Shown: positions 1 through 64,000 of the stretch, one piece after another | How positions within the stretch are numbered: position 1 is the stretch's first letter | How the letters are laid out: each line of letters begins with the position of its first letter | Assembly: GCA_046351325.1 (NCBI GenBank) | Contig: JAXLYR010000002.1 | Coordinates: 496,334-560,333 of the forward strand | Origin: Polyangiaceae bacterium | GTDB lineage: Bacteria > Myxococcota_A > Polyangia > Polyangiales > Polyangiaceae | Length of the DNA stretch: 64,000 nt | Direction: 5' to 3' | Notes under the pieces: generated by a model | Database searches by the model: none | What the model was told of the DNA's origin: nothing | The model's input: only the letters and a program-made list of their open reading frames with translations | Made by a program: the position numbers and the translations under genes

Positions 1-387
1 GCGCTCCTCTTCGGGCTCGGTGAGCCCGCGGATTACCGAGCTCGCGAGGGGTTCGCGCGGCGGCTCTTCGAGGTCGGTGGGTTCACGGTGTCGCTCGCGG
101 ACGCGAGCGGCGGCGCGTGTTGGGTCGAGGACGCGATGGAGCGGGAGAAGCCCGACGCGGTGATGTTGTGTTCGTCGGACGCGATCTACGCGGCGAGCGC
201 GGCCGAGGTCGTCGCGAGGGTGAAGGGCGCGGCGGTCGTCGCGCTCGCGGGCAAGCCGGGCGCGCTCGAGGAGGCGCTGCGGGCCGCGGGGCTCACGCAC
301 TCGGTCGCGCTCGGTGTGGACGTGCCTGCGTGGCTCGATGGTGTGCTCGAGCGCATCGAGCGAGCTCGGAGTGGAGGAGCGCGATGA
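1..387 (+). CDS. Methylmalonyl-CoA mutase small (beta) subunit, C-terminal fragment. The gene begins upstream of the window.
   Basis: Frame 1 is open from position 1. It has a B12-binding-like Rossmann segment ([18 protein letters not shown]...AGKPG). Its stop overlaps the mutB start (ATGA at 384-387), the classic mutA-mutB arrangement. Confidence 0.6.
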
Positions 388-2531
388 CGATCGAGAGCTT
401 CGCGGGCGTAGATTTTGATGACGTCGTTATAGCTACGAACGACAAGGAATCGAAGCGCGAGACCTGGACCTTGCCCGAGGGCATCACCGAGAAGGCGCGC
501 TACGACGCGGCGGACGCGGCGGAGCTCGTCGGTCGCGAGGGGTTGCCTGGGTTCGCGCCGTTCGTGCGCGGTCCGTACCCGACGATGTACGTCGAGCGAC
601 CGTGGACCGTGCGGCAGTACGCGGGCTTCTCCACGGCGGAGGAGTCGAACGCGTTCTATCGACGAAACCTCGCCGCGGGTCAGCGCGGGCTCAGCATCGC
701 GTTCGATCTCGCGACGCACCGCGGATACGACTCGGACCACCCGCGCGTCGTCGGCGACGTGGGGATGGCGGGCGTCGCGATCGACTCGATCCTCGACATG
801 GACGTGCTGTTCGCGGGCATCCCGCTCGATCAGATGAGCGTGTCGATGACGATGAACGGCGCGGTCTTGCCGATCCTCGCGCTCTACATCGTCGCGGGCG
901 AGCGTCAGGGCGTCGCGACGAAGCTGCTCTCCGGGACCATCCAGAACGACATCCTCAAGGAGTTCATGGTCCGCAACACGTACATCTATCCGCCCGAGCC
1001 CTCGATGCGGATCGTGAGCGACATCTTCGCGTTTTGTTCGAGCGAAATGCCGAAGTTCAACAGCATTTCGATCTCCGGCTATCACATGCAAGAGGCCGGG
1101 GCGACGGCGGACCTCGAGCTCGCGTACACGATCGCCGACGGCATCGCGTACGTGCGCGCGGGCATCGCGGCAGGGCTCGACGTCGACGCGTTCGCGCCGC
1201 GGCTCTCGTTCTTCTTCGCGATGGGGATGAACTACTTCGTCGAGGTCGCGAAGCTGCGCGCGGCGAGGCTTTTGTGGGCCGAAGCGATGAAGGCGCTCGG
1301 CGCGAAGAGCGTGAAGTCGCTCGCGCTGCGCACGCACTGCCAGACCTCGGGCTGGTCGCTGACGGCGCAGGAGCCCTACGCGAACGTGGTGCGGACCGCG
1401 GTCGAGGCGATGGCGGCGACCGCGGGGCACACGCAGTCGCTCCACACGAACTCGCTCGATGAGGCGCTCGCGCTGCCGACCGACGCGTCGGCGCGCATCG
1501 CGCGCAACACACAGCTCGTGCTGCAGCACGAGGCAGGCATCGTGCGGCCCGTCGATCCGTGGGGCGGCAGCTACTACGTCGAGTGGTTGACCGAGGCGCT
1601 CGCGACGCGTGCGCGCGAGCACCTCGCCGAGATCGAAGAGCTCGGCGGCATGGTGAAGGCCATCGAGGCCGGCGTGCCCAAGCTGCGGATCGAAGAGGCC
1701 GCGGCGCGCACGCAGGCGCGCATCGACGCTGGCAAACAAGTCATCGTCGGCGTGAACAAACACAAGCCGACGACCGAAGAGCACGTGCCGGTGCTGAAGG
1801 TCGACAACGCGCGCGTGCGCAAGGCGCAGCTCGAGCGGCTCGAGAAGCTGCGGCGCGAGCGCGACGAAGACAAGGTGCAGGCGGCGCTCGCGGCGCTCGA
1901 GGGGGCCGCGCGCTCGGGAGATGGAAATTTCCTCGCGGGGAGCGTCGCGGCCGCGCGCGCCGGCGCGACCGTCGGTGAGATGAGCCTCGCGCTCGAGCGC
2001 GTGTTCGGTCGATACGAGGCGCGCATCCGCGCGGTCGCGGGCGTGTACGCTCGCGAGGTGGGCGAGGATGACGCCGCGATCGGCGAGGTAAAAGGCTTGG
2101 TCGGCGAGGTCATGAAGGCCGATGGTCGGCGACCTCGCGTGCTCGTCGCGAAGATGGGCCAGGACGGCCACGATCGCGGACAGAAGGTCATCGCGACGGC
2201 GCTCAGCGATCTCGGGTTCGACGTCGACATCGGCCCGCTCTTCCTCACGCCGGAGGAGACCGCGCGGCAGGCCGCTGACAATGATGTCCATGCGATCGGC
2301 GTGAGCTCGCTCGCGGCGGGGCACCTCACGCTGGTGCCGGCGTTGAAGAGCGCGCTCGCGGCGCTCGGTCGCGAGGACATCTTGGTGGTCGTCGGCGGCG
2401 TCGTCCCGCCCGAGGACGTGCCCACGCTGCGCGAGATGGGGGTCGCTGCGGTGTTCGGGCCGGGGACGCCCGTGCCGATCGCGGCGCGCGAGCTCGCGTC
2501 GGCGATCCTCGCTTCGGTGCGCGAGGCGTAG
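384..2531 (+). CDS. mutB: Methylmalonyl-CoA mutase large (alpha) subunit
   Basis: The 715-aa product has conserved mutase motifs ([58 protein letters not shown]). The C-terminal B12-binding domain carries the DxHxxG motif (GQDGHDRG). The start was moved to the ATG at 384 within the long ORF 117..2531. Confidence 0.95.
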
Positions 2532-3532
2532 TGCGGCGGAGGCTCGACGCGGCCGCGGCCGAGCGAGGGATCCTCGCGCGGGATCGCGGCGTTCTCGCGC
2601 GCGCGGTGACGCTCGTCGAGAGCACGCGCGAGGCCGATCGACTCGTCGCGGAGGAGCTGCTCGAGCGGCTCTTGCCCCACACGGGGCGCGCGCGTCGCGT
2701 CGGGATCAGCGGCCCGCCCGGCGTGGGAAAGAGCACGCTCCTCGAGGCGCTAGGGATGCACCTCGTCGACGCGGGCGAGACGATCGCGGTCCTCGCGGTC
2801 GATCCGTCGAGCCGCTCGACGGGCGGCAGCATCCTCGGGGACAAGACGCGGATGCCGCGGCTCGCGATGAGCGAGCGCGCGTTCGTGCGGCCGTCGCCCT
2901 CGGGCGATCGGCTCGGTGGCGTGGCGCACCGCACCCGCGAGGTCCTCTTGCTCTGCGAGGCCTTCGGCGCGGACGCCGTGCTCGTCGAGACGGTCGGCGT
3001 CGGTCAGAGCGAGATCGAGGTCGCGAACATGGTCGATTGCTTCGTGCTGCTCGGCCTCGGCGGCGCGGGTGACGACCTCCAGGGCATCAAGCGCGGCATC
3101 ATGGAGGTCGCGGACATCGTCGCCGTGAACAAGGCGGACGGTGATCGCCTGCCGCTCGCACGCGCGGCGATGCGCGACTACTCGGCCGCGCTCCGCATCA
3201 TGCGCCCGCGATTCCGGTCTTGGACGCCGAGGGCGATGCTCGTGAGCGGGCTCACGGGCGCGGGCGTCGACACCTTGTGGGAGTCGATCGACGCCCACCG
3301 CGCGGCGATCGCCGAGAGCGGAGAGCTCGCGACGCTGCGTCGCGCGCAGGCGGGGGAGTGGCTGCGGAGCGAGATCGGCGCGCGCCTCGACTCGGCCTTT
3401 CGGGCGCACGTGGAGGTCTCACGGCTCTATTCCGATTACGAGGCGCGGGTCGAAGCGGGGCAGCTGGCGCCGAGCGCAGCGGCTCGACGCCTCGTCGAGG
3501 CCTTCTTGGCGCGACCGCGAATATCGGATTAG
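2531..3532 (+). CDS. meaB: Methylmalonyl-CoA mutase-associated GTPase MeaB/ArgK
   Basis: GTG start overlaps the mutB stop (TAGTG). P-loop GISGPPGVGKST and NKAD motif present. Its position directly after mutB is the conserved one. Confidence 0.9.
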   Translation: MRRRLDAAAAERGILARDRGVLARAVTLVESTREADRLVAEELLERLLPHTGRARRVGISGPPGVGKSTLLEALGMHLVDAGETIAVLAVDPSSRSTGGSILGDKTRMPRLAMSERAFVRPSPSGDRLGGVAHRTREVLLLCEAFGADAVLVETVGVGQSEIEVANMVDCFVLLGLGGAGDDLQGIKRGIMEVADIVAVNKADGDRLPLARAAMRDYSAALRIMRPRFRSWTPRAMLVSGLTGAGVDTLWESIDAHRAAIAESGELATLRRAQAGEWLRSEIGARLDSAFRAHVEVSRLYSDYEARVEAGQLAPSAAARRLVEAFLARPRISD

Positions 3533-3939
3533 CGGGTGTGCTCGAAGGCGGGGGCGACCGCCGCGAGCGCGGCGAGCTCACCGTTCGGGAGCTCGGGCTT
3601 CACGAGCTCGACCGGAGGCGCGAGCGCCGCCAGGAGCGCGGTCTCGTTTCGAGCGTCGGCCTTCTCGAATTTTGCCTCGGGGGATCCTTTTACAATGTCT
3701 TGCTTTTGGAGAAGGGCCACGTCCCCTCTCGCGCGATTCGCGCTGGCGCGGGTCGACTTCCTCGACGGCCGCGGGCTATTGGACACCTCGAGCGCGTGGG
3801 TCGCTTTGCGGCCGGCGCTCTTGGTTGCTCTCGGCCGATCGGGGCTGTTCTGCACCTGAGCACGCTTCGGCTTTGGCGCCTTCACGCCGTGGGCACGCCG
3901 TTGTTCTTCAGAGTGGAACTGCTCGGATCGGGTTGCCAT
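3529..3939 (-). CDS. Hypothetical small basic Lys/Ala/Pro-rich protein, possibly histone H1-like or nucleoid-associated
   Basis: The 136-aa ORF starts at MATRSEQ within the longer ORF 3529..4212. It contains KAPKPKRAQ and SAGRKATH basic repeats. GC3 is about 72%, lower than neighbouring genes. It is preceded by a relatively AT-rich 240-bp intergenic region. Confidence 0.35.
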   Translation of the reverse strand: MATRSEQFHSEEQRRAHGVKAPKPKRAQVQNSPDRPRATKSAGRKATHALEVSNSPRPSRKSTRASANRARGDVALLQKQDIVKGSPEAKFEKADARNETALLAALAPPVELVKPELPNGELAALAAVAPAFEHTR

Positions 3940-4179
3940 AACCCCTAATCCAGCAACAGGTGTGCCCTCATATTTGTGGGTAAAATTCAAGGGATTTGCG
4001 TGATTTGGGGATAGCGAGCGCTGCAGGAATTTCGTCGGGCGAACAGCCGGCGTAACGAGGGAGAGGCGCAAACCACGCAGCGGAATGCAGAAGATTCGGG
4101 GTGGGGGGAGAGGTAGACCCCGATTTTTCGCGGTTACGACGATTGCGCACGTGGCACGGCGATCGCTAATACCCATTCG

Positions 4180-4884
4180 ATGGTGCCGAGACTGCAGCGA
4201 ACGCGAGCCCAAGTCGTCTTTGGTGCGCTGTTCTTGATGGCCTGTGGAGACGACGGCACCGGAGCCGGCGGATCGGGCGGGCAGAGCGTCGGGGGTGCGG
4301 GCGGCGCAGTCGGCGGGCTGGGTGGTGGTGGGGCTGGGCTCGGCGGCTCGGGTGGTGTCGGGCTGGGCGGGAGCGAGCAGGGAGGCGAATCAGGTGGTGG
4401 GGCCGGCGGCGCCGCTCCTGTCACGTGCGAGGTCCACTGCAATCGGGTTCACAATCGGTGCAAGGACGCCAACACCCAATACGTCGACGACGCCTCTTGC
4501 CGTGCGATGTGCGCCTATTTCCCTCTCGGGGTCGAGGGCGACATGATGGGCAACAGCATCTATTGCCGAGAGCACCACTTGTTCGAGGCGAGCCAAGACC
4601 CCGATACGCATTGCCAACACGCAGGGCCTACAGGGGGCGGCGCGTGCGGCGGTGGGTGCACTTCGTTCTGCTCTTTCGCGATGCAGATTTGCCCCGCCGC
4701 ACCCTTCGCGGACGAGGCTGCTTGTCTCGACGCGTGCGCGGCTTGGCCCACGGTGTCGCCTTATTCGGCGGTGACGAGCCCCGACACGGACACGCTCGAG
4801 TGCCGATTCCGCGAGCTGACCCTCGCGACAGTCGAGCCCAGTCGTTGCGCCGATATTGGCACCGTCAGCGCCGTGTGCCCCTGA
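4180..4884 (+). CDS. Cys-rich secreted lipoprotein, hypothetical
   Basis: Signal peptide and lipobox (FLMAC-GDDGTG), followed by a Gly-rich low-complexity tether and then a domain with about 16 Cys. Confidence 0.6.
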   Translation: MVPRLQRTRAQVVFGALFLMACGDDGTGAGGSGGQSVGGAGGAVGGLGGGGAGLGGSGGVGLGGSEQGGESGGGAGGAAPVTCEVHCNRVHNRCKDANTQYVDDASCRAMCAYFPLGVEGDMMGNSIYCREHHLFEASQDPDTHCQHAGPTGGGACGGGCTSFCSFAMQICPAAPFADEAACLDACAAWPTVSPYSAVTSPDTDTLECRFRELTLATVEPSRCADIGTVSAVCP

Positions 4885-4963
4885 GTCATGATATCGACGT
4901 GACAGCGGGGGTCGAGACCCGCGCCGGACGTTGTCCGTAGAAGCGGAGATTCGGAGGAACTCG

Positions 4964-6343
4964 ATGCGCTCCCGTGTGTTGCTCTTGTCCATTCTCCTCG
5001 CAGCTTGTGACGCCGCCGTCGAACCCACACCGTCGGGCCCCAGCGGCACTGGCAGCGGTGCCAAGAGCCAAGTCACCTCATCCCCGCGCGCGCCGGCCTC
5101 GAGCGTCGCTCCACAGCCCAAGCCGGTGGTGAGCGTCTCCGCTCCAACGCCAGTGACGCCCCAGCCCGTCGTGAAGAAGACGCCGCCCGCGAACGTGACC
5201 GAGCTCGCTGCGAGCACCAATCACCTCGGGCTCGACGTCTACAAGCAGGCTCGCAAGGAGCCGGGAAATCTGGCCATGTCGCCGGTGAGCATAACGACCG
5301 CGCTCGCCATGACCTACGGCGGCGCCGCAGGCTCCACTGCCGACGAGATGAAGAAGACCCTCTATTTCCAGGGCTCGCAGGGCGACGTCATGAAGGGGAT
5401 GGGGGATTTGGCAGGTTGGGTCGAGAGCCCCGGGCGACCCATCACGATCCGGATTGCCAATCAGCTCTTCGGGGAGAAGACGTTCGGCTTCGAACCGGCA
5501 TATCTCGACGCGATGAAGGCCTCCTACGGGGCGCCGCTCGAGCCGCTCGACTTCAAGAACGACAGCGCGGGTGCGCTCTCGCGCATCAACGGTTGGGTCG
5601 AGGAGAAGACCGAGAAGCGCATCCAGAATTTGCTCGAGCCGCCGGCGATCAACTCCGGCACGCGGCTCGTATTGGTCAATGCGATTTACTTCTTGGGGAA
5701 ATGGTCGGTGCCTTTCCGCAAGGAGGCGACGAACGACCAGGATTTCTCGGTCACCAAGAGCGACAAGAAGCGCGTGCCGACGATGCACCAGACGGGGGGA
5801 TTCGACTACGCCGAAGTCGGGGACACGAGCGTTCTGCGGATGCCGTTCGGCGACAACACGGTCGCGATGTACATCTTCTTGCCGAAGAGCGTCGACGGCC
5901 TGGCCGCGCTCGAGACCTCACTCGACCCGGCGAAGCTCGATGAGCTCGTCAAGAAGGTGAAGCGCGAAGAGGTCGTGATCTCGCTGCCCAAGTTCGAAGT
6001 CGCCCCCGAAAAGGCCGTGAGCCTGGCCGCGATCCTGAAGAAGCTCGGGATGACGTCCGCGTTCGACCCGAAGCTGGCGGACTTCTCCAAGATGGCCGAC
6101 CCGAAGCAGGCCGAGGGGGGACTCTCGATCACCGACGTCTTCCACAAAGCCTTCGTGAAGGTAGACGAGGCGGGGACCGAGGCCGCAGCGGCGACGGCGG
6201 TCGTGGCGGCGCCCGCGGGCGCGGTGGCCACATCGGACATCAAACAATTCGCCGCGGACCATCCCTTCTTGTTCGTGCTCCGCGACGACACGACGGGGGT
6301 CGTGCTCTTCATGGGTCGCGTCATGGACCCGAGCGTGCACTGA
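4964..6343 (+). CDS. Serpin-family serine protease inhibitor, lipoprotein
   Basis: Serpin signature segments are present: NAIYFLGKWSVPF, the hinge EAGTEAAAATAVV, and C-terminal HPFLFVLRD. Lipobox LLAAC. GGAGG sits 8 nt upstream of the ATG at 4964. Confidence 0.9.
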   Translation: MRSRVLLLSILLAACDAAVEPTPSGPSGTGSGAKSQVTSSPRAPASSVAPQPKPVVSVSAPTPVTPQPVVKKTPPANVTELAASTNHLGLDVYKQARKEPGNLAMSPVSITTALAMTYGGAAGSTADEMKKTLYFQGSQGDVMKGMGDLAGWVESPGRPITIRIANQLFGEKTFGFEPAYLDAMKASYGAPLEPLDFKNDSAGALSRINGWVEEKTEKRIQNLLEPPAINSGTRLVLVNAIYFLGKWSVPFRKEATNDQDFSVTKSDKKRVPTMHQTGGFDYAEVGDTSVLRMPFGDNTVAMYIFLPKSVDGLAALETSLDPAKLDELVKKVKREEVVISLPKFEVAPEKAVSLAAILKKLGMTSAFDPKLADFSKMADPKQAEGGLSITDVFHKAFVKVDEAGTEAAAATAVVAAPAGAVATSDIKQFAADHPFLFVLRDDTTGVVLFMGRVMDPSVH

Positions 6344-6352
6344 GCATCGGCC

Positions 6353-7390
6353 TCAGGGGCGAGCCCCGCGGGGATAGTCGATCATCGCGTCGAGATCGCC
6401 GTAGACGACCCCGCGCATCTGTCCCCCGAACTCCCGGGGGAAGCCGAGCGGCACGGCGCTCAACGCGTCGAGGCTAGCCCTGTGTTCGTCGGCGAGCGCG
6501 AACTCGGTAGAGCCCATGAGGTCGGTGATTTGAGCGACCGTCCGTGCGCCGACGATCGGGATATGCGGGCCTCGCGCGCGAATCCAGGCGAGGGCAACCT
6601 GGGCTGACGACTTGCCAATAGCGTCGGCGATGCGATCGACCTCCTTCGCGACGGCGAGGTTCTGCTCCGTGAGGCGCCGCGCGTTGCCGGCCGCGCGCTT
6701 GGTGTCCTCGGGCGCGCCAGCCGAGCGCGTGTATTTGCCGCTCAACACGCCGCCGCCGATAGGGGCCCACGGGAGCACCGAGAGCCCGAGGGCCTCGGCC
6801 ATGGGCAAGAGCTCGCGCTCGACCGTGCGCTGGATGAGGCTGTATTCGATCTGCAGGCCAACGAAGGCCGAATACCCCCGCAGGCTCGCGAGCGTGTTGG
6901 CTTGAGAGACGATCCACGCGGGCGCGTCGGAGACACCGACGTAGAGGACCTTGCCCGAGCGCACGAGATCATCGAGGCCGCGCATGACCTCTTCGGGGGT
7001 GGTCGTGTAGTCCCAGAAATGCACGTAGAGGAGGTCGAGGTAATCGGTCTTCAGCCGCTTCAGGCTGGCCTCCACCGAGCGCATCATGTTCTTTCTGGAG
7101 TTGCCCGCGCGATTGGGGTCTTGGGTGCCCATCGCGAGCGTGTATTTGGTCGCGACCACCCAGCGATCGCGGTCGGTCTCGATCGCCCTGCCGACGATCT
7201 CCTCGGACTCACCGTCGTGATAGCGGTTCGCCGTGTCGAGGAAGTTGCCGCCCGCGTCCTTGAACGCGTGGATGATGCGGCGACTCTCATCTTCGTCTGC
7301 GCCGAACCCCCAGCGCGTCCCGAAGCTCATGGTGCCGAGGCAGAGCTCCGAGACCTTCAATCCGCTCGTTCCGAGAAATCGATATCGCAT
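6353..7390 (-). CDS. Aldo/keto reductase family oxidoreductase
   Basis: The N-terminus MRYRFLGTSGLKVSELCLGTMSFG is typical of AKR11/YhdN-like enzymes. GAGG lies upstream of the ATG at 7390. Confidence 0.9.
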   Translation of the reverse strand: MRYRFLGTSGLKVSELCLGTMSFGTRWGFGADEDESRRIIHAFKDAGGNFLDTANRYHDGESEEIVGRAIETDRDRWVVATKYTLAMGTQDPNRAGNSRKNMMRSVEASLKRLKTDYLDLLYVHFWDYTTTPEEVMRGLDDLVRSGKVLYVGVSDAPAWIVSQANTLASLRGYSAFVGLQIEYSLIQRTVERELLPMAEALGLSVLPWAPIGGGVLSGKYTRSAGAPEDTKRAAGNARRLTEQNLAVAKEVDRIADAIGKSSAQVALAWIRARGPHIPIVGARTVAQITDLMGSTEFALADEHRASLDALSAVPLGFPREFGGQMRGVVYGDLDAMIDYPRGARP

Positions 7391-7614
7391 CCTCAACCTC
7401 TTGAGTTGGAGAGAAGATTGTGCAAACATGATGCAACCAGTGCGTGAGCCCTAAGCGCTTGATGAGCGTCTCGCGAACAACCCTGTCCGCGATGATGGAG
7501 CGCAGTGTTCTCTCGTCGTCTTGGATGATAGGACGAGATCGCATCGACGGGAACCGTCGTGAGGGTCGGCCCTCAGGGTGACGATTCTTAGAAACCTGGT
7601 CGAGTCGACTGCGT

Positions 7615-8733
7615 ATGGATTGTCCAAGGTTGAAAATGGGCAAACCCATCACTGGCGAGCACAGCGAAACCCTGGATGCTGGGGTCGTCCGTGCGTCTGG
7701 CGAGAGCTCGGGCGGCGGGCCTATGTCCCCGCGAGACCTCATCGCGCTCCAGGCGGGTTGTGTCGTCGATGGGCGGTATCGGCTCATTCGGTTTCTCGCC
7801 GAGGGCGGGATGGGGCAGGTCTGGGTCGCCGAGCATACGAGCCTCGAGCGTCTCGTGGCGCTCAAGGTCGTCGCAGTCCCATCCCCCGTCGTGCGTGCGC
7901 GTGTCCTGCGAGAGGCCAGGCTGCTCGCGGCGCTGCATCACCCCGCTGTCGTCACCGTGTACGACTGCGGTGATCTCGACCGGCAATATCGGGCCTTCGA
8001 CGGCGGCGGGCAGCCGCTCCGTGGCGCGTACATCGCGATGGAGCTCGCCTCCGAGGAGACCCTCGAGCAGCACCTCGCCGCGCGGGGCCCGCTCCCGGCA
8101 AAAGACGCAGTCCAGCTGTTGATCCCTGTGTTGGACGGGCTCGCGGTCGCGCATCGACAGGGCATCATCCACCGCGATCTGAAGCCTTCGAACGTCGTGG
8201 CGAGGCGCGCATCGACCGGCGCGCTCGAGGACGCGAAGCTCCTCGACTTCGGAATAGCGCACGTGGAGCGCGCCGCCCCGAGCACGCTGACCGCCGTCGG
8301 CGGCGTCATCGGAACACCCCAATACATGGCCCCCGAGCAGATCGCGGGTGGCGTCATCGGGCCACACACCGACGTGTGGGGCTTCGCGCTGACGCTCCTC
8401 GAGCTCGTCACGGGTAAGCCGGTTTGGGACGCGCCCGAGCCGAGCTCGGTCATGGCGAGGATCCTCGGCGTGCCCCCCACGCGCCCCGACCCGAGCCGCG
8501 TCGACGCGAGCCTCTGGGCGATCCTCGAGCGCGCTATTGCCAAGTCGCGCGAGGAGCGGATCGGCTCGGTCGTCGAGCTCCGTGAGCGGCTCGTGCGCTG
8601 GTCAGCGGCGAGCCCGAGCGTCGTGAACACGCAACCGTCTCCCCGCGCTTCGGCGCTCGACGCGCTGGATACGACCGACGACGCGCCGCCGTCGCTCGAC
8701 GAGCTCATTCGCAAACGATTCCAAGACAACTGA
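7615..8733 (+). CDS. Ser/Thr protein kinase, Hanks-type
   Basis: Gly-loop AEGGMGQVW, VAIK-like VALKVV, HRDLKPSNV, DFG and APE (YMAPEQ) motifs are all intact. An alternative start is the ATG at 7636. The gene ends 10 bp before the PYP gene. Confidence 0.85.
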   Translation: MDCPRLKMGKPITGEHSETLDAGVVRASGESSGGGPMSPRDLIALQAGCVVDGRYRLIRFLAEGGMGQVWVAEHTSLERLVALKVVAVPSPVVRARVLREARLLAALHHPAVVTVYDCGDLDRQYRAFDGGGQPLRGAYIAMELASEETLEQHLAARGPLPAKDAVQLLIPVLDGLAVAHRQGIIHRDLKPSNVVARRASTGALEDAKLLDFGIAHVERAAPSTLTAVGGVIGTPQYMAPEQIAGGVIGPHTDVWGFALTLLELVTGKPVWDAPEPSSVMARILGVPPTRPDPSRVDASLWAILERAIAKSREERIGSVVELRERLVRWSAASPSVVNTQPSPRASALDALDTTDDAPPSLDELIRKRFQDN

Positions 8734-8743
8734 GGAGTAGGAA

Positions 8744-9814
8744 ATGCTCGAGCTGGATCCGCAGATGCCCCCGCCGTCGTCGTCGTTCGACCCCGCGCGC
8801 ATCGACGAAAAGCCGGACTCCGAAATCGACGCGCTGCCGTTCGGGGTCATCGCGCTCGACGCCGCCGGCACGATCCTCCGATTCAACCTCTACGAATCGA
8901 GGCTCGCGCGGCTCGATCGCAACCAGACCCTCGGGCGGAACTTCTTTCGCGAGGTCGCGCCGTGCACGCGCACCGAGACCTTCGAGGGGCGCGCGATGCG
9001 GCTGCTCTCCCACGGCGCGGTCGGCGAGACCGAGTCGTTCGAATACGTGTTCGCGTTCGCGTTCGGCGAGCAGCACGTCAAGGTCGAGATGTTCGTGCCG
9101 TCCCCGGGGCGACTCTACCTATTCATCAATCGCAAGAGCATCCGCAAGACTCGGATGCTCGGTGACGACGTCCCGCTCGCGGTCGAGCAGCGCGCGCTCG
9201 CGCCCGACGAGCGATCGCTCGGTGTTCGGCGCGACGAGCTCGAGCGGCGCGCCGTCGATGTCCCGGCGCCCTTCTTCGCGGCGCTCCGCGCCACGTGCGA
9301 TCGCGTCGCGCCCGAGAGCTGGCAGCTCTTCGCCTCCGAGTGGGGAGTTCAGTGGGGCCGACGCGTGGCCATCGATTTGGAGGCTTGGGCGACCGAACAA
9401 GGCGAGCCTGCGCTCCGCGAGATCCCCATGCGCCGCGTCGCCGAGCTCGTATCCCGATATTTCTCGGACCGCGGCTGGGGTATGCCGCTGTTCGACTTCG
9501 GTCGCGCCGCCGAGGGCATCGTGGCCATTTCGGTCGAGCGGAGCGCGCTCGCCGAGACGAGCTCGTCCGCGCGGATCGGTCGCGGCCAGGAGCTCTCTTG
9601 CCATTTGCTGGCCGGTAGCTTCTCGGGCGTCTTCACCTATCTCGGCAATCGGCGCTTGGCCGTGCGTGAGGTCGCGTGTCGATCCGCGGGCGAGCCTGTC
9701 TGCTCGTTCGTCGTCGTCTCCCACGATCGCAGGACGACGGTCGACAAAGCTCTGCGAGCCGGCGCTCGCGGCATCGAGAGCATCCAGAACGCCTTGCGGC
9801 GCACGCCGAGCTGA
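8744..9814 (+). CDS. Photoactive yellow protein (PYP) domain fused to a C-terminal putative effector-binding module (XylR_N/V4R-like)
   Basis: Residues ~27-125 align without gaps to Halorhodospira PYP (LAFGAIQLD..ILQYN..GKNFFKDVAPCT vs LPFGVIALD..ILRFN..GRNFFREVAPCT). Cys69 and Glu46 are conserved. The C-terminal part has a CxxxG...C...G...C pattern (ELSCHLLAGSFSG...ACRSAGEPVCSFVV) reminiscent of V4R. Confidence 0.85.
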   Translation: MLELDPQMPPPSSSFDPARIDEKPDSEIDALPFGVIALDAAGTILRFNLYESRLARLDRNQTLGRNFFREVAPCTRTETFEGRAMRLLSHGAVGETESFEYVFAFAFGEQHVKVEMFVPSPGRLYLFINRKSIRKTRMLGDDVPLAVEQRALAPDERSLGVRRDELERRAVDVPAPFFAALRATCDRVAPESWQLFASEWGVQWGRRVAIDLEAWATEQGEPALREIPMRRVAELVSRYFSDRGWGMPLFDFGRAAEGIVAISVERSALAETSSSARIGRGQELSCHLLAGSFSGVFTYLGNRRLAVREVACRSAGEPVCSFVVVSHDRRTTVDKALRAGARGIESIQNALRRTPS

Positions 9815-10110
9815 GGTCGCCAATGGACAGCTCCTTCCTCTTGTCCTCGCGACGCGAGAGTGACAACGCGGTAAGCGAAGCGCGGCTCGGCGGGCGCGAC
9901 CTCGTCGTCGGCTGGGCGGGTGACTGGCCACCCGGCGCGTCGGCGATCGAGGTGCTCGACGCCGTATCCTGGAGTGGCCGCGCCCCGGACCCGGAGAAGC
10001 TCGGGGCCCTCGACTTTCTGTCGTACTTGTTCGGCGCCTAGGTCCCGGGGGCTCTCCCGACGGCCGCCGTTGACGCGCGCGGGACACTTTCTACGCTGGC
10101 GAGAGCTCCT

Positions 10111-10980
10111 ATGCCGACGCCGCGAGTTGCTTCCCTCCTGCTGGTCATGAGCCTTCCCCTCGCGGTCGCGTGCGCGGAGGGCGACACCCTGAACGCTGGC
10201 GGCCACGCCTCGGGCGCTGCTGGCGGCGGCCCTCCGACGAGCGGGGGCGGCGGCGCGGGCGCCTCGTCGTTCGGGGGTGATGGTCAAGGTGGTTCACCAA
10301 CTACGACGAGCTCCTCGTCGAGCTCCTCGAGCTCGAGCAGCTCGTCGAGCAGCACCTCGAACGGTGGCGCAGGCGGCGGGCCCGCCTGCTCGGAGCAGCC
10401 CTGCAAGCTCACAGAGCCGCAGTGCGGTTGCGACCCGAACCAGCAATGTACGGTCGACGCGAGCGGACGCTCCTGTATCCCTGAGGGCAGCGTCGCTTGG
10501 GGGCAGCCCTGCACGGGCAACAACTGCGCTCCCGGACTGCTCTGTCTACAGACCACTCCGACCGAGGCCACGTGCGGCAAGTTCTGTGACTCGGACTCCG
10601 ACTGCACTGCACCCGGCGGGCTCTGCATTCTCACGCTCAATGACGGCTCTGGCGGCGAGATCCCGAACGTCACGATGTGCACGGACAACTGCAACCCGCT
10701 CAACAACCTCGGCTGTGCGGTAGGGGGTTGTCAGATCCTGACGGAGTCTATGGGACTGATGCGGTCTCTCACGCTCTGCGTGGACGCTGGCGCGGGTACG
10801 CAGGGGGCGGCCTGCGTCGGCAACGAGGACTGCGCGCCGACCTTCGGGTGCTTCAACGACGGCATCAGCGATCTCTGCTTGAAGTGGTGCAATCTGGCGG
10901 CGCCGAGCTGCCCCGCCGCGACCACCTGCCTGGACGTGGCGGTGTCGCTGGGCGGGATCAACTATGGGGTCTGTTACTGA
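10111..10980 (+). CDS. Cys-rich repeat secreted lipoprotein with a 17-residue poly-Ser tract
   Basis: Lipobox LAVAC. A Gly-rich tether is followed by S17, then repeated C-x-D-x-D-C and CxxxC modules (about 30 Cys) resembling myxobacterial Cys-rich repeats. Confidence 0.7.
   Translation: MPTPRVASLLLVMSLPLAVACAEGDTLNAGGHASGAAGGGPPTSGGGGAGASSFGGDGQGGSPTTTSSSSSSSSSSSSSSSTSNGGAGGGPACSEQPCKLTEPQCGCDPNQQCTVDASGRSCIPEGSVAWGQPCTGNNCAPGLLCLQTTPTEATCGKFCDSDSDCTAPGGLCILTLNDGSGGEIPNVTMCTDNCNPLNNLGCAVGGCQILTESMGLMRSLTLCVDAGAGTQGAACVGNEDCAPTFGCFNDGISDLCLKWCNLAAPSCPAATTCLDVAVSLGGINYGVCY
10309..10359 (+). repeat. Homopolymeric Ser codon tract (17 x AGC/TCG) inside the CDS
   Basis: The nucleotide run agctcctcgtcgagctcctcgagctcgagcagctcgtcgagcagcacctcg encodes S17. 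Confidence 0.8.
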
Positions 10981-10992
10981 CGTACGTGTCTG

Positions 10993-11994
10993 TCAGTTCA
11001 AGATCTCGACCGCGCTCGCCGCGAAGTCCGCGCTGACCTCCGTCGAGTCGGTGCAGCCGCCAGCCATGTCCGTGGTGGAGCACCAATCACCCTTGAAGAG
11101 GATCACGTTGTTCGCGTCGCGCTTGCATTTCATCGTAGGGGCTTGGCCGTCTCCATAGGTCGTCGCGTCACCACTCAAGAGGACGCAGAGGCTCTGGTGA
11201 ACGGCTGCGATCTCGATTGTGTCCGCGTTCTCCAAGGTGATGTACGCGTGCACGTGGCCTCCTGGGACGAACGCGCTCACCACGTCGGTCGGCTGGCAAG
11301 AATCGCCGGGGCTGAGACCAGCGCTGTTGTAGAGGCCAATGCAGTTCTTGTCGGCGGAGAGTGTGCTGTCATCGAATTGCAGCTTGGATAGGGGCATGAG
11401 GAGGGGCTGGGTCGCCCCGTCGTCGAGGTAGAGCACGAGCGGCAGATCGACGCCTACCCCGGTCGCGAACGCGCCACTTGCATCCGGCGTCGCGTCGAGC
11501 ACGACCGGGTGAACGGTCACGTTGCCGACAGTCTCGTTATCGACGAAGGAGTAACCCGCGGAGGGATCCGCGACGGGTTTGGCGCCGCCCGTCTTGAGTG
11601 TGTGCGCGGCTGTATCGAACTGCATGAGCCAGCTGAACGTGCCAGTCCCAGGGAGATTGCAGCTCGCGAGCTTGGGTAGCGCGCCGCCGCTCAGCGTCCC
11701 ACCCACGATCCCAGCCGCGAAGGCCGATGGCTTCTGGAAGGTTACCTGCGACATCCGCAGGCCGAACTTCGTTGCGCCGTCATTGTCGGTGAGGCTGATG
11801 CAGTCGTGGCCCGCGTCGCAGCTCGCCTTTGGACTGCAGGGGTAGCTGCCGCCAGTCCCGACGCCGCCGCCCGCTCCCCCGGTGGCGCCGCTAGCGCCGC
11901 TGCCGCCCGCTCCCCCGCTGCCGTCGTCGCCGCACGCGCCGAGGACCCCCACGATCGCGATCACCCCTGTCAGACCCGAGACCCTTAAACTCAT
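10993..11994 (-). CDS. Hypothetical secreted lipoprotein
   Basis: Starts at MSLRVSGLTGVIAIVGVLGAC-GDDGSG with AGGAGG 8 nt upstream. A Gly-rich tether follows. The remainder looks beta-rich. Confidence 0.65.
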   Translation of the reverse strand: MSLRVSGLTGVIAIVGVLGACGDDGSGGAGGSGASGATGGAGGGVGTGGSYPCSPKASCDAGHDCISLTDNDGATKFGLRMSQVTFQKPSAFAAGIVGGTLSGGALPKLASCNLPGTGTFSWLMQFDTAAHTLKTGGAKPVADPSAGYSFVDNETVGNVTVHPVVLDATPDASGAFATGVGVDLPLVLYLDDGATQPLLMPLSKLQFDDSTLSADKNCIGLYNSAGLSPGDSCQPTDVVSAFVPGGHVHAYITLENADTIEIAAVHQSLCVLLSGDATTYGDGQAPTMKCKRDANNVILFKGDWCSTTDMAGGCTDSTEVSADFAASAVEILN

Positions 11995-12115
11995 CGGCGA
12001 TGCCTCCTGGCTCGATCGAGCCTTCGAACAAACCGCCAACATCGCACGCTCCGGCGCGCCTCGTCACGGGTCTTCTTGCCAATCTTCGTGTAGATGGTAT
12101 TACGCTGATAAAGTA

Positions 12116-12736
12116 ATGGCGCGCGAGCGCCCGCGAGGGACGAGGTCGATGCGAGAGCGGAGCGGGTGGTGGAGGGGGATTGCGGTTTGCGCAGCGCTCG
12201 GGGGAGCTGCTGCTCCGCTGATGTTGCCCGCCTCGGCGCAGGCCGAAGAGGGCGGCGTGATGATGCCCTCGGTGCGGTTCTCGGGGGGCACCCGCATTGG
12301 CGTCGACCGCGACGCCGGCGACGTTCACCCGGAGTTCGACGTCGACGTAGGCGCCACGTTGTTCGCCTTTCGAGCGCACGGTGACCAGCTCACGGCGCCC
12401 GCGCTCTTCATCATCCCCGAGGCCGGATACACGGGCTCGTTCGTCGATCTCCACCTGTTCAATCTCGGCTGCGACGTCGGTGGTGGTACGCCTCTATTCT
12501 TCGGCACGGTTCGACCGCGCTTGCTCGCGGGCTCCAGCGAGGGAGCCTCGGCGCTCGTCCTGGGGATGCGGAGCAGCGCCGTCTTTCACGGCTTCTACGA
12601 CATGTTCACGCTCGAGATCGGACACGAGTTCCTCTGGTATCGAGGGGACTTTCACCACTCGGTCAACGTCGCCGCAGGCGTGAACTTCATGGCCATTCTG
12701 ACGGCGGTTCTCGCTGATTCGTCGTCTCGGTGGTAA
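12116..12736 (+). CDS. Hypothetical secreted protein
   Basis: Signal peptide WWRGIAVCAALGGAAAPLMLPASAQA. High GC3. An alternative start is the ATG at 12149. Confidence 0.5.
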   Translation: MARERPRGTRSMRERSGWWRGIAVCAALGGAAAPLMLPASAQAEEGGVMMPSVRFSGGTRIGVDRDAGDVHPEFDVDVGATLFAFRAHGDQLTAPALFIIPEAGYTGSFVDLHLFNLGCDVGGGTPLFFGTVRPRLLAGSSEGASALVLGMRSSAVFHGFYDMFTLEIGHEFLWYRGDFHHSVNVAAGVNFMAILTAVLADSSSRW

Positions 12737-12754
12737 GCGAAGAGCGGGGCTCCG

Positions 12755-13390
12755 GTGGACGACAAAGACAAAGCGGCGCTCGCCAAGCGTGGGCTGAAGG
12801 CGATGGATTTGACGAAGTCGGGAGAGATCTCGAAGCGCGTCAAGAGCTCGGTCAAAGAGACAGCGGGCAACGTCGCGCTTCGCGGGCTCGCGGTCTTCGG
12901 TAAGAAGGAGAGCGAGCGTGAGGCGGCCGCGCCGCTCACGGACACGGGCCCGAGCTTCGAGTCCTTCGACAGGGGCGAGCTCGGTGGCTTCGATCGGCGG
13001 CTCGAGCAAGCCTTCAATCGACCCGCGGAGACCTGGGCCAAGGACGAGCTCGACGAGGCGCTCGCCGCGTCGCCCGCCGAGCGAAAATCCTCGCCGAAGA
13101 GCTCGCGTTCACCCGAGAGCTCGCGGTCGCGCAAGCGTGCGTCGGCTCCGTCGCTCGCGGAGCTGCGGCGCTCCTTTCCGCAAGAGTCGCGGCAGCTCGC
13201 GCAGCTCGTCTTCAGCTGCACCGATCTGCTCGAGGAGATCGCTCGCGGGGATCGTTCGACCTCGGTCGCCGAGCTCGAGCGGCGTGAGCAGATGCTGGCG
13301 CGCATCGCGGAGCTCCTCGAACCAAAGGCCTCGAGCGCGCTCGTCAGCTTCGTCGCGCATACGGTGAAGTTGAGCAAGGGCGCTCGCTAG
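12755..13390 (+). CDS. Hypothetical protein
   Basis: Clean ORF with coding-like composition that is Lys/Glu/Ser-rich. No motif recognised. Confidence 0.5.
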   Translation: MDDKDKAALAKRGLKAMDLTKSGEISKRVKSSVKETAGNVALRGLAVFGKKESEREAAAPLTDTGPSFESFDRGELGGFDRRLEQAFNRPAETWAKDELDEALAASPAERKSSPKSSRSPESSRSRKRASAPSLAELRRSFPQESRQLAQLVFSCTDLLEEIARGDRSTSVAELERREQMLARIAELLEPKASSALVSFVAHTVKLSKGAR

Positions 13391-13449
13391 CCGCGCCGAA
13401 CAGTCACACCCCATTCGGGATCTCGCTCTTGCCATGTAGGATGCCGCGC

Positions 13450-14157
13450 ATGGCGAAAGAACTGATCTCATATTCCGAAGGCGGTGAGGCGTTCGATGCG
13501 TTCATCGCGCGCCCCGCTGGCGCGGGTCCGCACCCCACCGTCCTCGTCTGTCACGCGTGGGGCGGGCGCGACGAGTTCGCCGAAGCCAAGGCCTCGGCGC
13601 TCGCCGAGCTCGGCTATATCGGCGCAGCGATAGACGTCTATGGAGTCGGCAAGCGAGGCACCGACACTGCGTCGTGCCAGGCGCTGATGATGCCGCTCGT
13701 GAGTGACCCGCCCAAGCTCCGTCGGCGGTTGGCAGCGGCCTTCGAGGCCGTGAGTGCGGTCGACGGCGTCGATCGCGGGCGCATGGGCACGATCGGCTTC
13801 TGCTTCGGGGGAATGTGCTCGATCCTGACGGCGCGCATGGGCCTGCCTCTACGAGGTGTCGTCGCCTTCCACGGGCTGCTCAAGATCGGCGAGAAGCTCG
13901 AGCACGACGCCAAGGCCCGCATCCTCGTCCTGCACGGTCAGGACGACCCTATGGCGCCCCCGGCCGATGTCGGGACATTCGCCGAAGAGATGAAGCGCAT
14001 CAACGCGAACTGGACTCTCGAGGCTTACGCGGGTGTAAAGCATGCCTTCACGAACCCGGTAGCGAACGACGCCTCGATGGGCCTGCTCTACGACAAAGAG
14101 GCCGATCGCCGGTCGTGGATCTCGATGAAGCGCTTCTTCCAGGATGTGTTCGAGTAG
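13450..14157 (+). CDS. Dienelactone hydrolase family protein
   Basis: VLVCHAWGG is followed by the GFCFGG nucleophile motif (G-x-C-x-G-G) and the His region LHGQDDP. The start was moved to MAKELISY. Confidence 0.85.
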   Translation: MAKELISYSEGGEAFDAFIARPAGAGPHPTVLVCHAWGGRDEFAEAKASALAELGYIGAAIDVYGVGKRGTDTASCQALMMPLVSDPPKLRRRLAAAFEAVSAVDGVDRGRMGTIGFCFGGMCSILTARMGLPLRGVVAFHGLLKIGEKLEHDAKARILVLHGQDDPMAPPADVGTFAEEMKRINANWTLEAYAGVKHAFTNPVANDASMGLLYDKEADRRSWISMKRFFQDVFE

Positions 14158-14181
14158 GCCGACGCGGGCGGGCGCTCTCGG

Positions 14182-15453
14182 TCAGGGTTGTACGCCAATC
14201 CCCGATACGATGTTCTCGTTGCCGCCCCCCAAATCGAAGACCCCGAGATCGTCGACAGTGCCGTCCTGTTTGAACTGGACCGAATAGACGCCACGCACGT
14301 CGGCGATCAGGGTGCGGCCGTCGAGAGGGCCTCGCTCGACGGAGGTGAGCGCGCCAGGCAGCTGGGGCGGCGCGCCAGCGTAGGGCAGCTCACCCCGCAG
14401 CGTGAGCGGCGCGGACGACGTCGGCTCGTAGTCGAAGACGAAGATCCCGTCGCCGAAGCCGCTCGTCACGATAACGGCGTTATCGAATGGCGACACGGCG
14501 ATGGAGTAGGGGTCATAGACGACGTCCTCGAGCGTCTGGGCGGCGCCGAGCCCGTCGGCGGTGACGGGGATCGCGGCCACGCGCTGAGCGGGCGGGCTGT
14601 AGTCATGATTGTCCGCGAGGATGACGTGCTTCTTCCCGCGCGTGAGGGCCATGTAGCTCGTAATGGCCTCGTCGTCGCCGAACGCGTCGGCGCTGGCGAC
14701 GACCGTGAAAGGCGCTGAGGACTGCGCGCGCTGGAGGTGCTCCACGTTCATCGCGTCGAGCGAGCGTGAGGCGAAGAGCAGATCCCCATTCGGTGCAAAG
14801 AACACGTCAACGCCGTTCTTCGCCGGGAGGGCGAGCGCGCCAGGGGTCAACACGCCGTCGCACGAGAGCAGAGAGGGATAGAGTCCGCCGCCTGACTCGG
14901 GCCAGTTGGGGTCGAGGATCCACAGGGTGGAAGAGGTCGGGTCGAGCGCGACGGACTCCGCGTAGAAGTCCCCGACCAGCCGGGGCACGACCACGGTCAC
15001 GGCGCCGCTCTGGTCGAGTCGGAAGACCCCAATCGAGCCGTCGTCCTGAATTGCAAAGCCGATAGCGCCGTCCGGTGTGAACCGAATTGGGCGGTCCGCG
15101 GGAGGGCCCATGGTGAAATGGGTGCCTGTCGTCGTGAGCTCACCGTCGCTCGCCAAAGAGAGCACCTCGTAGCTGCCTTCACCGTCGTAGGGATGTCCGA
15201 CGACGACGAAGCGTGCTTTGTCGGCTGGGCCCGGGTCGCGCGTGCAGCTGCTGCCGCCGCCCGCGCCGCCGAGGCTCTCCCCACCTGCGGAGCCGCTGGA
15301 ACCGCCCGCGCCGCCAACGCCACCGAACCCGCCCGCCGCAGGCGAGCCGCCGCCCCCCACGCCGGAGGAGTCGTCACCGCACGCGGTGCTCGCGAAGACC
15401 GTGAGGGCCGAGAACAAGAAGCCAATACGGGGATAAAAGATCGAGCGAAACAC
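14182..15453 (-). CDS. Hypothetical lipoprotein, possibly beta-propeller-like
   Basis: A GTG start gives MFRSIFYPRIGFLFSALTVFASTAC-GDDSSG. No ATG in this frame gives a signal peptide. A Gly-rich tether follows. Confidence 0.55.
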   Translation of the reverse strand: MFRSIFYPRIGFLFSALTVFASTACGDDSSGVGGGGSPAAGGFGGVGGAGGSSGSAGGESLGGAGGGSSCTRDPGPADKARFVVVGHPYDGEGSYEVLSLASDGELTTTGTHFTMGPPADRPIRFTPDGAIGFAIQDDGSIGVFRLDQSGAVTVVVPRLVGDFYAESVALDPTSSTLWILDPNWPESGGGLYPSLLSCDGVLTPGALALPAKNGVDVFFAPNGDLLFASRSLDAMNVEHLQRAQSSAPFTVVASADAFGDDEAITSYMALTRGKKHVILADNHDYSPPAQRVAAIPVTADGLGAAQTLEDVVYDPYSIAVSPFDNAVIVTSGFGDGIFVFDYEPTSSAPLTLRGELPYAGAPPQLPGALTSVERGPLDGRTLIADVRGVYSVQFKQDGTVDDLGVFDLGGGNENIVSGIGVQP

Positions 15454-15661
15454 CGAAGAACCCTTCGACTGGGTCGATTGGGCGTCAATCTGTCTTTCCG
15501 TGTTTGAGCAGCGGCGAAGCTCAGACAATGCAGGCACGCGAAACGACTGCGCGCTGCCGTCGGTCGATTGGCGCGTGTAGTCGGCGGAATTGGGCAATTG
15601 CTAATGGCATGTCATATGCACCATTGCGATATTCGAATACGAACAGCCGGAAGAGGACGAT

Positions 15662-16906
15662 ATGTTCAAGCGACGACAGCCCGATGTCCTCGTGGTCGGG
15701 GCCGGTCCAGTCGGCCTCGCGACCGCTCTCATACTGGCCAAACACGGCGTCTCGGTGGAGGTCATCGACGACGACGACGACACCAGCAGGCCCCCTTACA
15801 CCGTTGTCCTGCACCCTGCGACGACCGAAATCCTCGCTGGGCTCGGGCTCTCCGCCGAGCTGGCGACCCGCAGCACACCCGTCTCGCAGATTACAGTCTA
15901 CGACCGGGAGGAGCCGCGCGGGTCGCTGCGATTCGAGGATCACGGCGCTGGCGCGCCCGTGCTCACGTTGCCGTACGACCAATTCGTGGAGGTGCTCGAA
16001 CGGCGCGTTCGAGAGCACAAGATCCCCATTCACTTCCAACATCGGCTCTCCCAACTCGAGCTGATCGAACCACTTCGGATCAAGGCAGTCGTCGAGAAGT
16101 TGGGCGTCGACGGCGGTGGATACTCCATCCCCGACAGCCTGCTCGTCGTCGAGGACGAGATCGTCCTCGAGCCGAAGCTCGTAGTCGGCGCCGACGGATT
16201 CCACTCTACGGTGCGGCGGAGGGCGGGCATCGAGATGGATTCGATCGGCGCGCCGCACGCGTATGTCGAGGTCGAGCTCGAGACCCCGCTCGACGTCCAC
16301 GGCGAGGCCAGGGTCATCGTCGGCGACCAAACGACGGACGTGTTTTGGCCGGGCCGAGACGGCAAATGCAGGTGGGTGCTCGAGGTGAAGCCCGGCGACG
16401 TGCAGCCGCCGCGCTGGACGCCAGTGGGCACGCGCGAGGATCACGCAGTCCCGGCGGCTCTGGTCGAGCGCTACCTCGCGTCCCGCGCGCCGTGGTTCGG
16501 CGGCACTCGCGTCGAGCCGGACGATTACCTCGACGAGGTCCACTTCCAACCGGCGCTCGCGCGCGAGTTCGGCAAGGGCGTCGTATGGCTCGCTGGGGAC
16601 GCGGCGCACGTCACCGGCCCCATCGGGTCGCAGAGCCTCAACGCCGGCATCCAGGAGGGCAACGAGCTCGCGATGGCGGTGCTGCTCATGAAGCGCAACT
16701 TGGCGGACCTCAGCGTGCTCACGCACTACGACCGCGCAGGGCGCGAGCGCTGGCGGAGCCTGCTCGCGCTCGATTGGAGGCCCGAGCACGGCGCGCGCGC
16801 CGAACCGTACATTCGCGATCACGCCGCCGAGGTCCTGTCGGCCATTCCCGGCTCGGGCGAGGACTTCTGGCGACTCGCCCGCCAAGTCGGTATCGACGTC
16901 GTTTGA
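15662..16906 (+). CDS. FAD-dependent monooxygenase (UbiH/PheA-type aromatic-ring hydroxylase family)
   Basis: N-terminus DVLVVGAGPVGLATALIL. DG and GD motifs VVGADGFHSTVRR and WLAGDAAH. Confidence 0.85.
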   Translation: MFKRRQPDVLVVGAGPVGLATALILAKHGVSVEVIDDDDDTSRPPYTVVLHPATTEILAGLGLSAELATRSTPVSQITVYDREEPRGSLRFEDHGAGAPVLTLPYDQFVEVLERRVREHKIPIHFQHRLSQLELIEPLRIKAVVEKLGVDGGGYSIPDSLLVVEDEIVLEPKLVVGADGFHSTVRRRAGIEMDSIGAPHAYVEVELETPLDVHGEARVIVGDQTTDVFWPGRDGKCRWVLEVKPGDVQPPRWTPVGTREDHAVPAALVERYLASRAPWFGGTRVEPDDYLDEVHFQPALAREFGKGVVWLAGDAAHVTGPIGSQSLNAGIQEGNELAMAVLLMKRNLADLSVLTHYDRAGRERWRSLLALDWRPEHGARAEPYIRDHAAEVLSAIPGSGEDFWRLARQVGIDVV

Positions 16907-16910
16907 GGCG

Positions 16911-18105
16911 TCAGAACGGCGGGCGCGCGGCCTCGAGCAGCCAGCTCACGATCCGGTCACGGGCGACGACCTCGCGACCGGCGCGGCCGCGGACGTCGAC
17001 CTCACCTCGCTCGAGCTCGCGCGGTCCAATGACAATGATGTAAGGGATCTCGCGGGCGTGGGCGATCGCGACTCGCTTGCCGACGTTCTCGTCGCTCGCG
17101 TCGACGGCGGCCGCGAGCCCGTGCGCCGAGAGCTCTCGGCAGAGGACGCGCGCGGCCTCCTCCTCGCTCGCGCGCAGGGGCAGGACGACGACCTTGTCCG
17201 GTGAGAGCCACGCGGGCAGGCGCCCGCGGTGGTGCTCGAGGACGATCCCGAGGAAGCGCTCCAGGCTGCCGCAGAGGGCGCGGTGGAGCATCACCGGGTG
17301 TCGGCGCGCGCCCGAGGCGTCGGCGTACTCGACGCCGAAGCGCTCGGGGAGGAACGCGTCGAGTTGGATCGTCCCACACTGCCAAGACCGACCTGCGCGA
17401 TCGACGAGCGCGAGCTCGAGCTTCGGGCCGTAGAACGCGCCCCCGCCGGGAGAGACCTCGAAATCGAGGCCCGCGAGCCGCGCGCCCTCCGCGAGCGCGC
17501 GCTCCGCGCTGTCCCAGCTCTCGTCCCCACCGAGCCTGTCCGGCGGACGGCTCGCGAGCGCGACGTGGACCCGCTCGAAGCCGAACGCGCGGTAGAACTC
17601 GGGGATCGACGCACAGAAGCGGGCGATCTCCTCGACGGCTGCCTCCGGCGCCGAGAGGATGTGCCCGTCGTCTTGAACGAACTGTCGCAAGCGGAAGAGG
17701 CCCGCGAGCGCACCGCTCTGTTCGTTGCGATGACAGACGCCGAGCTCGGAGAGCCGAAGCGGCAAATCGCGATAGGAGAGCGACATGCGCCGCGCGATCG
17801 CGAGGTGTCCGGGGCAGCTCACTGGCTTGAGCGCGGACGCGAGGCCGTCCTCCTCACCGAGGACGAACATGTTCTCGCGGAAGTGCTGCCAATGACCGCT
17901 GCGCTCCCATATCGGCTGTCGGAGGAGCTGCGGACTCTTTACTTCGATGTAACCGTGTCGGCGCACATAGCGGCGATTGGCCTCTTCGAGCTCTCGCAAG
18001 AGCGAGAACCCGCGTGGGTGCCAAAACACCATCCCTGGAGCCTCCTCCTGGAAGTGGAAGAGCTCGAGGCGTTTACCGATGCTGCGATGATCGTCGTGAT
18101 CCATG
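16911..18105 (-). CDS. Threonyl-tRNA synthetase paralogue, N-terminally truncated (catalytic plus anticodon-binding domains only, about 398 aa)
   Basis: Collinear with E. coli ThrRS residues ~243-642 (DHRSIGKRLELFHFQEEAPGMVFWHPRGF; Zn ligands CPGH and CHRNE; anticodon domain KVVVLPL...GKRVAIAHAREIPYIIVIG). There is no TGS/N2 editing region. The ATG at 18105 is preceded by GGAGAG. Confidence 0.85.
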
Positions 18106-18364
18106 GCGGTCTCTCCGGTGGGTTTGTCGTCCCGAGGGCTCCGCGCGGACACGTGCACAAAAGCGAGCGCCCCGCGCGGCGAGTGCCGGCGGGGCGTTGT
18201 TCGTTCCTGTGGCGCGACCTCAGTCGGCGCACACGACGAGCACCCCGCCGTAGCGGGTAGTGGTCGTCGAGGGCGAGGCGTGAGGAGGCATGATGGCTTT
18301 ACGACGTCTCGCGCACCGCGAGCCTGACGAGGCTCGATCAGGGGTAGGCTGCGCCCGAGGAGCC

Positions 18365-19114
18365 ATGAACTCGAGGATTGGCGGGTCTCGCTATTGGGTA
18401 ATCGCGGCTGCGTGGTTCGTGGGGTGCTCGCCTTCACGCGGGCCCGAGGCTGGGCCTGATTCGCAGCCGTCGGCGACGAGCAGCGTCGAAGCGCGAGCCT
18501 CTGCGAGCGCGCCAGGGGCGACCACTTCGAGCGCGTCGAACACAGCGAGCGCTCCAATCCCCAGCGCTTCGCAGGCCGCGTCGACGGCCCTCGCAGAAAC
18601 GCCCCCGCCGAATTTCTCCGCGATCCCCGAGAAGCGCAAAGGAGCCTTCCCCGGTGTGCCCTTCAAGAAGGTTCGCGCCTTCGCGTTCGACCTCGAGGTC
18701 AACGGTCGCCCCGTCTGTTCGATGCCCCTCGACCCGGATGGCACGCTCTGCAGCACGGTCGCGCGACCCGGCGTCGAGCTGAGCGCCGAGCAGACGAAGT
18801 CGCTCCTCGCGTTGCTCAAGCAATCCTCGACCTACGGCGGCGGGTCGAAGTGCTTTCTGCCCCACCACGGCTTCGTCTTCTACGCGGAGGACGACACGCC
18901 CGTCGCAGAGATCTCGCTCTGCTTCATGTGCGAGATGATCCTGCCGTTGCCTGCGATCTCCGGCGCGACGCCGAGTGGCGAGGGTGAGGGACTCGTCGGC
19001 CTCTCGGAGAAGGGCACGAAGTCGCTGCGTAAGCTCTGCAGCGAGCTCGGCTTGCCGAAGTGCGACGCGCGCACCCCCGACGACTACTCGGGTGGGCTGC
19101 TCGATCCTCCGTGA
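18365..19114 (+). CDS. Hypothetical lipoprotein
   Basis: MNSRIGGSRYWVIAAAWFVGC-S lipobox, a Ser/Ala-rich linker, then a Cys-containing domain. Confidence 0.55.
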   Translation: MNSRIGGSRYWVIAAAWFVGCSPSRGPEAGPDSQPSATSSVEARASASAPGATTSSASNTASAPIPSASQAASTALAETPPPNFSAIPEKRKGAFPGVPFKKVRAFAFDLEVNGRPVCSMPLDPDGTLCSTVARPGVELSAEQTKSLLALLKQSSTYGGGSKCFLPHHGFVFYAEDDTPVAEISLCFMCEMILPLPAISGATPSGEGEGLVGLSEKGTKSLRKLCSELGLPKCDARTPDDYSGGLLDPP

Positions 19115-19148
19115 GCTCGCCCGCCCGCCCGAATCCGCTTGAATCGGG

Positions 19149-21575
19149 TCAATCGGCGAGGTGGCGCCCGCGAACGTCGACGGTCTTGTAGCGACCGAGG
19201 AACTCGCGCGTGCTCGCCAGCGATTTGATGTGGTCGAGGACGTTGCCCTTCGGGGTCGCGTACTCGAGGAAGAGGTTGTCGTCGGTCGCGATGATCGGGC
19301 CGCCGTTGTCTTTCGCGACGTCGTCGCAGAGCCGCGCGAGGTCTTCGTCGGAGGCGACCATCTCGTCGAGCATGTCGAGCAGGTGCCTGTCCCCGAGCAC
19401 CGAGTGCATGCGCGCGTCGCCTTCCAGCGCTGTCAGCCGCGCGCGCGAGGCGACGAGCGGATGGCGGCTCGCGACCAAGATGCCCTGCGCGCCGCCCTCG
19501 AAGAGCGCCACGTGGGGGAACACGTGCATCAGCGTCCGGACGATCGTCGCGAGCTCACGCGGGCGGATGTGGTGCAGCTGCACCCACTGCTGAAGGACGC
19601 CCTCCTCGTAGAGCCTGCTCTTCGCGAGCTCGTAGAACTCGGCGGAGTAGAGGTTGCTCGCGCCGGCGAACCACACGCTGGTGAGCTCGATCGTGATGAG
19701 GTCGTACGGATCCTTCGCGAGGAGGAGCACGTTGCGCCCGTCGTTCAGCGTGAGGTTCGTGCGCGGGTCGGCGAGGCCGTCGAGCTCGGGGTTTCTGAAG
19801 TGCGTCTTCGCGGCCTCGACAATCGCGGGGGAGATCTCGGCGACGTCGATGCGCTCGAACGGGTAGGCGGCGACGGTGCTCAGCGTCGTGCCGGTGCCGA
19901 GCCCGATGACGAGCGCGCGCCGCTCCTTCTCCAAGAAGAGGGAAGGGAAGTGCGCGAAGCGTCGCTGCGCGCTCATCTCGGGGCCGTTGTCGCCTTGGAA
20001 TTTGCCGTTCGTCAGCAGCGTGAGGATGCCGTCCTCGCGCCTGACGACGGTGGTGACGCCGCCGTGCACGTCCTCGCGAACGAAGAGGATCTCCTTCGGC
20101 GGGGGACCGTGCGTGAAGTAGACGTTCACGCCGTTGGTGAGGCGCGCGAGATCCCAACGCGGCGCGATCACGCAGGCGAGCGCGGCGAGTCCACCGAGGA
20201 CCGCGATCTTGCGACGGGTGGAGCGACCTTCGAAGCCAGTCTCGGGTTGCGGGGGCGTGACGTTCGACGGCGCAGGCTTCGAGCTGTCGCGCAGCGCGAG
20301 GCCCGCGAGCACCACGAAGGCGACCACGATCGCGATGAGCGTCCGCTGTGAGCCGAGGAGCGGCAGCACGACGTAGCCCGTCAGGATCGACCCGAGGATG
20401 GTGCCCGCAGTGTTCGCGACGGTGAGGCGCCCGACGTCGCGCGCGACCGATGCGCGGCGCGCGACACGGCCGAGCAGGATCGGGAATGTCATGCCCATGT
20501 AGATCGTGGGCACGACGAGGATCATGAAAGCAGCGAGGCCGCGGCAGAGCTCGCGACCGGCCCACGAGTTCACGTACCAACCCGCCAGCGCGAAAAAGCG
20601 TGGGAGCTGATCCCAGAGCGGCGTCGCCAGGGACAACGCGAGCGCGCTCGCCGCGAACGTCCACGCGAGCGCGGCGCCCCAACCCGTGCGATCGGCGACC
20701 GAGGGCGCGCGCGCAGCGCCGATGCCGAGGCACACGAGGAACACCGCCAGCATGAGCCCGAACGCGTAGGCGCTGTTGCCGATGAGCAGCGAGAGGAGGT
20801 GGGTCTCGACGACCTCGGTGGCGAAGACCAGAAAGCCCGACGCGAACGCGTAGAGCAGGACCGAGCTCGGGAGCGGATCGGCTGCGTCGCTTTTCGCCGC
20901 TGCTTTGTCGGGGCTCGCTGCGTCGCTGGTGGTTGTCGAGGCCGCCGCGCCGACAGGTGCGCTCCGCATCCCGAGCACGATCGCGCTGAGCCCGAGCGCG
21001 ACGTTGATGAGCGCTGCCGCGCGCATCGTGCCGTGGATGCCGAGCGTCGGCAGGATGAGGTACGCCGCGAGCATCGAGCCGAGCGCGCCTCCCACGGTGT
21101 TGACGGCGTAGAGCCGAGGCAGCGCGCGATCGCTCTCGCTCGAGGTGCCGACCACGCGGCTCAACATCGGCAGCGTCGCGCCCATGCACGCCGTCGGGAA
21201 CACGATGACGATGAACGTGAGCGCCCCGCGGATCGCGGTCGTCGTCGTGAGCGAGCCCGACGCGGGGATGAGCTTCAAATAGACGGTGGTGATCCCGTCG
21301 AAGAACCAAGGCGTCGCAGCGCAAACGAGCCCGACGAGGACCTCGGCGACGCCGTAGCCGACGAGCGGTTTGTGGATGCGGGACGCGACGCGCCCCCCGA
21401 GGTGCGCGCCGAGCGCGAGGCCCGCCATGAACGCGCTGAGCACGGTGCTGATCGCGTACGCGGTCGCGCCGAAGATCGTCGCGAGCACCTTGGAGAAGGC
21501 GACCTCGTAGAGAAGCCCGGTGGCTCCGGAGACGAGGAACATGAACGAGACGAGGGCGAGGTTCTTACGGGCCAA
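19149..21575 (-). CDS. Fused MFS-like membrane domain and spermidine synthase-like (polyamine aminopropyltransferase fold) protein
   Basis: About 12 predicted TM helices, starting at MARKNLALVSFMFLVSGATGLLYEVAFSKVL. The C-terminal SpdS-like methyltransferase fold contains VIGLGTGTT and ITIELTSVW. Confidence 0.85.
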   Translation of the reverse strand: MARKNLALVSFMFLVSGATGLLYEVAFSKVLATIFGATAYAISTVLSAFMAGLALGAHLGGRVASRIHKPLVGYGVAEVLVGLVCAATPWFFDGITTVYLKLIPASGSLTTTTAIRGALTFIVIVFPTACMGATLPMLSRVVGTSSESDRALPRLYAVNTVGGALGSMLAAYLILPTLGIHGTMRAAALINVALGLSAIVLGMRSAPVGAAASTTTSDAASPDKAAAKSDAADPLPSSVLLYAFASGFLVFATEVVETHLLSLLIGNSAYAFGLMLAVFLVCLGIGAARAPSVADRTGWGAALAWTFAASALALSLATPLWDQLPRFFALAGWYVNSWAGRELCRGLAAFMILVVPTIYMGMTFPILLGRVARRASVARDVGRLTVANTAGTILGSILTGYVVLPLLGSQRTLIAIVVAFVVLAGLALRDSSKPAPSNVTPPQPETGFEGRSTRRKIAVLGGLAALACVIAPRWDLARLTNGVNVYFTHGPPPKEILFVREDVHGGVTTVVRREDGILTLLTNGKFQGDNGPEMSAQRRFAHFPSLFLEKERRALVIGLGTGTTLSTVAAYPFERIDVAEISPAIVEAAKTHFRNPELDGLADPRTNLTLNDGRNVLLLAKDPYDLITIELTSVWFAGASNLYSAEFYELAKSRLYEEGVLQQWVQLHHIRPRELATIVRTLMHVFPHVALFEGGAQGILVASRHPLVASRARLTALEGDARMHSVLGDRHLLDMLDEMVASDEDLARLCDDVAKDNGGPIIATDDNLFLEYATPKGNVLDHIKSLASTREFLGRYKTVDVRGRHLAD

Positions 21576-21608
21576 GACCGCGCGACCCTAGTACTGTCGG
21601 TCCTAAAA

Positions 21609-22169
21609 GTGGAGCGGAGCGAGGACTTCGACGAGCTCGGCTGGGCTGCGCACCCCGTGTCGCCGTGGGAGCGACGCGACGCTTTCACGCTGTTCTCCGC
21701 GGATGCTCACGCGCGTCTCGAGCGAGGCCCGCTCGCGGGCCACGCGGCGCGACTCTTCGGCGCGACGCTCTCGCTGAGCCCGGAGAAATCGTTCCCGCGA
21801 GGCTCGCAGCCGCGCGCGGACGCGGCACACGTGTCGATCGCCGGCCCGTTCGACGGCCGCGCCGAGGTTCGTCTGATGCCGATCGATCGCGCTGCCGCGC
21901 TCCGGATCGCGGCGAGGAAGGTCGCTGAAGACATGGGCGGCGCGGGGATGGACGTGCTCGTGGCCCGCGCGCGCACGATCATCCAAGTCCAGGCATTGCC
22001 CGAGTCCGCCGCGAGCAGTCTCGCGATCGCGGCCGTCTTCGCGTCCGTCACGCTCGCGCCGATCCTGCCGCCTCTCGAGGACGTCCTCTTCGCCATCAAG
22101 GGCGCGCGCGAGCGATTGACATTGCTTACACGATTGTCGACGTTGCCGGCCTGCAAAAAGCCGCCTTGA
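21609..22169 (+). CDS. Hypothetical protein, candidate gene. The tail of ORF 20799..22169 that lies outside the antisense shadow.
   Basis: GC3 is about 88% in this frame and the composition is protein-like (…FAIKGARERLTLLTRLSTL). The stop is 35 bp before the ung-fusion gene. Start is uncertain (GTG at 21609 or a later ATG). Confidence 0.3.
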   Translation: MERSEDFDELGWAAHPVSPWERRDAFTLFSADAHARLERGPLAGHAARLFGATLSLSPEKSFPRGSQPRADAAHVSIAGPFDGRAEVRLMPIDRAAALRIAARKVAEDMGGAGMDVLVARARTIIQVQALPESAASSLAIAAVFASVTLAPILPPLEDVLFAIKGARERLTLLTRLSTLPACKKPP

Positions 22170-22203
22170 CGATCGCGGGCTCACCCCGAGAGCATGCGCC
22201 GCG

Positions 22204-23382
22204 ATGACAGCCCCGAAGCGTCGATCAAAGCCAGCGGATGCGAAGCCGGCCACACGCAGCGCGGCCGCAGAATCTCCCAAGAAGTCTGCGGTCGCGGGCC
22301 TTCGTCGCCCGCGCCAGGAGCGCGACTGGAAGTCGACGTTCCAGCTGCTCGTCGCGATGGCGCTCGCGGGCGCTGCGATGCAGGCGGCCGCGCGCAACGC
22401 GCTGCTCAAGCTCTTCGAGCGCTGGCCCGACGCGGCCTCGCTCTCGCGCGCCGACGTGAAGGCCGTCGAGCGCGTGCTGCGCCCGCTCGGACAAGCTCGT
22501 CAGAACGCAGAGGCCGCGATCCTCCTCGCGTCCGATCTGGTGGCGCGCTTCGGCGGCGAGGTCCCCGCGTCTGCCGAGGAGATCGCCTCGCTGCCAGGCG
22601 TCAACGGGACCGTCACCAACGTCGTCGTGCGACGCGCGCACGGCGTCGTGCCCGGGGCTCCGACGAACGAAGCTGTAAGCGAGGACGAGGAGGGCGCTCC
22701 GAACTCGCGCGTCGACGCGTCTCGGTTGCCGAGCGACTGGGTCGCCGCGCTCGGTCCAGCGCTCGACGCGATCGACCTCGAGACGACCCTCTCGCGCGTC
22801 GCGGCCGAGCGCGCGACCGGCGCTGTGTTTCCGCCTGCCGCCGACGTTTTCGCTGCGTTTCACCACACGCCTTTCGCCAAGACGCGCGTGCTCGTCCTCG
22901 GCCAAGACCCCTATCCGACGCCGGGCCTCGCGCACGGCCTCGCGTTCTCCGTGAAGCGCGGCGTGAAGCTCCCGCAGTCGCTCGTGAACATGTTCCAGGA
23001 GCTCAAAGACGATTTCGGCTGTGAGCTCCCGAAGGACGGCTATCTCGTGCCTTGGGCGCATCAGGGTGTCTTGCTCCTCAACGCGCTGCTCACCGTGCGC
23101 GCGTCCGAGCCCGGCTCGCACAAGCTCTTCGGGTGGCGAGAGCTCACCGACGAGGTGATCCGCGCGCTCGACGCTCGCGAGGAGCACGTGGTGTTCGTGT
23201 TCTGGGGGACCCAAGCCCGCGCGAAGGCGAAGCTCGTCGTGAGCGGTCGGCACACGATCATCGAAGGAGCTCACCCGAGCCCCATGTCGGTGAAGGCGTT
23301 CCGCGGCAGTCGGCCCTACTCCAAAATCAACGCGGCGCTCTCCGCGCACAACCAACCGGAGATCGATTGGGCGCTGGCTTGA
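22204..23382 (+). CDS. ung: Uracil-DNA glycosylase (family 1) with an N-terminal Lys/Ala/Pro-rich tail and an HhH-like extension
   Basis: The C-terminal half carries UNG motifs (VLVLGQDPYPTPGLAHGLAFSV, GVLLLNALLTVRASEPGSH, HPSPMSV). The N-terminal ~170 aa have a basic tail KRRSKPADAKPATRS…SPKKS and an HhH-like LPGVNGTVTNVV. Confidence 0.85.
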   Translation: MTAPKRRSKPADAKPATRSAAAESPKKSAVAGLRRPRQERDWKSTFQLLVAMALAGAAMQAAARNALLKLFERWPDAASLSRADVKAVERVLRPLGQARQNAEAAILLASDLVARFGGEVPASAEEIASLPGVNGTVTNVVVRRAHGVVPGAPTNEAVSEDEEGAPNSRVDASRLPSDWVAALGPALDAIDLETTLSRVAAERATGAVFPPAADVFAAFHHTPFAKTRVLVLGQDPYPTPGLAHGLAFSVKRGVKLPQSLVNMFQELKDDFGCELPKDGYLVPWAHQGVLLLNALLTVRASEPGSHKLFGWRELTDEVIRALDAREEHVVFVFWGTQARAKAKLVVSGRHTIIEGAHPSPMSVKAFRGSRPYSKINAALSAHNQPEIDWALA

Positions 23383-23416
23383 CGAGCCGAGTCGAGACGC
23401 TCAATCATCGACGGCA

Positions 23417-23977
23417 ATGGCGGGGACCGATCGGCTCGTGGTGCAGGCCACGACCCAAACTGGGCAGAGAATGCCGTCCGTGCTCTCGGCCTTCGCAGAT
23501 CTGCTGCGACAGTCGTGGCCTTGTCGGCCCGCGCTGGAGAGCCTCGCCGCAGCCCAACGCGAGCACGAGTTCTTGGAGGCTTGCAGGAAGCTCGTTGCCG
23601 CGCTCGATGCGGCGCACGCGGAGTACCCGTCCGCGGCCTTCTGGTGGAAGGACGAGAGCTCGCGCTTCCTCGGGTTTTGCAATCGCTTTGCGGTCGCGTC
23701 CGGCATCCCTTCGCAGAAGTTGTTCGGCCTCACCGACGCCGATCCCGGCGTCGTCTGGAGTCGCCAGGCCGCGCTCTACATGAAGGACGATCGCGAGGTC
23801 TTGGCCGCCGGCAAGCCACGCTTCGACATCGTCGAACGGCAAGACCGCGAGGACGGGACGCTGTGGCTGCGTACGAGCAAAGTCCCTTACATCGGCGTCG
23901 GTGGTTCGGGGACGGTCGGGGGCTTCGACACCATCAGCGCGGCGCGCGCCCTCGAGCTCGCCAAGAACCGCAAATAG
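23417..23977 (+). CDS. Hypothetical protein with PAS-like fold pattern
   Basis: DREVLAAGKP…ERQDREDGTLWLRTSKVPYIG resembles a PAS core. The competing antisense ORF is Arg-rich junk. Confidence 0.45.
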   Translation: MAGTDRLVVQATTQTGQRMPSVLSAFADLLRQSWPCRPALESLAAAQREHEFLEACRKLVAALDAAHAEYPSAAFWWKDESSRFLGFCNRFAVASGIPSQKLFGLTDADPGVVWSRQAALYMKDDREVLAAGKPRFDIVERQDREDGTLWLRTSKVPYIGVGGSGTVGGFDTISAARALELAKNRK

Positions 23978-24066
23978 GCGAGCGCCCGCGTCCGCACCCA
24001 CCGATGTGAGCGGCGAGGTCGCGCACGGCTCCCGCTCGTGCTTCGCACGCGCTATGGAAAGAAGCC

Positions 24067-25068
24067 GTGTCTTTGCTCACCTCTCGCTCCAAGCGACCCG
24101 AGCCCGAGACGCCGCTCATGGCGCTCAGCCGCGCGAAGCTCCGTGCTGCGGCCGAGCCGCTCGCGCCCGCGCTCGCCGCGCGTCGGCTCGGGCCCTATTC
24201 GGGCTACCTCGGCATGCTCGAGCGGATCGAGCACCTCGTGACGTCATCGGGCTATCGCCTGCTCGACATCGGTCGCTCGGTCCAGGGTGAGCCCATCTTC
24301 GCGCTCCACGCCGGCCCCGAGCCGCGCGGGTCGCTCCTGCGTTCGAGCGTGATCCTGAGCGGCGTGCACCCGATCGAGTGGATCGGCGTCGAGACGCACC
24401 TCGCGTTGCTCGATCGGATCGCAGGCAAGCTCGCCGCCGATCGGTCGATCGTCTCCATACCGATCGTCAACCCCGACGGCGTTCGACGTGTCGACGGCAA
24501 CCTGCGCGCGGGCAAGCGCCAGTTCGTTCGGCACAACGCGCGCGGCGTGGATCTCAACCGCAACTTCGATCACAGCTGGGGCAAGCTCGGTTGGGTCCAG
24601 CGCGCGCTCGGTCGTGTGTTCCGCGCCGGGGTCGGGCCGGCCAGCGAACCCGAGGTCGAATCGGTCGCGCACCACCTCGGTGATTGCCGCGTGGATCGCG
24701 CGCTCTCGCTGCACAGCTTCGGGGGCGCGGTCCTCTATCCGCGTGCGTCGTCACGGCGACCGATCCCCGACGCGCGAGAGCACCGCATCTGGGCTCGCCG
24801 CATCGCGCGGGCGATCGACCCCGCGCATCCGTATGTCGCGTCGTCGTGCGCCAACTGGGCTTGGGGCCTGACGGCAGGTGGGCTCGAGCTCGATTGGTTC
24901 CACGCGCGGCACGGCGCGCTCTCGCTCCTCGTCGAGTGCTCTCGCAAGAACCGCCGGCTCGGCCAAGCGCTCGACCCCTTCGCGTGGTTCAACCCCGAGA
25001 GCCTGGCTACCGAGACCAACGCGCTCGCGCGAGCCCTCGAGCCCTATGTCCTCGGGCTCCCCAGCTGA
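24067..25068 (+). CDS. M14-family zinc carboxypeptidase-like protein
   Basis: Zn-binding HPIEW, NPDG and VDLNRNF motifs. An alternative start is the ATG at 24118. Confidence 0.8.
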   Translation: MSLLTSRSKRPEPETPLMALSRAKLRAAAEPLAPALAARRLGPYSGYLGMLERIEHLVTSSGYRLLDIGRSVQGEPIFALHAGPEPRGSLLRSSVILSGVHPIEWIGVETHLALLDRIAGKLAADRSIVSIPIVNPDGVRRVDGNLRAGKRQFVRHNARGVDLNRNFDHSWGKLGWVQRALGRVFRAGVGPASEPEVESVAHHLGDCRVDRALSLHSFGGAVLYPRASSRRPIPDAREHRIWARRIARAIDPAHPYVASSCANWAWGLTAGGLELDWFHARHGALSLLVECSRKNRRLGQALDPFAWFNPESLATETNALARALEPYVLGLPS

Positions 25069-25114
25069 GCTCCCCGGCTGAGCGCCAGTCTTTACTTACC
25101 CGTAAGTAAGCCTG

Positions 25115-27175
25115 TTAGAGGCTTATCGGGTAGCTGACAGTGTGGGGCGGCCCGGTGTACGGCGGGGCCTTCGCGGACTTGAAGGCCTGGGTGACACAGG
25201 CGCCCGTGGGCGTACCCGAATAAGGAGGGCTGACGCTGACACCCGTGACCTTGCCGGTGGGCGCGAAGGTGACCGAGACCGTGCCGGGGCCATGCGGGCC
25301 GTCGCTGCGGGCGCAGCCCTTGTACGACGCGAACGAAAGAGAAGTGCGGGCGGCCCCGCTGTCGAAGGTGTCGGGTGGAGGCGTCGTCGTGGCCACCGTC
25401 GGCGTCGTCGGCTGCTCGACCGTGAGCGTCGTCGTCGGCGCGCTGGTGGTGGCGGCCGAGGGCGGCAGGTGTGATGGCCCCGGATACTTTGAGCTCCAAG
25501 TATTCGTGGGCGCAAGGCTTACGGAGCTGTCAGAAGAGGTGACAGCGCTGTCGGTCGACGGTGCGTCGGTAGACGATGTGGAGGGGACAGGTGTCGCCGA
25601 GTCGACGACGACCGAAGAGGAGGTCGCGTTCGGGTGAGGCGTGTCCGAGCCCTCGCTCTCCTTGTCATCGGTGCGCTGCGAGGGCGACTTCGTATCTTGC
25701 CTCTGCATGTAGAGCCCGACGCCGACGCCGATACCTGTGAGACCCAGCAAGAGACCGACGAGCAAGACCCACGAGCGGCTCGACTTCTCGGGGGGGTGTG
25801 CGGTCGCGACAGGGACAGCCGGGACGGCCATGGGCTGGCCTGTGGCTTGGCGGGTCGCGACGACCTCGGGCTGGGTTGGTGCCGGCTGTCCGAAATACGG
25901 GCCACCTTGCGGCCCCGGCTGCGTGATGACCCCGGGCTGAGCGGGTGTTGGAGAGGGCAGGGCGCTCGTGTTGGCAGCGACTGGGCCGCTGCCTGATCCG
26001 AACGGAACAGGCCCCCCCGCAGGCGTGACGCCAGGCGACGGCGCCGTGCCGTGGCGAGCCGGCGTTGGCCAGCCCGGCTGCGGGCCTGTGTTCATCCCGA
26101 TAGGCGTGCGACCGGTCGACGCGACGAACTCACCCGTGCCCATCGCGACGTGCGACGGATTCACGATTTGGCGGCCGTCGTTGGGCGGAGCGCTCTGGCG
26201 GATCTGCACGTCGCCTACAGGCGTGTAGGAAGCCGCGGCCGTCGGCGGCGCGTTCATCAGCGACGGCGAGCTCATCCGCACGGGAGGCCCGACGTTGAGC
26301 AGGGACTCGAGGCTCGCGACGAGCTCGTCGACGCTGGGGTATCGCGCCCCAGGATCCCGAGCCACGCAGCGCGCGAACCACGCGTCGAAGTTCGGGGGGA
26401 GGAGGTGGGCGACGCCGAGCTCGTTCGCGCGAATGCTCGCCGGTGGGATGGGCTCGAACGCGACCTCGCGGAGGATGGCCATCTGGCCGCCGTCGAGGTG
26501 CGCTGCGCGCCAGAAGACCTTGCCTGTGAGCAGGAAGAACCCGAGCAACCCGAGCGGCCAGAGGTCTGCGGCGGCCGTGATCGGCGCGTGGGGTGTCGTC
26601 TGCTCGGGGGCCATCCAGAGCGGCGTGCCGATCGTCGCGGTCGAGCTCGACCGGGCCTCGGCGACGACCTTGGCGATGCCAAAGTCAAGGACCTTGACGA
26701 TAAACGCGACGCCTTGGCGACGGGAGACCGCGAGGAAGAGGTTCTCGGGTTTGAGGTCGCGGTGCACGACGCCGCCCTTGTGCGCGGCGCCGAGCGCGTG
26801 GCCCGCCTGGCGGAAGACCTCCATCACCTCGATCGGTGAGAGGGGCCCGCGACGGTGCACGTGCGAGTCGAGATCCTCGCCCTCGAGCAGCTCCATCGCG
26901 AGCCACGGCATCCCCGTCGCTTGATCGACGCCGGCGTCGATGACCTCCACGACGTGCTCGCTCGCGATGCGCGCCCCGACCGTAGCCTCTTGATGGAAGC
27001 GCTCGAGGAAGCGCACGTCCTTCACGAGCTCGGGCAGCATCAGCTTGAGCGCCCGATGTCGGCCCGTCGGGATGTGCACCACGCGGTACACCATCCCCAT
27101 TCCGCCGGCGGAGAGCGGTGCTTCCACGCGGAAGATCCCCGCGAATATTTCCCCCGGATTGAGCCGTGCAGCCAT
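25115..27175 (-). CDS. Ser/Thr protein kinase with one TM helix and an extracytoplasmic C-terminal AgmX/PglI-type (TonB-C-like) domain
   Basis: ALKLML, HRDLKPEN, DFGIAK and MAPE motifs. A Pro-rich linker precedes the TM helix SWVLLVGLLLGLTGIGVGVGLYM. C-terminal GTVSVTFAPTGKVTGVSV…ACVTQAF…HTVSYPISL. Confidence 0.9.
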   Translation of the reverse strand: MAARLNPGEIFAGIFRVEAPLSAGGMGMVYRVVHIPTGRHRALKLMLPELVKDVRFLERFHQEATVGARIASEHVVEVIDAGVDQATGMPWLAMELLEGEDLDSHVHRRGPLSPIEVMEVFRQAGHALGAAHKGGVVHRDLKPENLFLAVSRRQGVAFIVKVLDFGIAKVVAEARSSSTATIGTPLWMAPEQTTPHAPITAAADLWPLGLLGFFLLTGKVFWRAAHLDGGQMAILREVAFEPIPPASIRANELGVAHLLPPNFDAWFARCVARDPGARYPSVDELVASLESLLNVGPPVRMSSPSLMNAPPTAAASYTPVGDVQIRQSAPPNDGRQIVNPSHVAMGTGEFVASTGRTPIGMNTGPQPGWPTPARHGTAPSPGVTPAGGPVPFGSGSGPVAANTSALPSPTPAQPGVITQPGPQGGPYFGQPAPTQPEVVATRQATGQPMAVPAVPVATAHPPEKSSRSWVLLVGLLLGLTGIGVGVGLYMQRQDTKSPSQRTDDKESEGSDTPHPNATSSSVVVDSATPVPSTSSTDAPSTDSAVTSSDSSVSLAPTNTWSSKYPGPSHLPPSAATTSAPTTTLTVEQPTTPTVATTTPPPDTFDSGAARTSLSFASYKGCARSDGPHGPGTVSVTFAPTGKVTGVSVSPPYSGTPTGACVTQAFKSAKAPPYTGPPHTVSYPISL

Positions 27176-27253
27176 GACGCGAGTTTAGCAGTCTGCGGAA
27201 AGCGCCAGCGTCGCCCCCCTCAACGTGGGTGAGGGGAGCGTTCAATCAAGCTG

Positions 27254-28552
27254 TCACTGGCAGCCGCGGGCGCAGCGGATCGTCGCGATACGCCAATCGC
27301 CCCACTCGTAGGTGAGACCGAACTCATGGAGCATGATCTTGCCGTTCATGTCCTCGGTCTCCACGCGAGCGGTTCCAGCCTTGTCACCTTCGGCCTTAAC
27401 CTCGACGACCTTCATGCTCTTCACCTCGCCGAAGACGTCGACGATCCACGTCGAGAGGTAGAGTGACATGGCCTCGTACGGGCCGAGGACGTGCGCTGAC
27501 ACGGCCTGGTTGATCGTCCACGCGAGGAACTCGTCCTGGGTGAGGCGCTCCTTCAAGAACGCCGCCTTCTGATCGTAGGGGGCGCTCTCGTAGTCGATGC
27601 CTGCCTGAGCGAGGATCTGCGCGTAGTAGCTCTCTTGCTCCTGAGCGCGGTGCAAGAAGTTCAAGAAGTCGTTGAGCACCGTGGTCTCGAGATACGTGCG
27701 CGCAAACAGGTTGCTCGCGGCGTCGTTGTCTCGGTAGCGCATGGCCTTCTCGAGCTCGGCCATCTGCGTGCGGATGCCCTCGTCGGGCGAGGGGATCGGC
27801 TTCTCGTACGCGTTGTAGAGGTCGACCATGTATTTGACCGGCACGACGAGGCCCACGCGCTTGGTCTCGACGTGCGTCGCGACGACGACACCGATGACCG
27901 AGCCGCAGGCGTCGACGACGGGGCCCCCGGAGTTACCCGGATTGATGTTCGCGTTGGTCTGGACGAACTTGCGCTTGTCGAGGTCACGCTCGACGGCGGA
28001 GATGTCGCCAGGCTCGAACGTCAGGGCGAACTCGGTCGAGCCCTCGACGTAGGGATAGCCCATTGCGGCGACGCGCTGACCGAGCTTCGGCCCGAGCGGA
28101 TTGATGGCGAGGCCCTCGGCCATGCCGCCGAGGCGATTGGCCTTGAGGATCGCCAGGTCGTTCTTCGAGTCGACCTTCACGACCTCGAGGCCTGCGACCT
28201 CGGTCTTGTTGCCAGTCTCGTTCTGGAAGATGGCGCTGAACTTGTCGCCCTCGGCGATGACATGGCGGTTCGTGACGATGAGGAGCTGGTCGTCGTGCGT
28301 CGTGTGGATGACCCAGCCAGTGCCGGTCGCGTTGCCGGCGACCAGACGCACGACGTTGGGACGCACGTTCTCTTGGACAGCGTCACCCTTGAAGTCCTTC
28401 GACTGGCAGTCCTTGGCCGCTCCCGAGTCCATCAGCGGTGTGCCGCCAGCCCCACCACCGCAGCCGATGAGCGTGCCACCGACGAGCAATCCGACGGACC
28501 CGACCAACGACGCAAGACCCGCCCCCTTGATACGCGACCACACACCCTTCAT
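27254..28552 (-). CDS. Trypsin-like (S1, DegP/HtrA-like catalytic domain) serine protease lipoprotein with a C-terminal alpha-helical extension
   Basis: Lipobox LIGC. Catalytic-triad context TNRHV (His), DLAIL (Asp) and GNSGGPV (Ser). No PDZ recognisable. Lies directly upstream of the kinase on the same strand. Confidence 0.85.
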   Translation of the reverse strand: MKGVWSRIKGAGLASLVGSVGLLVGGTLIGCGGGAGGTPLMDSGAAKDCQSKDFKGDAVQENVRPNVVRLVAGNATGTGWVIHTTHDDQLLIVTNRHVIAEGDKFSAIFQNETGNKTEVAGLEVVKVDSKNDLAILKANRLGGMAEGLAINPLGPKLGQRVAAMGYPYVEGSTEFALTFEPGDISAVERDLDKRKFVQTNANINPGNSGGPVVDACGSVIGVVVATHVETKRVGLVVPVKYMVDLYNAYEKPIPSPDEGIRTQMAELEKAMRYRDNDAASNLFARTYLETTVLNDFLNFLHRAQEQESYYAQILAQAGIDYESAPYDQKAAFLKERLTQDEFLAWTINQAVSAHVLGPYEAMSLYLSTWIVDVFGEVKSMKVVEVKAEGDKAGTARVETEDMNGKIMLHEFGLTYEWGDWRIATIRCARGCQ

Positions 28553-28733
28553 GACGCCTCCGTTCGTGATGCGGCGAGCTCCCTCGTTCGCCGATCCACG
28601 ATCGACTGAAGATTACGCAACACGAGAGACCGAAAGAGACCAAGTGCCCCACGCCCCTCGGTGGAGTCGAAAGGAAGTCTGAGACGGTCTCATCATGATC
28701 TTTATTCGGCAGGCTAACAGCGAGGTTGAATCC

Positions 28734-30959
28734 TCACAACGTGACAGTAGCGGGGAGCTTCTCCACGAGTACGGACACACCGCTGAACGCGGCGTTCCCG
28801 GAGGCCCGATCAACGAGGCTGTCGTCTGTCAGATCGTTCAAGCTCGCGCCCGCGTGCCGTTCCGCGACTGACAACCGTGCAGGTGGAGCGGAGTCGCCGC
28901 GCCGACGATGGCCGAAGCCGTGCGGCAAGCTGACTACGCCCTGCATGACCTCGTCCGAGACCTCGACGGGTACCGCGAGCTCGCCGACTCGGGAGCGGAC
29001 GCGCACGCGATCGCCGGTCACCACGCCGACGCGACCAGCGTCGACTGGGTGGACGAGCAGGACGCAGCGGTCAGGCCCCTTGACGAGTGGCGGCGCGTTG
29101 TGGAGCCACGAGTTGTTGCTGCGAAGGTGGCGCCTGCCGATGAGGAGCAGCTCGTCGTTCGGTCGCGGCGCGCGTGAGGCGAGGGCGTCGAACATCTCGT
29201 GCGCCTCGCGCGTGAGCAGCGGCGGGTGCAGGGCGACCCGACGCTGCGGGGTCTTCAAGACCGCGGCGAGCCGCGGCTCGAGCGGCCCGAGATCGACGCC
29301 GTGAGGCTCGCGCGCGATGCGCTCGAGGGTGAGGCCAGGCCGTCGCCCGAGGAGGCCCGCGCCGCGTGGGCCCATCCGAATCAGGAGGTCCACGGCCCGC
29401 GCTGGCGTGAGCTCGCGCCCGAGCCGAACCACGAGCGCCCGCAGCGCTCGCGACGCAGTCCCTCGACCGAGACGCAGCCGAACCCCGAGCTCGAGGATGA
29501 TCTCCCAGTCTTGTTTCTCCGTCGGTGACTTGGGGAGCGGCGCAGCGACGAACTTCGCCGAGTTGCGCACCGCGAAGGCGTTGAGCGCCAGATCGTAGTG
29601 ATCGCGCTGCAAGGGCGAGACAGGCGGGAGGATCACGTGCGCGTGGCGCGTGGTCTCGTTCACGTACGCGTCGATGGAGACCATGAAATCGAGCTTCTCG
29701 AGGGCGCGCTCGAGCCGCGCGCCGTTCGGGCTCGAGAGCACCGGGTTGCCCGCGCTCGTGAGGAGCGCCCGCACTTGGCCCTCACCGGCGGCCTCGATTT
29801 CGTCGGCGAGCGTCGCGATCGGCAGCTCGCGCGCGACCTCGCGGAGGCCGCGAACGCGGCTCTCGAAGCGACCGTGGCCGTCGAAGCCGAGCAGGCGCAC
29901 GAGCGGCGTGAGCTCCGCCGCAGGCGAGGTGAACATCGAGCCGCCCTCGCGGTCGAGGTTGCCGGTGACCGCCGCGAGCGCGTACAGCCACCACGAGCCC
30001 ACGGTGCCGTGCTGCTGATGGCAGAGCCCCACGCGACCGTAAGCGGCCGCGCGCTCGGCGCGCGCGAAGCGGCGCGCGAGGTCGCGGATCGTGTCGGCGG
30101 GGATGCGCGTCTCCTGGGCGGCCCGCTCGGGTGGACAGCGCGCGACGAGCGCGGCGAGCTCGGTCCAGCCGTCGCAGGCGGCGCCGAGGCGCTCGGGGCG
30201 CGCGAGGCCCTCGCTGAAGATCACGTGGAGCATCGCGGCGAGGAGCAGCGGGTCGGTGTTGGGTCGGATGAAGACGTGCTCGGTCGCGAGCTCCGCCGTC
30301 TCCGTCCTGCGCGGGTCGACCACGACGACCTCGCCGCCTCGCTCGACGATGGCGCGCACGCGGCGCTTCATGTCCGGCGCGGTCAGGATGCTGCCGTTCG
30401 ACACGACGGGGTTTGCGCCGATCACGAGGAAGAAATCAGTGCGATCGACGTCGGGGACAGGCATCAGCACGGAGCTGCCGAACATGAGATCGGCGGCGAG
30501 CATGTGCGGCACCTGGTCGGCGGACGAGGCCGAGTAGACGTTGCGCGTGCCGAGCGTGCGCAGCACGACTTGCCCGTGCGTGAGGAGCCCGAGGTTGTGG
30601 GCCGACGGGTTGCCCTGGTAAATCGCAAGCGAATCGTCGCCGTATCGCGCGCGCACGGCGCGGAGCCCCGTGGCCGCGCGGTCGAGGGCCTCGTCCCAGC
30701 TCACCTCGACGAAGCGAGGCTCACCCGTCGAAGAGAGCTCGCGTACGACGGGCGCGCGCAGGCGATCGGGATCCTCGTGCAGGGCCTTCATGCCGACGAC
30801 CTTCGGACAGATGTAGCCGCGGCTCATCGGATCGTCGGGGTCGCCGCGCAGCGACAGGATCTTCGGATCGTTCGGGTCGTCGTCGGTCTCGAGCAAAACA
30901 CCGCACGCGGCCTCACAGAGCGTGCACGTCGCGCAGCGCGTCCTCGACATGCAGCGCAT
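28734..30959 (-). CDS. Molybdopterin oxidoreductase family protein (formate dehydrogenase / anaerobic dehydrogenase-like catalytic subunit)
   Basis: N-terminal 4Fe-4S Cys cluster CATCTLCEAACG…C. The length and the VIGANP segment fit MopB. The start is either 30959 or the ATG at 30950. Confidence 0.8.
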   Translation of the reverse strand: MRCMSRTRCATCTLCEAACGVLLETDDDPNDPKILSLRGDPDDPMSRGYICPKVVGMKALHEDPDRLRAPVVRELSSTGEPRFVEVSWDEALDRAATGLRAVRARYGDDSLAIYQGNPSAHNLGLLTHGQVVLRTLGTRNVYSASSADQVPHMLAADLMFGSSVLMPVPDVDRTDFFLVIGANPVVSNGSILTAPDMKRRVRAIVERGGEVVVVDPRRTETAELATEHVFIRPNTDPLLLAAMLHVIFSEGLARPERLGAACDGWTELAALVARCPPERAAQETRIPADTIRDLARRFARAERAAAYGRVGLCHQQHGTVGSWWLYALAAVTGNLDREGGSMFTSPAAELTPLVRLLGFDGHGRFESRVRGLREVARELPIATLADEIEAAGEGQVRALLTSAGNPVLSSPNGARLERALEKLDFMVSIDAYVNETTRHAHVILPPVSPLQRDHYDLALNAFAVRNSAKFVAAPLPKSPTEKQDWEIILELGVRLRLGRGTASRALRALVVRLGRELTPARAVDLLIRMGPRGAGLLGRRPGLTLERIAREPHGVDLGPLEPRLAAVLKTPQRRVALHPPLLTREAHEMFDALASRAPRPNDELLLIGRRHLRSNNSWLHNAPPLVKGPDRCVLLVHPVDAGRVGVVTGDRVRVRSRVGELAVPVEVSDEVMQGVVSLPHGFGHRRRGDSAPPARLSVAERHAGASLNDLTDDSLVDRASGNAAFSGVSVLVEKLPATVTL

Positions 30960-30977
30960 GCTACGCGAGCTCGTCGC

Positions 30978-32168
30978 TCAGCTGCGTCGCTCGAACATCG
31001 CGAACCTGCTCTCTAGGTCGCCGTTCATGAGGTCGACGTAGCGCGTGTAGCGCCGAGGGATCGCCTCGAGGAAGCCCGGGTCGGCCGTGATGACCCCGAC
31101 CGTCGAACGCGACAGGCGCGCGAGCGCCCGCCCGATCGCGCGCGTGCTCTCGGGCTCGAGGGCGATGCGCTCGCCGTACGGCGGGTTCAAGATCACCGTC
31201 GACGGCTCGTCGAGCGCGAGCTCCGCTGCGTCTTTCTCCTCGATCCTGAGCTGGACGCCGGCCCGCGCTGCGTTCTCGCGCGTAGCCTCGAGCGCGCGCG
31301 GGTCGAGGTCGCGCGCGACGACGAGGTCGCGGGTCTCTGCGAGCCCGCGCGCTCCGCGCTCGCGCGCTGCCTCGACGAGCTCGCCCCAAGCGCGACGCTC
31401 GCGCTCACCGAAGCTCCGCCATCGCTCGAAGCCGAAGCCCCTCTTTTGTACGAGGCCCGGCGCGACGCGCGCGGCGAAGAGCGCGGCCTCGATCGCGATG
31501 GTGCCCGACCCCGTCATCGGATCGACGAAGAGCTCGTCGCCGCGCCAACCCGAGAGCACGACGAGGCTCGCCGCGAGCGTCTCTTTGAGGGGGGCGGCGC
31601 GCTGATCGCCCCGATAACCCCGCATGAAGAGCGGCTCACCCGAGAGGTCGAGGTACACGGTCGCGACGTCCTTCGCGAGGTGCACGGACACGAGCACGTC
31701 GGGGTCTTCGGTGTCGACGTCGGGGCGCGCGCCGAGCTCGTCGCGCAGCCGATCGACGATCGCGTCTTTGGTCTTCAGCGCGACGTAGTGCGAGTGCGTG
31801 AGGCGGCTCGAGCGCACGCTCGCGCGCACCGCGAGCGTCGTCTCGGTCGACAGGTAAGCGCCGAGATCGATCGCGCGGACACCCTCGTAGAGCGCGACCT
31901 CGCTCGGCGCCTCGAAGTGGGCGACTTCGACGAGCACGCGCATCGCCGTGCGGAGCTCGAGGCACGCGCGGTAGCCCTCGGCGAGGGAGCCGCGAAAATG
32001 CACGCCGCCGCGATCCGCGCGCACGTCGCGGAAGCGCAGCGCGCGCAGCTCGTCGCGGAGGGCTCCCTCGGTGCCTTTCGCGGCCGTCGCGAAGAGAGCC
32101 TCACCCTCCCGAGGCTGCGTCCTTGCAGCACCGGAACCCGACCTCGTACCCGTAGTCGCTCTCGCCAT
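30978..32168 (-). CDS. THUMP-domain class I SAM-dependent RNA methyltransferase (RlmL/RlmK-like)
   Basis: LFATAAKGTEGALRDEL (THUMP N-terminus). MTase motifs VDPMTGSGTIAIEA and the NPPYG catalytic motif. The annotated ATG overlaps the 3' end of the upstream FGE-like gene by 68 nt, so the true start is uncertain. Confidence 0.8.
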   Translation of the reverse strand: MARATTGTRSGSGAARTQPREGEALFATAAKGTEGALRDELRALRFRDVRADRGGVHFRGSLAEGYRACLELRTAMRVLVEVAHFEAPSEVALYEGVRAIDLGAYLSTETTLAVRASVRSSRLTHSHYVALKTKDAIVDRLRDELGARPDVDTEDPDVLVSVHLAKDVATVYLDLSGEPLFMRGYRGDQRAAPLKETLAASLVVLSGWRGDELFVDPMTGSGTIAIEAALFAARVAPGLVQKRGFGFERWRSFGERERRAWGELVEAARERGARGLAETRDLVVARDLDPRALEATRENAARAGVQLRIEEKDAAELALDEPSTVILNPPYGERIALEPESTRAIGRALARLSRSTVGVITADPGFLEAIPRRYTRYVDLMNGDLESRFAMFERRS

Positions 32169-33063
32169 GGAACGTCGTGATGGGTCTACACCGATCCCGC
32201 ACGGGCCCCCACCATCCTCCCTTCAAACCCGCGCGCTTGGAGAAACCCTTGTTCGGGAGCGCGACCCACTCGTTGACGTTGCCGTTGAGGTCGTGGACGC
32301 CCTCGGGCGAGACGCACTCCGCCATCTTCCCGGTCTCGACGCGCTGGTCGACGACGAAGAGGGCGAGCCGACACGCGAAGTCCGCGAGGCAGGCGTCGTG
32401 TTTCGGGAAATCGTAGGTGCGCAAACGATATTTGCGATCGAACCAGCATTTCTTCGGGTCTCTGTCGAAGCCCGTGACGTGCGGCCGCATCTCCTCGCCC
32501 TCGCAGGCGAACGTGAACTCCACGTCGGTGCAGAGGCGCTTGCCGATCCCCTCGCACCTGTCCTTCGCCTCTTGCCAGCTCGTGAGGTTCCTCGGGATGA
32601 CGCCGGGCCGGTTCGGCCACTCGTAAGTGTCCATGCAAAATCGCATCGGCTCGCGCTTCGGGGAGAGGCATCGCGAGGGGCTCGCGAACCGGCGACACTG
32701 CGATTTCTCGACCACTCCGAGCGCGTGCTCGGCCGCCGCGGCGTCGGGGTCGGGCGGTGAATACGAGGTGCAGACCTGTTCGACCGCGGGGCAGTAGTCA
32801 CCCGCGACGAGCCGCATGTCCAACGGGCACGCGACGCCGGGCGCGCCGCGCTCGTTCGCGCTCGGTGCCCCGCTCGCGCTCGGCCCCACGCTCGGCCCTG
32901 TGCTCACCGAGGCAACGACGAGCGACGCCGCTCCGGTCGCGGACGCGGCGGGCGCGGAAGCGCTCGCGCTCGCCGTCGAGCTCGGGCCGCTCGACGAGGG
33001 AGCGCTGCAGGCGTGGAGCAGAGCCGCGAGCGCCGCGAAGAGCGTCGCCCTCGCGGCCCTCAT
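32101..33063 (-). CDS. Formylglycine-generating enzyme (SUMF1/FGE) family lipoprotein
   Basis: Lipobox LLHAC. FGE-domain motifs GVHDLNGNVNEWV, GGWW and GFRCC. Its stop overlaps the fadD-like gene by 4 nt. Confidence 0.8.
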   Translation of the reverse strand: MRAARATLFAALAALLHACSAPSSSGPSSTASASASAPAASATGAASLVVASVSTGPSVGPSASGAPSANERGAPGVACPLDMRLVAGDYCPAVEQVCTSYSPPDPDAAAAEHALGVVEKSQCRRFASPSRCLSPKREPMRFCMDTYEWPNRPGVIPRNLTSWQEAKDRCEGIGKRLCTDVEFTFACEGEEMRPHVTGFDRDPKKCWFDRKYRLRTYDFPKHDACLADFACRLALFVVDQRVETGKMAECVSPEGVHDLNGNVNEWVALPNKGFSKRAGLKGGWWGPVRDRCRPITTFHGESDYGYEVGFRCCKDAASGG

Positions 33064-34841
33064 CCCTCAGTGTATTGCGCGTCGATCTGCGCGCCGTAGC
33101 GCTGCACGGCGACGCGACGCTTGAGCTTCAGGCTCGGCGTGAGAAGGCCGTTCTCCACGGTGAAATCCTCGGGGACGATGACGACCTTTTTGATGTCCTC
33201 GAAGCCCTTGAACTCCTTCGCGTACTTGTCGACCTCGCTCTTCATGTGCTCGACGACGCGCGCGTCCTGGATCAGGGCCTCGGGCGACGAGGTCGTGATG
33301 CCGTGTTGCTCGGCCCAAACCTTCAGGTTCGGCAGGTCGGGCGCGACGACGACGATGTTGAACGCGCGGTTGTCGCCATAGACCATGCAGTTCGCGATGA
33401 ACGGCGAGAGCTTCAGCTTCTCCTCGAGGGGGGCGGGCGCGACGTACTTGCCGTTCGCGAGCTTGTAGAGCTCCTTCAACCGGCCGGTGATGTAGAGGAA
33501 ACCCTCGCCGTCGACGTAGCCGAGATCCCCGCTCCTGAAGCCGCCGTCGTCGGTGAAGACGGCCTTCGTCTCGGTCTCGAGCTTGTAGTAGCCCTGCATC
33601 ACGTTGGGGCCCGAGATCACGATCTCCCCGTCCTTCGAGTCGGGCGAGGTCTGCGACTTGTCGATGGTGATCTTCACGTCCTTGATGGCCTTGCCGACGC
33701 TGCCGATGCGGTGCGCGCCAGGGCGATTCGCGGTCGCGATCGGGCTCGTCTCGGTGAGGCCGTAGCCCTCGAACACCGTGATGCCGATGTTGTCGATGAA
33801 CTCGGCGACCTCGCGCGAGAGCGCCGCGCCCCCGGAGAACGCGTACTTGAGCCTGCCACCGAGGCGCGCGACGACCTTCGAGAAGACGACCTTCTTCGCG
33901 ATGGGGTACGAGAGCGACTCGAAGAACGTGGGCGTCTCACCGCGACGTCGCTTGTTCGCGCAGCTGAGCGCCGCCGCGACCATCTTCTGGACGAAGGCAG
34001 GGCGCGACGCGATCTGCTTGTTCACGTTGTCGTAGACGCGGTTGAAGATGCGCGGGACGGAGAAAAGCAGGGTGGGGTGAACCTCGCTGAGGTTGTCGAT
34101 GATCTTGTCGACGGCCTCGGCGAGGGCGATGCTCGCGCCGCGCGAGAGCATGCTGTGCAGCTCGCACGTGTGCCCGAACGAGTGCGCCCACGGCAAGAAC
34201 GAGAGGCTGCGATCGTCGGTGCCGATCGGCAGCATTTCTTGAACGGCGTTCACGTTCGAGATGATGTTGCCGTGCGAGAGGATGACGCCCTTCGGGTTGC
34301 CGGTCGTGCCCGAGGTGTAGATGAGACACGACGTGTCCTTCGGCTCGGGGTCGATGCTCTTCACCGGGCTCTCGCGACCCTTCGCGCGCAGGGCGCCGAA
34401 GCTCTCCGGGTCGCTGTCCGGCAGATCCATCCCGATGATGTTCTGCACGGTCGGGACGGCCTCTTTCAGCTTCTTGCAGCCCTCGTAGGCCTTGGGTGTG
34501 CCGGCGACGAGCATCACCGCGCCGCAGTCGTTCACGATGTACTGCCACTCGCTCGGCTTCACGGCCTCGTACATGGGGACGAGCGCTGCGCCGAGGCCGT
34601 AGCAGGCGTACGCGAGCACGGCCCACTCGAGGCGGTTGTTCGCGACGACCGCGACGTTGTCCCCGCGCTTCACCCCGAGCGCCGCGAGGCCGCCGCGCAC
34701 CTCATCGACCATCTTGCCGACCTCGGTGAACGACGTCCAATGCCAGACGCCGTTCTTCTTCGTACCGAAGAGCGGAGAGCTGCCGTACTTCTTCACGGAC
34801 TGCTCGAACATGTCGACGAGGTTCTTGAACGGCTCGGCCAT
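33060..34841 (-). CDS. fadD: Long-chain fatty-acid--CoA ligase (AMP-binding, FadD-type)
   Basis: AMP-binding box IYTSGTTGNPKGV. EGYGLTE and the C-terminal …LTPSLKLKRR are typical of FadD/FACS. Confidence 0.9.
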   Translation of the reverse strand: MAEPFKNLVDMFEQSVKKYGSSPLFGTKKNGVWHWTSFTEVGKMVDEVRGGLAALGVKRGDNVAVVANNRLEWAVLAYACYGLGAALVPMYEAVKPSEWQYIVNDCGAVMLVAGTPKAYEGCKKLKEAVPTVQNIIGMDLPDSDPESFGALRAKGRESPVKSIDPEPKDTSCLIYTSGTTGNPKGVILSHGNIISNVNAVQEMLPIGTDDRSLSFLPWAHSFGHTCELHSMLSRGASIALAEAVDKIIDNLSEVHPTLLFSVPRIFNRVYDNVNKQIASRPAFVQKMVAAALSCANKRRRGETPTFFESLSYPIAKKVVFSKVVARLGGRLKYAFSGGAALSREVAEFIDNIGITVFEGYGLTETSPIATANRPGAHRIGSVGKAIKDVKITIDKSQTSPDSKDGEIVISGPNVMQGYYKLETETKAVFTDDGGFRSGDLGYVDGEGFLYITGRLKELYKLANGKYVAPAPLEEKLKLSPFIANCMVYGDNRAFNIVVVAPDLPNLKVWAEQHGITTSSPEALIQDARVVEHMKSEVDKYAKEFKGFEDIKKVVIVPEDFTVENGLLTPSLKLKRRVAVQRYGAQIDAQYTEG

Positions 34842-35033
34842 CGTTGTTCTCCCGGGGTTCTTCCTGGACTGAGCGTCCGGCGTCCAACGGGCGCACCCGA
34901 GAAGGGAGCTCGCCCGCGTGTCGGTGAAGCGGGCCGATTTCTATCAGCCTCTTTCCCCCGGCGCGACAGTCGAACGCCCGCCTGTCGATGATTCTTGCAA
35001 ACTTCCGCGCGCGACGATTGTCCAACGCCGAAC

Positions 35034-37994
35034 ATGCGATCTCCGTCCATGACGAACGCCTTGCGTCTCTCTCGAAGCGCGGCCTCCGTCGCGCTGGTCC
35101 TCGCCGCAGCGCTCACGCCCCTCGGGTGCGACCCCGCGCCGCCCGAGCCCCGCGTCCCTGACTCGAGCACGCCGGAGAGCAAGGCATTCCCCAGGCTGAA
35201 GGGCGCTCCCGACCGCCCGACCTACGGCTTCGTGGGGCGCGGCTCGGAGAGCGTCCGCGTTCGTCGTGAGGTCGTGGCCGCGACGGTCGCGCAGCCGGTC
35301 GCCTGGGCGACGACCGAGATCACCGTGACCAACGAGGGCGCGGAGAGCGCCGACGGCATGCTCGAGGCTTCGCTCGCGGGGTCGACGTTCGCGGTGGAGG
35401 CCTCGCTCTGCGCGGACCGCGCGCCCTGTGCGGTGTCCGCTTCGGCGCGCGACGTGCCCGTCTCCGTCAGCGAAATTCCAGGGCGAGCGCGCGCGCTCAC
35501 CGTCCATGTGGGCAATGTCCACATCGAGCCCGGCAAGACCGTGACGCTCGCGCTTCGCTACGCGGCGACGTTCGCGGACGGCTCGCTCACGTTCGGCGCG
35601 GCCGACGTGGCCGAGCGGCAGGTCGAGGTCGTCGACGAGCAGGGCGCGCGCGTCGGCGCTGGACCGAGCGTCGCGGTGGACGCTCGCGACGGCGCGTCGT
35701 TCGACGCCGGCCTCGTGAAGTTCGAGACGCGCGCCGTCGACGCCGGCCCCACTGCGCCGCCGCCCGAGGGCGCGCTCGTGCTGCTCGACACGAGCGCCGC
35801 GCGAGCCCACGACCTCGACGCCGAGCTGCGGGCGCTGCTCGCCGTCCGCGACGAGCTCGGCAACGCGCGCCTCGTCGTCGCTGCGTACGACCAGACGGTC
35901 GACGCTCTCTACGACGGCCCCGCGGCCGGCCTCGGGCCGCGCGTCGCGGAGGCGCTCGCGGCCCGCGCCGCGCTCGGCGCTGCCGACCCAATCGGAGCGC
36001 TGCGCTGGGCCTATGACAAGGTAAAAGCTACGCAAGTGAACGCCGACGGGACGGTCGCGAGCAGCCCTGTGGCGATCACGAGGGTCCTCGTCGTCACGGA
36101 CGGCGTCCGATGGTCCACGGAGTCCGAGAAATCACGGCGCGCCATCGCGTCGCTCGGTGCGAGCGCGCCGGTTCGGGTGGACGTCGTGCTGCCCGCCGGG
36201 CACGCGCACGTCGCGAGCGTCGCGGCGATCACCGAGCTCGGCGGTGAAGCTGGCCTCGTCGCGCCCCTCTACGATCCCAGCGCGGTCGCTGCGCTCCTCC
36301 GTTCGAGCCGCCCCACCTTGCCCGAGGTCGGCGTCGCCGGCTGGCCGGCGCTGCCGCGTCTCCTGCCGAAGGGCCGCGCGGTCCTCGCGTTCTCCAAGGA
36401 CGACGGCAAGGCTCGCGCGGACGTTCCCGCGTGGGTCGTCCGCAGCTTGCTCCACCCCGACGATCAAGCTCGATCGGCGAGCTTCGCGACCGCGCTCGCC
36501 GGTGAGGCTCGGCCTTTCCCGGACATGACGAAGGTCACCGTCGACATCGATCCGCTCGACGATTCGCTCGAGAAGAAGCCGGCGACGAAGGACGATCGAA
36601 GCCCGACGGTCACCGCGAGCAGCCCACCGCCGAACGACCCTCTCGCCCCGACGAGCAGCGACGATCCGCCAGCACCAGCGGCGGAGGCAGGGCGTCTGCC
36701 TGCAGAGACGATCCGCGACATCGTGCACAAGAACTTCGGTCGGTTCCGCGGCTGTTATCGCGACGCGCTCCGCCGCAGCGCGAAGGCCGCCGGCCGCATC
36801 GTCGTCAAGTTCGACATCGACGTCACCGGGGCCGTGCTCAACGCCCGCGCCGTCGAGGCAGAGACCAAAGACACGACGTTCATCGCGTGCACCGTGGGCG
36901 CGTTCATCGACATCGGGTTCCCGGCGAGCCCGACGCGCGTCACCGTCTCGTATCCCATCCAATTCAAGCAGGGCGACGCCGACGGCAAGGACGCGCCTGC
37001 CGCCGCGACGAAGCCCAACACGGCAGCGCCGACGCCAGCTCTCGCGCAGGCCCCGAAGGATCCGTGGCAGGGTGAAATGAAGCGGCTCTTCGAGGCTGCG
37101 CAGCGTGGTGATCTGCAGCTCCCGCTCGCGGACCCCGCCGTCGCGACCGACGCTGTCGAGCTGCTCCTGCAAGGAGATTTGCTCGCCGCCAAAGGGGACA
37201 CACAGCGCGCGGCTCGCGCCTACGGCACGCTCGTCGCGCTCGGCGGTGAGCCCGAGGTCATGCGAGCGGTCGCGGGGCGCCTGTCGGGGACACGCGTCGC
37301 GGGCTCGACCGCGCTCGCTGGCGCTGCGCTCGAGGCCGCGCTCGATCGCGGCTTCGATCCGATCACCGCGCGCGAGCTCGCCCTCGTGCGGGCGGAGGAG
37401 GGCGATCTCGCGACCGCGCTCCGGCTGCTCGACGCGACCCTCTCACGCGGCATCTCGCCCGTGGATTTCCCCGGCCTGGGAGAGCTCGTGCGCCACGATC
37501 TCGGGGCGCTCGCCGCGACGCTCGTCGCGCGCGATCCGTCGCGCAAGCGCGAGCTCGAGCGATGGCTCGCGGACGTCGGGGTCTCGTTCGCGGAGGGGCC
37601 TAGCCTCGCCGTCTCGGCGTCATGGGACTCGCTCCTCGGCGCCGGCGAGCTCGATCTCTCGGTCGCGGACGTCGGGCTCTCGCGCGCACAGAAGGGCGCG
37701 CCCGCGCTCGGGTCGGGTGGTCGCCTCCTCGCCGACTGTCGGCGCTCGAGCGGGGTCGAGGCCTTCGTGCTCGAGCAAGCGAGCGATCGCCGCGCCTATC
37801 CTTATACGTTGTTCTTGGATCTCGTCCCGCCGAAGACGAGCGCGGCGGGCTCGTCGAGCCCGACGATCGTCGGCAACGTCGAGGCGCTCGATGTCGACGG
37901 TAGCGGAGGGCTCGTCGTCAGCCGCATCCCGTTCATGCTCAACGTCCCCGGCGGCCGCCTCGAGCTCGGCAAGCTCGAGCGCCCGAAGCACTGA
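35034..37994 (+). CDS. Large secreted lipoprotein with VIT/VWA-like region and a C-terminal AgmX/PglI-type (TonB-C-like) domain
   Basis: Lipobox TPLGC. VWA-like LVLLDTSAA…VLVVTDG. C-terminal NFGRFRGCYRD…GRIVVKFDIDVTGAV…FIACTV…RVTVSYPIQF, followed by a TPR-like tail. Confidence 0.75.
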   Translation: MRSPSMTNALRLSRSAASVALVLAAALTPLGCDPAPPEPRVPDSSTPESKAFPRLKGAPDRPTYGFVGRGSESVRVRREVVAATVAQPVAWATTEITVTNEGAESADGMLEASLAGSTFAVEASLCADRAPCAVSASARDVPVSVSEIPGRARALTVHVGNVHIEPGKTVTLALRYAATFADGSLTFGAADVAERQVEVVDEQGARVGAGPSVAVDARDGASFDAGLVKFETRAVDAGPTAPPPEGALVLLDTSAARAHDLDAELRALLAVRDELGNARLVVAAYDQTVDALYDGPAAGLGPRVAEALAARAALGAADPIGALRWAYDKVKATQVNADGTVASSPVAITRVLVVTDGVRWSTESEKSRRAIASLGASAPVRVDVVLPAGHAHVASVAAITELGGEAGLVAPLYDPSAVAALLRSSRPTLPEVGVAGWPALPRLLPKGRAVLAFSKDDGKARADVPAWVVRSLLHPDDQARSASFATALAGEARPFPDMTKVTVDIDPLDDSLEKKPATKDDRSPTVTASSPPPNDPLAPTSSDDPPAPAAEAGRLPAETIRDIVHKNFGRFRGCYRDALRRSAKAAGRIVVKFDIDVTGAVLNARAVEAETKDTTFIACTVGAFIDIGFPASPTRVTVSYPIQFKQGDADGKDAPAAATKPNTAAPTPALAQAPKDPWQGEMKRLFEAAQRGDLQLPLADPAVATDAVELLLQGDLLAAKGDTQRAARAYGTLVALGGEPEVMRAVAGRLSGTRVAGSTALAGAALEAALDRGFDPITARELALVRAEEGDLATALRLLDATLSRGISPVDFPGLGELVRHDLGALAATLVARDPSRKRELERWLADVGVSFAEGPSLAVSASWDSLLGAGELDLSVADVGLSRAQKGAPALGSGGRLLADCRRSSGVEAFVLEQASDRRAYPYTLFLDLVPPKTSAAGSSSPTIVGNVEALDVDGSGGLVVSRIPFMLNVPGGRLELGKLERPKH

Positions 37995-38177
37995 AATCCC
38001 AGGCTGCGCGAGTCTTGCTCAGCTGCGCTGGGTGGTGGGCGCGCAGCCTTGCGCAAGCGTCCTCGTCAGGCACGCGTGTTCGCGCAAATCAGGCTTCGCA
38101 GGCGCGGGCACGCCGCCTGCTGAGGTGCCTCTCCACGAGGCGGCAAGAGAGCCGCCGATTCTTTGGAGGGCAAAGCA

Positions 38178-38789
38178 ATGCGAAGCGTCGGTCGTTGGAT
38201 GAGTGTGTTGGCCATGGTCGCTGTCCCCGTGTTCGCGGTCGGCTGCGGGGGGAGTCGCCAAGAGGCGAAGTCGGCGCAGACATCCAAGAAGAAGGTGGAA
38301 GGCAAGCCGCAAAAGGCGAAGGAGGTCGAGGCCGATCAAGCGATGGAGGAGAAGGTCAAGGAGAAGAAGAAGGTCGCCGAGTATCAGCGGATCACGATCA
38401 AAGAGGACGAGGTCGATCTCAACCCCGGCGTCAGCATCGGCTTCGCCGCGAACGCCGACACGTTCAGCGGCGACGAGACCTACGAGATCCTTTGGGAGAT
38501 CTACAGCGCGATGGTCGATAACCCCGAGATCCGCCTCCGCGTCGAGGGCAACACCGACAACTCGGGCGGTCGCGATCAGAACCTCGATCTGTCGGCGCGA
38601 CGCGCGCTGCGCGTGTTCGACTTCCTCGTGGAGGCCGGCATCGACTCGAGCCGTCTCGACTTTGTCGGATGCGGCCCGGACAACCCAATCATCGACAACG
38701 ACACGCCGAACAACCGCGCGATCAATCGGCGCGTCGACTTCATCATCATGAAGGACACCGCGATCGTCTGCGGCGGCGTCTACAACTAG
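38178..38789 (+). CDS. OmpA-family lipoprotein (Pal-like)
   Basis: GGAGGG precedes the ATG. Lipobox FAVGC and a Lys-rich linker. OmpA-C motifs NTDNSG…NLDLSARRAL…NRRVDF. Confidence 0.85.
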   Translation: MRSVGRWMSVLAMVAVPVFAVGCGGSRQEAKSAQTSKKKVEGKPQKAKEVEADQAMEEKVKEKKKVAEYQRITIKEDEVDLNPGVSIGFAANADTFSGDETYEILWEIYSAMVDNPEIRLRVEGNTDNSGGRDQNLDLSARRALRVFDFLVEAGIDSSRLDFVGCGPDNPIIDNDTPNNRAINRRVDFIIMKDTAIVCGGVYN

Positions 38790-38881
38790 AACTCGCCGGC
38801 GCGCTCCGCATCGTTTGCGCTGAGCCTCGAGCCTCCTTTTTGCGACACAGGACGCTCTTGGCTGGGTCTAGACTGTGCGCG

Positions 38882-39709
38882 ATGCGACGATTCTTTACAT
38901 GCTTTGCGGTCTTCTCCGGGCTGTTCCTCGTGTTCTCGAGCGGCTGCGGGGATGATGGAACGGGCGGGTCGGGGGCGACCGGCGGTTCGGGTGGTTCGGG
39001 CGGCGGCGCGGGCGCCACAGGCGGCGCGGGTGGCGGGGGGCCGCAGCCAGTCTGCACCGACCCCGTCGCGGTGCCGTGCGAGGACGAGGTCATTCTCCAG
39101 ATGAACCTCCAGCCCGATCCTGCGCCGGGGCTCATCAGCAACACCGCCGACGGCGCGGATTGGGTCAGCCTGGTCGACGCCACCGCCGGCGGCGCGTTCG
39201 CGACCACACCCGACTCCTACGTGTACGCGCGCTTCACGGCCAATGGCCTCGAGAAGGTCGATATCTCCGACGAGGACTCTCTCACCTCGATGGATTGGGA
39301 CATCGCCTTCCGCCGATATGTCGTTCGGATCAACAGCGGACACTCGGGGCCTTCCTGCGTGACCGCGGCGCGTGTCCCGTCGACCACCTACGACGAGCTC
39401 ACCACGCTCCCCGACAACCTCACATTCCACAAGGACGAGTATTTCACCGACACGTGTGAGCTCATCGCCGACGGGACTGGACTGCCTGGCTCGCCCGCCA
39501 CCGCGCTCGCCAGCTATTGGACATACCCGGGTTGCGTGTCGATGACGAAGAACGTCTACGCAATCGAGCTTCAAGACGGTCGCCACGTGAAGTTCACCGT
39601 GGAGCTCTATTACAACGAGGCCGCGCAAGCGCAGTGCGACACCTCGGGCAGCGTTCCAATGAACAACAACGGGTCGGCCAACTTCCAGGTTCGCTGGGCC
39701 GAGCTATGA
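38882..39709 (+). CDS. Hypothetical lipoprotein
   Basis: MRRFFTCFAVFSGLFLVFSSGC-GDDGTG followed by a Gly-rich tether. The stop overlaps the next gene's start (ATGA), indicating an operon. Confidence 0.6.
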   Translation: MRRFFTCFAVFSGLFLVFSSGCGDDGTGGSGATGGSGGSGGGAGATGGAGGGGPQPVCTDPVAVPCEDEVILQMNLQPDPAPGLISNTADGADWVSLVDATAGGAFATTPDSYVYARFTANGLEKVDISDEDSLTSMDWDIAFRRYVVRINSGHSGPSCVTAARVPSTTYDELTTLPDNLTFHKDEYFTDTCELIADGTGLPGSPATALASYWTYPGCVSMTKNVYAIELQDGRHVKFTVELYYNEAAQAQCDTSGSVPMNNNGSANFQVRWAEL

Positions 39710-41292
39710 GACCCCGTTGGAGCGCATTGGCGCTCGCGCCGCTCCTCAGTTTGAGCGCGTGCGCGGACGACCATTTCCCGTCCGATCTGGCGGGCTCGCC
39801 CCAGGCGGGCGCGCTCGTGCGGCCGGACACTCCGGGCAACAATCTCCAGTTCAGGTTCGACCCGGGCGACGTCGTCGAGACCTTCCCCTCACCGGGCGGT
39901 AACTTCCTCGTCCACTTCGCCCGGACGGGCGCGAACGCGGTCCCGGCGACCGACAATGATGCGTCCGGGGTGCCCGACTTCGTCGAGCAAGTGGCGAATA
40001 TTTACGATGCAGTCGGCGCCTTTTACGTGTCGCTCGGCTTCAAGGTCCCGCCCTCGGACGCTTCGGTCGCCGACAATGGCGGCGACGGCCGGTTCGACGT
40101 CTACCTCGTGGATTTCGCGGGCGTCGGGGACGGGACCTTCCAGGTCGACGAGTGCCCGCAAGGCGACCAGTGCATCGGCTACATGGTCGAGGAGAACGAT
40201 TACGCGGGGTATGGATATCCATCTACGCTGATCGCCAATCGGATCCTCGCGAGCCACGAATACTTTCACGCTGTACAAGCCGGTTACGACCACGACCAGG
40301 GCTCCGTCCTGGCCGAGGGCACGGCTGTTTGGGCGACAGAGACCTTCGACCCGTCGCTCAACGACTTCGAGGCCTTCCTCGACGGCTATATGGATAACGT
40401 CGACAGGCCAATCGACGAGCCGCTGCCGGGGCCCGTCGACCCATTCAGCTACGGCGCTGCCATCTTCTTCGAGTTCTTGCACGAGGCCTACGGCCCGACG
40501 ATGGTCCGCTCGCTCTGGGAGGCTTGCGAGAATGGCGCGAACGGCGTCGCGGATCCGTATTGGCTCGATGTCCTCGAGCCGACGCTAGAGACCGTCGCGG
40601 CGGTCACCTTCGCCGAGGCTTTTACCGACTTTGCGCGGTGGAACCTCTACACCGGCAGCTTGGCCGATCCGGAGATCGCGTACGCGCGCGGCTCCGCTTA
40701 TCCAAAGCCCAAGACGGAGACCATCACGCTCCCGCACCAAGACGACTCGCTGAGGCTCTATCGCGCTTCGTCCCAATACTTCAGCGCAGACCCCGCGGGC
40801 CGGGTCGAGATGACGGCTGCGCTCGTGCCTACAGCTTTGTCACCGGATGGCACGGACGGCGTCAAGCTCATCCTGGCCGCGCAGGCGGGCCAGAACCTCT
40901 CGGTGAAGGTCGTCGACGATGTCAGCGCCGGCGCCGAGACGCTCGCGACCACAGGCGTATCGAAGTTCTTCGTCGTCGCGGTCAACACCAACGTCATTGG
41001 CGAGTCGAAGAAGCCGGGGCTCTGCGTCGGAACGCCGAGCGAGGTCACGAGCTGCGTCGCAGCGCTCACGAACAACGAGGGCGGGGGCGGCGCAGGTGGG
41101 GGCGGCGCGGGCGGCGGTGACGCGGGCGGCGCAGGGGGTGCGGGTGGGGGCGCGAACCCGGATGACGGTGGAGACGGCGACGGCTGCGGCTGCGCAGTCC
41201 CCAGCTCGAACGCGCCACCGGGGCTCGCGTTTGCGTTCGCGATCCTCGGCGGTGCAGCGCTCTTCGCTCGTCGCCGCTCTCGACGCGCGTGA
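39706..41292 (+). CDS. Secreted putative metalloprotease (HExxH) with MYXO-CTERM sorting tail
   Basis: Signal peptide MRPRWSALALAPLLSLSAC. Zincin-like HEYFHAVQ. The C-terminus has a Gly-rich run, then GCGCAVPSS…LAFAFAILGGAALFARRRSRRA. Confidence 0.7.
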   Translation: MRPRWSALALAPLLSLSACADDHFPSDLAGSPQAGALVRPDTPGNNLQFRFDPGDVVETFPSPGGNFLVHFARTGANAVPATDNDASGVPDFVEQVANIYDAVGAFYVSLGFKVPPSDASVADNGGDGRFDVYLVDFAGVGDGTFQVDECPQGDQCIGYMVEENDYAGYGYPSTLIANRILASHEYFHAVQAGYDHDQGSVLAEGTAVWATETFDPSLNDFEAFLDGYMDNVDRPIDEPLPGPVDPFSYGAAIFFEFLHEAYGPTMVRSLWEACENGANGVADPYWLDVLEPTLETVAAVTFAEAFTDFARWNLYTGSLADPEIAYARGSAYPKPKTETITLPHQDDSLRLYRASSQYFSADPAGRVEMTAALVPTALSPDGTDGVKLILAAQAGQNLSVKVVDDVSAGAETLATTGVSKFFVVAVNTNVIGESKKPGLCVGTPSEVTSCVAALTNNEGGGGAGGGGAGGGDAGGAGGAGGGANPDDGGDGDGCGCAVPSSNAPPGLAFAFAILGGAALFARRRSRRA

Positions 41293-41326
41293 CTCGCGCG
41301 CGACGGGTCTGGTGTAGCCTGGTCTC

Positions 41327-42952
41327 GTGCGTAAGACCTTGCTTCTCGGATCTGTCGCGACCTTGTTGCTCGCCGTCGCTCCCGCCCACGCCGAGCCCAC
41401 TCCCGATACACCCGGCACCCGCGCGCTGACGTGGTTCGTCGACGGCGGCAGGCCGATCGCGGCCGAGCGCGTCGGCGACGCGCGACCCGATTTGGCGGGG
41501 CACCTGCTGACGCCGCTTCTCCTGCACTATCCGATGCGCGGGGACCGTCCGGCGCAGGCGTTTTCGGCGTCGGTCGACGCGACCGCCATCGTGCGCGTCG
41601 CGCCAGGCGCGCGAGACAAGGTCGAGGAGCTCGTCGCGTCTCGAGGCGGTCGAATGGGTGACGAGCTCTCGCCGTCGCTCGGCCTGTTTTTGGTCGAGGA
41701 CGTGACGGGCAAAGACGGGCTCGATCTCGCGTCGCGATTGACCAATAGCGCCGCCCGCGACGCCGGTGTGGTGGAGGCTGTCCCGAATCTGTATCTGCGG
41801 GTCAAAGCGACGGCCGACCCCTACACGCCGACCGATCCCCGGTTCGGTGGACAATGGTATTTCCAGAATATCGGGATGCCCGATGCGTGGGGAATCACAC
41901 GCGGGGACGCCTCGACGACGGTCGTTGTCATCGACACTGGCTGCGATCTCAGTCACCCGGATTTGGTCAGTAAGCTCGACGAGGGCCTCGACGTCGTCGA
42001 CAACGACAACGACCCGAGCTTCTCACCCACGGACTCGGGCGCCGCGCACGGGACCGAGTGCGCGGGGATCATCGGCGCCGCCACTGACAATGATGAAGGC
42101 ATCGCTGGCGGCTGTCCCGAGTGTCGATTGCGCTGCGTGCGATTCCTCAGCGACCAGTCCGTGCCGCTCTCGGCGACGGTCGCTGCCTTCCAGTTTGCGA
42201 TCGACGTCGACGCCGCGGTGGTATCGAACAGTTGGGGCTACGTCGACCCTATCGCGGTGCCGGCGATGGTGTCCGACGTCATTCATGAGCTCTATACGAA
42301 CGGTCGTGGCGGCCGCGGCGCGCTCGTCCTCTTCGCGGCAGGCAACGACGACCGAGACATCAACGATGATGAGCTTCAGGCCGCCGATGGCGTCTTGTGC
42401 ATCGGCGCGATCAACAACTTCGACGAATCGACGCCCTTCACCAATCGCGGTAACGCGCTCGACTTGGTCGCGCCGACGGGGACCGTGACAACCGACATAT
42501 CGGGGCCCGGCGGTGAGGACCCGACGGATTATACGAGCCTGTTCGGGGGCACGTCGTCAGCGTGTCCTGTCGCCGCTGGCGTGGCCGGGCTCCTCGTCAG
42601 CGCCGCCCCGGAGAAGACCTCGGCCGAGCTCTATTCGACGCTGATCGAGACGACGCGCCCTGCGCCGTTTGCCGAGCCGGACGCGAACGGACACGACGCT
42701 GTTTACGGCTATGGCATCATTCAACCGGCCAAGGCCCTCCAAGTCGCTTTGGGCCTGCCTGGCGAGGGCGGCGGCGGAGCGGGGGCAGGCGGCGGCCCCG
42801 CCACTGGCGGGAGCGGCGGGTCGGGCGGCTCGACCGACGGTGGCGACGACGACGGGTGCAGCTGCACGGTCGGCTCGACCCCCTCGTTCGAGAGAGGGCT
42901 CACGGTCTTGTTGCTGGGCGCGCTCTACGGCGTTCGCCGGCGGCGCCGCTAA
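41327..42952 (+). CDS. Subtilisin-like S8 serine peptidase with MYXO-CTERM sorting tail
   Basis: Asp/His/Ser motifs VVVIDTGCD, HGTECAG and GGTSSACP. The C-terminus has a Gly-rich run, then GCSCTV…LLLGALYGVRRRRR. Confidence 0.85.
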   Translation: MRKTLLLGSVATLLLAVAPAHAEPTPDTPGTRALTWFVDGGRPIAAERVGDARPDLAGHLLTPLLLHYPMRGDRPAQAFSASVDATAIVRVAPGARDKVEELVASRGGRMGDELSPSLGLFLVEDVTGKDGLDLASRLTNSAARDAGVVEAVPNLYLRVKATADPYTPTDPRFGGQWYFQNIGMPDAWGITRGDASTTVVVIDTGCDLSHPDLVSKLDEGLDVVDNDNDPSFSPTDSGAAHGTECAGIIGAATDNDEGIAGGCPECRLRCVRFLSDQSVPLSATVAAFQFAIDVDAAVVSNSWGYVDPIAVPAMVSDVIHELYTNGRGGRGALVLFAAGNDDRDINDDELQAADGVLCIGAINNFDESTPFTNRGNALDLVAPTGTVTTDISGPGGEDPTDYTSLFGGTSSACPVAAGVAGLLVSAAPEKTSAELYSTLIETTRPAPFAEPDANGHDAVYGYGIIQPAKALQVALGLPGEGGGGAGAGGGPATGGSGGSGGSTDGGDDDGCSCTVGSTPSFERGLTVLLLGALYGVRRRRR

Positions 42953-42968
42953 CAGTGTAAAAGGAAAC

Positions 42969-42997
42969 GGCCCGCCCCCTTCGAGAGGAGCGGGCCG
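42969..42997. terminator. Putative bidirectional hairpin between convergent genes
   Basis: Inverted repeat GGCCCGC…(loop)…GCGGGCC lies directly after the S8 gene's TAA. A second short palindrome GCCAGC-GTCC-GCTGGC sits at ~43017-43033 before the cytochrome gene's stop. Confidence 0.4.
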
Positions 42998-43049
42998 CGC
43001 TGATTACGTGAGCCGAGCCAGCGTCCGGCTGGCCCTTATGGGGTGGGCC

Positions 43050-46077
<3,028 letters not shown>

Positions 46078-46493
46078 TGAGCTGACCCGAAGGTCGCCAG
46101 TTTTGCGCTTATCGCCGCAGAGACTTCGTGAAATGGGGCTTAGGGCGAATGCCCGCCAACGCCTTTGTTTGGGGGGCAATCGACCTGCGCGAGCGCGCGC
46201 GCCGCGAGCGTCAGTCGGTGACAGAGATAGAGCAGCTCGTCCGCGATCTGTTCGGCGAGACCCGAATGAGGTTCGGCGGGGACGATGACGTCCAATTCGT
46301 CGAGCAGCGCGCGGACGACCCCAGCCTGTCGACGCAGGCTGACGATGTCCGACGCGGGATTGTCGACAATCGAGGGGAGGGTGAGTTCGGTCGGGAGAGC
46401 AGCGGCCACGTCGTCCTCCGTAAAGCGGAGTGTCAGTGAGCACAGGACATGCCACGCCGTCCGAACAACTGAATCGCAGCACTTCGCGCCGTA

Positions 46494-46521
46494 AAAGCGA
46501 TTGGGGAAGCGATTGGGGAAC
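46494..46521. repeat. Short tandem direct repeat (2 x ~13 bp)
   Basis: aagcgattgggga-agcgattgggga in an intergenic region. Confidence 0.6.
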
Positions 46522-46586
46522 AGCGCCGTAGTGCGTCTGTTGCGGCCGCTCGCAGAGCTTGCGCAGTTGGCTGGAGAGAACGCTGG

Positions 46587-48041
46587 CTAGAGAGAAGGCG
46601 GGTTTGGAGAGGCCAGTCCGCCCCTCGCCCCGCGATAGACGAAGGCCCCCGAGACGAAGTCTGCGAACCCGTCTTGGTCAATATCGCCGGGCGCGACGAG
46701 GAGCCCCTCGGGGAGCCACATCGCTTCTCTCTTGGGCTTGGCAGTCGCTATCGGTTTGTCCATAATGGACAGTTTTGAACCGTGGAAGACGTAGGTACCC
46801 GTCGTCGCGCAGCCGCCGACCTTCTTGTCCAAAGCAACGCACGAAGCGATCGCCACGAGATCCTGATAGCCGTCCCCATCGATGTCACCCGGCGCCGCGA
46901 GCGCGCTGCCGAAATGGCCATTGGGGCCGTCTTGGCCCTTCAGCGTGACAGCGGCTTTGGGCTCGAGTCCGCTCGTCGAACCTCGGTAGATTTCGACGCG
47001 CCCGCCGTCGAGCTTGCCGGCCTTGTCGGGCTCGGCCGGGCGCCCCAGCGCGACGTCGGATTTGCCGTCTCCGTCGAAGTCACCCATCGCGATCGTGGCG
47101 CCAGCGCCGACCTCGAGCAAGCGGGCTGGCTGACCGAGGGCTTTACCCTCTTTGCCTTGGAGCCACAGGAGCTCGGTGCCGCGAACCCAGACCAGGTCGC
47201 GGTGCCCGTCGCCGTCGAGATCACCCGAGGCCACCGCCGCTGGCGCCGGAGCTTTGCCGTCGTTGGGGCTCAGCTGAAAGCCCTTTGCGCTGAGGCCCGC
47301 GCCCTCCCGGAGGGAGGTCTTATCCCCATATCGGGCGCGGACCCCGAAATAGAGCACGAGGCCGCCCCCGGTCTCCGCGGCCAAGAGGTCGGCGCGGCCG
47401 TCACCGTTCACGTCGCCGACTGGAAATAGCAGATACCCGAGGTTGGTGTTGTCTTGGGAGGCCTCGACCTTCGCCGAGGGGTCGAGCTCCAGCGGCTTGG
47501 TCGAACCTACGGACTTGTTTGTAAGCTCGCTCGCGCCCCCGGTGAAGACATAGAGCGCGCCCTTGCCGCAAACAGGTTTGGCGGTCGCCCTATCGGGGCA
47601 ATCGGGATCACCAAACACCAAATCAGCCTTGCCGTCGGCGTCGAGGTCGCCCGCGATCACCAGCGTCGTGAAGAGGCCGACGGTGCTGCGGCCCGTGGGC
47701 AAAGGGGTGAGGCCGCGCGCCGACGCGAGCCCGTCTTTGCCCCCGAAGAAGAGGCGAGAGCCCCCGAGGACCGCGTCGGGCAGGCCGTCGCCGTCCACGT
47801 CGCCAGTGCCCGGCAGGGCGCGCGGGTCGACGGGGACGATGGGGCGAGGCGGAGGCTCGACCACGACAGGCGTGCTCGACGCGGAGCCGGTGGAGGACGC
47901 TGAGGTCGTGGGCCCCGCCGAGCTCGCGCTCGAGCTCGCGCTCGGTGTGTCACTCGAAGGAGAGCTCGCGCACGCGAGGACCCCGAGCGCGACGCACGCG
48001 AGAGCCCCCCAAGCGCAGTCTTTCACGAACGCACCGGACAC
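46587..48041 (-). CDS. FG-GAP repeat (integrin-alpha-like beta-propeller) lipoprotein
   Basis: Lipobox GVLAC. Repeated DxDGDG Ca-binding loops (GDVDGDGLPD, GDLDADGKADL, GDVNGDGRADL, GDLDGDGHRDL, GDFDGDGKSDV, GDIDGDGYQDL, GDIDQDGFADF). Confidence 0.75.
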   Translation of the reverse strand: MSGAFVKDCAWGALACVALGVLACASSPSSDTPSASSSASSAGPTTSASSTGSASSTPVVVEPPPRPIVPVDPRALPGTGDVDGDGLPDAVLGGSRLFFGGKDGLASARGLTPLPTGRSTVGLFTTLVIAGDLDADGKADLVFGDPDCPDRATAKPVCGKGALYVFTGGASELTNKSVGSTKPLELDPSAKVEASQDNTNLGYLLFPVGDVNGDGRADLLAAETGGGLVLYFGVRARYGDKTSLREGAGLSAKGFQLSPNDGKAPAPAAVASGDLDGDGHRDLVWVRGTELLWLQGKEGKALGQPARLLEVGAGATIAMGDFDGDGKSDVALGRPAEPDKAGKLDGGRVEIYRGSTSGLEPKAAVTLKGQDGPNGHFGSALAAPGDIDGDGYQDLVAIASCVALDKKVGGCATTGTYVFHGSKLSIMDKPIATAKPKREAMWLPEGLLVAPGDIDQDGFADFVSGAFVYRGARGGLASPNPPSL

Positions 48042-48871
48042 AGATGGTGGAGCAAGGTCGCGAGGACCTTCTTCATCTCGAGGCGCGACGTGATGAGGTC
48101 GACCATGCCGTGATCGAGCAGGAACTCCGAGCGCTGGAAGCCGCGTGGGAGCGTCTGGCGGAGCGTGTTCTCGATGACGCGTGGACCGGCAAACCCGATG
48201 AGGGCCTTGGGCTCGGCGACGTTGACGTCACCGAGGAACGCGAAGCTCGCAGCGACGCCACCCGTCGTCGGGTGCAAGAGAACGGACACGAAGGGCTGAC
48301 CGATTCTCCTGAAGCGCTCGAGCGCGGCGACCGCTTTGGCCATCTGCATGAGCGAGAGGATGCCCTCCTGCATGCGGGCGCCGCCGGAGGCTTGCAGCAG
48401 CACTACGGGCCGCTCGAGCTCGGTCGCGCGTTCGAAGAGCCTCGCGACCTTCTCACCGGCGACAGAGCCCATGCTGCCGCCCATGAACGCGAAGTGAAAT
48501 GTGCCGAACGCGATCTCCCGGCCCGAGAGTCGAGCCGCGCCGATCGTCACGGAGTCCCGCGTGCCGGCTCGCTTCTGCGCTTGGGCGATCCGCTCGGGAT
48601 AAGACTTGCCGTCGGCGAACCCGAGCGGGTCGGTCGCGGCGAGCTCAGGGGACCACTCGTCGAGCGCGCCGTCGTCGAGCAGCAGGCGCCGCCAGCCGTC
48701 CGAGTCGAGCACGTGGTGGTGGTGGCACGCGGGGCAGACCTGGAAATTCTTCGCGAGGTCGGCGGTCGTCAGCGTCGCGCCGCAGCCGTCGCATTTCTTG
48801 AAGATGCCCTCGCCGAGCGTGCGCTTCTCGCTCGCGTCGAGTGTGGGGCTCGTCTTCTCCGGCCAGCTCAT
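48023..48871 (-). CDS. accD: Acetyl-CoA carboxylase carboxyltransferase beta subunit
   Basis: N-terminal Zn-ribbon CDGCGA…CPACHHH. Carboxyltransferase motifs [15 protein letters not shown]. Confidence 0.9.
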
Positions 48872-49539
48872 GCCTTGCTCGGCGCGAGCGGTGTCTCGCG
48901 AAGATCGCTCGAGACCTTGAGATCGGGCTCGGTGGCGGCCTGCACGTCACGAGCGCTGACGCCGGGCGCGACCTCGAGCAGGACGAGGCCGTCGGGCGTC
49001 ACGTCGATCGTCGCGAGCTCCGTGATGATCCGATGAACGACGCCGCGGCCCGTGAGCGGCAAGCGGCACTCCTTGAGGATCTTCGGCGCGCCCGACTTGG
49101 CTGCGTGCTCCATGATGACGACGACGCGGCGGGCCCGCGCGACGAGATCCATCGCGCCGCCCATGCCCTTCACCATTTTGCCGGGGATCATCCAGTTCGC
49201 GAGATCACCCGCGGCGCTCACCTCCATCGCGCCGAGGATCGCGAGGTCGATGTGACCGCCGCGGATCTGCGCGAAGCTGTCGGCGCTCGAGAAGATCGCC
49301 GAGCCGGGGAGCATCGTGACGGTCTCTTTGCCGGCGTTGATGAGGTCCGCGTCCTCCTGACCCTCGAGCGGGTAGGGGCCGATGCCGAGCAGGCCGTTCT
49401 CGCTCTGGAGGACGACCTCGATGCCGCTCGGGATGTAGTTCGCGACCAGCGTCGGCATGCCGATGCCGAGGTTCACGTAGTAGCCGTCGCGCAGCTCGAG
49501 GGCCGCGCGTTGTGCGATCTGCTCACGCGTGAGAGCCAT
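48868..49539 (-). CDS. scoB: 3-oxoacid CoA-transferase subunit B
   Basis: …VNLGIGMPT… with the catalytic Glu context SENG. Typical subunit-B length. Confidence 0.9.
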
Positions 49540-49551
49540 CGTCGTAGCCTT

Positions 49552-50310
49552 TCAAGCCTTGGGGGTTTTCTGCACGGTGCGCCGCTCGATGCGCTTCTCG
49601 TACGCGTCGCCTTGGAAGATGCGCTTCACGAAGATGCCGGGCGTGTGCACGTAGTTGGGGTCGATCGTGCCGACCTCGACGAGCTCCTCGACCTCGGCGA
49701 TGGTGACCTTCGCGGCCATCGCCATCATCGGGTTGAAGTTCATCGCCGTGTGTCGATAGACGAGGTTGCCGTGGCGGTCGCCCTTCCACGCTTTAACGAT
49801 GGCAAAGTCACCGGTGATGGCGCGCTCGAGGACGTAGTCGCGCCCGTCGAAGGAGCGGATCTCCTTCTTCTCGGAGAGCTTGTCGACGGCCCCGTCCTTC
49901 GTGTGGCGGACAGGCATCCCGCCGTCGCTCACCGCGGTGTGCACGCCAGTCGGCGTGTAGAACGCGGGGATCCCCGCGCCGCCCGCGCGCAGGCGCTCGG
50001 CGAGCGTGCCCTGCGGCACGAGCTCGACCTCGAGCTCGCCGGTCAGATATTGGCGTTCGAACTCTTTGTTCTCACCGACGTAGCTCGAGACCATTCGCCG
50101 GATTTGCCGGTTACGCAGCAAGATCCCGAGTCCGAAGTCGTCGACCCCGCAGTTGTTCGACACGAACACGAGCTCCTTCGTCCCGAGCTCGCGCAGCGCC
50201 CGAATGCAGTTCTCCGGGATGCCGCAGAGGCCGAACCCACCCGCCAGGATCGTCGCCCCATCGGGGATGTCGCGGACGGCGTCTACTGCGCTCTTCACGA
50301 CTTTGTCCAT
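49552..50310 (-). CDS. scoA: 3-oxoacid CoA-transferase subunit A
   Basis: [33 protein letters not shown] is the typical subunit-A N-terminus. Confidence 0.9.
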
Positions 50311-50418
50311 GCGTCGCCTCTAGACGATCTCCCGGCGGAGCGCGAGCGCTAGCTCTCTACGCGGCGCGGCGAACGGGCGAAGGTGGTGCGCCGCGCGCAC
50401 TGCGCGTAATAAGACGCG

Positions 50419-51024
50419 ATGGGACACATCGCGCGCGTCGCCGTCTATTGCGGTTCTAGTCCTGGTTTTCGCGCTGTGTTCGCGGACGCCGCGAGGGACT
50501 TCGGCAGAGCTCTCGCGCGCCGCGGAATGCACCTCGTCTACGGCGGCGGCAAGGTCGGCTTGATGGGCGTCATTGCCGACTCCGTCCTCGCGAGCGGGGG
50601 TGAGGTCGACGGCGTGATCCCTGATTTTCTCAAGGCGAAGGAGCTCGGGCACGACGGGCTCACGCGCCTGTCTGTCGTCTCCACCATGCACGAACGCAAA
50701 GCCAAGATGGCGGCGCTCGCGGACGCGTTCGTCGCGCTGCCGGGGGGCATCGGCACGTGGGAGGAGATCGTCGAGATGACGACGTGGACGCAGCTGCGAC
50801 TGCACGATAAGCCCGTCGCGCTCCTCGACGTCGACGGCTACTATGCCGGCCTCCGCACGATGATCGAGCGCGCCGTCGACGAGGGCTTCATGCGACCCGA
50901 GCACAAGGACGGGATCTTGATCGAGCGCGATCCGGATTGTTTGCTCGACGCGCTCGTCGGTTGGCGACCGCACGCCGTGGAGAAGTGGGTCGGGGTCAAG
51001 CCGCTCGGGCCGGAGCGGGGGTAG
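50419..51024 (+). CDS. LOG-family cytokinin riboside 5'-monophosphate phosphoribohydrolase (TIGR00730)
   Basis: GGGKVGLMG and PGGIGTWEE motifs. Confidence 0.85.
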   Translation: MGHIARVAVYCGSSPGFRAVFADAARDFGRALARRGMHLVYGGGKVGLMGVIADSVLASGGEVDGVIPDFLKAKELGHDGLTRLSVVSTMHERKAKMAALADAFVALPGGIGTWEEIVEMTTWTQLRLHDKPVALLDVDGYYAGLRTMIERAVDEGFMRPEHKDGILIERDPDCLLDALVGWRPHAVEKWVGVKPLGPERG

Positions 51025-51033
51025 CCGAGTTCG

Positions 51034-51546
51034 ATGCGCATCGCGGCGGGCTCTTGCGTGCTTCGTCCCTTCGAACCGGAGGACGCGCCGCGCCTCGCGG
51101 CGCTCGCCGACGACGAGCGCGTTTGGATCAACGTGCGCGACTCGTTCCCGCGCCCTTACACCCAAGAGGACGCGCGCGGCTTCATCGCTTATGCGCTCTC
51201 CGCCGACCCGACGACGCAGCTCGCGATCGACGTGGGCGGCGTGGTCGCGGGCTGCATCGGCGCGGACGGTCGCGACGACGTCGAGCGGCGCACGGTGGAG
51301 CTCGGGTATTGGCTCGGACAACCCTATTGGGGCCGCGGCATCGCGACCGCTGCGGTTCGAGCCTTCGTCCCTTGGATCTGGGAGACGCTCGACGTCCTGC
51401 GGATCGAGGCCTGCGTGTTCTCGTTCAATCCAGCCTCGGCGCGCGTCCTCGAGAAGAGCGGCTTTACGCTCGAGGGGCGGCTGAAGCACGCAGTCTTCAA
51501 GTCGGGGATCGTCGCCGACCGCTTGGTCTACGGGCTCGTTCGGTGA
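51034..51546 (+). CDS. GNAT-family N-acetyltransferase (RimJ/RimL-like)
   Basis: Acetyl-CoA binding segment GRGIATAAV and GYWLGQPYWGRG. Confidence 0.8.
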   Translation: MRIAAGSCVLRPFEPEDAPRLAALADDERVWINVRDSFPRPYTQEDARGFIAYALSADPTTQLAIDVGGVVAGCIGADGRDDVERRTVELGYWLGQPYWGRGIATAAVRAFVPWIWETLDVLRIEACVFSFNPASARVLEKSGFTLEGRLKHAVFKSGIVADRLVYGLVR

Positions 51547-51553
51547 GCGAGAC

Positions 51554-52147
51554 ATGACGCGCGCGAGCGTCGTCCTCGTTGCGGTGCTCTCGTTCGGAGT
51601 CGGCTCGGGCGCCACGCTCGCGGTGCACTTCGCACGAGCGGCTCGTCACAGCGCGGACGCGCGCGACGCCCGAGCGGACGAGGACGGTGACGATGACGAC
51701 GACGGCGCGCGGCACAAATCGCACGCGAAGCACGAGAGCTCCTCGAAGGCGACGAGCCACGCGAGCGCTCCGCCAGCGGCTGCGTCCAACGTGACGCCGT
51801 TGCCAGTGGCCGTCCCGATCGGGCTGCGACCCGTCACCGAGATCGGCAATCGCAGGCTGTCGTCGCTGATGGCGGACGACCTGCAGAAGCGCCTCTTCGG
51901 CTCGGGGTTCAAGGTCGTCAAGCGACTGAACCTCTCGACCGCCGTGAGCTGGGAGATCGTGGACGTGAAGGATCCGGGGGTCCGCGGCGTCGTCCGTTAT
52001 TGGCGAGTGGCCCCCGAGGGCATCACCGCCGAGGGGCACGGTACCTATGACACCGTTGTAGCTCGCGACGGCCGCTCCTTGCTGATCGTGCAGACCGCGG
52101 CCGGGATGGATAGGACCAAGACGCTCGCGGAGAAGCTCACGCAGTGA
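51554..52147 (+). CDS. Hypothetical secreted protein
   Basis: A signal peptide is followed by an acidic/His-rich stretch and then a ~100-aa domain. Its stop overlaps the next gene's start. Confidence 0.5.
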   Translation: MTRASVVLVAVLSFGVGSGATLAVHFARAARHSADARDARADEDGDDDDDGARHKSHAKHESSSKATSHASAPPAAASNVTPLPVAVPIGLRPVTEIGNRRLSSLMADDLQKRLFGSGFKVVKRLNLSTAVSWEIVDVKDPGVRGVVRYWRVAPEGITAEGHGTYDTVVARDGRSLLIVQTAAGMDRTKTLAEKLTQ

Positions 52148-53823
52148 GCGCGCGGCGTGGGCTCGCGGGCGCGGTCGCAGCGTCAGCGCTCACGCTGGTC
52201 GCGCAGGCGGGCGCCGCCCCCGTCTCGGTCATCGAGCCCGGCCAAGAAGACGCGCTCGCGGACATGTTGGGTCGCGGTGCGGAGCTGCCTGCGGGCTGCG
52301 CGTGGGCCGGTGCCGACATCGAAGCGAACAGGGTTGTAAGTCGATACGGCTGCGCGGGGCGGGCGGTCGCGGTCGAGCTCTGCCACCCGATCGAGGGCGC
52401 GTGTGTTCCGCGCGCGAAGGCTACGACGTCGGTCTTTGCGCTCGCGCCGTTCGAGGACTCTCGGCCCCCGAGCGAGCTCGTCGAGGCGCTCTCGAAGCGC
52501 GTCGAGGCGAAGCGAGGCACCTTTCGCTGGAGTCAGGCAGAGACGCCGCCGGGCTCGTCCGAGGCTCAGCGCAGCGCGCGCCCGATGCAGGGCGTCCTCT
52601 TCGCGATCTTCGGTGCGGCGATGGCGGCGATGGTCGGTGGGCTCGGCGTGACCTGGCTCGCGCGCCGGCCGCGCGTCGAGAACGCGATCGCCGACGCGAT
52701 CGCGAAGAGCCGCCTCGGTCCGGGAGCAGTGAAGACGCTGCGGCTCGCGACAGGTGCGCTCCTCTCCGTAGGGTTGGCGTTCGCGCTCTTCAGCGTCTCT
52801 CGCGCCGCGGCCGCGCTGCTCGCGGATTGGCTCCTCCAGCAGCCCTTCGCGCGGGTGAGCGTCAGGCTCGCGATCGCGTCGGGCCTCACGGCCATGAGCC
52901 TCGCGCTCCTCGGGCGCCTCGCGACCCCGAAGTGGCTCGTGGGTGGGGTCGTCGCGCTCCTCGCGATAGGGGGTTATCGGGCGAGCCTCCTGTCCGACGA
53001 TCTCCATCACTTCGGCGCGCTCTCGACGCCCGACCCGTCGAGCGAAGGTCGCGACCCGAGTCGGAGCGTGCTGCGCGCCCGGCCCATGTACGAGGTGAAC
53101 CGCTCGGGTTTTCGCGGGCCCGAGTGGAGCCTAGAGAAGGCCGCCGGCGTCTTTCGTGTGGTGCTGATCGGTGACAGCTTCGTCGCCGGCGACGGGCTCC
53201 CCGATTGGGAGTCGACGCTCGGCGTGCGGGTCGAGCGGACGCTCGCCGAGCGTCATGAAGACAAGCGCGTCGAGGTCCTGAACCTCGGCCTTCCGGGCGA
53301 CAATATTGTAAGCCATGTAAACCTCTATCGAGAGGCCGCCACACAGCTCGACGCCGACGCGATCGTCGTCTGTCTGACGCTCCTCAACGACCTCAGCGCG
53401 TGGGACGGACAGACCGAGCGGCGCGACGCGAGGCGACTCAGCGTCTTCAGCGTCGTGCGCTTTTTGGTGGGGGACGCGGCGGTGCCGATTTACAGCCATG
53501 TCACTCAGCCGAAGCGCGTCACCCAAAAGGAGGTCGCGCTCTTCCAAAGAGAAATGGCGCGGCTCGGTCAGCTCCACCGTGAGCTCGCCGCCGATCGGGC
53601 GCTCGTCGTCTTCACGTATGGGGCGCCGCCCGTCGAGCTCGACCCGTTCATCACCCCCGAGGGCGCCACGCGAGCGCCCGTCGAGACGCCCAAAGCCGAC
53701 TTCTTCATCCCCAATGACGGGCACCCGACGGCCCTCGGCAACGAGCATTTCGGGCGCGCGATCGCCGACGCCCTCGACGCCGACGAGCGAGCCCGCACCC
53801 GCATGTCCGCGAGCCGCCCGTGA
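52144..53823 (+). CDS. Membrane-anchored SGNH/GDSL-family hydrolase
   Basis: About 4-5 TM helices are followed by the SGNH block I VVLIGDSFVAGDG. Near the C-terminus is DGHP (catalytic His context). Confidence 0.7.
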   Translation: MSARRGLAGAVAASALTLVAQAGAAPVSVIEPGQEDALADMLGRGAELPAGCAWAGADIEANRVVSRYGCAGRAVAVELCHPIEGACVPRAKATTSVFALAPFEDSRPPSELVEALSKRVEAKRGTFRWSQAETPPGSSEAQRSARPMQGVLFAIFGAAMAAMVGGLGVTWLARRPRVENAIADAIAKSRLGPGAVKTLRLATGALLSVGLAFALFSVSRAAAALLADWLLQQPFARVSVRLAIASGLTAMSLALLGRLATPKWLVGGVVALLAIGGYRASLLSDDLHHFGALSTPDPSSEGRDPSRSVLRARPMYEVNRSGFRGPEWSLEKAAGVFRVVLIGDSFVAGDGLPDWESTLGVRVERTLAERHEDKRVEVLNLGLPGDNIVSHVNLYREAATQLDADAIVVCLTLLNDLSAWDGQTERRDARRLSVFSVVRFLVGDAAVPIYSHVTQPKRVTQKEVALFQREMARLGQLHRELAADRALVVFTYGAPPVELDPFITPEGATRAPVETPKADFFIPNDGHPTALGNEHFGRAIADALDADERARTRMSASRP

Positions 53824-55667
53824 GCGCGCGCTACGTCCTCGGGATCTCGGCCTATTACCATGACAGCGCCGCGGCCCTCCTCGACCAGGGAGAGGTCGTC
53901 GCGGCCGCACAAGAGGAGCGCTTCACGCGCAAGCGCCATGACGCCGCGTTCCCGGCGCAGGCTGTCGACTATTGTCTACGCGAGGCCGGCATAACGGCGG
54001 CCGACCTCGCTTATGTGGCCTTCTACGACAAGCCGCTGAGGAAGTTCGATCGGCTGCTCGAGACCTATTTCGCGTATGCGCCGCGCGGGCTCGGCTCGTT
54101 CCTGCGAGCGATGCCGGCGTGGCTGCGCGAGAAGCTCCATATGGGGCGCAACGTGCGCCGCGGGCTCGGCCCCGAGTATCGCGCCGACGTGGTCTTTCCC
54201 TCGCATCATGAGTCGCACGCGGCCTCGGCGTTTTACGCGTCTCCGTTCGAGCGCGCCGCGATCGTGACCTGCGACGGCGTCGGCGAGTGGGCGACGACCA
54301 CCATCGGCCTCGGAGAGGGGGGAAGACTCCGGCTCGATCGGTGCGTCTCCTTCCCCCATAGTCTGGGTCTGCTCTATTCGGCGTTTACCTACTTTACGGG
54401 ATTCAAGGTCAACTCCGGTGAGTACAAGCTCATGGGGCTCGCGCCGTTCGGTGAGCCCCGTTACACAGAGGTCATTCGGCGCGAGCTCGTAGATATAAAA
54501 GACGACGGCTCGTTTCGGCTGAATATGCGGTATTTCGACTATCCAGTAGGGCTCAGGATGACGGGCGCCGAGTTCGCGCGGCTCTTCGGCGGGCCGCCGC
54601 GAGACCCCGAGTCGACCATCACGCAGCGCGAGATGGATATGGCCGCTTCGATTCAGGTAGTCCTCGAGGACATCCTCCTTCGAATGGCGGCGTTCGCGAG
54701 GCGCGAGACAGGCGCAAAGGCCCTGTGCCTCGCGGGTGGGGTCGCTTTGAACTGCGTCGCAAACGGTCGCCTTCTGCGGGAGGGCCCGTTCGACGAGATA
54801 TGGATTCAGCCCGCCGCGGGGGACGCGGGCGGCGCGCTCGGGGCGGCGCTCTTCACGTGGCATCAGCTCCTCGAGCGACCGCGGACCGTGCGCGCGCGCG
54901 ACGGGCAGAAGGGGTCGCTCCTCGGGCCGGCGTTCGACATGCCTGCAATAGAAGCGGCGATCGCCGCGCGCGGCGCGCGGCATCGCGTGTTCGATGACGA
55001 GGCCGCGCTCCTCGACGAGGTCGCGCGCCACCGGGAGGGCGGCGCGGTCGGGGGTTGGTTTCACGGTCGTATGGAATTCGGGCCGCGGGCGCTCGGCGCG
55101 CGCAGCATCCTCGGCGACCCGCGCGACCCCACGATGCAGTCGCGGATGAACGTGAAGATCAAGCTGCGCGAGTCCTTCCGGCCCTTCGCGCCGATGGTGC
55201 TGCGCGAGCGCGCGAGCGAGATCTTCGAACTGTCCGAGGGCGTCGAGAGCCCGTACATGCTGCTCGTCGCGAACGTTCGAGAGCGCTACCGCCGCGACGT
55301 CGAGGCGAGCGACGCCGCGCGTGCGGACCCGGACCTCCGCCGTCGGGTGCAGCTCGTGCGGAGCGATTTTCCAGCGATCACGCACGTCGACGGCTCGGCG
55401 CGCCTGCAGACGGTCGACCCCGAGCGGCACGGGCGGACCTATCGCCTCTTGCGCGCGTTCGAGGCGCTGACGGGCTGTCCGCTCCTCGTGAACACGAGCT
55501 TCAACGTCAGGGGCGAGCCCATCGTCCATTCACCCGCCGAGGCTCTTCAGTGCTTCTTGCAGACCGACATGGATGCCGTCGTCCTCGAGGACGCGCTGCT
55601 CCTCAAGTCGGAGCAGCCGAGCTCCATCGTGCGGGCGCTCTCGAGCTCGCCGTTCCCCTTGGATTGA
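53820..55667 (+). CDS. O-carbamoyltransferase (NodU/CmcH/SxtI family)
   Basis: N-terminal YVLGISAYYHDSAAALL and HESHAASAFY motifs. The C-terminal carbamoyl-phosphate domain ends …LLVNTSFNVRGEPIVHSP. Confidence 0.9.
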   Translation: MSARYVLGISAYYHDSAAALLDQGEVVAAAQEERFTRKRHDAAFPAQAVDYCLREAGITAADLAYVAFYDKPLRKFDRLLETYFAYAPRGLGSFLRAMPAWLREKLHMGRNVRRGLGPEYRADVVFPSHHESHAASAFYASPFERAAIVTCDGVGEWATTTIGLGEGGRLRLDRCVSFPHSLGLLYSAFTYFTGFKVNSGEYKLMGLAPFGEPRYTEVIRRELVDIKDDGSFRLNMRYFDYPVGLRMTGAEFARLFGGPPRDPESTITQREMDMAASIQVVLEDILLRMAAFARRETGAKALCLAGGVALNCVANGRLLREGPFDEIWIQPAAGDAGGALGAALFTWHQLLERPRTVRARDGQKGSLLGPAFDMPAIEAAIAARGARHRVFDDEAALLDEVARHREGGAVGGWFHGRMEFGPRALGARSILGDPRDPTMQSRMNVKIKLRESFRPFAPMVLRERASEIFELSEGVESPYMLLVANVRERYRRDVEASDAARADPDLRRRVQLVRSDFPAITHVDGSARLQTVDPERHGRTYRLLRAFEALTGCPLLVNTSFNVRGEPIVHSPAEALQCFLQTDMDAVVLEDALLLKSEQPSSIVRALSSSPFPLD

Positions 55668-55698
55668 GCGCTGCGTCGCTTGGTATGGTGAGGTGGAG

Positions 55699-56136
55699 AT
55701 GGGCTCGGTGAAGGCTTTCGTCGCGGAGCACTACGCGCCGCTCGAGCGCGTCGCGACCGAGTCGGAGCTCCGCCTCTTCGGGTGGATCGCGCTCGGCGGC
55801 TTCGCGCTGCTCGCGGTCACGACGGCGCTCACGCGCGACGGCCTCGTGTTGCCTGCGGTGCTCGCGGCAGTCGGCGTCGTGTTGTTCGTGGGCGCTCGCT
55901 CGCCCATCGCGCGGCCGCTCTACAAGGCGTGGATGGGCCTCGGGCTCACGCTCGGGCTCTTCGTCGGACCCGTGGTGCTCACGGTGATCTACGTGCTCTT
56001 CGTGGCGCCGGTGGGGCTCGTGTTCCGGCTCATGGGTCGAGACGCGATGAAGCGCGCGCTCGAACCCGAGGCCGCGAGCTATTGGGAGCCGCACCCGCCA
56101 CCCGACGCGCCCGAGCGCTATTGGAGGCCGTTTTGA
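55699..56136 (+). CDS. SxtJ-like small membrane protein (carbamoyltransferase-associated)
   Basis: About 145 aa with 3 predicted TM helices. It lies immediately after the carbamoyltransferase, as sxtJ does next to sxtI. AGGTGGAG precedes the ATG. Confidence 0.5.
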   Translation: MGSVKAFVAEHYAPLERVATESELRLFGWIALGGFALLAVTTALTRDGLVLPAVLAAVGVVLFVGARSPIARPLYKAWMGLGLTLGLFVGPVVLTVIYVLFVAPVGLVFRLMGRDAMKRALEPEAASYWEPHPPPDAPERYWRPF

Positions 56137-56333
56137 GCAGCGAACCGGACAAGCCGTCGCGCTTCGAGGAGGCGAAGCCGGGCAACACGTCGCTCCCGGC
56201 CGAGCTCGGGCGCTTCCTCATGCAGAACAAGAAGTGGTGGCTCGCGCCGCTGCTCATCGCGCTCGCGCTGATGGCCGTCGTGTTGGTCCTGTCGGCCTCG
56301 CCCGCGGCGCCGTTTATTTATACGTTGTTTTAG
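56133..56333 (+). CDS. SxtK-like / DUF5989-type small membrane protein
   Basis: A TTG start overlaps the preceding stop (TTTTGAGC). …FLMQNKKWWLAPLLIALALMAVVLVLSASPAAPFIYTLF matches the KKWWL…APFIYTLF signature of the family. Confidence 0.5.
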   Translation: MSSEPDKPSRFEEAKPGNTSLPAELGRFLMQNKKWWLAPLLIALALMAVVLVLSASPAAPFIYTLF

Positions 56334-59174
56334 CTACGCGAGCGACGGGACCGCGTCGTTCTTCGCGAGCTCGACGCTCGCGCCGGGGACGGTCGTGGCC
56401 CAGGCACGCGCCGCGTCGAGCACGCGCGCCGAGGTCACCCTGTCGAGCAGCGAGACGTCGCCGAGGCCGATCGCGAGCTTCACGCACGCGCGAGTTGCCT
56501 CGAACGGCCGAGGCCAAGCGCGAGCACGTGCGACGCCCGCGCGATCGAGCGCGCCGAGCAACGCGAGGGCGCGACCGCGCGCCCAGCCGAGCGACTGCGA
56601 GACGCTGCCGTCGCGTGTGGCGCGCAGCGTGACGACGAGCCAGCTCGCGTGGCGGCGGTGCAAGGGTGGGGGAGTGAAGAGGCGCTCGACGTCGCCCGTG
56701 GACGCGAGCTCCCAAGCCTCGAAGAGCTCCTCGGTGAGGGTCGCGACGCCGCACGCAGGGAGCGCAGCGGACATCGAGCGCGTGGGCGCGGTCGGAGTGA
56801 GCACGCCCGTGAGCTCCGCGGCGACCGCGCGTTCGAGCGCGACGGGCTCACGAAAATCCCAGCCCGCCCAATGGGCGAAGAAGCCCTCGAGCCGCGGGTT
56901 CGAGCCGGGCGTCGCGGCGACCATCACGAGCCACGCGAGGCTCGGGAGCGTGCCGAACGCGGCGCTGTCGAGCCCTCGCGCGCGGGCCCAGCGCTTGACG
57001 AGGCGCGCGAGCTCACGGAGGTGAGGTTCGCGCTCGAAGAGGGCGGCGAGCGCCTCGGCGTCGCTCACGGCGCTGAGCGCGAGCGCGGCAGGCTCTGCGA
57101 GCTCGAGGCGGCGCGCGACCGCTTCGGAGACTGCGAGCGGCGCGCAGTCGACGAGCGCGAGATCCACGTCGAGCCCGCTCGCGAGGGAGAGCTCGAGGCC
57201 GGGGACGCGCGCGCCGACGATGTGGCGCGGGGGCTCGCGGAGCGCGAGCCCGCTCCTCTCGAGCGCGGCGGAGACGGACTCTGCGACGCGGTGCGGATCG
57301 AGGTCGCGGCCTGTGGCGACGAGATCGAGATCGCTGTCCGCGAGCGCGCAGTCGAGCGCCTGCGAGCCCGTCACGAACACGCCTGCGTCGGGAAGGCCCG
57401 CGCGGATCACCTCCGCGACGCGGGTCGCGCTGACCGAGGCGCGCAGCGTGGACGCCGAGGGTCGACAAAGCCCGGCCCGACAAAGTCCGGGTCGCTCGTC
57501 GAGCCACGTGAGGCGAGCGCGAGGCCCGAGCTCGAGCCTCGCCCGAGACTCCATCGGACCGCCCGCGCGCGATGACAAAAATGTAAGCTCGCGCACCGCG
57601 AGCGGCTGCGACGTGAAGGCCCTGGCGACGGGCGCGACGGCGGAGAGCTCGCCGCGGCCGAGCGTGAGGTGCGGGGAGCTCTCGGCGCGCGCGCGGCACG
57701 CGGGCAAAGGCGCGCGCAGCAAGGCCGTGAGCTCGCGCCAGCGATCCGCAGGGAGCGCGGGCAAATGCACGGTGGGCGCGCCCTTGTCGTGTTCGAAAAT
57801 CGCGGGCTCGCCGAGGGTCGCGTCGAACGGCGCGACACGCCGAGCCTCGTCGAGGAGCAGGCGCGCTGCGGCCTCGAAGCTCGACTCGGGGACGAAGCCG
57901 AAGACGACGTTGACGTGAGGTGGCCAGCGGCTCGCCTGCGGATCGTGGAGCGCGCGCGTTCGCTCGATCGCGGCGCAGGCCTCGGTCGGTGGGAGCCACG
58001 CGAGCGCGGTGCTCGCCGTGGACGGGAGCTCGAGCGTCGCGCGCGCCTCGAGCGGCGCGAGATCGGCGACGACCGCCCCGTGATCGGACGCGAAGAGGGG
58101 CGGAGCACCGGGCTCGATCGGCTCGGTGGCGGCGAGCTCGGCGCGCTTCACGGTGAGCTCGCGCGAGGTGAAGAGCACGCGATCGAGGCGGCGAGCCTCG
58201 CCCGAGAGCGACGAGAGCGCGGCGAGCGTGTTCGCCGTCGGATCGAACGTCGCGCCGTCGCCACGCGGATCACCGAACACGCGCTCGGTCGAGGTCCACG
58301 CGTCGGCGAGCCCGAGGCTCGCGGCGAGCTCGGGATCGCCGTCGTTGAAATCGCCCGCGACGATGACGTCGCTCGAGAGCGACGCGATCGCGGAGGCGAG
58401 GAGTTCGCGCTCGCGCCGCCGATGCTCGCGCGCCTGCTCGCGGTGGTCGCTGCTCAGGTGGAGCGCGACGAAGGCGACGCGGCGCGGAGGCGCGGCGCCG
58501 CCCCATTCGATCACGGCGGCGACGAGCGCTTTGTGGCTCTTGCGCGCGCGCGGCCCATCGGCGCCGAGATCGCGGTAGCCGAGCTCGAGGATGGGCCACC
58601 GGCTGAGCAGCACGAGGCCACATTGTTCGACGTCGTCGCGCGAGGGACCCACGTGGTAACGCGAGCGCACCCAGCCCGCGCCGAGCAGCAGCTCGAGGAG
58701 CGGGAGCTCGACCTCTTGAAGCGCGATGAGATCCGCGTCGAGCCCTTCGAGGAGCTCGAGCTGATGGGGCCGGCGACGCTCGGTCGCGAGCCGATCGGCG
58801 TCGTAGCGATCCCACAGCGTGTTCCACGTGACGACGCGGAGCTCGCCGTTCGACGCGGGCGCCATCGCCGTAGGCTCCGGCGACGCGAGCACGACGCGAG
58901 GCTCGAAGAAGGTCTGGAGCTCGAGCTTCGCGCGAGCGCGGCCTGCTTCGGTGCGATCGAGGATGTCGAGGCCCGCGCGCCGATCCCACACGGTGACGCC
59001 ATCGGCTTCGAACGCGACGACGCGATGCCACGGGATGTCCCCGCCGGCGACGAAGTCGCTGAACGCGACGCGCTTCAGCGACGCGCCGTGCACGTCGAGC
59101 CCGATCGTGAACCGCGCGGCGTCGAGCGAGGCGTCCCACCGGATCCGGTTGTAAATCTCCTCACTGGTCCGCAT
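56334..59174 (-). CDS. Multidomain putative RNA end-processing/repair protein: MJ1316(DUF504)-like, EEP nuclease/phosphatase, 2H phosphoesterase-like, pol-beta nucleotidyltransferase
   Basis: N-terminus MRTSEEIYNRIRWD…IPWHRVVAFEADGVTVWDRR (MJ1316-like). EEP motifs VVTWNTLW, ALQEVE, AGDFND and FASDHGAVV. 2H-like HVNVVFGF and HLTLGRG. NTase GVFVTGSQALDCALADSDLDLV. The start was moved to 59174, giving a 14-nt overlap with the upstream gene. Confidence 0.8.
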   Translation of the reverse strand: MRTSEEIYNRIRWDASLDAARFTIGLDVHGASLKRVAFSDFVAGGDIPWHRVVAFEADGVTVWDRRAGLDILDRTEAGRARAKLELQTFFEPRVVLASPEPTAMAPASNGELRVVTWNTLWDRYDADRLATERRRPHQLELLEGLDADLIALQEVELPLLELLLGAGWVRSRYHVGPSRDDVEQCGLVLLSRWPILELGYRDLGADGPRARKSHKALVAAVIEWGGAAPPRRVAFVALHLSSDHREQAREHRRRERELLASAIASLSSDVIVAGDFNDGDPELAASLGLADAWTSTERVFGDPRGDGATFDPTANTLAALSSLSGEARRLDRVLFTSRELTVKRAELAATEPIEPGAPPLFASDHGAVVADLAPLEARATLELPSTASTALAWLPPTEACAAIERTRALHDPQASRWPPHVNVVFGFVPESSFEAAARLLLDEARRVAPFDATLGEPAIFEHDKGAPTVHLPALPADRWRELTALLRAPLPACRARAESSPHLTLGRGELSAVAPVARAFTSQPLAVRELTFLSSRAGGPMESRARLELGPRARLTWLDERPGLCRAGLCRPSASTLRASVSATRVAEVIRAGLPDAGVFVTGSQALDCALADSDLDLVATGRDLDPHRVAESVSAALERSGLALREPPRHIVGARVPGLELSLASGLDVDLALVDCAPLAVSEAVARRLELAEPAALALSAVSDAEALAALFEREPHLRELARLVKRWARARGLDSAAFGTLPSLAWLVMVAATPGSNPRLEGFFAHWAGWDFREPVALERAVAAELTGVLTPTAPTRSMSAALPACGVATLTEELFEAWELASTGDVERLFTPPPLHRRHASWLVVTLRATRDGSVSQSLGWARGRALALLGALDRAGVARARAWPRPFEATRACVKLAIGLGDVSLLDRVTSARVLDAARAWATTVPGASVELAKNDAVPSLA

Positions 59175-60939
59175 CGTCGTCGAGCCCCCCGGTGCTGTCG
59201 GTCGCCTCGGCGGCGCCGTCACGAGCCGCGGCCGCGCGATAGACGAGGCGGTCTGCGTCGCCTGGAAACGGCGGGCGACAGCGCGCGATCTGTTCGTCGA
59301 GGACGTCGACGGGGACCGCGTGTGCGCGGGTCGCGTTGCGCGCCCCGAGCAGCGCGCGCGGCGTGAGGAAGACGACCTGCCAGACCTGCGCGCCGAGGCG
59401 ATGCGCGACGCTCTCGGGGAGCTTGCGCTGCTGCGGGATCAGGCTGGTCGCGTCCCAGATCACGTCGCGCCCGCTCGCGAGCGCGCCGTGCAGTTTCTCG
59501 AGGGCCTCCCCGAGGACCGCGGCGTTCTCCGATTGATCGGCACGCGCACCGCGGCTCTCGCGGAGAGCGTCGAGCGCGATGACGACCGACGGGCGCTCTC
59601 GCGTGTCGCTGGGGTCGTGCGCCGCGAGCGAGCTCTTGCCGCTGCCCGAAGGGCCCACGAAGAGCGTGAGCCGCGGGCGGCGCGCGGAGCGCATGCGAAA
59701 CGTCGCTTGGATCGCCTCCGGCGCGCTCACGAGGGCGCCGCGCACCCAACCCGATCGGGCCTCGGCCCAGCACTGCTCGGCGATGCGCGCGTCGGCCATC
59801 GCGTGGATGCCAGCGAACTCCGCGCGAACCGCGCGGCGGAGCTCACCGATCGGCTCGCGCGCGAGCAGGCCGTGCTCCTCGGCGAGGAGCTCCGACCACG
59901 CGATCGCGTCGACGGCCTGCGCGTCGCTCGCGTGCGCGGCGCGAGCGACCGCGTGCGCGACGCCGAGGTCTGCGCCGAGCGACATCCAGCGAAGGCCGCG
60001 CGGCGTGGGGTTCTCGGGTTCGGGCGACGCGATCTTCGGCGCGAGCGCTGCGACGTCCGCGATGCGTCGCGCGAGCCGCGGACCGAGCGCGACGGCGAGC
60101 TCCATCATGAGCTCGCCGCGTGGCAGGTCGGGGAGGAGCGCGGCGAACGCGGCCTCGACGCGCGCGTCACCGAACCGGCCGAGGGCGTCGAGCCCTGCGT
60201 GAACTGCGGAGAGTCGCGTGTCGTCCGCTTCACGAGGAGGTCGCGCGAGCGTCGGGGGCAAGAGGTCGAGGAGCGTGCGCGCGGGCACGAGCTCACCGCC
60301 GCGCGCAGCCCAGAGCGCGGCGCGCGGACCGCGTTCATTTTCGATGAAGGGCCCGCGCATCCAGTGCTCGTCGGTCTGGACGTGGTCGCGTCGAACCCAC
60401 TTCGCGACGCTCGCGGTGAAGTCGTCGCGCGAGAAGCCGCTCGCGAGCCGAACGACGTAGCCCTCTTGTCGCGCCGGATCGATCTTCAGGCGGCGGAGCG
60501 CGTTCTCCTGGAATACACCTCGAAAGAGGACGGGTGGCGTCGGCAACCCGAGGTCCGCGGCGAAGCGCACGGTCTCGTCCCACGAGAGCGCGTCGTCACC
60601 GTTCCAGACGCTGAAGGCATAGAAGAAGCTCTCGAGATCCGCGTACGCGATGGAGTGCCGCGCGTGGACGTTCTCACCCGAGATGCGGAAGCCCGCGGGG
60701 ATGCGATCGCGGATGCGCCCGTGCAGGGCCTTCACCCAGGCGCGCGACGGGTGGTGCGCGGAGTCCGGCGAGCGCGCGTGGAGCCCGTCGGAGTAGAGCG
60801 TGGTGTTCTCTCCGTCGAGCTTCTCCGTGACGACGACCTCGCGGCCTTTGAAGCTCGCGAGATCGACAAGCCGGACATCGTCCGCGGTCGCGCCCGGCGA
60901 CCATGGCAGGTGCGGGGTTCGAGGGTAGCGGACTCGCAT
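59161..60939 (-). CDS. RNA ligase (ATP-dependent, KxDG nucleotidyltransferase) fused to P-loop polynucleotide-kinase-like domain
   Basis: N-terminus YPRTPHLPWS…VVTEKLDGENTTLY (motif I). EGYVVR (motif IV) and AKWVRRDH (motif V). The C-terminus has Walker A FVGPSGSGKSS and the AAA_33/Pnk-like VIWDATSL. Confidence 0.8.
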   Translation of the reverse strand: MRVRYPRTPHLPWSPGATADDVRLVDLASFKGREVVVTEKLDGENTTLYSDGLHARSPDSAHHPSRAWVKALHGRIRDRIPAGFRISGENVHARHSIAYADLESFFYAFSVWNGDDALSWDETVRFAADLGLPTPPVLFRGVFQENALRRLKIDPARQEGYVVRLASGFSRDDFTASVAKWVRRDHVQTDEHWMRGPFIENERGPRAALWAARGGELVPARTLLDLLPPTLARPPREADDTRLSAVHAGLDALGRFGDARVEAAFAALLPDLPRGELMMELAVALGPRLARRIADVAALAPKIASPEPENPTPRGLRWMSLGADLGVAHAVARAAHASDAQAVDAIAWSELLAEEHGLLAREPIGELRRAVRAEFAGIHAMADARIAEQCWAEARSGWVRGALVSAPEAIQATFRMRSARRPRLTLFVGPSGSGKSSLAAHDPSDTRERPSVVIALDALRESRGARADQSENAAVLGEALEKLHGALASGRDVIWDATSLIPQQRKLPESVAHRLGAQVWQVVFLTPRALLGARNATRAHAVPVDVLDEQIARCRPPFPGDADRLVYRAAAARDGAAEATDSTGGLDDDADQ

Positions 60940-60995
60940 GGCGGCACTCTCGACGGCTCGATGACGAGCAGGCTGACGACCTCGGAAACGAAGAC

Positions 60996-61814
60996 TCAGG
61001 TTTGGATTCGCCGCTCGACCCTGCCGCCGCGCAGCACGGCGATCTCACCCTCGGCCATGGGCTCCCAGGGCTCGTCGCTGAGCGGCACGCTCGCCGCGAG
61101 CGCGACCTCTTGCTCGTCCGCGTGCTCGACGGAGACCCCGACGAGCGGGACGCCGTCCGCGGCCGCGCTGCACGTGCGACAGAGCAAATGCAGGCCTGGC
61201 GGGCGCATGGTGCCGTCGGACTGCGTTCGCTTGTGCGCGTGGGCGATGATCAACTCGCCGTCGCTGTAGAGGAAGTTCGCAGGCCCCAGCGTCCGAAGCT
61301 CGCGCGCGAACGGCGCGAGGCGCTCGAGGCGTGCGTCGAGCGCAGGCAGCTCGTCGCGACTGCAAGCTTCGTAGAGCGGCGCGAGCTGCTCGAGCAGCGC
61401 GCAGAACGCGTGCTCCGAGTCCGTCTCACCAACGGGTCGAAAGCGGCGCGCGGGGAAGCGCGCGTCCTGTTCGATGCCGGGCACCATCCCGTTGTGCGCG
61501 AACACGTGCATGCGACCGCCGAGCTCGCGCGCGAAGGGCTGCGTGTTGCAGAGCCTCGGCTTGCCCTGCGTGGCCTTGCGCACGTGCGCGATCGTCAGCG
61601 TCGCGCGCGGCTGGTACTCCTCGAAGAACTTCACCCAGCGGCTGTGCGCCGCGGCCTCGGGCGCGCGATGGATGAGCACGTCGCGATCGTCCGAGAGGCT
61701 CAGCCCCCAGCCGTCCGCGTGGGGGCCCGTCTCTCCGCCGTGCCGCGCGAGCTCGTCGAGCGAGAGCCGTACCGTCGTCGGATGCCGCGCCGCGATCGCG
61801 AGGAGCTCGCACAT
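60996..61814 (-). CDS. Class II (Ntn) glutamine amidotransferase-like protein
   Basis: Begins MCELLAIA, the catalytic Cys2 of class-II GATases (YafJ-like). Confidence 0.75.
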   Translation of the reverse strand: MCELLAIAARHPTTVRLSLDELARHGGETGPHADGWGLSLSDDRDVLIHRAPEAAAHSRWVKFFEEYQPRATLTIAHVRKATQGKPRLCNTQPFARELGGRMHVFAHNGMVPGIEQDARFPARRFRPVGETDSEHAFCALLEQLAPLYEACSRDELPALDARLERLAPFARELRTLGPANFLYSDGELIIAHAHKRTQSDGTMRPPGLHLLCRTCSAAADGVPLVGVSVEHADEQEVALAASVPLSDEPWEPMAEGEIAVLRGGRVERRIQT

Positions 61815-61834
61815 GGCTCCTCAGGCTAGCCGAC

Positions 61835-63556
61835 TCAGCGACCGTCGGAGCGCGCGGTCGCTGCCGTCTTCTCCGGCTGTTTGCGGTCCGCGGACGGCGC
61901 GGGCAACGAGCTGCCAGCGGGCAAGAACGTGGCCGCCGGCATGAGCTCCGAAAGGACGGGGAACTCCTTCGGCCATCCGTCCGTGAGGAACTGCTCCACC
62001 GCCGCGCGCTCTTCGCTCGTCCCTTGGAATTTTGCGCCTAGAGATATGTAAGTGCTTCCCGAAGCTTTCGCCGCTGTAAGCGCTGCGTCGCGGAGCTCGC
62101 CGATCCGTTTCACGAGCTCGACTCGCTTCGGCGAGGTGGACGCCGCGAGGGCGCGCAGCTCTTCGGCGAGCGCGATGCGCGCGAGCGCGACCGTCCCGCT
62201 CGCGCGGAGGACCCACTTCGGCGGAGGCTCCGGCTGCAGCTGCATGATCGCACCGAGGTCGTGCTCGAGCGCGTCGATCTCCGCGACGCGCGCCTTGTAC
62301 GAAGGGACCAGCGCGTCGACGAGGTACGCGTCTTCTTTGTTCGTGAGCGCGGCCTGCGCGGCCCCCTTCAGCGCCGGTGGTCGCGGCAGCTTCGCGTGCG
62401 GGCGCTTTGCGTCGTCCCACATCGCGACCTGGAAAGTCGCCTCGCCGATCGCGGTGAGGGCGCGCCCGAGCGCGCGCACCTCGAGCTCGCTCGCCATCTT
62501 CGCGACCAGTGGCATCCCGTTCGCGACCTCGCTCATGAGCTTGCGAGCCTCCGCGAGCTTGCCGCGGGCCGCGAGGTCGTGCGCCCCGAGGACGCGCGCC
62601 TCGAGCCTCGCGTCGAGGGGAGCGGCGCTCGAGAGGTTCACGGCCTGCGTGAGCCACTTGTTTGCGCTCTTCGCTCCGATGGCGTGCGACGGATCGTTCG
62701 CGTAGGCCGCCAGCCCGTAGGCGACGGTCGCCGCCTCACCCGTATGCGACGCGAAGAGCTTCAAGAAGAGGTCGCCGTCCGCGCTCGCGAGGTCGAACTC
62801 GGCGAGGGCGAGGCGCATCACGACAGCGTCGAAGAGAGCCGTGGGTGCCCCGTCCTCCTTCGGAAATTTCGACGCGAACTCTTCGTACGCGGCGGCTGCG
62901 CTTTCGTAGCGCGTGAGCGATCGGTTCATGTGCCCGCTACGCAAGACGAGCTCCCGCGTGATCGGGGACTCGAACTTCGGATCGGCGGCGATCGCCAGCT
63001 TCACGGTCTCGAGCGCCGTGTCGATCAGGCGCGCGGCCTGGAATGCTTTTACCGCGTTATAGTAAAGCTCGGGGCGCCTCGGGTTCTTGCTCTCCTCGGC
63101 GCTCTCCGCGAGGTCGCGATACATCGTCGCGGCCCGCTCGTAGTCCTTGCGGACGCTGACCTCGTCTCCCCCGCGGTCGGCCCGTTCGATGATGACCTGG
63201 GCGCGCAGGCGTCGGCCGTCGAGCTCCGCGCGAGCGAGCGTGGGGCAGAGCGCTGGCGGGTTCGCGGTGTCGCTGCAGTGGAGCGCACGCAGTCGACTCA
63301 CCGTCGAGATCATCTCCTCCAGCATGGCGTCGTCAACGGACGCGAGCGCCGAGAAGTCCTTCACGTAGTCGAGGGCTGCCGCACGCGAAGCCTCGCTCGT
63401 GTCCTCGAGCGCGCGCTCGGCGTCGGCCTCGAGCTTGGCTCTCGCCTCCGCGTCCGCTTGCTTCGACGGCGCAGCACTCACGTGTGACGCTGCAGTTGAC
63501 CCGACGGCCACGAGCGCGATCGTCAGCGAGAGGGCCCTCTGGACAAGGCTGCGCAT
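61835..63556 (-). CDS. Secreted alpha-helical (TPR-like) hypothetical protein
   Basis: Signal peptide MRSLVQRALSLTIALVAVGSTAASHVSA. Helical repeat composition throughout. Confidence 0.55.
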   Translation of the reverse strand: MRSLVQRALSLTIALVAVGSTAASHVSAAPSKQADAEARAKLEADAERALEDTSEASRAAALDYVKDFSALASVDDAMLEEMISTVSRLRALHCSDTANPPALCPTLARAELDGRRLRAQVIIERADRGGDEVSVRKDYERAATMYRDLAESAEESKNPRRPELYYNAVKAFQAARLIDTALETVKLAIAADPKFESPITRELVLRSGHMNRSLTRYESAAAAYEEFASKFPKEDGAPTALFDAVVMRLALAEFDLASADGDLFLKLFASHTGEAATVAYGLAAYANDPSHAIGAKSANKWLTQAVNLSSAAPLDARLEARVLGAHDLAARGKLAEARKLMSEVANGMPLVAKMASELEVRALGRALTAIGEATFQVAMWDDAKRPHAKLPRPPALKGAAQAALTNKEDAYLVDALVPSYKARVAEIDALEHDLGAIMQLQPEPPPKWVLRASGTVALARIALAEELRALAASTSPKRVELVKRIGELRDAALTAAKASGSTYISLGAKFQGTSEERAAVEQFLTDGWPKEFPVLSELMPAATFLPAGSSLPAPSADRKQPEKTAATARSDGR

Positions 63557-63604
63557 GAACTGCCCTAGACAGCGCGCGGGCGCCTTTGTTCCAAGCGCTC
63601 GCGC

Positions 63605-64000
63605 TCACGACAGCCAGACGAGCCCACCGCGCGAGGCGTCGTTGCCGATCGCGCGCTTCATGGTCTTGAGGTTCGGGCGCGACCGCTCGAGCACCTCGAG
63701 GTGAGCCTCGAACTCGTCGACCCGCTCGTCCGCGGCGCGCAATGGAAGAAAGAGGATCGGCCCGTCGTCGCCAGCCGAAGAGCACCCGTCGAGCACGAGC
63801 TCGAGGACCCGTCGCCTCGTCTCGGCCGGCCCTGGCGCAGGCGCGAGCGTCGGCTCGAACCAGCAGAGCGCCCACGACCCCGCGAGCGCGACAGACTCCC
63901 GCGCGGACTCGCGCACCACGCTGTCGACGTCCACCCCGACGAGGACCCCGAGCAACACCTCCCTTCTGCCGGTCGCGCGGCGCCGCGACAGGAGCTCATT
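63605..64000 (-). CDS. Hypothetical protein, 3' part only. The gene continues beyond the window end.
   Basis: Open frame runs to the window edge. Two overlapping minus frames exist and no motif is recognised. Confidence 0.25.
   Translation of the reverse strand, partial: NELLSRRRATGRREVLLGVLVGVDVDSVVRESARESVALAGSWALCWFEPTLAPAPGPAETRRRVLELVLDGCSSAGDDGPILFLPLRAADERVDEFEAHLEVLERSRPNLKTMKRAIGNDASRGGLVWLS

Follow-up and report, generated by a model that had tools for sequence, protein, structure and literature searches.

A predicted operon encoding a Ser/Thr kinase, a PYP-V4R fusion protein, and a small protein in uncultured Polyangia

Three genes at the locus

The window, which is the whole 64-kb stretch of DNA that we analyzed, comes from an uncultured soil myxobacterium and contains a gene for a Ser/Thr kinase (stk), a gene that fuses photoactive yellow protein (PYP) to a V4R domain (pyp-v4r), and a small ORF. 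Judging from the sequences, these form a three-gene signalling operon that is confined to uncultured Polyangia (Myxococcota). All of the features described here are on the + strand. A first-pass annotation of this DNA had proposed a two-gene unit (ORFs 7615..8733 and 8744..9814), with the second gene starting 10 nt past the stop codon of the first. Both ORFs are present exactly as given, and so is the spacing, but a conserved third gene (9823..10041) had been overlooked.

The first gene encodes a standalone Hanks-type Ser/Thr kinase. Its maximal ORF (7615..8733; 372 aa) matches the Pkinase family (PF00069) with 130.4 bits, against a threshold of 31.7 bits (E = 1e-37). Pfam found no second domain in this ORF, and the kinase lacks a sensor domain or a transmembrane domain. 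The catalytic motifs (K, αC-Glu, HRD, Asn, DFG, and APE) are conserved in 42–45 of 45 orthologues, and almost all of the missing motifs are alignment gaps in incomplete sequences. By these residues, the active site is intact, so the earlier description of an intact kinase with no sensor domain of its own holds up. The start at 7615 does not. The true start is probably the ATG at 7723, which gives a protein of 336 aa, because codons 1–36 have a GC3 of 0.69 (versus 0.84 downstream) and because the orthologues begin there.

The kinase has a C-terminal tail (8602..8730) that comprises a Pro/Ala-rich spacer and then a terminal motif, SLDELIRKRFQDN (8692..8730), which is a candidate docking element. 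The motif ([ST][LIF]D-x-LI-[RK]-x-[KR]-[LF]) can be made out in most of the 45 orthologues, and the spacer before it is variable.

The second gene (8744..9814) is preceded by a Shine-Dalgarno-like site (GGAG/AGGA) and encodes the PYP-V4R fusion protein of 356 aa. NCBI has this protein (100% identity) as "V4R domain-containing protein [Polyangiaceae bacterium]."

The third gene (9823..10041) begins 9 nt after the stop codon of pyp-v4r, with GAGG 8 nt upstream, and encodes a 72-aa protein that NCBI also calls. Its GC3 is 0.88 in frame and 0.68 and 0.54 out of frame. The protein has a conserved C-terminal block, ...PW(D/E/S)G..DP(D/E)xLxAxxFLxxL. It has no match in Pfam or NCBIfam, and a word-indexed search returned only the protein itself. 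An HMM search placed the third gene immediately after pyp-v4r in 41 non-redundant loci. Among these relatives, its start mostly overlaps the stop codon of pyp-v4r (ATGA or GTGA).

The PYP domain and the XylR-A-like module

Among photoreceptors, PYP is a textbook case, and its structure serves as the prototype for PAS domains. Residues 20–130 of the fusion protein (8801..9133) match the PYP model TIGR02373 with E = 4.6e-24. The score of 84.9 bits is below the equivalog cutoff of 143.05 bits, which was set for a model built on standalone PYPs. The sequences of PYP crystal structures in the PDB are matched at E = 3e-17 to 1e-13, with the PYP domain of Ppr (1mzu) as the top match. Also, the AlphaFold model has the PAS fold that characterises PYPs (~125 residues, with the N-terminal cap), and Foldseek superposes its PYP domain on 2qj7, 1mzu, and 2phy over 112–120 residues (TM 0.85–0.90, 1.5–2.1 Å, 33–38% identity). 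The N terminus of the fusion protein is a bona fide PYP-family domain, as had been proposed. The alignment to PYP is not gapless as claimed: we found one 2-residue insertion.

The cysteine of Hhal PYP that bonds the chromophore as a thioester (C69) corresponds to Cys74 (8963..8965), which lies in an APCT (VAPCT) motif, and Glu46, which donates a proton and hydrogen-bonds to the chromophore, corresponds to Glu51 (8894..8896). The first-pass annotation had identified both, and both are found in 45/45 members of the family. Indeed, the equivalents of C69, E46, N43, A50, F63, A67, and F96 are all invariant across the 45 PYP-V4R sequences. What the annotation missed is a substitution at Tyr42, which hydrogen-bonds to the chromophore. 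This position is Tyr in 44/45 sequences, and the protein from the window is the sole member with Phe (Phe47, codon TTC, 8882..8884). Among natural PYP homologues, 8.9% have Phe at position 42, and Y42F perturbs Hhal PYP (PMC12826048). In the mechanism that we propose below, p-coumaric acid (pCA) would be attached to Cys74.

We did not find tal or pcl in the 64-kb window, where the sole AMP-ligase is a FadD11-like protein 23 kb away, or within ±5 kb in any of 48 loci.

The rest of the protein (residues 131–356) is confidently predicted to fold like the A domain of XylR, DmpR, and MopR (pLDDT 87). In the full-length model, the geometry between the domains is uncertain (pTM 0.64). A linker and an N-terminal β-hairpin (residues 131–175; 9134..9268; QRxLAPDE...GVRRDxLERR; pLDDT 70–85) lead into the A-domain-like module (residues ~151–337; 9194..9754). 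In this linker region, Q149, L152, A153, P154, E156, G160, V161, R163, D164, and R169 are invariant.

The module had been annotated as XylR_N plus V4R. The V4R assignment stands: residues 276–325 (9569..9718) match PF02830 with 43 bits, above the gathering cutoff of 31 bits. XylR_N (PF06505) has no match in PYP-V4R at E ≤ 1, and a distant relative (P0163) scores 22.9 bits with a cutoff of 23. Structural and profile-profile comparisons do support the XylR_N-like part, and the overall XylR-A fold, with a helical XylR_N part and an α/β V4R part, is present in the model. We dismissed a reading of the V4R segment as a mere short cysteine motif, because the whole of 131–356 is predicted to fold as an A domain. 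We also rejected PYP-V4R as a XylR-family regulator, because it lacks the AAA+ and HTH domains. It has no B-linker either, and it ends after the A-like module.

The module has a predicted structural zinc site (9599..9703). Its ligands, C286 (9599..9601), E309 (9668..9670), C312 (9677..9679), and C320 (9701..9703), align column by column with C155, E178, C181, and C189 of MopR, and they are conserved in 44/45 members of the family. The zinc-coordinating cysteines of MopR have been confirmed, and the site is reported to be structural, about 10 Å from the ligand pocket (PMC9556785).

One might instead view the Cys3/Glu site as a redox switch. The protein would then sense oxidative stress as well as blue light, and would integrate the two before the kinase. 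The V4R metal site of the archaeal regulator MsvR has been proposed to be such a switch, myxobacteria link their responses to blue light and to singlet oxygen, and the four metal ligands are nearly invariant here. There is a weak match to the V4R segment of MsvR (E = 0.0017), but at 18 bits it is far under the cutoff of 220 bits. Considering also the structural role of the site in MopR, we view a redox switch as very improbable.

The first-pass annotation described the module as binding aromatic effectors, which was an overstatement. In MopR, the hydroxyl of phenol is anchored by H106 and W134. In an hhalign alignment with 16% identity and an uncertain register, these align with S237 and with the invariant R266.

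Still, the cassette could be a chemosensor rather than a photoreceptor. These bacteria of soil and sediment might use it to report hydroxycinnamates or other phenolic, lignin-derived compounds. The A-like module would bind the free compound, and the PYP domain would either load the compound covalently, with the holo-protein as the signal, or act as an ordinary PAS domain. In structure, the C-terminal module is closest to phenol sensors, and JGI labels relatives as "predicted hydrocarbon binding protein." The chromophore of PYP is itself a para-substituted phenol. Tentatively, R266 at the position of W134 could suit a carboxylate. The absence of tal and pcl from all 48 loci fits too, but most pyp genes elsewhere likewise lack an adjacent tal or pcl (these are in 5% and 32% of operons). 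Furthermore, the His and Trp that anchor phenol appear, from the low-identity alignment, to be replaced. Cys69, Glu46, the whole pCA pocket, and (in 44/45 sequences) Tyr42 are all conserved. Such strict conservation is characteristic of a photoactive PYP. We consider it rather improbable that the cassette is a chemosensor in either form.

Conservation of the operon across Polyangia

Of 47 assessable loci, 46 have the kinase gene directly upstream of pyp-v4r and in the same orientation. These 46 comprise 42 of the 43 assessable species-representative genomes from GTDB, the window, and three further loci. They span at least four lineages within the Polyangia (Polyangiaceae, Sandaracinaceae, Kofleriaceae, and Haliangiales). 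The stop codon of the kinase and the start of pyp-v4r are separated by a median of 3 nt (range -4 to +26, n = 45). This synteny strongly supports the proposed link between the kinase and PYP. Across the 48 loci, the only recurrent genes are those for the kinase, PYP-V4R, and the small protein, and the genes on either side of them differ from locus to locus. A scan of the genome contigs with the single sequence found zero relatives; they were recovered by scanning with the family alignment.

Could the genes merely travel together, or could the ORF calls be artefacts? All of the evidence is comparative, and one locus (L035), the sole exception among the assessable loci, has kept PYP-V4R without the kinase. 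Against this, the adjacency holds in 46/47 loci over four lineages, with tight spacing and unrelated flanks. Also, all three ORFs have strong coding GC3 and encode conserved proteins. We give a meaningless adjacency hardly any credence.

The distance matrices of the kinase and of PYP-V4R are correlated (Mantel r = 0.86; 0 of 2,000 permutations reached this r), which is also what shared descent alone would give. A consensus scan for promoters and terminators found nothing beyond the shuffled expectation; this is the expected outcome for a myxobacterial genome with 68% GC.

We also looked for fusions among relatives of the module. Among the best 150 of 221 module representatives, there were no kinase-V4R or kinase-PYP fusions, so the link to the kinase has no Rosetta-stone support. 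The only architectures among these 150 were REC-DUF4388-PAS-V4R, double-V4R, and standalone forms. The standalone relatives are V4R pairs that lie directly after a gene for a REC-sigma54 AAA+ activator; we checked whether they are also paired with Ser/Thr kinases, and they are not. By analogy, these V4R pairs beside an AAA+ activator may be a precedent for a module that acts with a neighboring catalytic partner.

A possible light-regulated kinase

The PYP-V4R fusion was described in December 2025: Dohmen et al. (J Bacteriol; PMC12826048) list 20 such proteins. Their supplement includes proteins from Polyangiaceae, Sandaracinaceae, and Myxococcales MAGs, and these sequences match the consensus of the family in the window. 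Those proteins have the same architecture (an N-terminal PYP and a C-terminal V4R) and belong to the same sequence family. The first-pass annotation knew of no described arrangement of PYP, V4R, and a Ser/Thr kinase. This holds in part: the fusion had been published, but its Ser/Thr kinase partner is not mentioned in PMC12826048 or by Xing et al. 2022 (PMC9664959). Dohmen et al. describe PYP-V4R as two inputs without an output domain or relay. According to both family surveys (PMC9664959; PMC12826048), the downstream signalling chain of PYP is essentially unknown. To the published description, our comparison adds near-universal operon partners (the Ser/Thr kinase and the small protein) and a V4R region that is a full XylR-A-type module with a predicted zinc site like that of MopR. 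What appears to be new from these sequences is the kinase and the small protein as near-obligate partners, and the motif in the kinase's tail, while the fusion itself was already known.

As the kinase has no input domain, it would need some regulator, and the adjacent PYP-V4R is the obvious candidate. We think there is about an even chance that PYP-V4R is a blue-light, and possibly ligand-gated, regulator of its partner kinase. In this scheme, p-coumaric acid on Cys74 would make the PYP domain a blue-light input. Photoisomerisation, with proton transfer from Glu51, would loosen the N-terminal cap and the β-sheet of the PYP domain, and the conserved linker would relay this change to the A-like module, which would be stabilised by zinc and is probably dimeric. 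The module would then gate, in trans, the Hanks kinase, which lacks a sensor and is encoded by a gene of its own; in XylR and DmpR, the A module gates a neighboring catalytic domain in cis. Contact might plausibly be made through the motif at the C-terminal end of the kinase, through the small protein, or through both. A second input might come from a small ligand, hydrophobic or anionic, in the pocket of the A-like module. We infer the attachment of the chromophore, the physical contact between PYP-V4R and the kinase, the direction of the signal, the kinase's substrates, and any ligand of the module.

The signal could also flow the other way. Hanks kinases in bacteria often phosphorylate proteins encoded in the same operon, and the kinase here might act in this way on PYP-V4R, on the small protein, or on both. 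The photoreceptor would then be a regulated target (for example, phosphorylation might tune its sensitivity or its binding of partners), and the output would be encoded outside the operon. In favor of this, no output domain can be recognised in PYP-V4R, its Thr184 and Ser267 do not vary, its linker is conserved, and the tail motif of the kinase could serve to dock a substrate. However, a reversed flow leaves the kinase without an input beside a dual-sensor protein. Also, in the gene neighborhoods of the 48 loci, the cassette includes no conserved FHA protein or phospho-reader of another kind. We consider reversed flow to be unlikely.

If PYP-V4R does regulate the kinase, then Ser/Thr phosphorylation would be a new class of output for PYP. 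More tentatively, with the balance slightly against it, this may be the first natural pathway from PYP to a eukaryotic-like Ser/Thr kinase: a three-component switch, light-gated and possibly ligand-gated, that acts via the kinase's tail motif and a small adaptor. It would then also be a candidate for the ancestral mode of PYP signalling, because PYP is proposed to have arisen in the same phylum that conserves this system. If so, it would inform how PYP signalled in that phylum. At the least, the operon offers a concrete candidate for the signalling partner that PYP has long lacked, and a near-obligate kinase partner makes the gap of "two inputs, no output" directly testable with defined constructs.

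It is useful to compare this system to others. In Ppr and Ppd, light is likewise sensed by an N-terminal PYP and passed to an output that phosphorylates or acts through a second messenger, but that output is fused (a histidine kinase in Ppr, and a GGDEF/EAL c-di-GMP enzyme in Ppd). Here, the presumed output is a separate Hanks-type Ser/Thr kinase, and the phytochrome is absent. Unlike the sigma54 activators XylR, DmpR, MopR, and PoxR, PYP-V4R carries its A-like module behind a fused PYP, with the differences in domains, and the apparent ones in phenol anchors, given above. Some single-domain PYPs are next to a GGDEF protein (in Idiomarina) or a sensor-less chemoreceptor (in Leptospira) (Xing et al. 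2022, PMC9664959). There too, a photoreceptor gene adjoins that of a sensor-less signalling protein, with control presumably via protein-protein contact. A eukaryotic-like Ser/Thr kinase is a class of partner that is unreported for PYP, and the operon in Polyangia has an extra sensor module and a small protein besides. The LOV-Ser/Thr kinases of plants and algae (phototropin and aureochrome-like proteins) also place a Hanks-type kinase under the control of a blue-light sensor of the PAS family. This is a functional analogy only: they use FMN rather than p-coumarate, they are single fused eukaryotic polypeptides, and we claim homology only at the level of the PAS and kinase superfamilies. If our reading is correct, the operon would encode a bacterial equivalent of light-regulated kinases of the phototropin type, and it would be a compact natural scaffold for optogenetic control of a kinase.

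The PYP domain and its chromophore pocket

Both of the ORFs in the first-pass annotation, a Hanks-type Ser/Thr kinase (7615..8733, + strand) and the 356-residue fusion protein PYP-V4R (8744..9814, + strand), are present as described in the window, whose GC content is ~68%. PYP-V4R is 100% identical to an NCBI protein from a MAG, "V4R domain-containing protein [Polyangiaceae bacterium]." Its residues 20–130 match the NCBIfam model for photoactive yellow protein (PYP), TIGR02373, with E = 4.6e-24 and 84.9 bits, which falls short of the equivalog cutoff of 143 bits. All of the PYP crystal sequences match the same residues (E = 3e-17 to 1e-13), and the top match is the PYP domain of Ppr (1mzu). 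The AlphaFold model (47 homologs used; pLDDT 87.1) superimposes on PYP structures with TM scores of 0.85–0.90, at 1.5–2.1 Å over 112–120 residues, and covers the N-terminal cap. These matches confirm the proposed N-terminal PYP domain with its chromophore cysteine and Glu46. The alignment was said to be gapless; given a single two-residue insertion, it is nearly so.

Relative to PYP from H. halophila, C69 corresponds to C74, E46 to E51, N43 to N48, T50 to A55, R52 to L57, F62/F63 to F67/F68, A67 to A72, P68 to P73, and F96 to F103. Across 45 sequences of the PYP-V4R family, the equivalents of C69, E46, N43, A50 (alanine in this family), F63, A67, and F96 are invariant. Because the chromophore pocket is strictly conserved, the sequences argue for a photoactive PYP domain in the family, with a chromophore presumably attached at the cysteine. 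On average, pairs of sequences are 61% identical in the PYP domain, 47% in the linker, 48% in the C-terminal module, and 43% in the kinase.

At the position of Tyr42, 44/45 members have tyrosine, and the sole phenylalanine is in the window's protein (F47; codon TTC at 8882–8884, a single-base difference from TAC). Phe42 is present in 8.9% of natural PYPs (PMC12826048), and this substitution may be a real spectral-tuning variant or an error in the assembly or consensus of the MAG. At position 68 (P73 in the window), arginine replaces proline in 22/45 members of the clade; this proline adjoins the chromophore cysteine and is 70–96% conserved across PYPs generally.

As for chromophore supply, we found no aromatic ammonia-lyase among the TAL- or pCL-sized ORFs of the window, and its only AMP-binding ligase (33060..34841, − strand) is FadD11/long-chain-like and 23 kb away. 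No TAL or pCL genes recur near any of 48 PYP-V4R loci. This is not unusual, because just 5% of predicted pyp operons include TAL and 32% include pCL (PMC12826048).

An XylR/DmpR-like C-terminal module

The C-terminal part had been likened to the A domain of XylR/DmpR, and that fold assignment was right. Modeled alone, residues 131–356 form a confident fold (pLDDT 87, pTM 0.79), and in Foldseek the top 18 PDB matches all come from the phenol-sensor domains of MopR, DmpR, or PoxR (E = 1e-8 to 8e-7, TM 0.55–0.67), followed by Bet3/TRAPP and the archaeal V4R protein MJ1460. Of the two expected Pfam families, V4R scores above its gathering threshold (43 vs. 31 bits, residues 276–325), while XylR_N does not match the protein. 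We also compared the family's C-terminal profile to a profile of XylR-family A domains, which was built from plasmid-borne sequences and from the MopR, PoxR, and DmpR sequences in PDB alignments. This gave 89% probability and E = 2.2e-6 over 175 columns, with residues ~151–337 of PYP-V4R aligned to ~28–206 of MopR, so the homology reaches through the XylR_N part.

The family-invariant residues C286, E309, C312, and C320 align exactly with C155, E178, C181, and C189 of MopR. The three cysteines are MopR's zinc ligands, and its zinc site is described as structural (PMC9556785); the zinc ligands are retained in 44/45 family members. A redox role for this Cys3/Glu site is a rival possibility. MopR's anchors for the phenol hydroxyl, H106 and W134, align with S237 and an invariant arginine (R266), with uncertain register at 16% identity. 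An aromatic-effector role for the module is a hypothesis. PYP-V4R might instead be a chemosensor for hydroxycinnamates or phenolics, as the resemblance to phenol sensors might suggest, rather than the photoreceptor to which the conserved pocket points.

To survey the wider family of the module, we ran an exhaustive phmmer search with residues 131–356 against 1.84 billion representative proteins and obtained 221 matches with E ≤ 1e-3. Nearly all of the matches of ~350–370 amino acids have a PYP domain bearing [VI]A[PR]CT. The sister group is standalone proteins of ~215 amino acids. A few longer relatives are REC-DUF4388-PAS-V4R or DUF4388-PAS-V4R proteins (the metagenomic proteins P0199, P0235, P0258, and P0267) or have a double V4R, so the arrangement of PAS followed by V4R recurs outside the PYP clade. 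In MAGs of Verrucomicrobia, three standalone relatives occur in tandem V4R pairs (L051:3353-4645, L052:3064-4666, and L053:3328-4651) directly downstream of a gene for a REC-sigma54 AAA+ activator that lacks a sensor domain of its own, with Hpt and REC-GerE genes nearby. The layout resembles a "split XylR," and working with a neighboring catalytic partner seems to be a theme that recurs for the module. Among the best 150 of the 221 matches, none is fused to a kinase. The pairing with a kinase therefore seems to be specific to the PYP-fused clade.

A conserved operon in Polyangia

A search with PYP-V4R found over 300 relatives, and the best 120 of these are ~350–370 amino acids long, with at least 93% query coverage and 49–62% identity. 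Exact-protein look-ups for four relatives on long contigs gave the same gene order (a small Pkinase-only gene, PYP-V4R, and an ORF of 62–71 amino acids) amid wholly different flanking genes. With the family alignment, we scanned a single representative genome for each GTDB species, which yielded 44 loci (L007–L050). All come from Polyangia MAGs (Polyangiaceae, Byssovorax, Sandaracinaceae/Sandaracinus, Kofleriaceae, and Haliangiales). Cultured species were absent, so experiments will need heterologous expression.

By tblastn, a same-strand kinase lies directly upstream of PYP-V4R in 42/44 of these loci. We excluded L049, which is cut off within the PYP gene. The kinase is truly missing from this position in one locus, L035 (4019–6008), where PYP-V4R is preceded by a short-chain dehydrogenase gene and a TetR-like gene and the small downstream ORF is only weakly detectable. 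Including the window and three other non-redundant loci, the adjacency that the first-pass annotation pointed out holds in 46 of 47 assessable loci. The median distance from kinase stop to PYP-V4R start is 3 nt (range −4 to +26, n = 45). When we clustered all coding-like ORFs from 48 loci, only the operon genes recurred; the remaining large clusters were antisense shadow ORFs of these genes. The pairwise distances of the kinase and PYP-V4R are strongly correlated (Mantel r = 0.86, reached by 0 of 2,000 permutations), which fits inheritance as one unit, although shared phylogeny alone would give the same result. These comparative data speak against an adjacency without function.

The kinase is intact and sensor-less, as had been claimed: it has Pkinase (E = 1e-37) and no other domain. 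The VAIK lysine, αC glutamate, HRD, asparagine, DFG, and APE motifs are kept in 42–45 of 45 orthologs, and almost all shortfalls are alignment gaps from truncated sequences, so the kinase should be catalytically active. Such a kinase might act on PYP-V4R, with the signal running in the opposite direction to the one we propose below. The kinase gene probably begins with the ATG at 7723, because codons 1–36 have a GC3 of 0.69, as compared to 0.84 afterwards, and because the orthologs start there. After the catalytic domain come a variable Pro/Ala-rich spacer and a terminal motif, [ST][LIF]D-x-LI-[RK]-x-[KR]-[LF], which is recognizable in most of the 45 orthologs (SLDELIRKRFQDN in the window) and may form a short docking helix.

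The first-pass annotation overlooked a third gene (9823..10041, + strand), which encodes a 72-residue protein (NCBI "hypothetical protein U0271_09115"). Its GC3 is 0.88 in frame, the other two frames give 0.68 and 0.54, and GAGG lies 8 nt upstream. An HMM built from copies identified by regex detected it just after PYP-V4R in 41 non-redundant loci (E < 1e-4); two other loci were borderline and three were negative. The start codon of this gene and the stop of PYP-V4R overlap in most loci (ATGA or GTGA), which implies translational coupling; in the window the gene begins 9 nt past the stop. The protein has no match in Pfam or NCBIfam. Its N-terminus is variable, basic, and Pro-rich, and its last ~35 residues form a conserved block, (V/I)RG..RPA..L..(V/I)PW(D/E)G..DP(D/E)xLxAxxFLxWL.

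Proposed signaling and previous reports

In the best-supported reading, PYP-V4R is a light-gated regulator of its partner kinase and is possibly ligand- or redox-gated as well. The PYP photocycle would change the conformation of the linker and the zinc-stabilized module, which would then control the sensor-less kinase. In XylR and DmpR, the module gates an adjacent ATPase, whereas here it would act in trans on a separate protein. The kinase's conserved tail and the small protein are likely contact elements. The analysis shows the identities of the domains, the conservation of residues, and the structure of the operon; from these we infer chromophore attachment, contact between the proteins, the direction of the signal, kinase substrates, and any ligand.

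Our results confirm the original observation, apart from minor corrections, and partly support its interpretation. The claim of novelty is reduced because the fusion itself was published in December 2025: Dohmen et al. (2025) reported 20 PYP-V4R proteins, all of them with an N-terminal PYP domain, and viewed them as two input domains without a relay domain (PMC12826048). Their supplement includes members of the same family as the window's PYP-V4R. Their operon table lists GGDEF/EAL, HisKA/HATPase, pCL, TAL, and BLUF, and Ser/Thr kinases are absent from it. Xing, Gumerov and Zhulin (2022) proposed that PYP originated in Myxococcota and stated that no downstream partner of PYP had ever been identified; neither V4R nor Ser/Thr kinases are mentioned in their paper (PMC9664959). 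Full-text searches for PYP or V4R with "threonine kinase" gave nothing relevant, and the searchable literature does not describe an operon of PYP-V4R with the kinase and the small protein. The conserved operon of three genes, one of which encodes a Hanks kinase, appears to add something new and testable to what is known of PYP.

Other genes in the window include a full-length serpin upstream of the operon (4931–6343, + strand; Pfam E = 2e-110) with a lipoprotein-like leader at its N-terminus. Immediately downstream are two signal-peptide-like, Gly/Ser- and Cys-rich proteins without Pfam matches (10111–10980, + strand, and 10993–12042, − strand). The first of these has a run of ~18 serines, begins 70 nt past the small ORF on the same strand, and is not conserved at other loci. 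Also, a 592-residue protein (59161–60939, − strand) has both an RNA ligase domain and an AAA_33 kinase-like domain and may be an RNA-repair enzyme.

Follow-up and report, generated by a model that had tools for sequence, protein, structure and literature searches.

The + strand gene at 8744..9814 encodes a 356-aa PYP-V4R protein whose features are, taken together, probably best explained by a p-coumarate-binding PYP domain that carries Phe42, a recurrent natural variant, and by an output that is likely to run through a kinase. The gene lies in a 64-kb stretch of DNA (hereafter the window; 68% G+C), and its product is an ordinary member of the described myxobacterial PYP-V4R family of blue-light sensors, an architecture that was already known before the present analysis. 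A published survey counted 20 PYP-V4R fusions in the Myxococcota, always with an N-terminal PYP, and described them as two input domains without an apparent relay domain (PMC12826048, J Bacteriol 2025); 'PAS:V4R' entries had already appeared in the 2022 Data Set of PMC9664959. The window protein shares with the published proteins their phylum, their architecture (N-terminal PYP, C-terminal V4R, about 360 aa) and the pocket signature Glu46/Ala50/Leu52/Cys69, perhaps with Tyr45.

Gene and domain architecture

The ORF has a GC3 of 0.86 and its translation matched Pfam PAS (PF00989; PAS fold at aa 25-97) and V4R (PF02830; aa 276-325), both above the gathering score. NCBI labels the product 'V4R domain-containing protein' of the MAG Polyangiaceae bacterium. 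We found a 100% identical entry (P0001), on a 1.14-Mb contig, in a database search that returned 317 homologues. Region 8744-9120, on which the first-pass annotation had centered, corresponds to the first 125 codons of this ORF. Minus-strand ORFs that overlap the gene were rejected as the usual high-GC artefacts. An AlphaFold2 (AF2) model built from 97 homologues reached a pLDDT of 92.5 and a pTM of 0.87.

We placed the PYP domain at aa 20-130 (8801..9133, + strand) from profile, PDB, and Foldseek matches. TIGR02373 (photo_yellow) aligned aa 20-130 to profile positions 14-123 of 124 with an E value of 4.6e-24; the score of 84.9 bits is below the equivalog cut-off of 143.05, though the match is full-length. 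The TIGR02373 model was built from just four seed sequences, and the PMC9664959 data set likewise flags PAS:V4R proteins as '< cutoff'. In a phmmer search against the PDB, every significant match was a PYP (E = 1e-15 to 3e-17), and aa 22-129 aligned to residues 17-123 of Halorhodospira halophila PYP, gapless before residue ~90. The PYP domain of the AF2 model gave Foldseek TM scores of 0.86-0.90 to 2PHY, 1MZU, and 1F9I, and superposed on PYP crystal structures at 1.6-2.3 Å over 112-121 columns. The modeled domain has the PYP-type PAS fold together with an N-terminal helical cap, formed by helices at aa 17-22 and 25-29 that precede the PAS core.

The best PDB match was the PYP domain of Rhodospirillum centenum Ppr (1MZU; E = 3e-17, TM 0.90, 38% identity), which is likewise N-terminal in a multidomain protein. 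In contrast to the window protein, Ppr has Tyr42, Ser50, and Arg52, and its fusion partners are a bacteriophytochrome and a histidine kinase instead of V4R. H. halophila PYP (P16113; 2PHY) shares the fold with the window protein (TM 0.86, rmsd ~2 Å, 32-34% identity) as well as Cys69, Glu46, and the hydrophobic pocket; however, it is a stand-alone protein of 125 aa with Thr50 and Arg52, and its gene lies beside those for TAL and pCL.

The C-terminal part of the window protein, aa ~165-345 (9236..9778, + strand), was assigned from Pfam, Foldseek, and a family profile to the V4R-type small-molecule sensor domains of MopR, PoxR, and DmpR. The Pfam V4R match scored 43 bits against a cut-off of 31, and Foldseek matched the C-terminal 200 aa of the model to the phenol sensor domains 5KBE, 5FRU, and 6IY8 (E ~1e-7, TMt ~0.65). 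The V4R half used as a single sequence retrieved nothing significant from the PDB, and a family profile was needed. The fold is also shared with the archaeal V4R protein MJ1460 (2OSD), and identity to MopR, PoxR, DmpR, and MJ1460 is just 13-19%. When the profile of the C-terminal half was aligned to the PDB, Cys286, Glu309, Cys312, and Cys320 fell on MopR C155, E178, C181, and C189, which we take to be the zinc site of that protein. All four residues are invariant in our family alignment (A2), and the pattern Cys-x22-Glu-x2-Cys-x7-Cys is common to MopR, PoxR, DmpR, MJ1460, and the window protein. The V4R part keeps a predicted Cys-Glu-Cys-Cys zinc site, and with it the domain would probably act as a second, small-molecule input or as a coupling module. 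Unlike MopR, PoxR, and DmpR, the window protein has no AAA+ or DNA-binding output after V4R.

Position 42 and its neighbors in the chromophore pocket

The first-pass annotation had described a divergent chromophore pocket, in which Tyr42, Thr50, and Arg52 of H. halophila PYP were replaced by Phe, Ala, and Leu, while Glu46 and Cys69 were kept. We examined these positions in a subfamily set of 120 full-length homologues (49-63% identity; the same range holds between the window protein and the 119 database PYP-V4R homologues). In the aligned stretch, residue numbers of the window protein are those of H. halophila plus 5, the pocket stretch reads ...AGTILRFNLYESRLARLDRNQTLGRNFFREVAPCT..., and the anchor residues around position 42 (Gly37, Asn43, and Glu46) align in register. 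Phe47 (TTC, 8882-8884, + strand; codon read directly) stands in the Tyr42 column in ungapped sequence, family, and structural alignments, and superposition of the AF2 model on PYP crystal structures agrees with this equivalence. An attempt to restore Tyr42 with a gapped alignment failed, as 119/120 homologues have Tyr exactly in the Phe47 column. Moving Tyr50 into position 42 by a gap was likewise ruled out, since all three kinds of alignment are ungapped there. The two retained residues were also borne out. Glu51 (GAA, 8894-8896, + strand), the counterpart of the proton donor and H-bond partner Glu46, is Glu in 120/120 subfamily members, and Cys74 (TGC, 8963-8965, + strand), the counterpart of the chromophore thioester attachment site Cys69, is Cys in 120/120.

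The residue identities read at positions 50 and 52 stood as well, but their description as divergent did not. Ala55 (GCG, 8906-8908, + strand) replaces Thr50 and Leu57 (CTC, 8912-8914, + strand) replaces Arg52, with Arg56 (within 8906..8914, + strand) at position 51 between them; all three are family-consensus residues, and in the subfamily Ala50 is found in 120/120, Arg51 in 120/120, and Leu52 in 114/120. A survey of 984 PYPs had found H. halophila PYP itself to be unrepresentative at positions 47, 49, 50, 52, and 97, and gave the family consensus as Ser47, Leu49, Ala50, and Leu52 (PMC12826048). The window protein reads E-S-R-L-A-R-L in this region, an exact match to that consensus. We also ran the PYP domain by HMMER against 1.84 billion representatives and obtained 933 matches; among the 153 Cys69-bearing domains in the best 150 proteins of these matches, Ala50 was present in 98 and Leu52 in 97. 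The reading of the pocket as divergent is mostly an artefact of taking H. halophila as the sole reference, and Ala55 and Leu57 represent the ancestral or consensus PYP state, with no special meaning.

A Tyr three residues after position 42 had also been pointed out. It is indeed present as Tyr50 (within 8891..8896, + strand; codon read), at the position of Ala45 in H. halophila, but the role of a replacement donor did not hold. Tyr45 accompanies Tyr42 in 113/120 relatives and is therefore not a compensation. Nor is it more frequent in PYPs with a natural Phe42 (4/15 vs 31/137, p = 0.75), and we ruled it out as a compensating H-bond donor. As read from the alignments, Tyr45 is a clade trait.

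Phe47 is the sole truly atypical pocket residue of the window protein. Unlike its PYP-V4R relatives, the protein has Phe at position 42, the only one to do so among the 120 close homologues; the other 119 have Tyr. At the level of species (84 loci from GTDB representatives, one genome per species), Tyr42 was found in 83/84 PYP-V4R loci, and the window accounts for the single Phe42. Among PYPs in general, natural Y42F was reported in about 9%, spread over clades A and B (PMC9664959), and in 8.9% of 984 PYPs (PMC12826048), and the published definition of a PYP tolerates Phe42 if Glu46 is kept (PMC9664959, PMC12826048). Consistent with these figures, we counted Phe42 in 15/153 (~10%) of the Cys69-bearing domains from the best 150 proteins of our 933 matches. 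Two other PYP-V4R-type proteins, P0129 (354 aa) and the fragment P0136, also carry Phe42. Their nearest relatives are Tyr42 proteins and not the window protein, and the PYP-V4R architecture has therefore acquired Phe42 on at least three occasions. We read Phe47 as a conservative one-base change that arose in this lineage; substitutions of this type turn up repeatedly, in about 9-10% of natural PYPs.

We ruled out relaxed selection and gene decay as sources of the change. The ORF is intact with the GC3 given above, and the window protein deviates at 3/93 columns with a conservation of 95% or more (Y47F, V62T, and A301G), where the family maximum is 5. By number of deviations, its PYP domain takes 6th to 8th place among 120, within the family range. 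At less conserved columns, F79A and D97A are unique to the window protein.

Expected photochemistry and alternative readings

The window protein retains all six residues of the hydrophobic pocket (Ile31, Phe62, Val66, Ala67, Pro68, and Phe96) unchanged, and its Phe98 and Phe100 are family-typical. With the ring-lining residues canonical or family-typical, the earlier proposal that the domain may bind a different hydroxycinnamate finds no support in the sequence. We expect p-coumaric acid to be bound as a thioester on Cys74, with its phenolate held by Glu51. Blue or violet light would isomerise the chromophore, Glu51 would then protonate it, and the ensuing conformational change would be passed on. 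Phe47 would take away one of the two phenolate H-bonds, and with Ala at residue 50 there would be no Thr/Ser hydroxyl to replace it, leaving Glu51 as the predicted sole donor. The engineered H. halophila Y42F protein has the same residue at position 42 and shows a red shift with a 446/400 nm equilibrium (PMC12826048). In its crystal structure (1F9I), the H-bond is made by Thr50 instead (PMC9664959), a role that Ala55 of the window protein cannot fill. Extrapolating from H. halophila Y42F, we would expect the main band to shift modestly to the red, the protonated population absorbing near 360-400 nm to be larger, and the photocycle to work. Some spectral or pKa effect of Phe42 together with Ala50 is plausible by this analogy, because the Thr50 hydroxyl that rescues H. 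halophila Y42F is unavailable, and a larger protonated, UV-A/violet-absorbing population is a reasonable prediction.

These expectations presuppose that the Phe codon is real. TTC is one base off TAC (Tyr), and Phe47 is known from one MAG assembly. We searched JGI metagenomes for a second source of the Phe codon with an exact 41-nt pattern, leaving the variable base as N, and obtained 0 matches; neither P0001 nor a second copy of the Phe47 sequence was present in the contig index. These observations would suit a miscalled base in the assembly or its consensus, or a minority allele in the MAG population, behind which the true codon is TAC; however, Y to F at the same site recurs in two other PYP-V4R lineages and in ~10% of PYPs, the contig is 1.14 Mb long, and the gene is otherwise clean, so that we regard such an error as very improbable. 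If Phe42 is genuine, it might have been selected for spectral tuning: combined with Ala50, and with Glu46 as sole donor, it would markedly raise the chromophore pKa, make a UV-A/violet-absorbing dark state dominant, or strongly alter the kinetics relative to Tyr42 relatives. The strong perturbation of H. halophila Y42F and the absence of its Thr50 rescuer from the window protein are in line with such tuning, as is a second band at 358-375 nm in three of the four characterised Ala50 PYPs (PMC12826048). Natural Phe42 PYPs are, moreover, somewhat enriched in Ser/Thr50 (7/15 vs 30/137, p = 0.053), which the window protein lacks, and F79A and D97A are found in it alone. However, Phe42 is a singleton on a terminal branch rather than fixed in a clade, Ala50 is shared by 7/15 natural Phe42 PYPs and the combination is thus not special, and deviations of the window protein at conserved sites are no more numerous than elsewhere in the family range. 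We consider adaptive tuning unlikely, and favor the view of Phe42 as a recurrent variant within an otherwise ordinary pocket.

The other alternative that we weighed concerns the chromophore itself. It supposes that PYP-V4R proteins do not use their PAS domain to sense light through p-coumarate, and that Cys74 and Glu51 serve another ligand or hydroxycinnamate, possibly delivered or sensed via the phenol-sensor-like V4R domain. The likeness of V4R to the phenol-binding MopR, PoxR, and DmpR sensors speaks for it, together with the PYP domain score below the TIGR02373 cut-off. Furthermore, no PYP-V4R protein is among the 12 PYPs listed as studied in Table 1 of PMC12826048, a table that also lacks natural Phe42 PYPs and myxobacterial ones. 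Genes for chromophore supply bear on the same question. The 64-kb window contains no TAL/HAL-type lyase or pCL gene, and its only AMP-binding enzyme (33063-34940, - strand) was ruled out as a pCL, being FadD-like. Around 85 related loci, a regex scan of uncertain sensitivity found no MIO or AMP-binding A3 motif within 5 kb, that is, an adjacent TAL-/pCL-type motif in 0/85. However, pCL is adjacent to about 30% of pyp genes (PMC9664959), and TAL/pCL adjacency is found in just 10-30% of pyp genes in general, such that about 70-90% of them also lack a neighboring TAL or pCL; the absence near PYP-V4R genes is therefore weak evidence, and we assign a small probability to these domains being loaded differently. 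Two further observations count against another ligand: Ile31, Glu46, Phe62, Val66, Ala67, Pro68, Cys69, and Phe96 are canonical and invariant or nearly so in the subfamily, and all significant PDB matches were PYPs. We judge a role outside p-coumarate photoreception to be improbable, and retain the p-coumarate-binding PYP domain as the preferred reading.

The neighboring kinase and small-protein genes

Upstream of the PYP-V4R gene lies a gene for a Hanks-type Ser/Thr protein kinase of 372 aa (7615..8733, + strand; Pfam Pkinase E = 1e-37), without a sensor or membrane domain. Its stop codon is 10 nt upstream of the PYP-V4R ATG. In the NCBI version the kinase has 336 aa, for which the start would be 7723. 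The kinase contains Lys84 and the motifs HRDLKPSN, DFG, and MAPE, all of them conserved across 50 orthologues, which keep all catalytic motifs and contain no other domain. Downstream, a small conserved ORF of 72 aa (9823..10041, + strand) starts 8 nt past the PYP-V4R stop. The small protein belongs to no Pfam or NCBIfam family; its C-terminal motif, W-x-G-x(3)-DP-[DE]-x-L-x-A-x-x-FL, is common to genes for 59-71 aa proteins that lie downstream in 5 long contigs, and a regex search found the motif downstream in at least 35/86 loci.

The order of kinase, PYP-V4R, and small gene was the same in 5/5 long contigs examined. Across GTDB loci with enough upstream sequence, a kinase gene was adjacent and on the same strand in 49/79, and the median distance from kinase stop to PYP-V4R start was 2 nt. 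Adjacency holds for essentially all closer relatives, namely Polyangiaceae, Byssovorax, Sandaracinaceae, and some Kofleriaceae and Haliangiales, and no kinase lies next to PYP-V4R genes in the more distant branch of Archangium, Corallococcus, and Holophagaceae. Supplement file 1 of PMC12826048 includes a natural Pkinase-PAS_4-V4R fusion, MBK6808286.1 from Sandaracinaceae. We observed no kinase-PYP-V4R fusion among 51 loci. A search for fusions via kinase homologues was not informative, as the best 120 matches were generic kinases without a V4R domain. The main texts of PMC12826048 and PMC9664959 do not mention Ser/Thr kinases with PYP, and the cassette of kinase and small ORF is absent from their main-text discussion of PYP-V4R.

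The PYP-V4R protein lacks an output domain of its own, and its gene is probably translationally coupled to those of the upstream kinase and the downstream small protein. We reasoned that, because of this missing output domain and the coupling to a sensor-less kinase, the most likely output would be regulation of that kinase via protein-protein contact. The synteny suggests that a sensor-less kinase beside an output-less sensor offers the most economical route for a signal from PYP-V4R. More generally, the PYP-V4R proteins of Polyangia may serve as the light, and perhaps ligand, sensor of a three-gene module, with a Hanks-type kinase as its output, a 60-70-aa protein as partner, and the Phe42/Ala50 pocket as a natural test case. 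We put this module forward tentatively, as a serious possibility.

Overall, our analyses indicate that H. halophila as a lone reference overstates the divergence of new PYPs, and that natural Tyr42-to-Phe variants recur. Phe42/Ala50 proteins such as the window protein are reasonable targets for spectroscopy, because no natural Phe42 PYP is among the studied proteins in Table 1 of PMC12826048. The conserved, coupled kinase and small protein are a concrete candidate for the missing output of PYP-V4R. If the three-gene module holds, the Phe42/Ala50 pocket, in which Glu46 alone would donate an H-bond, would offer a natural setting in which to test for a shifted dark-state equilibrium, and the module would provide light-regulated Ser/Thr phosphorylation, a route for PYP signaling that lies outside the main text of both surveys.

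A conserved three-gene cassette around PYP-V4R

The gene for the 356-aa PYP-V4R protein (8744-9814, + strand) lies within a cassette spanning window positions 7615-10041 on the + strand, in which a Ser/Thr kinase gene is followed by PYP-V4R and then by a gene for a protein of 59-72 aa. This gene order is conserved, recurring in loci L001-L037 of related PYP-V4R genes and in others. The kinase gene, whose product is without a sensor domain, adjoins the PYP-V4R gene in 49 of the 79 species-level loci, and the median gap between the two is 2 nt. The kinase, PYP-V4R and small-protein genes are a translationally coupled, conserved cassette. A natural Pkinase-PAS_4-V4R fusion, MBK6808286.1, is listed in the supplement of PMC12826048, without discussion there.

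The third gene of the cassette (9823-10041, + strand) had no family match in Pfam or NCBIfam. Conserved at the C terminus of its product is the motif W-x-G-x(3)-DP-[DE]-x-L-x-A-x-x-F-L, which we observed directly 3' of PYP-V4R in no fewer than 35 loci throughout Polyangia and in a few kinase-less loci of Archangium and Holophagaceae.

Other genes in the window

Beside the cassette are two genes without any Pfam family, at 10111-10980 (+ strand) and 10993-12042 (- strand), the products of which are probably secreted; that of the former is Cys-rich with a long poly-Ser tract. Neither gene was kept beside PYP-V4R in the other loci examined. Further away, a 973-aa multihaem cytochrome (43053-45971, - strand; Cytochrome_C7, MtrC/MtrF-like, with paired CXXCH) is PKD-like and collagen-like in its N-terminal region. 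In the Minicystis locus (L001), too, PYP-V4R has a multihaem cytochrome gene in its neighbourhood, probably by coincidence. Two large adjoining genes (56337-61044, - strand) encode RNA-repair-type domains: an MJ1316 RNA cyclic-end recognition domain, Exo_endo_phos and a 2',5'-RNA-ligase-family domain in the 1034-aa product, and an RNA ligase domain with an AAA_33 kinase-like domain in the 627-aa product.

Unusual PYP homologues from the HMMER scan

P0231, a natural PYP homologue of 132 aa from our HMMER scan (ILAFNAAQQELGRR...APCT), combines Phe42, Gln46 and Cys69 in one protein; according to PMC9664959, Y42F and E46Q together have never been found in one Cys69-containing PYP. The scan also returned unusual PYP-related architectures: four tandem PYP domains in a 1174-aa chemoreceptor (P0121), a C-terminal PYP domain on a DSP-type protein phosphatase (P0237), and 27 PAS-like repeats in a 4799-aa protein (P0124), the repeats having Trp42 and Ala46 without Cys69.

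Chromophore supply and the V4R half

An adjacent pCL accompanies ∼30% of pyp genes in general (PMC9664959). By regex alone, we found neither a TAL/HAL MIO motif nor an AMP-binding A3 motif within 5 kb either side of PYP-V4R in the 85 loci L001-L085.

The V4R half (9236-9778, + strand) is similar to the sensor domains with which MopR, PoxR and DmpR bind phenol, and its Cys286, Glu309, Cys312 and Cys320 are spaced as in the Cys-Glu-Cys-Cys zinc site of those domains. As the chromophore of PYP is also a phenol, the V4R ligand could conceivably be connected with chromophore supply.

Follow-up and report, generated by a model that had tools for sequence, protein, structure and literature searches.

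A short threonyl-tRNA synthetase (ThrRS) gene, short thrS, found in a 64,000-nucleotide stretch of DNA from a Polyangiaceae bacterium (hereafter the window), probably encodes an inducible, editing-less auxiliary back-up enzyme whose expression is gated by a Thr-codon attenuator. The gene lies on the minus strand, with an ATG at 18104-18102 and a stop codon at 16913-16911 (Table 1). An earlier reading of the letters alone (the sequence-only reading) had recognized this open reading frame, which is real, but had given no strand and had placed its start at 18105, one base too far. tRNA-synt_2b and HGTP_anticodon were the only Pfam domains of short ThrRS (1.8e-42 and 1.1e-16, respectively). The protein scored 414.5 bits against TIGR00418 thrS (EC 6.1.1.3; cut-off 383.65), with a match that covered only model positions 171-548 of 565, and its residues 5-383 aligned with residues 243-620 of E. 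coli ThrRS (E = 1e-110). Pfam, TIGR00418 and the alignment agreed with the proposal of a class II catalytic core joined to an anticodon-binding domain, and motifs 2 and 3 are present; the TGS domain (N1) and the editing domain (N2, tRNA_SAD) of a canonical bacterial ThrRS were both absent from short ThrRS. The core is of the bacterial type, scoring 370-394 bits against bacterial enzymes versus 154 bits against Aeropyrum 3A31. It starts at the same N-terminal boundary as deltaN, the E. coli construct that begins at residue 242 (crystals 1EVK/1EVL), and published work has employed the E. coli core as an active enzyme.

The sequence-only reading had also held that the frame starts exactly at the core boundary behind a good ribosome-binding site, and that the truncation is genuine. 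The E. coli 242/243 boundary and the GGAGAG located 6 nt upstream of the start bore out the former. As for the latter, the ATG was found 4-5 codons ahead of a conserved DHR motif in 10/11 loci, with the same Shine-Dalgarno (SD) sequence, and the in-frame extension upstream of short thrS, followed to 18557, contained no Pfam domain. A TGS+N2 query gave no tblastn match, either anywhere in the window or at the loci of seven relatives with the short form, and tblastn revealed no free-standing editing domain near short thrS. A mis-called start or a pseudogene was rejected, as the family is conserved, the core residues are kept and the position of the ATG recurs. Judged from these comparisons, short ThrRS is a genuine N-terminally truncated ThrRS, the natural equivalent of E. 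coli deltaN. The upstream region had been described as non-coding in that frame; N1 and N2 are indeed absent from it, but it harbours a Thr-codon leader ORF and a terminator.

Table 1. Positions in the window of short thrS and of the elements upstream of it.
Feature	Position	Strand	Basis
Short thrS CDS (397 aa + stop)	16911..18104	-	Pfam, TIGR00418, alignment to E. coli ThrRS
Anticodon-binding domain, residues 304-390	16935..17195	-	Pfam HGTP_anticodon
Class II aaRS core domain, residues 90-292	17229..17837	-	Pfam tRNA-synt_2b
Zinc ligand His274 codon (E. coli H511)	17283-17285	-	Alignment
Zinc ligand His148 codon (E. coli H385)	17661-17663	-	Alignment
Zinc ligand Cys97 codon (E. coli C334)	17814..17816	-	Alignment
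Val95 codon (E. coli M332), family signature	17820..17822	-	Alignment
Spacer, terminator to start codon (approximate limits)	18105..18167	-	Folding
Shine-Dalgarno GGAGAG of short thrS	18111..18116	-	6 nt upstream of ATG; recurs in relatives
Predicted intrinsic terminator, regions 3 and 4	18156..18196	-	Folding
Terminator tail CUCGCUUUUGUG	18167..18156	-	
Terminator 5' arm (CGCCCCGCCGGC); loop; 3' arm	18196..18185; 18184..18181; 18180..18168	-	
Leader ORF, 23 codons + stop: MPPHASPSTTTTRYGGVLVVCAD	18220..18291	-	ORF call
Region 2: GGCGGGG (18249..18243; leader Gly-Gly codons) + GUGCUCGUCGUGUG	18230..18249	-	
Region 1: four Thr codons ACG ACC ACT ACC (18267..18256) + overlapping CCCGC (18257..18253)	18253..18267	-	

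We then compared the residues of short ThrRS with those of full-length enzymes. Conservation of at least 93% among 78 full-length ThrRS defined the near-invariant columns, and short ThrRS keeps 51 of the 53 such positions in the core. The two changed columns are M332V and Q541K, and Y313F is changed as well. C334/H385/H511, H309, R363, E365, R375, Q381 and D383, together with Y462, K465, Q484, R520 and E600, are each retained in at least 112 of 116 family members, and the residues binding Thr, ATP and A76 are present in short ThrRS along with the zinc triad. Zinc ligands had previously been described as retained, which is the case (C97, H148 and H274), but the motif CHRNE cited as a zinc site belongs to motif 2 (R363/E365). 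Taking this residue conservation into account, short ThrRS would be expected to charge tRNAThr.

The best 120 homologues were all proteins of 368-426 aa with the same two domains, and came from Polyangiaceae, Sorangium, Myxococcaceae and Pyxidicoccus. Nannocystis and Citreicoccus were also among the matches listed in a search of genome contigs with the window protein, matches which are named examples and not a census, and which did not include the genome of the window itself. Members are about 400 aa long, and conservation of the family extends across Myxococcota. The sequence-only reading had proposed a phylogeny of the paralogue, and in a neighbour-joining (NJ) tree the short ThrRS family was monophyletic in 50/50 replicates and never grouped with the resident housekeeping ThrRS. 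A recent duplication of the resident thrS was rejected, since the two were separate in the NJ replicates. A sister short form, P0125, is an orphan whose sole named match comes from a Solirubrobacteraceae MAG. A search of plasmids returned many thrS genes, all below 60% identity, and the best match was full length. Searching the literature for MXAN locus tags gave no result.

Full-length myxobacterial ThrRS were retrieved with a ThrRS bait sequence, and the database matches alone serve as evidence. Pyxidicoccus xibeiensis (GCA_024198175.1) carries, in one assembly, a 400-aa form and a 642-aa ThrRS with TGS, SAD, core and anticodon domains. The 642-aa gene precedes rpmI, rplT, pheS and pheT, forming a thrS-rpmI-rplT-pheST operon. 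Because the canonical 642-aa thrS is present in the same assembly, the short form is a paralogue in P. xibeiensis, and the earlier suggestion of a duplicated copy is borne out in this one relative only. Short thrS itself never adjoins rpmI-rplT-pheST, and its neighbours vary between genomes. The Sorangium genomes that carry it are large and non-reduced (12-16 Mb). P450 or other redox genes adjoin short thrS in several loci; beyond the P450 in some of them, no conserved gene neighbours were found in the loci of relatives. No PKS, NRPS or beta-lactone genes were present in the 64-kb window, in agreement with the earlier statement that the gene is not obviously inside a biosynthetic cluster, and the relatives' loci, with neighbourhoods unrelated to one another, contained no linked cluster. 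Neither a carrier protein gene near short thrS nor a linked transporter, in the window or in relatives, was found.

The region upstream of short thrS was examined in 15 distinct family loci, including that of the window (18291..18156), and all 15 contained the same elements: a Thr leader ORF, a 1:2 hairpin, a GC-rich terminator, and a GGCGGGG sequence that could base-pair with the 5' arm of this terminator. The leader ORFs are 23-28 codons long and contain at least 3-6 consecutive Thr codons, with 4-8 Thr in all. A Thr-rich leader ORF was called in 11/12 aligned loci; at L011 the same Thr codon run was found, with the start outside the extract, and the run was also present in L091-L093. Region 2 has two alternative predicted partners: the Thr-codon/CCCGC region, in the 1:2 helix, and the 5' arm of the terminator, in an antiterminator. 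Folds of the free transcript gave the 1:2 helix plus the terminator, and the terminator hairpin appeared in all loci folded, with invariant arm cores; its GCCCCGCC was invariant in 12/12 loci. When a ribosome was masked on the Thr run in silico, the minimum free energy fold of the nascent RNA paired GGCGGGG with CCCCGCC in 12/12 loci. The RNAalifold consensus helix was this same GGCGGGG/CCCCGCC antiterminator; 86-87% of cells were paired, versus 36-58% with the partners slid. In the spacer, the SD sequence is predicted to pair with an upstream CUCC-type anti-SD, and it was paired in 12/12 loci.

A covariance model of the element, R1, matched the window at 18159..18270 (E = 8e-18) and 3/3 loci outside its training set (E = 1e-14 to 1e-7). 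Its matches in 1.46 Mb occurred only upstream of short thrS, with none in the vicinity of 74 full-length thrS genes. Thr-run leaders are also present at two short ThrRS genes that are more distant, where the hairpin sequences are unrelated, and locus L089 displays an analogous architecture with different sequences. No compensatory changes were found in the helices, as no pair had changed on both sides. Because the helix cores do not vary, the covariation tests gave a negative result, and support for the structure therefore comes from conservation and architecture only. The U-tract is clear in the window, L001, L010 and L015 and weak in several other loci, and at about half of the loci the full-length folds gave the terminator a greater stability than the antiterminator. 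Taken on its conservation and architecture, and not on covariation, the element is predicted to be a classical ribosome-mediated attenuator. Upstream of the leader ORF we found no sigma-70-like promoter and no clear SD sequence, and the leader transcript may be leaderless. No Rfam family reached its gathering score in the window, no relevant match was obtained at E up to 10 between 18050 and 18400, and Thr_leader did not match the region upstream of short thrS. The Thr leader attenuator is thus previously unannotated and absent from Rfam. Control by a T-box or an E. coli-type operator was rejected, as there was no Rfam match upstream of short thrS.

These elements suggest how expression of short thrS would be gated, by the Thr run of the leader ORF and then by alternative 1:2, 2:3 and 3:4 helices. 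With abundant Thr-tRNAThr, the ribosome would pass through the leader and the CCCGC/GCGGG hairpin would occupy region 2, so that the GC-rich terminator ends transcription ahead of short thrS. When Thr-tRNAThr is low, owing to Thr starvation or to a housekeeping ThrRS that is inhibited or insufficient, the ribosome would stall at the first Thr codons and GGCGGGG would pair with the terminator 5' arm, allowing RNA polymerase to read through into short thrS. The SD-sequestering hairpin may further damp translation. The additional short ThrRS would raise the capacity for tRNAThr charging, and any Ser-tRNAThr it makes would presumably be cleared in trans by the full-length enzyme. The sequence-only reading had mentioned stress-responsive paralogues as one option, and the Thr-codon attenuator fits it. 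As a counterpoint, inducing an editing-less ThrRS at the worst Ser/Thr ratio looks risky for fidelity.

Other explanations have to be weighed against an auxiliary back-up enzyme. One of them is a special case of it and not its opposite: short ThrRS may be an inducible, drug-insensitive ThrRS providing intrinsic resistance to borrelidin/obafluorin-class products. ThrRS-targeting products released by neighbours or made by the cell itself would lower Thr-tRNAThr, and the attenuator would sense the drop. We regard this as possible, if tentative. Residue M332 forms part of the wall of the Thr pocket and is in contact with both borrelidin and obafluorin; it corresponds to human M411, one of 18 borrelidin-contacting residues, is among the residues altered in borrelidin-resistant archaeal ThrRS, and shifts to fit obafluorin. 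The position is occupied by Val in 116/116 short-family members and by Met in 78/78 full-length representatives and 40/40 resident housekeeping enzymes, and Y313F is found in 115/116 members. By analogy, the regulatory logic would resemble that of an attenuated auxiliary, antibiotic-resistant TrpRS, and in Streptomyces coelicolor a second ThrRS gene, thrS2 (SCO3778), is induced 56-65 fold as part of the WblC antibiotic-stress regulon. On the other hand, G463 and L489, where resistance has been mapped by experiment (ObaO, E. coli mutants), are of the sensitive type. G463 is present in 116/116 members, the L489 position is Leu in 107 and Met in nine, and the known resistance changes (G463S; L489 or fourth-site) were not found in short ThrRS. 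The sister short forms retain M332 yet have Thr leaders, the change from Met to Val is mild, and there is neither a linked cluster nor a linked transporter in the window or relatives. M332V is a possible lead toward inhibitor insensitivity, and a lead only. The further suggestion of a borrelidin- or obafluorin-type immunity gene was not upheld, given the lack of a cluster and the sensitive-type G463 and L489. The premise that the known immunity ThrRSs are editing-less is also doubtful, as ObaO is numbered like a protein of full length (S464 = E. coli G463).

The missing editing domains also raise the possibility of programmed mistranslation, in which a deliberately editing-free ThrRS is made only when Thr-tRNAThr is exhausted, during starvation or predation. 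Ser-tRNAThr, or Thr that is scavenged even at a very low concentration, would keep ribosomes crossing Thr codons, and the resulting Thr-to-Ser mistranslation would be regulated and adaptive, built in through the Thr-codon attenuator and conserved across Myxococcota. A shortage of Thr-tRNAThr is precisely the condition under which induction is predicted, the whole family has an altered pocket residue, and a deltaN ThrRS with null editing has been described (PMC4787780). We nevertheless find this improbable, taking into account that the zinc-based Thr/Ser pocket is otherwise intact and that a full-length enzyme in the same cell could provide editing in trans, which Anabaena T1 has been shown to do (PMC4787780). 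Quite improbable is the proposal that the short form is the only ThrRS of this Polyangiaceae genome, with fidelity secured by other means, a situation known from mitochondria, endosymbionts and crenarchaea. Editing-less sole enzymes do exist, such as the 410-aa ThrRS of Candidatus Providencia siddallii; the yeast mitochondrial and Aeropyrum catalytic-only enzymes were among the structural matches; a full-length copy beside the short one is known here from one relative, Pyxidicoccus, which lies outside Polyangia; and attenuation can govern an essential synthetase, as in pheST. Against this stand the coexistence of the family with a canonical thrS in Pyxidicoccus, the variable neighbourhood away from rpmI-rplT-pheST, and the size of the Sorangium genomes. 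A non-translational role in secondary metabolism, whether in ligating amino acids to carrier proteins or in supplying tRNA-dependent biosynthesis, seems highly improbable. Truncated aaRS paralogues with new roles are known (PMC4787780), and the adjoining redox genes would suit such a role. However, short ThrRS has kept the anticodon-binding domain as well as the contacts to A76 and the anticodon of the tRNA, the gene has no conserved partner and no carrier protein, NRPS or PKS gene nearby, and the predicted control signal is the supply of Thr-tRNAThr to the ribosome.

In free-living bacteria whose genomes are very large, strong purifying selection maintains an editing-less ThrRS family, at least in Pyxidicoccus beside a normal ThrRS, and the family seems to be coupled to a sensor of charged tRNAThr. 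A ThrRS without its editing domain cannot discriminate serine from threonine; therefore, to our knowledge, such enzymes have been thought tolerable only in mitochondria, in endosymbionts, or beside a separate editor. An auxiliary back-up ThrRS of this kind offers a testable system for accuracy versus charging capacity under amino-acid shortage or synthetase inhibition, for trans editing by the resident full-length enzyme, and for the effect of M332V on inhibitor sensitivity or Ser/Thr discrimination. As far as we know, attenuators have hardly been described in Myxococcota, and the Thr leader attenuator adds an unannotated and easily searchable cis-regulatory RNA. For genome miners there is a caution, in that a second, truncated aaRS alone is no marker of a self-resistance gene.

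Among known ThrRSs, E. coli deltaN-ThrRS (242-642), yeast mitochondrial MST1 and the crenarchaeal ThrRS-cat share with short ThrRS the two domains, the N-terminal boundary and the absence of editing. However, deltaN-ThrRS is a laboratory construct, whereas short ThrRS is natural and bacterial, probably a paralogue, and has regulatory elements of its own. MST1 and ThrRS-cat are the sole enzymes of a reduced or split system, and the archaeal type is distant in sequence. The split crenarchaeal arrangement (ThrRS-cat + ThrRS-ed) does not apply to short ThrRS, which has a bacterial core and a relative with a full-length enzyme. The nearest named actinobacterial short form found was that of the Solirubrobacteraceae MAG. 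Anabaena T2 is a duplicated ThrRS with impaired editing that is expressed under stress and rescued in trans (Rubio et al. 2015, PMC4787780). It differs in keeping its N-terminal domains, editing being crippled by an insertion, and in its Zur/zinc regulation (PMC4787780), in contrast to the attenuation predicted for short thrS. ObaO and the ThrRS of borrelidin producers are second copies with changes in the inhibitor pocket, as is the short form in P. xibeiensis. The immunity copies are encoded in or near a biosynthetic cluster and carry G463S or fourth-site changes (equivalents of H391/F539/Q566/L567), whereas short thrS has no cluster and short ThrRS has unchanged G463, F461 and L489.

In terms of regulation, attenuators precede several aaRS genes, including pheST and Streptomyces trpS and leuS. 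The element upstream of short thrS resembles E. coli thrL and pheST in its predicted leader-peptide attenuation, the former having runs of Thr codons and the latter controlling an aaRS operon. In contrast to thrL, with which it has no sequence relation, the gene regulated here is a synthetase paralogue and not a biosynthetic operon. In S. lividans, a Thr-dependent leader peptide, thrL, and a hairpin have been proposed upstream of the thrS gene SLIV_19410, which to judge from its map position would be the thrS2 orthologue; this leader differs in having just two Thr codons and an unclear terminator. The thrZ gene of B. subtilis, according to work by Putzer and colleagues in 1992, is said to be normally silent and induced when ThrRS activity or threonine is limiting. 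It resembles short thrS as a second ThrRS gene inducible under threonine or ThrRS limitation, which for short thrS is a prediction, but thrZ is full length and relies on a T-box reading uncharged tRNA, while short thrS has neither a T-box nor an Rfam match. TrpRS1 of S. coelicolor (trpS, SCO3334) is reportedly an auxiliary, indolmycin-resistant enzyme controlled by ribosome-mediated attenuation, as described by Vecchione and Sello in 2010. It acts on Trp and not Thr, TrpRS has no editing domain to lose, it comes from Actinobacteria and not Myxococcota, and its resistance has been measured, whereas that of short ThrRS is only a predicted possibility. The two nevertheless resemble each other in being a second synthetase beside a housekeeping one, which for the short family is seen in Pyxidicoccus, in a leader peptide rich in cognate codons and, for short thrS by prediction, in being switched on when the charged tRNA drops.

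The open reading frame recognized in the sequence-only reading is real, but its start had been placed one base too high and its strand omitted. Pfam analysis of the encoded protein identified a tRNA-synt_2b class II core (residues 90-292) and an HGTP anticodon-binding domain (residues 304-390), and nothing else. The NCBIfam thrS equivalog model recognized the protein with 414.5 bits (cut-off 383.65), with just model positions 171-548 of 565 covered. In a search against solved structures, residues 5-383 aligned with residues 243-620 of E. coli ThrRS (E = 1e-110), exactly the span of the deltaN construct of 1EVK/1EVL and the inhibitor complexes. A longer in-frame reading up to 18557 contained no further Pfam domain, and a TGS+N2 query gave no tblastn match within the window; no upstream N1/N2 extension is thus encoded in frame. 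In 11 related loci the gene also starts with ATG, preceded at a constant distance by GGAG(A) and, 20-68 codons upstream, by in-frame stops; in 10 of the 11 the ATG lies 4-5 codons ahead of a conserved DHR. Taken together, these results indicate that the N-terminal truncation is genuine and not a mis-called start, as had been claimed. On the other hand, CHRNE, previously assigned to the zinc site, is motif 2; the zinc triad consists of C97, H148 and H274 (E. coli C334, H385 and H511).

Features of the window discussed in the text
Feature	Position	Strand	Remark
Bacterial serpin gene	4892-6340	+	E = 2e-110
FAD monooxygenase gene	15662-16906		convergent with short thrS
Short thrS CDS, 397 aa	ATG 18104-18102 to stop 16913-16911	minus	ORF reading
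SD-sequestering hairpin, predicted	18105-18167	minus	same position in related loci L001-L015
Leader ORF	18291..18220	minus	reads MPPHASPSTTTTRYGGVLVVCAD*
Divergent ORF	18290-19114	+	mechanical start ATG 18290 overlaps the ATG of the leader ORF on the opposite strand
MFS-like membrane domain fused to spermidine synthase domain, 808 aa	19152-21575	minus	
Uracil-DNA-glycosylase-family gene	22120-23382	+	
Multihaem cytochrome, 973 aa	43053-45971	minus	MtrC/MtrF-like and PKD-like domains
RNA-repair-like pair of large adjacent genes	56337-61044	minus	

The primary structure was examined in an alignment of 116 family members, the E. coli core and 78 full-length representatives obtained by searching 1.84 billion cluster representatives. 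Full-length ThrRS share 53 columns with at least 93% conservation, and the window protein keeps 51 of them. H309, R363, E365, R375, Q381, D383, Y462, G463, K465, Q479, T482, Q484, R520 and E600 (E. coli numbering) are all retained, nearly all of them in every family member. Judged from the alignment, this is the pattern of purifying selection for aminoacylation, unlike that expected of a fragment in decay or of a scaffold put to another use. Few changes are specific to the family: V376L, G378Q, L445A, His at position 586, and Val in place of M332, the last found in 116/116 short-family members and 0/78 full-length representatives. Within this alignment, M332V is the sole universal and exclusive mark of the short family.

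The best 120 relatives (368-426 aa, 54-76% identity) have the two-domain structure without exception. Their named sources are Polyangiaceae MAGs, many complete-genome Sorangium strains, Myxococcaceae and Pyxidicoccus xibeiensis; the database entry of the window protein comes from a 1.14 Mb contig of a Polyangiaceae MAG. The matches listed in a one-genome-per-species scan also included Nannocystis exedens DSM 71, Citreicoccus inhibens, two Sorangium chromosomes and more MAGs, and all others were thrS genes of the usual full-length type from proteobacteria or spirochaetes, in which the N-terminal domains lie immediately upstream. Neighbour-joining trees built on the core recovered a monophyletic V332 family in 50/50 resamplings; several other metagenome clusters of ~400 aa, which keep M332, joined it in only 20/50. 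Short ThrRS also occur in the endosymbiont Candidatus Providencia siddallii and one Solirubrobacteraceae MAG.

Searches seeded with the window protein yielded no myxobacterial full-length ThrRS. A ThrRS sequence that served solely as bait retrieved 120 Myxococcaceae proteins, 642-643 aa long and made up of TGS, tRNA_SAD, core and anticodon domains. P. xibeiensis harbours both a full-length ThrRS and a 400-aa family member, and exact look-ups placed both genes in one assembly (GCA_024198175.1). Downstream of the full-length gene come rpmI, rplT, pheS, pheT and an HU/IHF gene; a different contig carries the short gene, surrounded by unrelated genes. Short and full-length cores share only 41-46% identity (45-50% between the short form and beta- and gamma-proteobacterial cores), and the short form grouped with the resident full-length enzyme in 0/50 neighbour-joining resamplings. 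The low identity, the absence of grouping and the presence in the same assembly therefore identify the short form of P. xibeiensis as an old, separately evolving second ThrRS. The proposed second thrS is thereby established for that genome; the same two-copy state is likely in the Polyangia genomes and the source MAG.

The regions upstream of the short genes share one layout in all 12 loci examined. Each contains a small ORF in which R-x-G-G follows a run of Thr codons; a leader ORF could be called in 11 of the 12 (23-28 codons, 4-8 Thr, at least 3-6 consecutive), and in L011 the Thr run is present but the start does not lie within the extract. Leaders of other loci read, for example, MLARLALTTTTTTRSGG..., MNYGFTATTTTTTRSGG... 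and MLRRATTATTTTTLPGG.... After the leader and a spacer comes a GC-rich hairpin with invariant arm cores (GCCCCGCC and the last bases of its partner, GGC); in several loci a U run comes next. The GGCGGGG of the Gly-Gly codons recurs in the 3' arm of this terminator and can therefore pair with the 5' arm (region 3). Region 1, made up of the Thr codons and the CCCGC at the end of their run, pairs with GGCGGGG plus GUCGUGUG (region 2). The free transcript was predicted to fold into the 1:2 helix and the terminator in 12/12 loci. In nascent RNA reaching to region 3 with a ribosome masking the Thr run, region 2 was predicted to pair with region 3 in 12/12 loci, whereas without the ribosome region 3 was predicted to be largely free in 10/12. 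RNAalifold on the whole alignment selected exactly the 2:3 helix, and 86-87% of cells were paired in the named structures, compared with 36-58% with slid partners. Counted on these structures in the 12-leader alignment, the helices contain no compensatory changes, as their cores never vary; what supports the structures is thus conservation, complementarity and architecture, and covariation does not contribute.

A covariance model trained on the 12 leaders was used to scan 1.46 Mb. Matches lay directly upstream of short thrS genes and nowhere else; the 74 full-length thrS genes, the Pyxidicoccus housekeeping gene among them, had none nearby. Three family loci outside the training set each gave one strong match, 45-65 nt ahead of the short thrS (E = 1e-14, 2e-14 and 1e-7). 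No Rfam family matches the leader region. We predict, in silico, that the leader is an attenuator. Two of the more distant metagenome short ThrRS, both keeping M332, have upstream leaders that end in runs of six and four Thr codons (L089, 3815-4000; L090, 3820-4000), followed by hairpins and U runs of unrelated sequence, and one shows the same predicted switch. Control by a Thr leader may predate the Myxococcota family or have arisen repeatedly. In addition, in the stretch that separates the terminator from the start codon, an upstream CUCC(GUC) is predicted to pair with the (GAC)GGAG of the short thrS SD in 12/12 loci; in L011 both sides are changed (SD AAGGA, partner UCCUU). This hairpin may provide a second, translational layer of control.

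The predicted elements are ordered as in classical leader-peptide attenuation. While Thr-tRNAThr is plentiful, the ribosome would translate the whole leader, region 1 would capture region 2 behind it and the terminator would form. Threonine shortage or an inhibited housekeeping enzyme would make Thr-tRNAThr limiting; the ribosome would then stall on the first Thr codons and cover region 1, region 2 would capture the 5' arm of the terminator, and transcription would proceed into short thrS. The E. coli 242-642 fragment has been used as an active enzyme. Editing is null in a deltaN ThrRS (PMC4787780). Short thrS should accordingly encode a ThrRS that is active but lacks post-transfer editing. 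Taking the switch and the predicted activity together, the short enzyme would thus be a back-up made when charging of tRNAThr is insufficient. The full-length enzyme, through its N2 domain, might remove in trans the Ser-tRNAThr that the short one forms; such rescue has been demonstrated for Anabaena T1/T2 (PMC4787780).

The sequence-only reading had offered a stress-responsive paralogue or an immunity gene. A truncated paralogue, probably stress-inducible, agrees with our results, which give no support to self-immunity of the borrelidin or obafluorin type. The 64-kb window contains no PKS, NRPS or other biosynthetic core, as the earlier remark that the gene is not obviously inside a cluster had suggested. 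G463 and L489 are of the sensitive type, whereas G463S protects the obafluorin self-immunity enzyme ObaO, and also against borrelidin, and changes at L489 and H309 give a 300-1000-fold higher Ki; ObaO moreover appears to be full length. The lack of a cluster and the sensitive-type residues also weigh against an inducible bypass, in which the short ThrRS would be made upon inhibition of the housekeeping enzyme. We consider such a bypass rather unlikely, but keep it as a live sub-hypothesis, since the one residue that marks the family lies at an inhibitor contact and an antibiotic-resistant auxiliary TrpRS provides a precedent. M332 (human M411) is one of 18 borrelidin-contacting residues, is among those altered in borrelidin-resistant archaeal enzymes, and shifts to accommodate obafluorin.

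Two observations concern other ThrRS. At the position of L489, a known borrelidin-resistance hot spot, 40/40 Myxococcaceae housekeeping enzymes (P0319-P0358) carry Ala, with Leu (37) or Met (3) at position 488. PLSDB holds 714 plasmid records with thrS-like genes, 566 of them in Klebsiella, every one below 60% identity to the window protein; the best match (Thioclava) is a full-length thrS, and plasmid-borne ThrRS copies seem common.

The genes of the window are ordinary chromosomal ones (dienelactone hydrolase, a lipoprotein-like gene, a UDG-family protein, M14 peptidase, Ser/Thr kinases, methylmalonyl-CoA mutase and others), and the convergent FAD monooxygenase noted earlier was confirmed. 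Short thrS is the only gene common to the 12 oriented loci. A redox gene often lies immediately downstream of it or convergent with it, with no one family conserved, which may be chance: a P450 in six loci (L005, L006, L013 and L014 from Sorangium, L009 and L092), the FAD monooxygenase in the window and a Pyr_redox_2 protein in L003. The divergent ORF product has no Pfam match. Its later ATG at 18365, which gives MNSRIGGSRYWVIAAAWFVGCS, a lipoprotein-like signal, is the likelier start and would leave ~73 nt for divergent promoters. Uracil-DNA-glycosylase-family genes lie a few kb from thrS in the window, in L090 (8521-9102) and at the Pyxidicoccus housekeeping locus L008 (5098-5784); the loci are otherwise unrelated, with short thrS in the former two and housekeeping thrS in the last, and this is probably coincidence. 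Elsewhere in the window, the RNA-repair-like pair encodes a 1034-aa protein with MJ1316 RNA-end recognition, endonuclease/exonuclease/phosphatase and 2'-5' RNA ligase (2H) domains, and a 627-aa protein with RNA ligase and AAA_33 kinase-like domains.

Among synthetase genes, pheST of gamma-proteobacteria has an established attenuator, and attenuators have been predicted for Streptomyces trpS and leuS. A leader with two Thr upstream of a thrS has been proposed from RNA-seq in S. lividans, and S. coelicolor has an inducible thrS2. The closest regulatory precedent is the auxiliary TrpRS, and thrZ of B. subtilis is a T-box analogue. ThrRS without editing have been described in mitochondria, crenarchaea and reduced genomes. 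In a literature coverage that was incomplete, we found no paper on either a deltaN ThrRS clade or a Thr-run attenuator. The novelty lies in finding together a conserved bacterial clade of natural deltaN ThrRS paralogues, in Myxococcota with large genomes, and, ahead of each of them, a predicted Thr-run attenuator that is strongly conserved and absent from Rfam.

Follow-up and report, generated by a model that had tools for sequence, protein, structure and literature searches.

A widespread two-gene bacterial cassette, predicted to heal and seal broken RNA, in a divergent copy from Polyangiaceae

RNA with 2',3'-cyclic-phosphate and 5'-OH ends arises through metal-independent RNases, ribotoxins and cleavage at stalled ribosomes. 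Modular prokaryotic RNA-repair systems, including operons that pair the RlaP nucleotidyltransferase (NTase) with a ligase, were reportedly catalogued by Burroughs and Aravind in 2016. The 'syntax' of RNA repair combines a kinase, a 2H enzyme for cyclic ends, a linear phosphatase, a nucleotide-restoring NTase and a ligase that joins 5'-P to 3'-OH (PMC7824862). In Pnkp-Hen1 (Clostridium thermocellum; SCO5972/5973 in S. coelicolor), one chain carries, in this order, a kinase, a calcineurin-type phosphatase and an Rnl4-type ligase. RNA ligase families are defined by their appended domains: the ligase of Trl1 has an Rnl1-like N-subdomain, a KxNG motif I and a C-domain with an RxxR site for the 2'-PO4, and Trl1 forms an obligatory 2'-PO4 junction that is later cleared by Tpt1 (PMC6379707).

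Here we describe two adjacent genes, A and B, in a window of 64,000 nucleotides from a Polyangiaceae bacterium (Table 1). An initial sequence-only reading had proposed an RNA healing-and-sealing function, which domain identities and conserved catalytic residues support. Judging by sequence, the two genes are likely to form a self-contained operon that heals and seals RNA with 2',3'-cyclic-phosphate (or 3'-phosphate) and 5'-OH ends. The architecture, not initially recognised as a described system, is one copy of a widespread and already annotated bacterial family, not a one-off invention: there are more than 1100 homologues of gene B and more than 1350 of gene A, B is present in at least 542 species genomes, and NCBI names the products 'RNA ligase family protein' (A) and 'RNA repair domain-containing protein / poly(A) polymerase' (B). 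The family is frequent among Actinomycetota and also occurs in Polyangia, and the locus is a divergent myxobacterial copy (about 46-54% identity). A literature search found no published biochemistry for any family member.

Table 1. Features of the locus, with positions in the window
Feature	Position	Strand	Description
Gene B	56334..59174	minus	~946 aa; ORF from GTG 59222 or ATG 59174
Gene B aa 1-75	58950..59174	minus	MJ1316 domain, predicted recogniser of RNA 2',3'-cyclic-phosphate ends
Gene B aa 110-375	58050..58847	minus	EEP Mg-dependent phosphoesterase
Gene B aa 385-560	57495..58022	minus	probable 2H (LigT/YjcG-like) phosphoesterase
Gene B aa 573-946 + stop	56334..57458	minus	canonical poly(A)-polymerase-like (PAP-like) module
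Gene A	59161..60939	minus	592-aa ORF
Gene A aa 1-205	60325..60939	minus	ATP-dependent RNA ligase nucleotidyltransferase core, Rnl2/Rnl5-like
Gene A aa 206-418	59686..60324	minus	all-alpha, 11-helix domain that separates the ligase from the kinase
Gene A aa 419-592 + stop	59161..59685	minus	P-loop polynucleotide 5'-OH kinase
Class-II glutamine amidotransferase	60996-61814	same orientation	GATase_4, 195.8 bits; 56 nt upstream of A

Both reading frames and their 14-nt overlap are present in the sequence as first reported: the overlap (59161..59174, minus strand) runs from the ATG of B (59174-59172) to the TGA of A (59163-59161) and couples the two genes translationally. The N-terminus of B, MRTSEEIY, is near-invariant among homologues, which identifies ATG 59174 as the true start. 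The predicted synteny in relatives was borne out: of the 80 best loci, 77 have A and B on one strand with A directly upstream; in 76 of these 77 the stop of A and the start of B lie within -14 to +13 nt of each other, 45 of them with a 1-nt overlap. Such tight coupling suggests that the two proteins are co-produced, and they may act as a complex. Three of the 80 loci, as well as both Sorangium genomes, have B without an adjacent A, so that B can evidently work without one. No third conserved gene was found at the 80 related loci. The amidotransferase, which had been proposed as a possible member of the operon, occurs at none of them (0/80), nor in any of five further neighbourhoods with an EEP-bearing relative of B; given this absence, we regard it as a chance neighbour outside the system.

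All domain calls of the sequence-only reading are upheld; the Pfam matches all exceed the gathering score, and profile and fold comparisons agree. Gene A matches RNA_ligase (PF09414; aa 33-182, 108.9 bits) and AAA_33 (aa 424-557, 76.6 bits). [quoted passage not shown] The N-terminal peptide of A, YPRTPHLPWSPG, is conserved. In the kinase, GPSGSGKSS (aa 429-437; P-loop GPSGSGKS, 429-436) and WDATSL (aa 495-500; WDAT, 495-498) are accompanied by D457, R460, R466, R505, R534-N535 and R538. The quoted motifs KLDGEN, EGYVVR, KWVRRDH, GPSGSGKSS and WDATSL are located as initially described and are invariant in 120 homologues. A P-loop, an Asp followed by an Arg, WDAT, an RNxxR lid and Pnks as the closest fold assign the kinase to the T4 Pnk/CthPnkp clade of 5'-OH kinases. 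Assignment as a zeta-toxin kinase was rejected, as neither a Zeta_toxin Pfam match above its gathering score nor the closest fold pointed to it.

While both ends of the ligase-kinase fusion were correctly recognized, the intervening conserved helical domain, about 210 aa long, had gone unmentioned. It is predicted by AF2 with pLDDT mostly >90; D324, H329 and S349 are invariant, and W348, C390 and W391 are conserved at 90% or more. No match was found in Pfam, PDB sequences or phage. The domain is about twice the size of the helical C-terminal domain of Rnl2-type ligases, and full-length T4 Rnl2 (2hvq) aligns to A over only 173 residues, corresponding to the core.

Counted over 120 homologues of each protein, every catalytic residue of the five enzymatic domains of A and B, like the MJ1316 signature, is retained in 113-120. 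The MJ1316 domain of B (PF04457; aa 1-65, 57.6 bits against a gathering score of 26.3) covers the full model, and its signature (RWD, PWHR, EA, W63 and R65) is found in 120/120 homologues except for R12 (116/120) and A57 (119/120). MJ1316 is a predicted recogniser of 2',3'-cyclic ends that is fused to RNA-repair domains (PMC6514570). The EEP domain (Exo_endo_phos; aa 115-365, 75.9 bits) carries N118, E154, H239, D275, N277, D331, D364 and H365; these N, E, D-x-N, D and D-H residues on a four-layer alpha/beta sandwich define it as an EEP superfamily member. Its best match, both by sequence (E=9e-11) and by Foldseek, is TDP2, while ANGEL2 and CCR4 show marginal sequence similarity (E >0.07); the fold does not fix the substrate. 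The 2H domain (2_5_RNA_ligase2; aa 395-535, 86.7 bits) has H420-V-N as motif 1 and H502-L-T as motif 2. Motif 1 is thus the variant HxN rather than the canonical HxT/S, as in 113/120 homologues.

The last module of B had been called a pol-beta NTase, which is correct for the domain; more exactly, it is a homologue of three-domain canonical poly(A) polymerases. The palm (G603-S604, D615-x-D617 and D671), the central domain (K727 and VKxWAxxRG) and an RNA-binding-like C-terminal domain align contiguously with canonical PAPs, making this a complete canonical eukaryote-type module, the largest and best conserved of B. An invariant aspartate of the central domain, D736, aligns with a tyrosine in PAP gamma. 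In canonical PAPs, the tyrosine at this position helps bind ATP. Because D736 takes its place, 'poly(A)' is only a putative specificity of gene B.

Domain identity and intact active sites suggest the following pathway. The MJ1316 domain of B would bind the cyclic-phosphate 3' end and bring the catalytic modules to it. The 2H domain would then open the cyclic phosphate to a monoester, from which EEP would remove the phosphate to leave a 2',3'-OH end; alternatively, EEP may perform both opening and removal, as ANGEL2 does. The kinase domain of A would phosphorylate the 5'-OH. If nucleotides have been lost, the PAP-like module could extend the healed 3'-OH before the Rnl2-like ligase of A, adenylylated on K40, joins the 3'-OH to the 5'-PO4. 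Across the family, MJ1316 is the constant N-terminal module, combined as MJ1316-EEP, -EEP-2H, -EEP-PAP, -2H or -kinase. Minimal intact cassettes, consisting of Rnl-Pnk and MJ1316-EEP, occur in one MAG from Polyangiaceae and in Microtetraspora malaysiensis, whose genome is complete; they retain the ligase-kinase and have neither 2H nor the PAP module. These shorter cassettes point to EEP as the core 3'-end healer.

In 59 of 70 loci from actinobacteria, covering 14 genera, the region upstream of A contains an AT-rich 6-mer, 3 bp, TGGAnn, 17-18 bp and TAnnnT. With the stricter demand that the 6-mer match GAAAWY at four or more of six positions, 35/70 loci are retained, compared with 6/1400 random windows and 0/1400 shuffles. 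No WblC-type promoter occurs in the myxobacterial window, and Myxococcota are not known to have WblC. The actinobacterial motif matches the published WblC promoter, GAAAWY-3 bp-TKGMNN-16..19 bp-TANNNT (PMC7157823), which suggests that in these relatives the cassette is induced by translation-targeting antibiotics; in actinobacteria, the operon is probably switched on by WblC/WhiB7 in translation stress. Another RNA-repair operon, SCO5972/5973, is a direct WblC target: SCO5972 (Hen1) has a ChIP peak and an induction of 132.8-fold, and SCO5973 is induced 83.3-fold (PMC7157823 Table S2), although the main text of that paper never has the term 'RNA repair'.

A counter-conflict or anti-phage role, as originally suggested, found no direct backing: PADLOC matched no known defence system, its sole hit being a P-loop-only match of 14 bits, the surroundings of the loci showed no sign of ribotoxins, defence genes or mobile elements, and the actinobacterial promoter instead hints at translation stress. 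We tentatively raise the possibility, which we hold to be less likely than not, that the cassette is the RNA-repair arm of WblC/WhiB7 intrinsic antibiotic resistance in actinomycetes, shared laterally with myxobacteria. In such a scheme, the stalling of ribosomes by translation-targeting antibiotics would lead to cleavage of tRNA or rRNA that leaves cyclic-phosphate ends; EEP, guided by MJ1316 and as a new bacterial counterpart of ANGEL2, and a bacterial canonical-type PAP would restore the 3' end; and a new clade of Rnl-Pnk ligases would reseal the break, the system adding measurably to antibiotic tolerance.

Other functions are conceivable for the same set of domains. Bacterial 3' tails as a rule promote decay, and B might serve RNA-fragment disposal, dephosphorylating cyclic-phosphate fragments and adding a tail that commits them to 3'-exonucleases, with A in a separate or minor role. 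The prominence of the complete canonical-type PAP in B would fit this, as would the loci in which B stands alone and the presence of MJ1316-EEP-PAP without A in L085. Yet the coupling of a ligase-5'-kinase to B through start and stop codons that overlap or abut in 77/80 loci is hard to square with decay, and it is the PAP module that the minimal cassettes drop and the ligase-kinase that they keep. We find disposal unlikely. Sealing might also proceed as in Trl1, the model of the initial reading, with 2H generating a 3'-OH/2'-PO4 end, a ligase that needs the 2'-PO4 and later removal of the junction phosphate. The likeness to Trl1 is sound as an analogy but not as a ligase type: the core is Rnl2/Rnl5-like, has KxDG instead of KxNG and lacks an Rnl1-type N-subdomain, and neither Tpt1/KptA nor another third gene is linked at the 80 loci. 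EEP, moreover, could clear the monoester before ligation, and 2H is wholly absent from the minimal cassettes, which leaves a Trl1-type route improbable.

Least probable, and in our view very unlikely, is a role in DNA or RNA-DNA end processing, in which a TDP2-like EEP would unblock 5' or 3' adducts, the kinase and ligase would work on nicked DNA, with fill-in by the NTase. TDP2 is indeed the top match of the EEP domain, and kinases of the CthPnkp and T4 types also phosphorylate DNA. However, three of the domains, MJ1316, 2H and the canonical-PAP-like one, are RNA-end modules, the ligase belongs to an RNA-ligase family with phage RNA-ligase kin, and a search for LexA or PafBC DNA-damage promoter motifs upstream in the 70 loci came up empty.

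If the RNA healing-and-sealing pathway is true, the cassette would join RtcAB, Pnkp-Hen1 and the phage T4 enzymes as a fourth bacterial RNA-repair system amenable to experiment, with a distinct end-healing chemistry in which EEP is guided by a predicted MJ1316 end sensor. The presence in bacteria of a full canonical-type PAP module would bear on the origin of the eukaryotic enzyme family, and the WblC-type promoter of actinobacteria would tie RNA repair to intrinsic resistance against ribosome-targeting antibiotics in antibiotic producers. The myxobacterial window itself is more modest, holding one divergent copy of a common family next to an unrelated amidotransferase.

Compared with the known systems, the cassette is built from familiar parts in a different arrangement. 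Phage T4 joins its kinase to a phosphatase (Pnkp, acting with Rnl1/Rnl2), whereas here the kinase is joined to the ligase; the 3' healer is a HAD phosphatase in T4 and EEP (plus 2H) in the cassette, which in addition has the MJ1316 end sensor, the PAP-like NTase and a 210-aa helical domain unmatched to the Rnl2 C-domain. T4 repair is phage-borne, the cassette chromosomal. Relative to Pnkp-Hen1, the cassette has a ligase of another family (PF09414), EEP and 2H as its phosphoesterases, a PAP-like NTase and MJ1316 as extra modules, and no methyltransferase, whereas in Pnkp-Hen1 the repaired junction is 2'-O-methylated by Hen1. Like fungal and plant Trl1/AtRNL (Rnl6 clade), it contains a ligase, a 5'-OH kinase and a 2H cyclic phosphodiesterase, with ligase and kinase in that order on one chain, but its motif I is KxDGxN, its cyclic phosphodiesterase is carried by the other protein and it has an EEP phosphoesterase as well. 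Within the EEP family, ANGEL2 is an RNA 2',3'-cyclic phosphatase; the EEP of the cassette sits between MJ1316 and 2H. The PAP-like module shares about 16-18% identity with eukaryotic PAPs (PAP alpha/gamma, yeast Pap1 and S. pombe Pla1), from which it differs in being bacterial, fused to end-healing domains and without a cleavage/polyadenylation-factor context. The cassette fits the published repair syntax exactly, with ligase, kinase, phosphoesterases, NTase and an end-recognition/scaffold domain, and shows the same shuffling of modules; it departs from the catalogued modular systems in that its NTase is PAP-like, not RlaP or CCA-adding, and its linear phosphatase is EEP, not HAD, calcineurin or HD.

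Both minus-strand open reading frames proposed by the sequence-only reading, an Rnl-Pnk gene (A) and a gene for a multidomain protein (B), were found where it had placed them (see table). Direct inspection of the sequence confirmed their 14-nt overlap, with the TGA stop codon of A at 59163-59161 and the ATG of B at 59174-59172. GTG 59222 was considered as the start of B and dropped in favor of ATG 59174, because homologues keep the N-terminus MRTSEEIY almost unchanged. Every proposed domain but one passes its curated Pfam cut-off: RNA_ligase (PF09414, 108.9 bits) and AAA_33 (76.6 bits) in A, and MJ1316 (57.6 bits), Exo_endo_phos (75.9 bits) and 2_5_RNA_ligase2 (86.7 bits) in B. The exception is the B nucleotidyltransferase, which scores below the cut-off and whose identity was settled by a profile of 38 homologues. 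On the points that could have overturned the earlier interpretation, the ligase proved to be a covalent nucleotidyltransferase, the pair is syntenic elsewhere, and the P-loop domain of A is no zeta-toxin, an identity ruled out by Pfam and fold searches. Judged by its sequence, the gene pair is almost certainly an RNA-repair operon.

Coordinates and architectures of the cassette, its neighbors and its relatives (window positions unless a locus is named; L, related loci and neighborhoods; P, homologous proteins)
Feature	Position	Strand	Description
Gene A	59161..60939	minus	ORF, 592 aa
A, N-terminal peptide	60865-60939, aa 1-25		YPRTPHLPWSPG..DD
A, nucleotidyltransferase core	aa ~26-200		AlphaFold model
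A, all-alpha domain	59686-60324, aa 206-418	minus	11 helices, AlphaFold model
A, P-loop kinase	aa ~419-585		AlphaFold model
Gene B	ends at 56334	minus	ORF
B, D736	56967-56969		invariant Asp
Alanine-rich protein	61835-63556	minus	573 aa
Convergent cluster	52144-56333		carbamoyltransferase, GDSL, SxtJ and DUF5989 genes
MJ1316-EEP			~365-430 aa; complete genomes included
MJ1316-EEP-2H			variant form
MJ1316-EEP-PAP			2H missing
MJ1316-2H	L086		~300 aa; stand-alone
MJ1316-kinase (AAA_33)	P0349
Minimal-cassette MJ1316-EEP	L082 7755-8903		Polyangiaceae MAG; all EEP motifs kept, no 2H or PAP remnant
Minimal-cassette MJ1316-EEP	L084 5001-6131		Microtetraspora malaysiensis, complete genome
HNH endonuclease gene	L081 3000-3524		Chondromyces crocatus
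HNH endonuclease gene	L084 457-1596		Microtetraspora malaysiensis
Tandem repeats	L020 ~7700-7990		Sorangium cellulosum So ce56

The cassette is real and coherent. At E<=1e-3, homologues number over 1100 for B and over 1350 for A, and the top 120 for either protein are full length. The homologues come mainly from Actinomycetota (Streptomyces, Nonomuraea, Kitasatospora, Streptosporangium, Catenulispora, Kutzneria), with some in Polyangia (Sorangium, Chondromyces), and at least 542 genomes carried a B relative when one genome per species was scanned. A lies immediately upstream of B on the same strand in 77 of the 80 best loci; in 76 of these 77 the stop of A and the start of B fall within -14 to +13 nt of each other, with a 1-nt overlap in 45. 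B stands alone in the remaining 3 and in both Sorangium genomes. In S. cellulosum So ce56, tandem repeats of ~42 nt upstream of the stand-alone B occupy the usual Rnl-Pnk position, and one frame encodes MNLWPxAVDSLPGE four to five times. In NCBI, the two proteins of the window are listed under a Polyangiaceae MAG as 'RNA ligase family protein' and 'RNA repair domain-containing protein'; B relatives are usually named 'poly(A) polymerase'. At 46-54% identity to its nearest relatives, the window cassette is one divergent copy of a large family already labelled RNA repair or RNA ligase in public annotation. Of 120 homologues per protein, 113-120 keep the active-site residues of the five enzymes of A and B and the MJ1316 signature, and most of these residues are invariant.

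The AlphaFold model of A (pLDDT 87.5, pTM 0.89) has three parts: the ligase core, a helical domain and the kinase. For the core, neither single-sequence nor profile searches of the PDB detected a solved structure, and a fold search alone gave a relative. A matches PHROG RNA-ligase families at 232 and 194 bits, and over its first ~205 residues it shares 45-54% identity with stand-alone jumbo-phage ligases of ~200 aa (XacN1, Caulobacter CcrSC and CcrBL9, Atu_ph07, RsoM2USA). The three ligases of XacN1 have been assigned to the Rnl2 family by the Aravind group (PMC7824862). The helical domain bears invariant residues; it has no detectable relatives in Pfam, PDB sequences or phages, and the phage stand-alone ligases lack it. 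Since appended domains are what sets RNA-ligase clades apart (PMC6379707), this conserved domain could define a new clade. The N-terminal peptide YPRTPHLPWSPG..DD is almost invariant and common to the phage stand-alone ligases. AlphaFold confidence for it is very low (pLDDT <50), and it may fold only upon a partner, RNA or ATP.

The model of B has good domains whose mutual orientation is uncertain (pLDDT 81.7, pTM 0.45). The pol-beta nucleotidyltransferase assigned to B earlier was borne out in a more specific form. Residues 590-901 match human PAP gamma (E=3e-39), bovine PAP alpha (3e-31) and both S. pombe Pla1 and yeast Pap1 (~1e-28 to 1e-29) in profile comparisons, and the C-terminal ~370 residues are a full homologue of the canonical eukaryotic poly(A) polymerases, beyond a generic pol-beta fold. 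In the PAP central-domain motif, the invariant D736 of B aligns with a tyrosine of human PAP gamma (RGLDSA versus RGIYSN). The tyrosine at this position aids ATP binding in canonical PAPs, and the B module may therefore differ in nucleotide specificity. The best sequence relative of the EEP domain is TDP2 (E=9e-11); structure therefore does not reveal the EEP substrate. The 2H domain is similar to B. subtilis YjcG and T. thermophilus LigT, and a single-sequence PDB search with it gave chance matches only. Its first motif, canonically HxT/S, is H-V-N in 113 of 120 homologues and H-V-T in 7.

Among the homologous proteins, MJ1316 is the constant N-terminal module and the catalytic modules behind it vary. 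The smallest arrangement, Rnl-Pnk followed by MJ1316-EEP only, occurs intact in two cases from two phyla. From these minimal cassettes, which keep EEP without 2H or PAP, and from the other variants, we infer that EEP is probably the core 3'-end healing enzyme and that 2H and PAP would be accessories widening the range of repairable ends.

The domain identities suggest how the two proteins may cooperate. MJ1316 would bind an RNA end carrying a 2',3'-cyclic phosphate, a recognition already predicted in the literature (PMC6514570). The 2H domain would open the cyclic phosphate and EEP would take off the monoester to leave a 2',3'-OH end; alternatively, EEP alone might perform both 3'-end steps, as ANGEL2 does. 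The kinase of A would generate the 5'-PO4, the PAP-like module would refill lost 3' nucleotides if needed, and the ligase, adenylylated on K40, would close the break.

In 59 of 70 actinobacterial loci, representing 14 genera, a conserved promoter footprint precedes the Rnl-Pnk gene at a distance of ~30-110 nt (for example in L022, L002 and L044 of the 80 loci). Its consensus, ggTtATtCG.TGGAtc - 17/18 nt - TAcAGTGaC with an unconserved spacer, amounts to an AT-rich 6-mer, 3 bp, T[TG]G[AC]NN, 17-18 bp and TANNNT. The WblC-activated promoter of S. coelicolor reads GAAAWY, 3 bp, TKGMNN, 16-19 bp, TANNNT (PMC7157823), and by sequence comparison the two geometries are the same. The 6-mer is matched at four or more of its six positions in 35 of 70 loci, versus 6 of 1400 random windows and none of 1400 shuffles. 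In some copies the gene is leaderless, its ATG following the -10 box at 6-8 nt. A hairpin conserved in the 5' leader (TGAC...GTCA), past the -10 box, was considered and rejected (mean z=+0.43 versus shuffles, 2% below -1.5). No LexA SOS box or PafBC/RecA-NDp promoter lies upstream of A in any of the 70 loci, and the WblC-type motif is absent from the myxobacterial window. In S. coelicolor, SCO5972 (Hen1) is induced 132.8-fold and has a WblC ChIP peak, and SCO5973, in the same operon, is induced 83.3-fold (Table S2 of PMC7157823). On our reading these genes are the Pnkp-Hen1 RNA-repair pair, so that WblC already has a different RNA-repair operon among its direct targets. The WblC regulon table of S. 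coelicolor, a species that may or may not carry the cassette, has no 'ligase' or 'exonuclease' entries, and our literature search found no paper linking the cassette to WblC/WhiB7 or translation-targeting antibiotics. It is a reasonable inference from the footprint that such antibiotics would induce the cassette in actinomycetes.

The protein encoded directly upstream of A is a glutamine amidotransferase (GATase_4, 195.8 bits, above the curated Pfam cut-off), and the intervening gap holds no recognizable sigma-70-like promoter or terminator. The idea that it belongs to the system did not survive comparison: it occurs in none of the 80 loci and is absent from five further neighborhoods of EEP-bearing B relatives (Chondromyces, a Polyangiaceae MAG, Sorangium, Microtetraspora and Nonomuraea). 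The amidotransferase is a chance neighbor of the cassette. Its likelier operon partner lies 20 nt upstream and encodes an alanine-rich protein whose N-terminus resembles a signal peptide and which matches nothing in Pfam. That protein and the convergent cluster are unrelated to the cassette. The stop codon of B abuts that of the convergent plus-strand DUF5989 gene (56333/56334), leaving no room for a terminator on either strand. Comparing five reference loci with the 80 revealed no third conserved gene (Tpt1, Hen1, toxin or regulator). There are no tRNA genes in the window and only sporadic ones in 56 loci. No tRNA-like or Y-RNA partner was found, the single Rfam match being sub-threshold and inside coding sequence, and PADLOC matched no known defence system. 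In C. crocatus and M. malaysiensis, a gene for an HNH endonuclease precedes the cassette by ~0.7-1.6 kb. HNH-domain fusions occur among some Rnl2-family ligases (PMC7824862). The gene is not conserved across the 80 loci, and its proximity in two distant genomes may be coincidence.

Our literature search found no paper on the cassette and no experimental work on any member; Burroughs & Aravind 2016 was outside its reach. That study, which named the RlaP nucleotidyltransferases and is said to have named MJ1316 too, is the likeliest place for a description. The most valuable leads are the predicted MJ1316-guided EEP end-healing chemistry, the bacterial poly(A) polymerase of canonical type, the helical domain of A and the WblC-type promoter.

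The proposed order of events agrees with the general rules of RNA repair in prokaryotes and phages (PMC7824862), and the window cassette follows a published organizational scheme. Whereas such systems usually employ a HAD, calcineurin or HD phosphatase and an RlaP or CCA-adding nucleotidyltransferase, the cassette has EEP and a PAP-like enzyme in their place. The sequence-only reading had likened it to a split Trl1, which holds for a healing-and-sealing pathway in general and fails for membership of the Trl1 family. Trl1-LIG (Rnl6) is marked by an Rnl1-like N-subdomain, a KxNG motif I and a C-domain RxxR site for the obligatory 2'-PO4, a phosphate removed later (PMC6379707). In contrast, gene A lacks the N-subdomain and its motif I is KLDGEN, and the cassette has no linked Tpt1-type gene, carries a phosphomonoesterase-type domain and exists in minimal forms free of 2H. 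These differences place it outside the Trl1 family, and its logic is closer to that of T4 Pnkp/Rnl2 or Pnkp-Hen1 than to that of Trl1.
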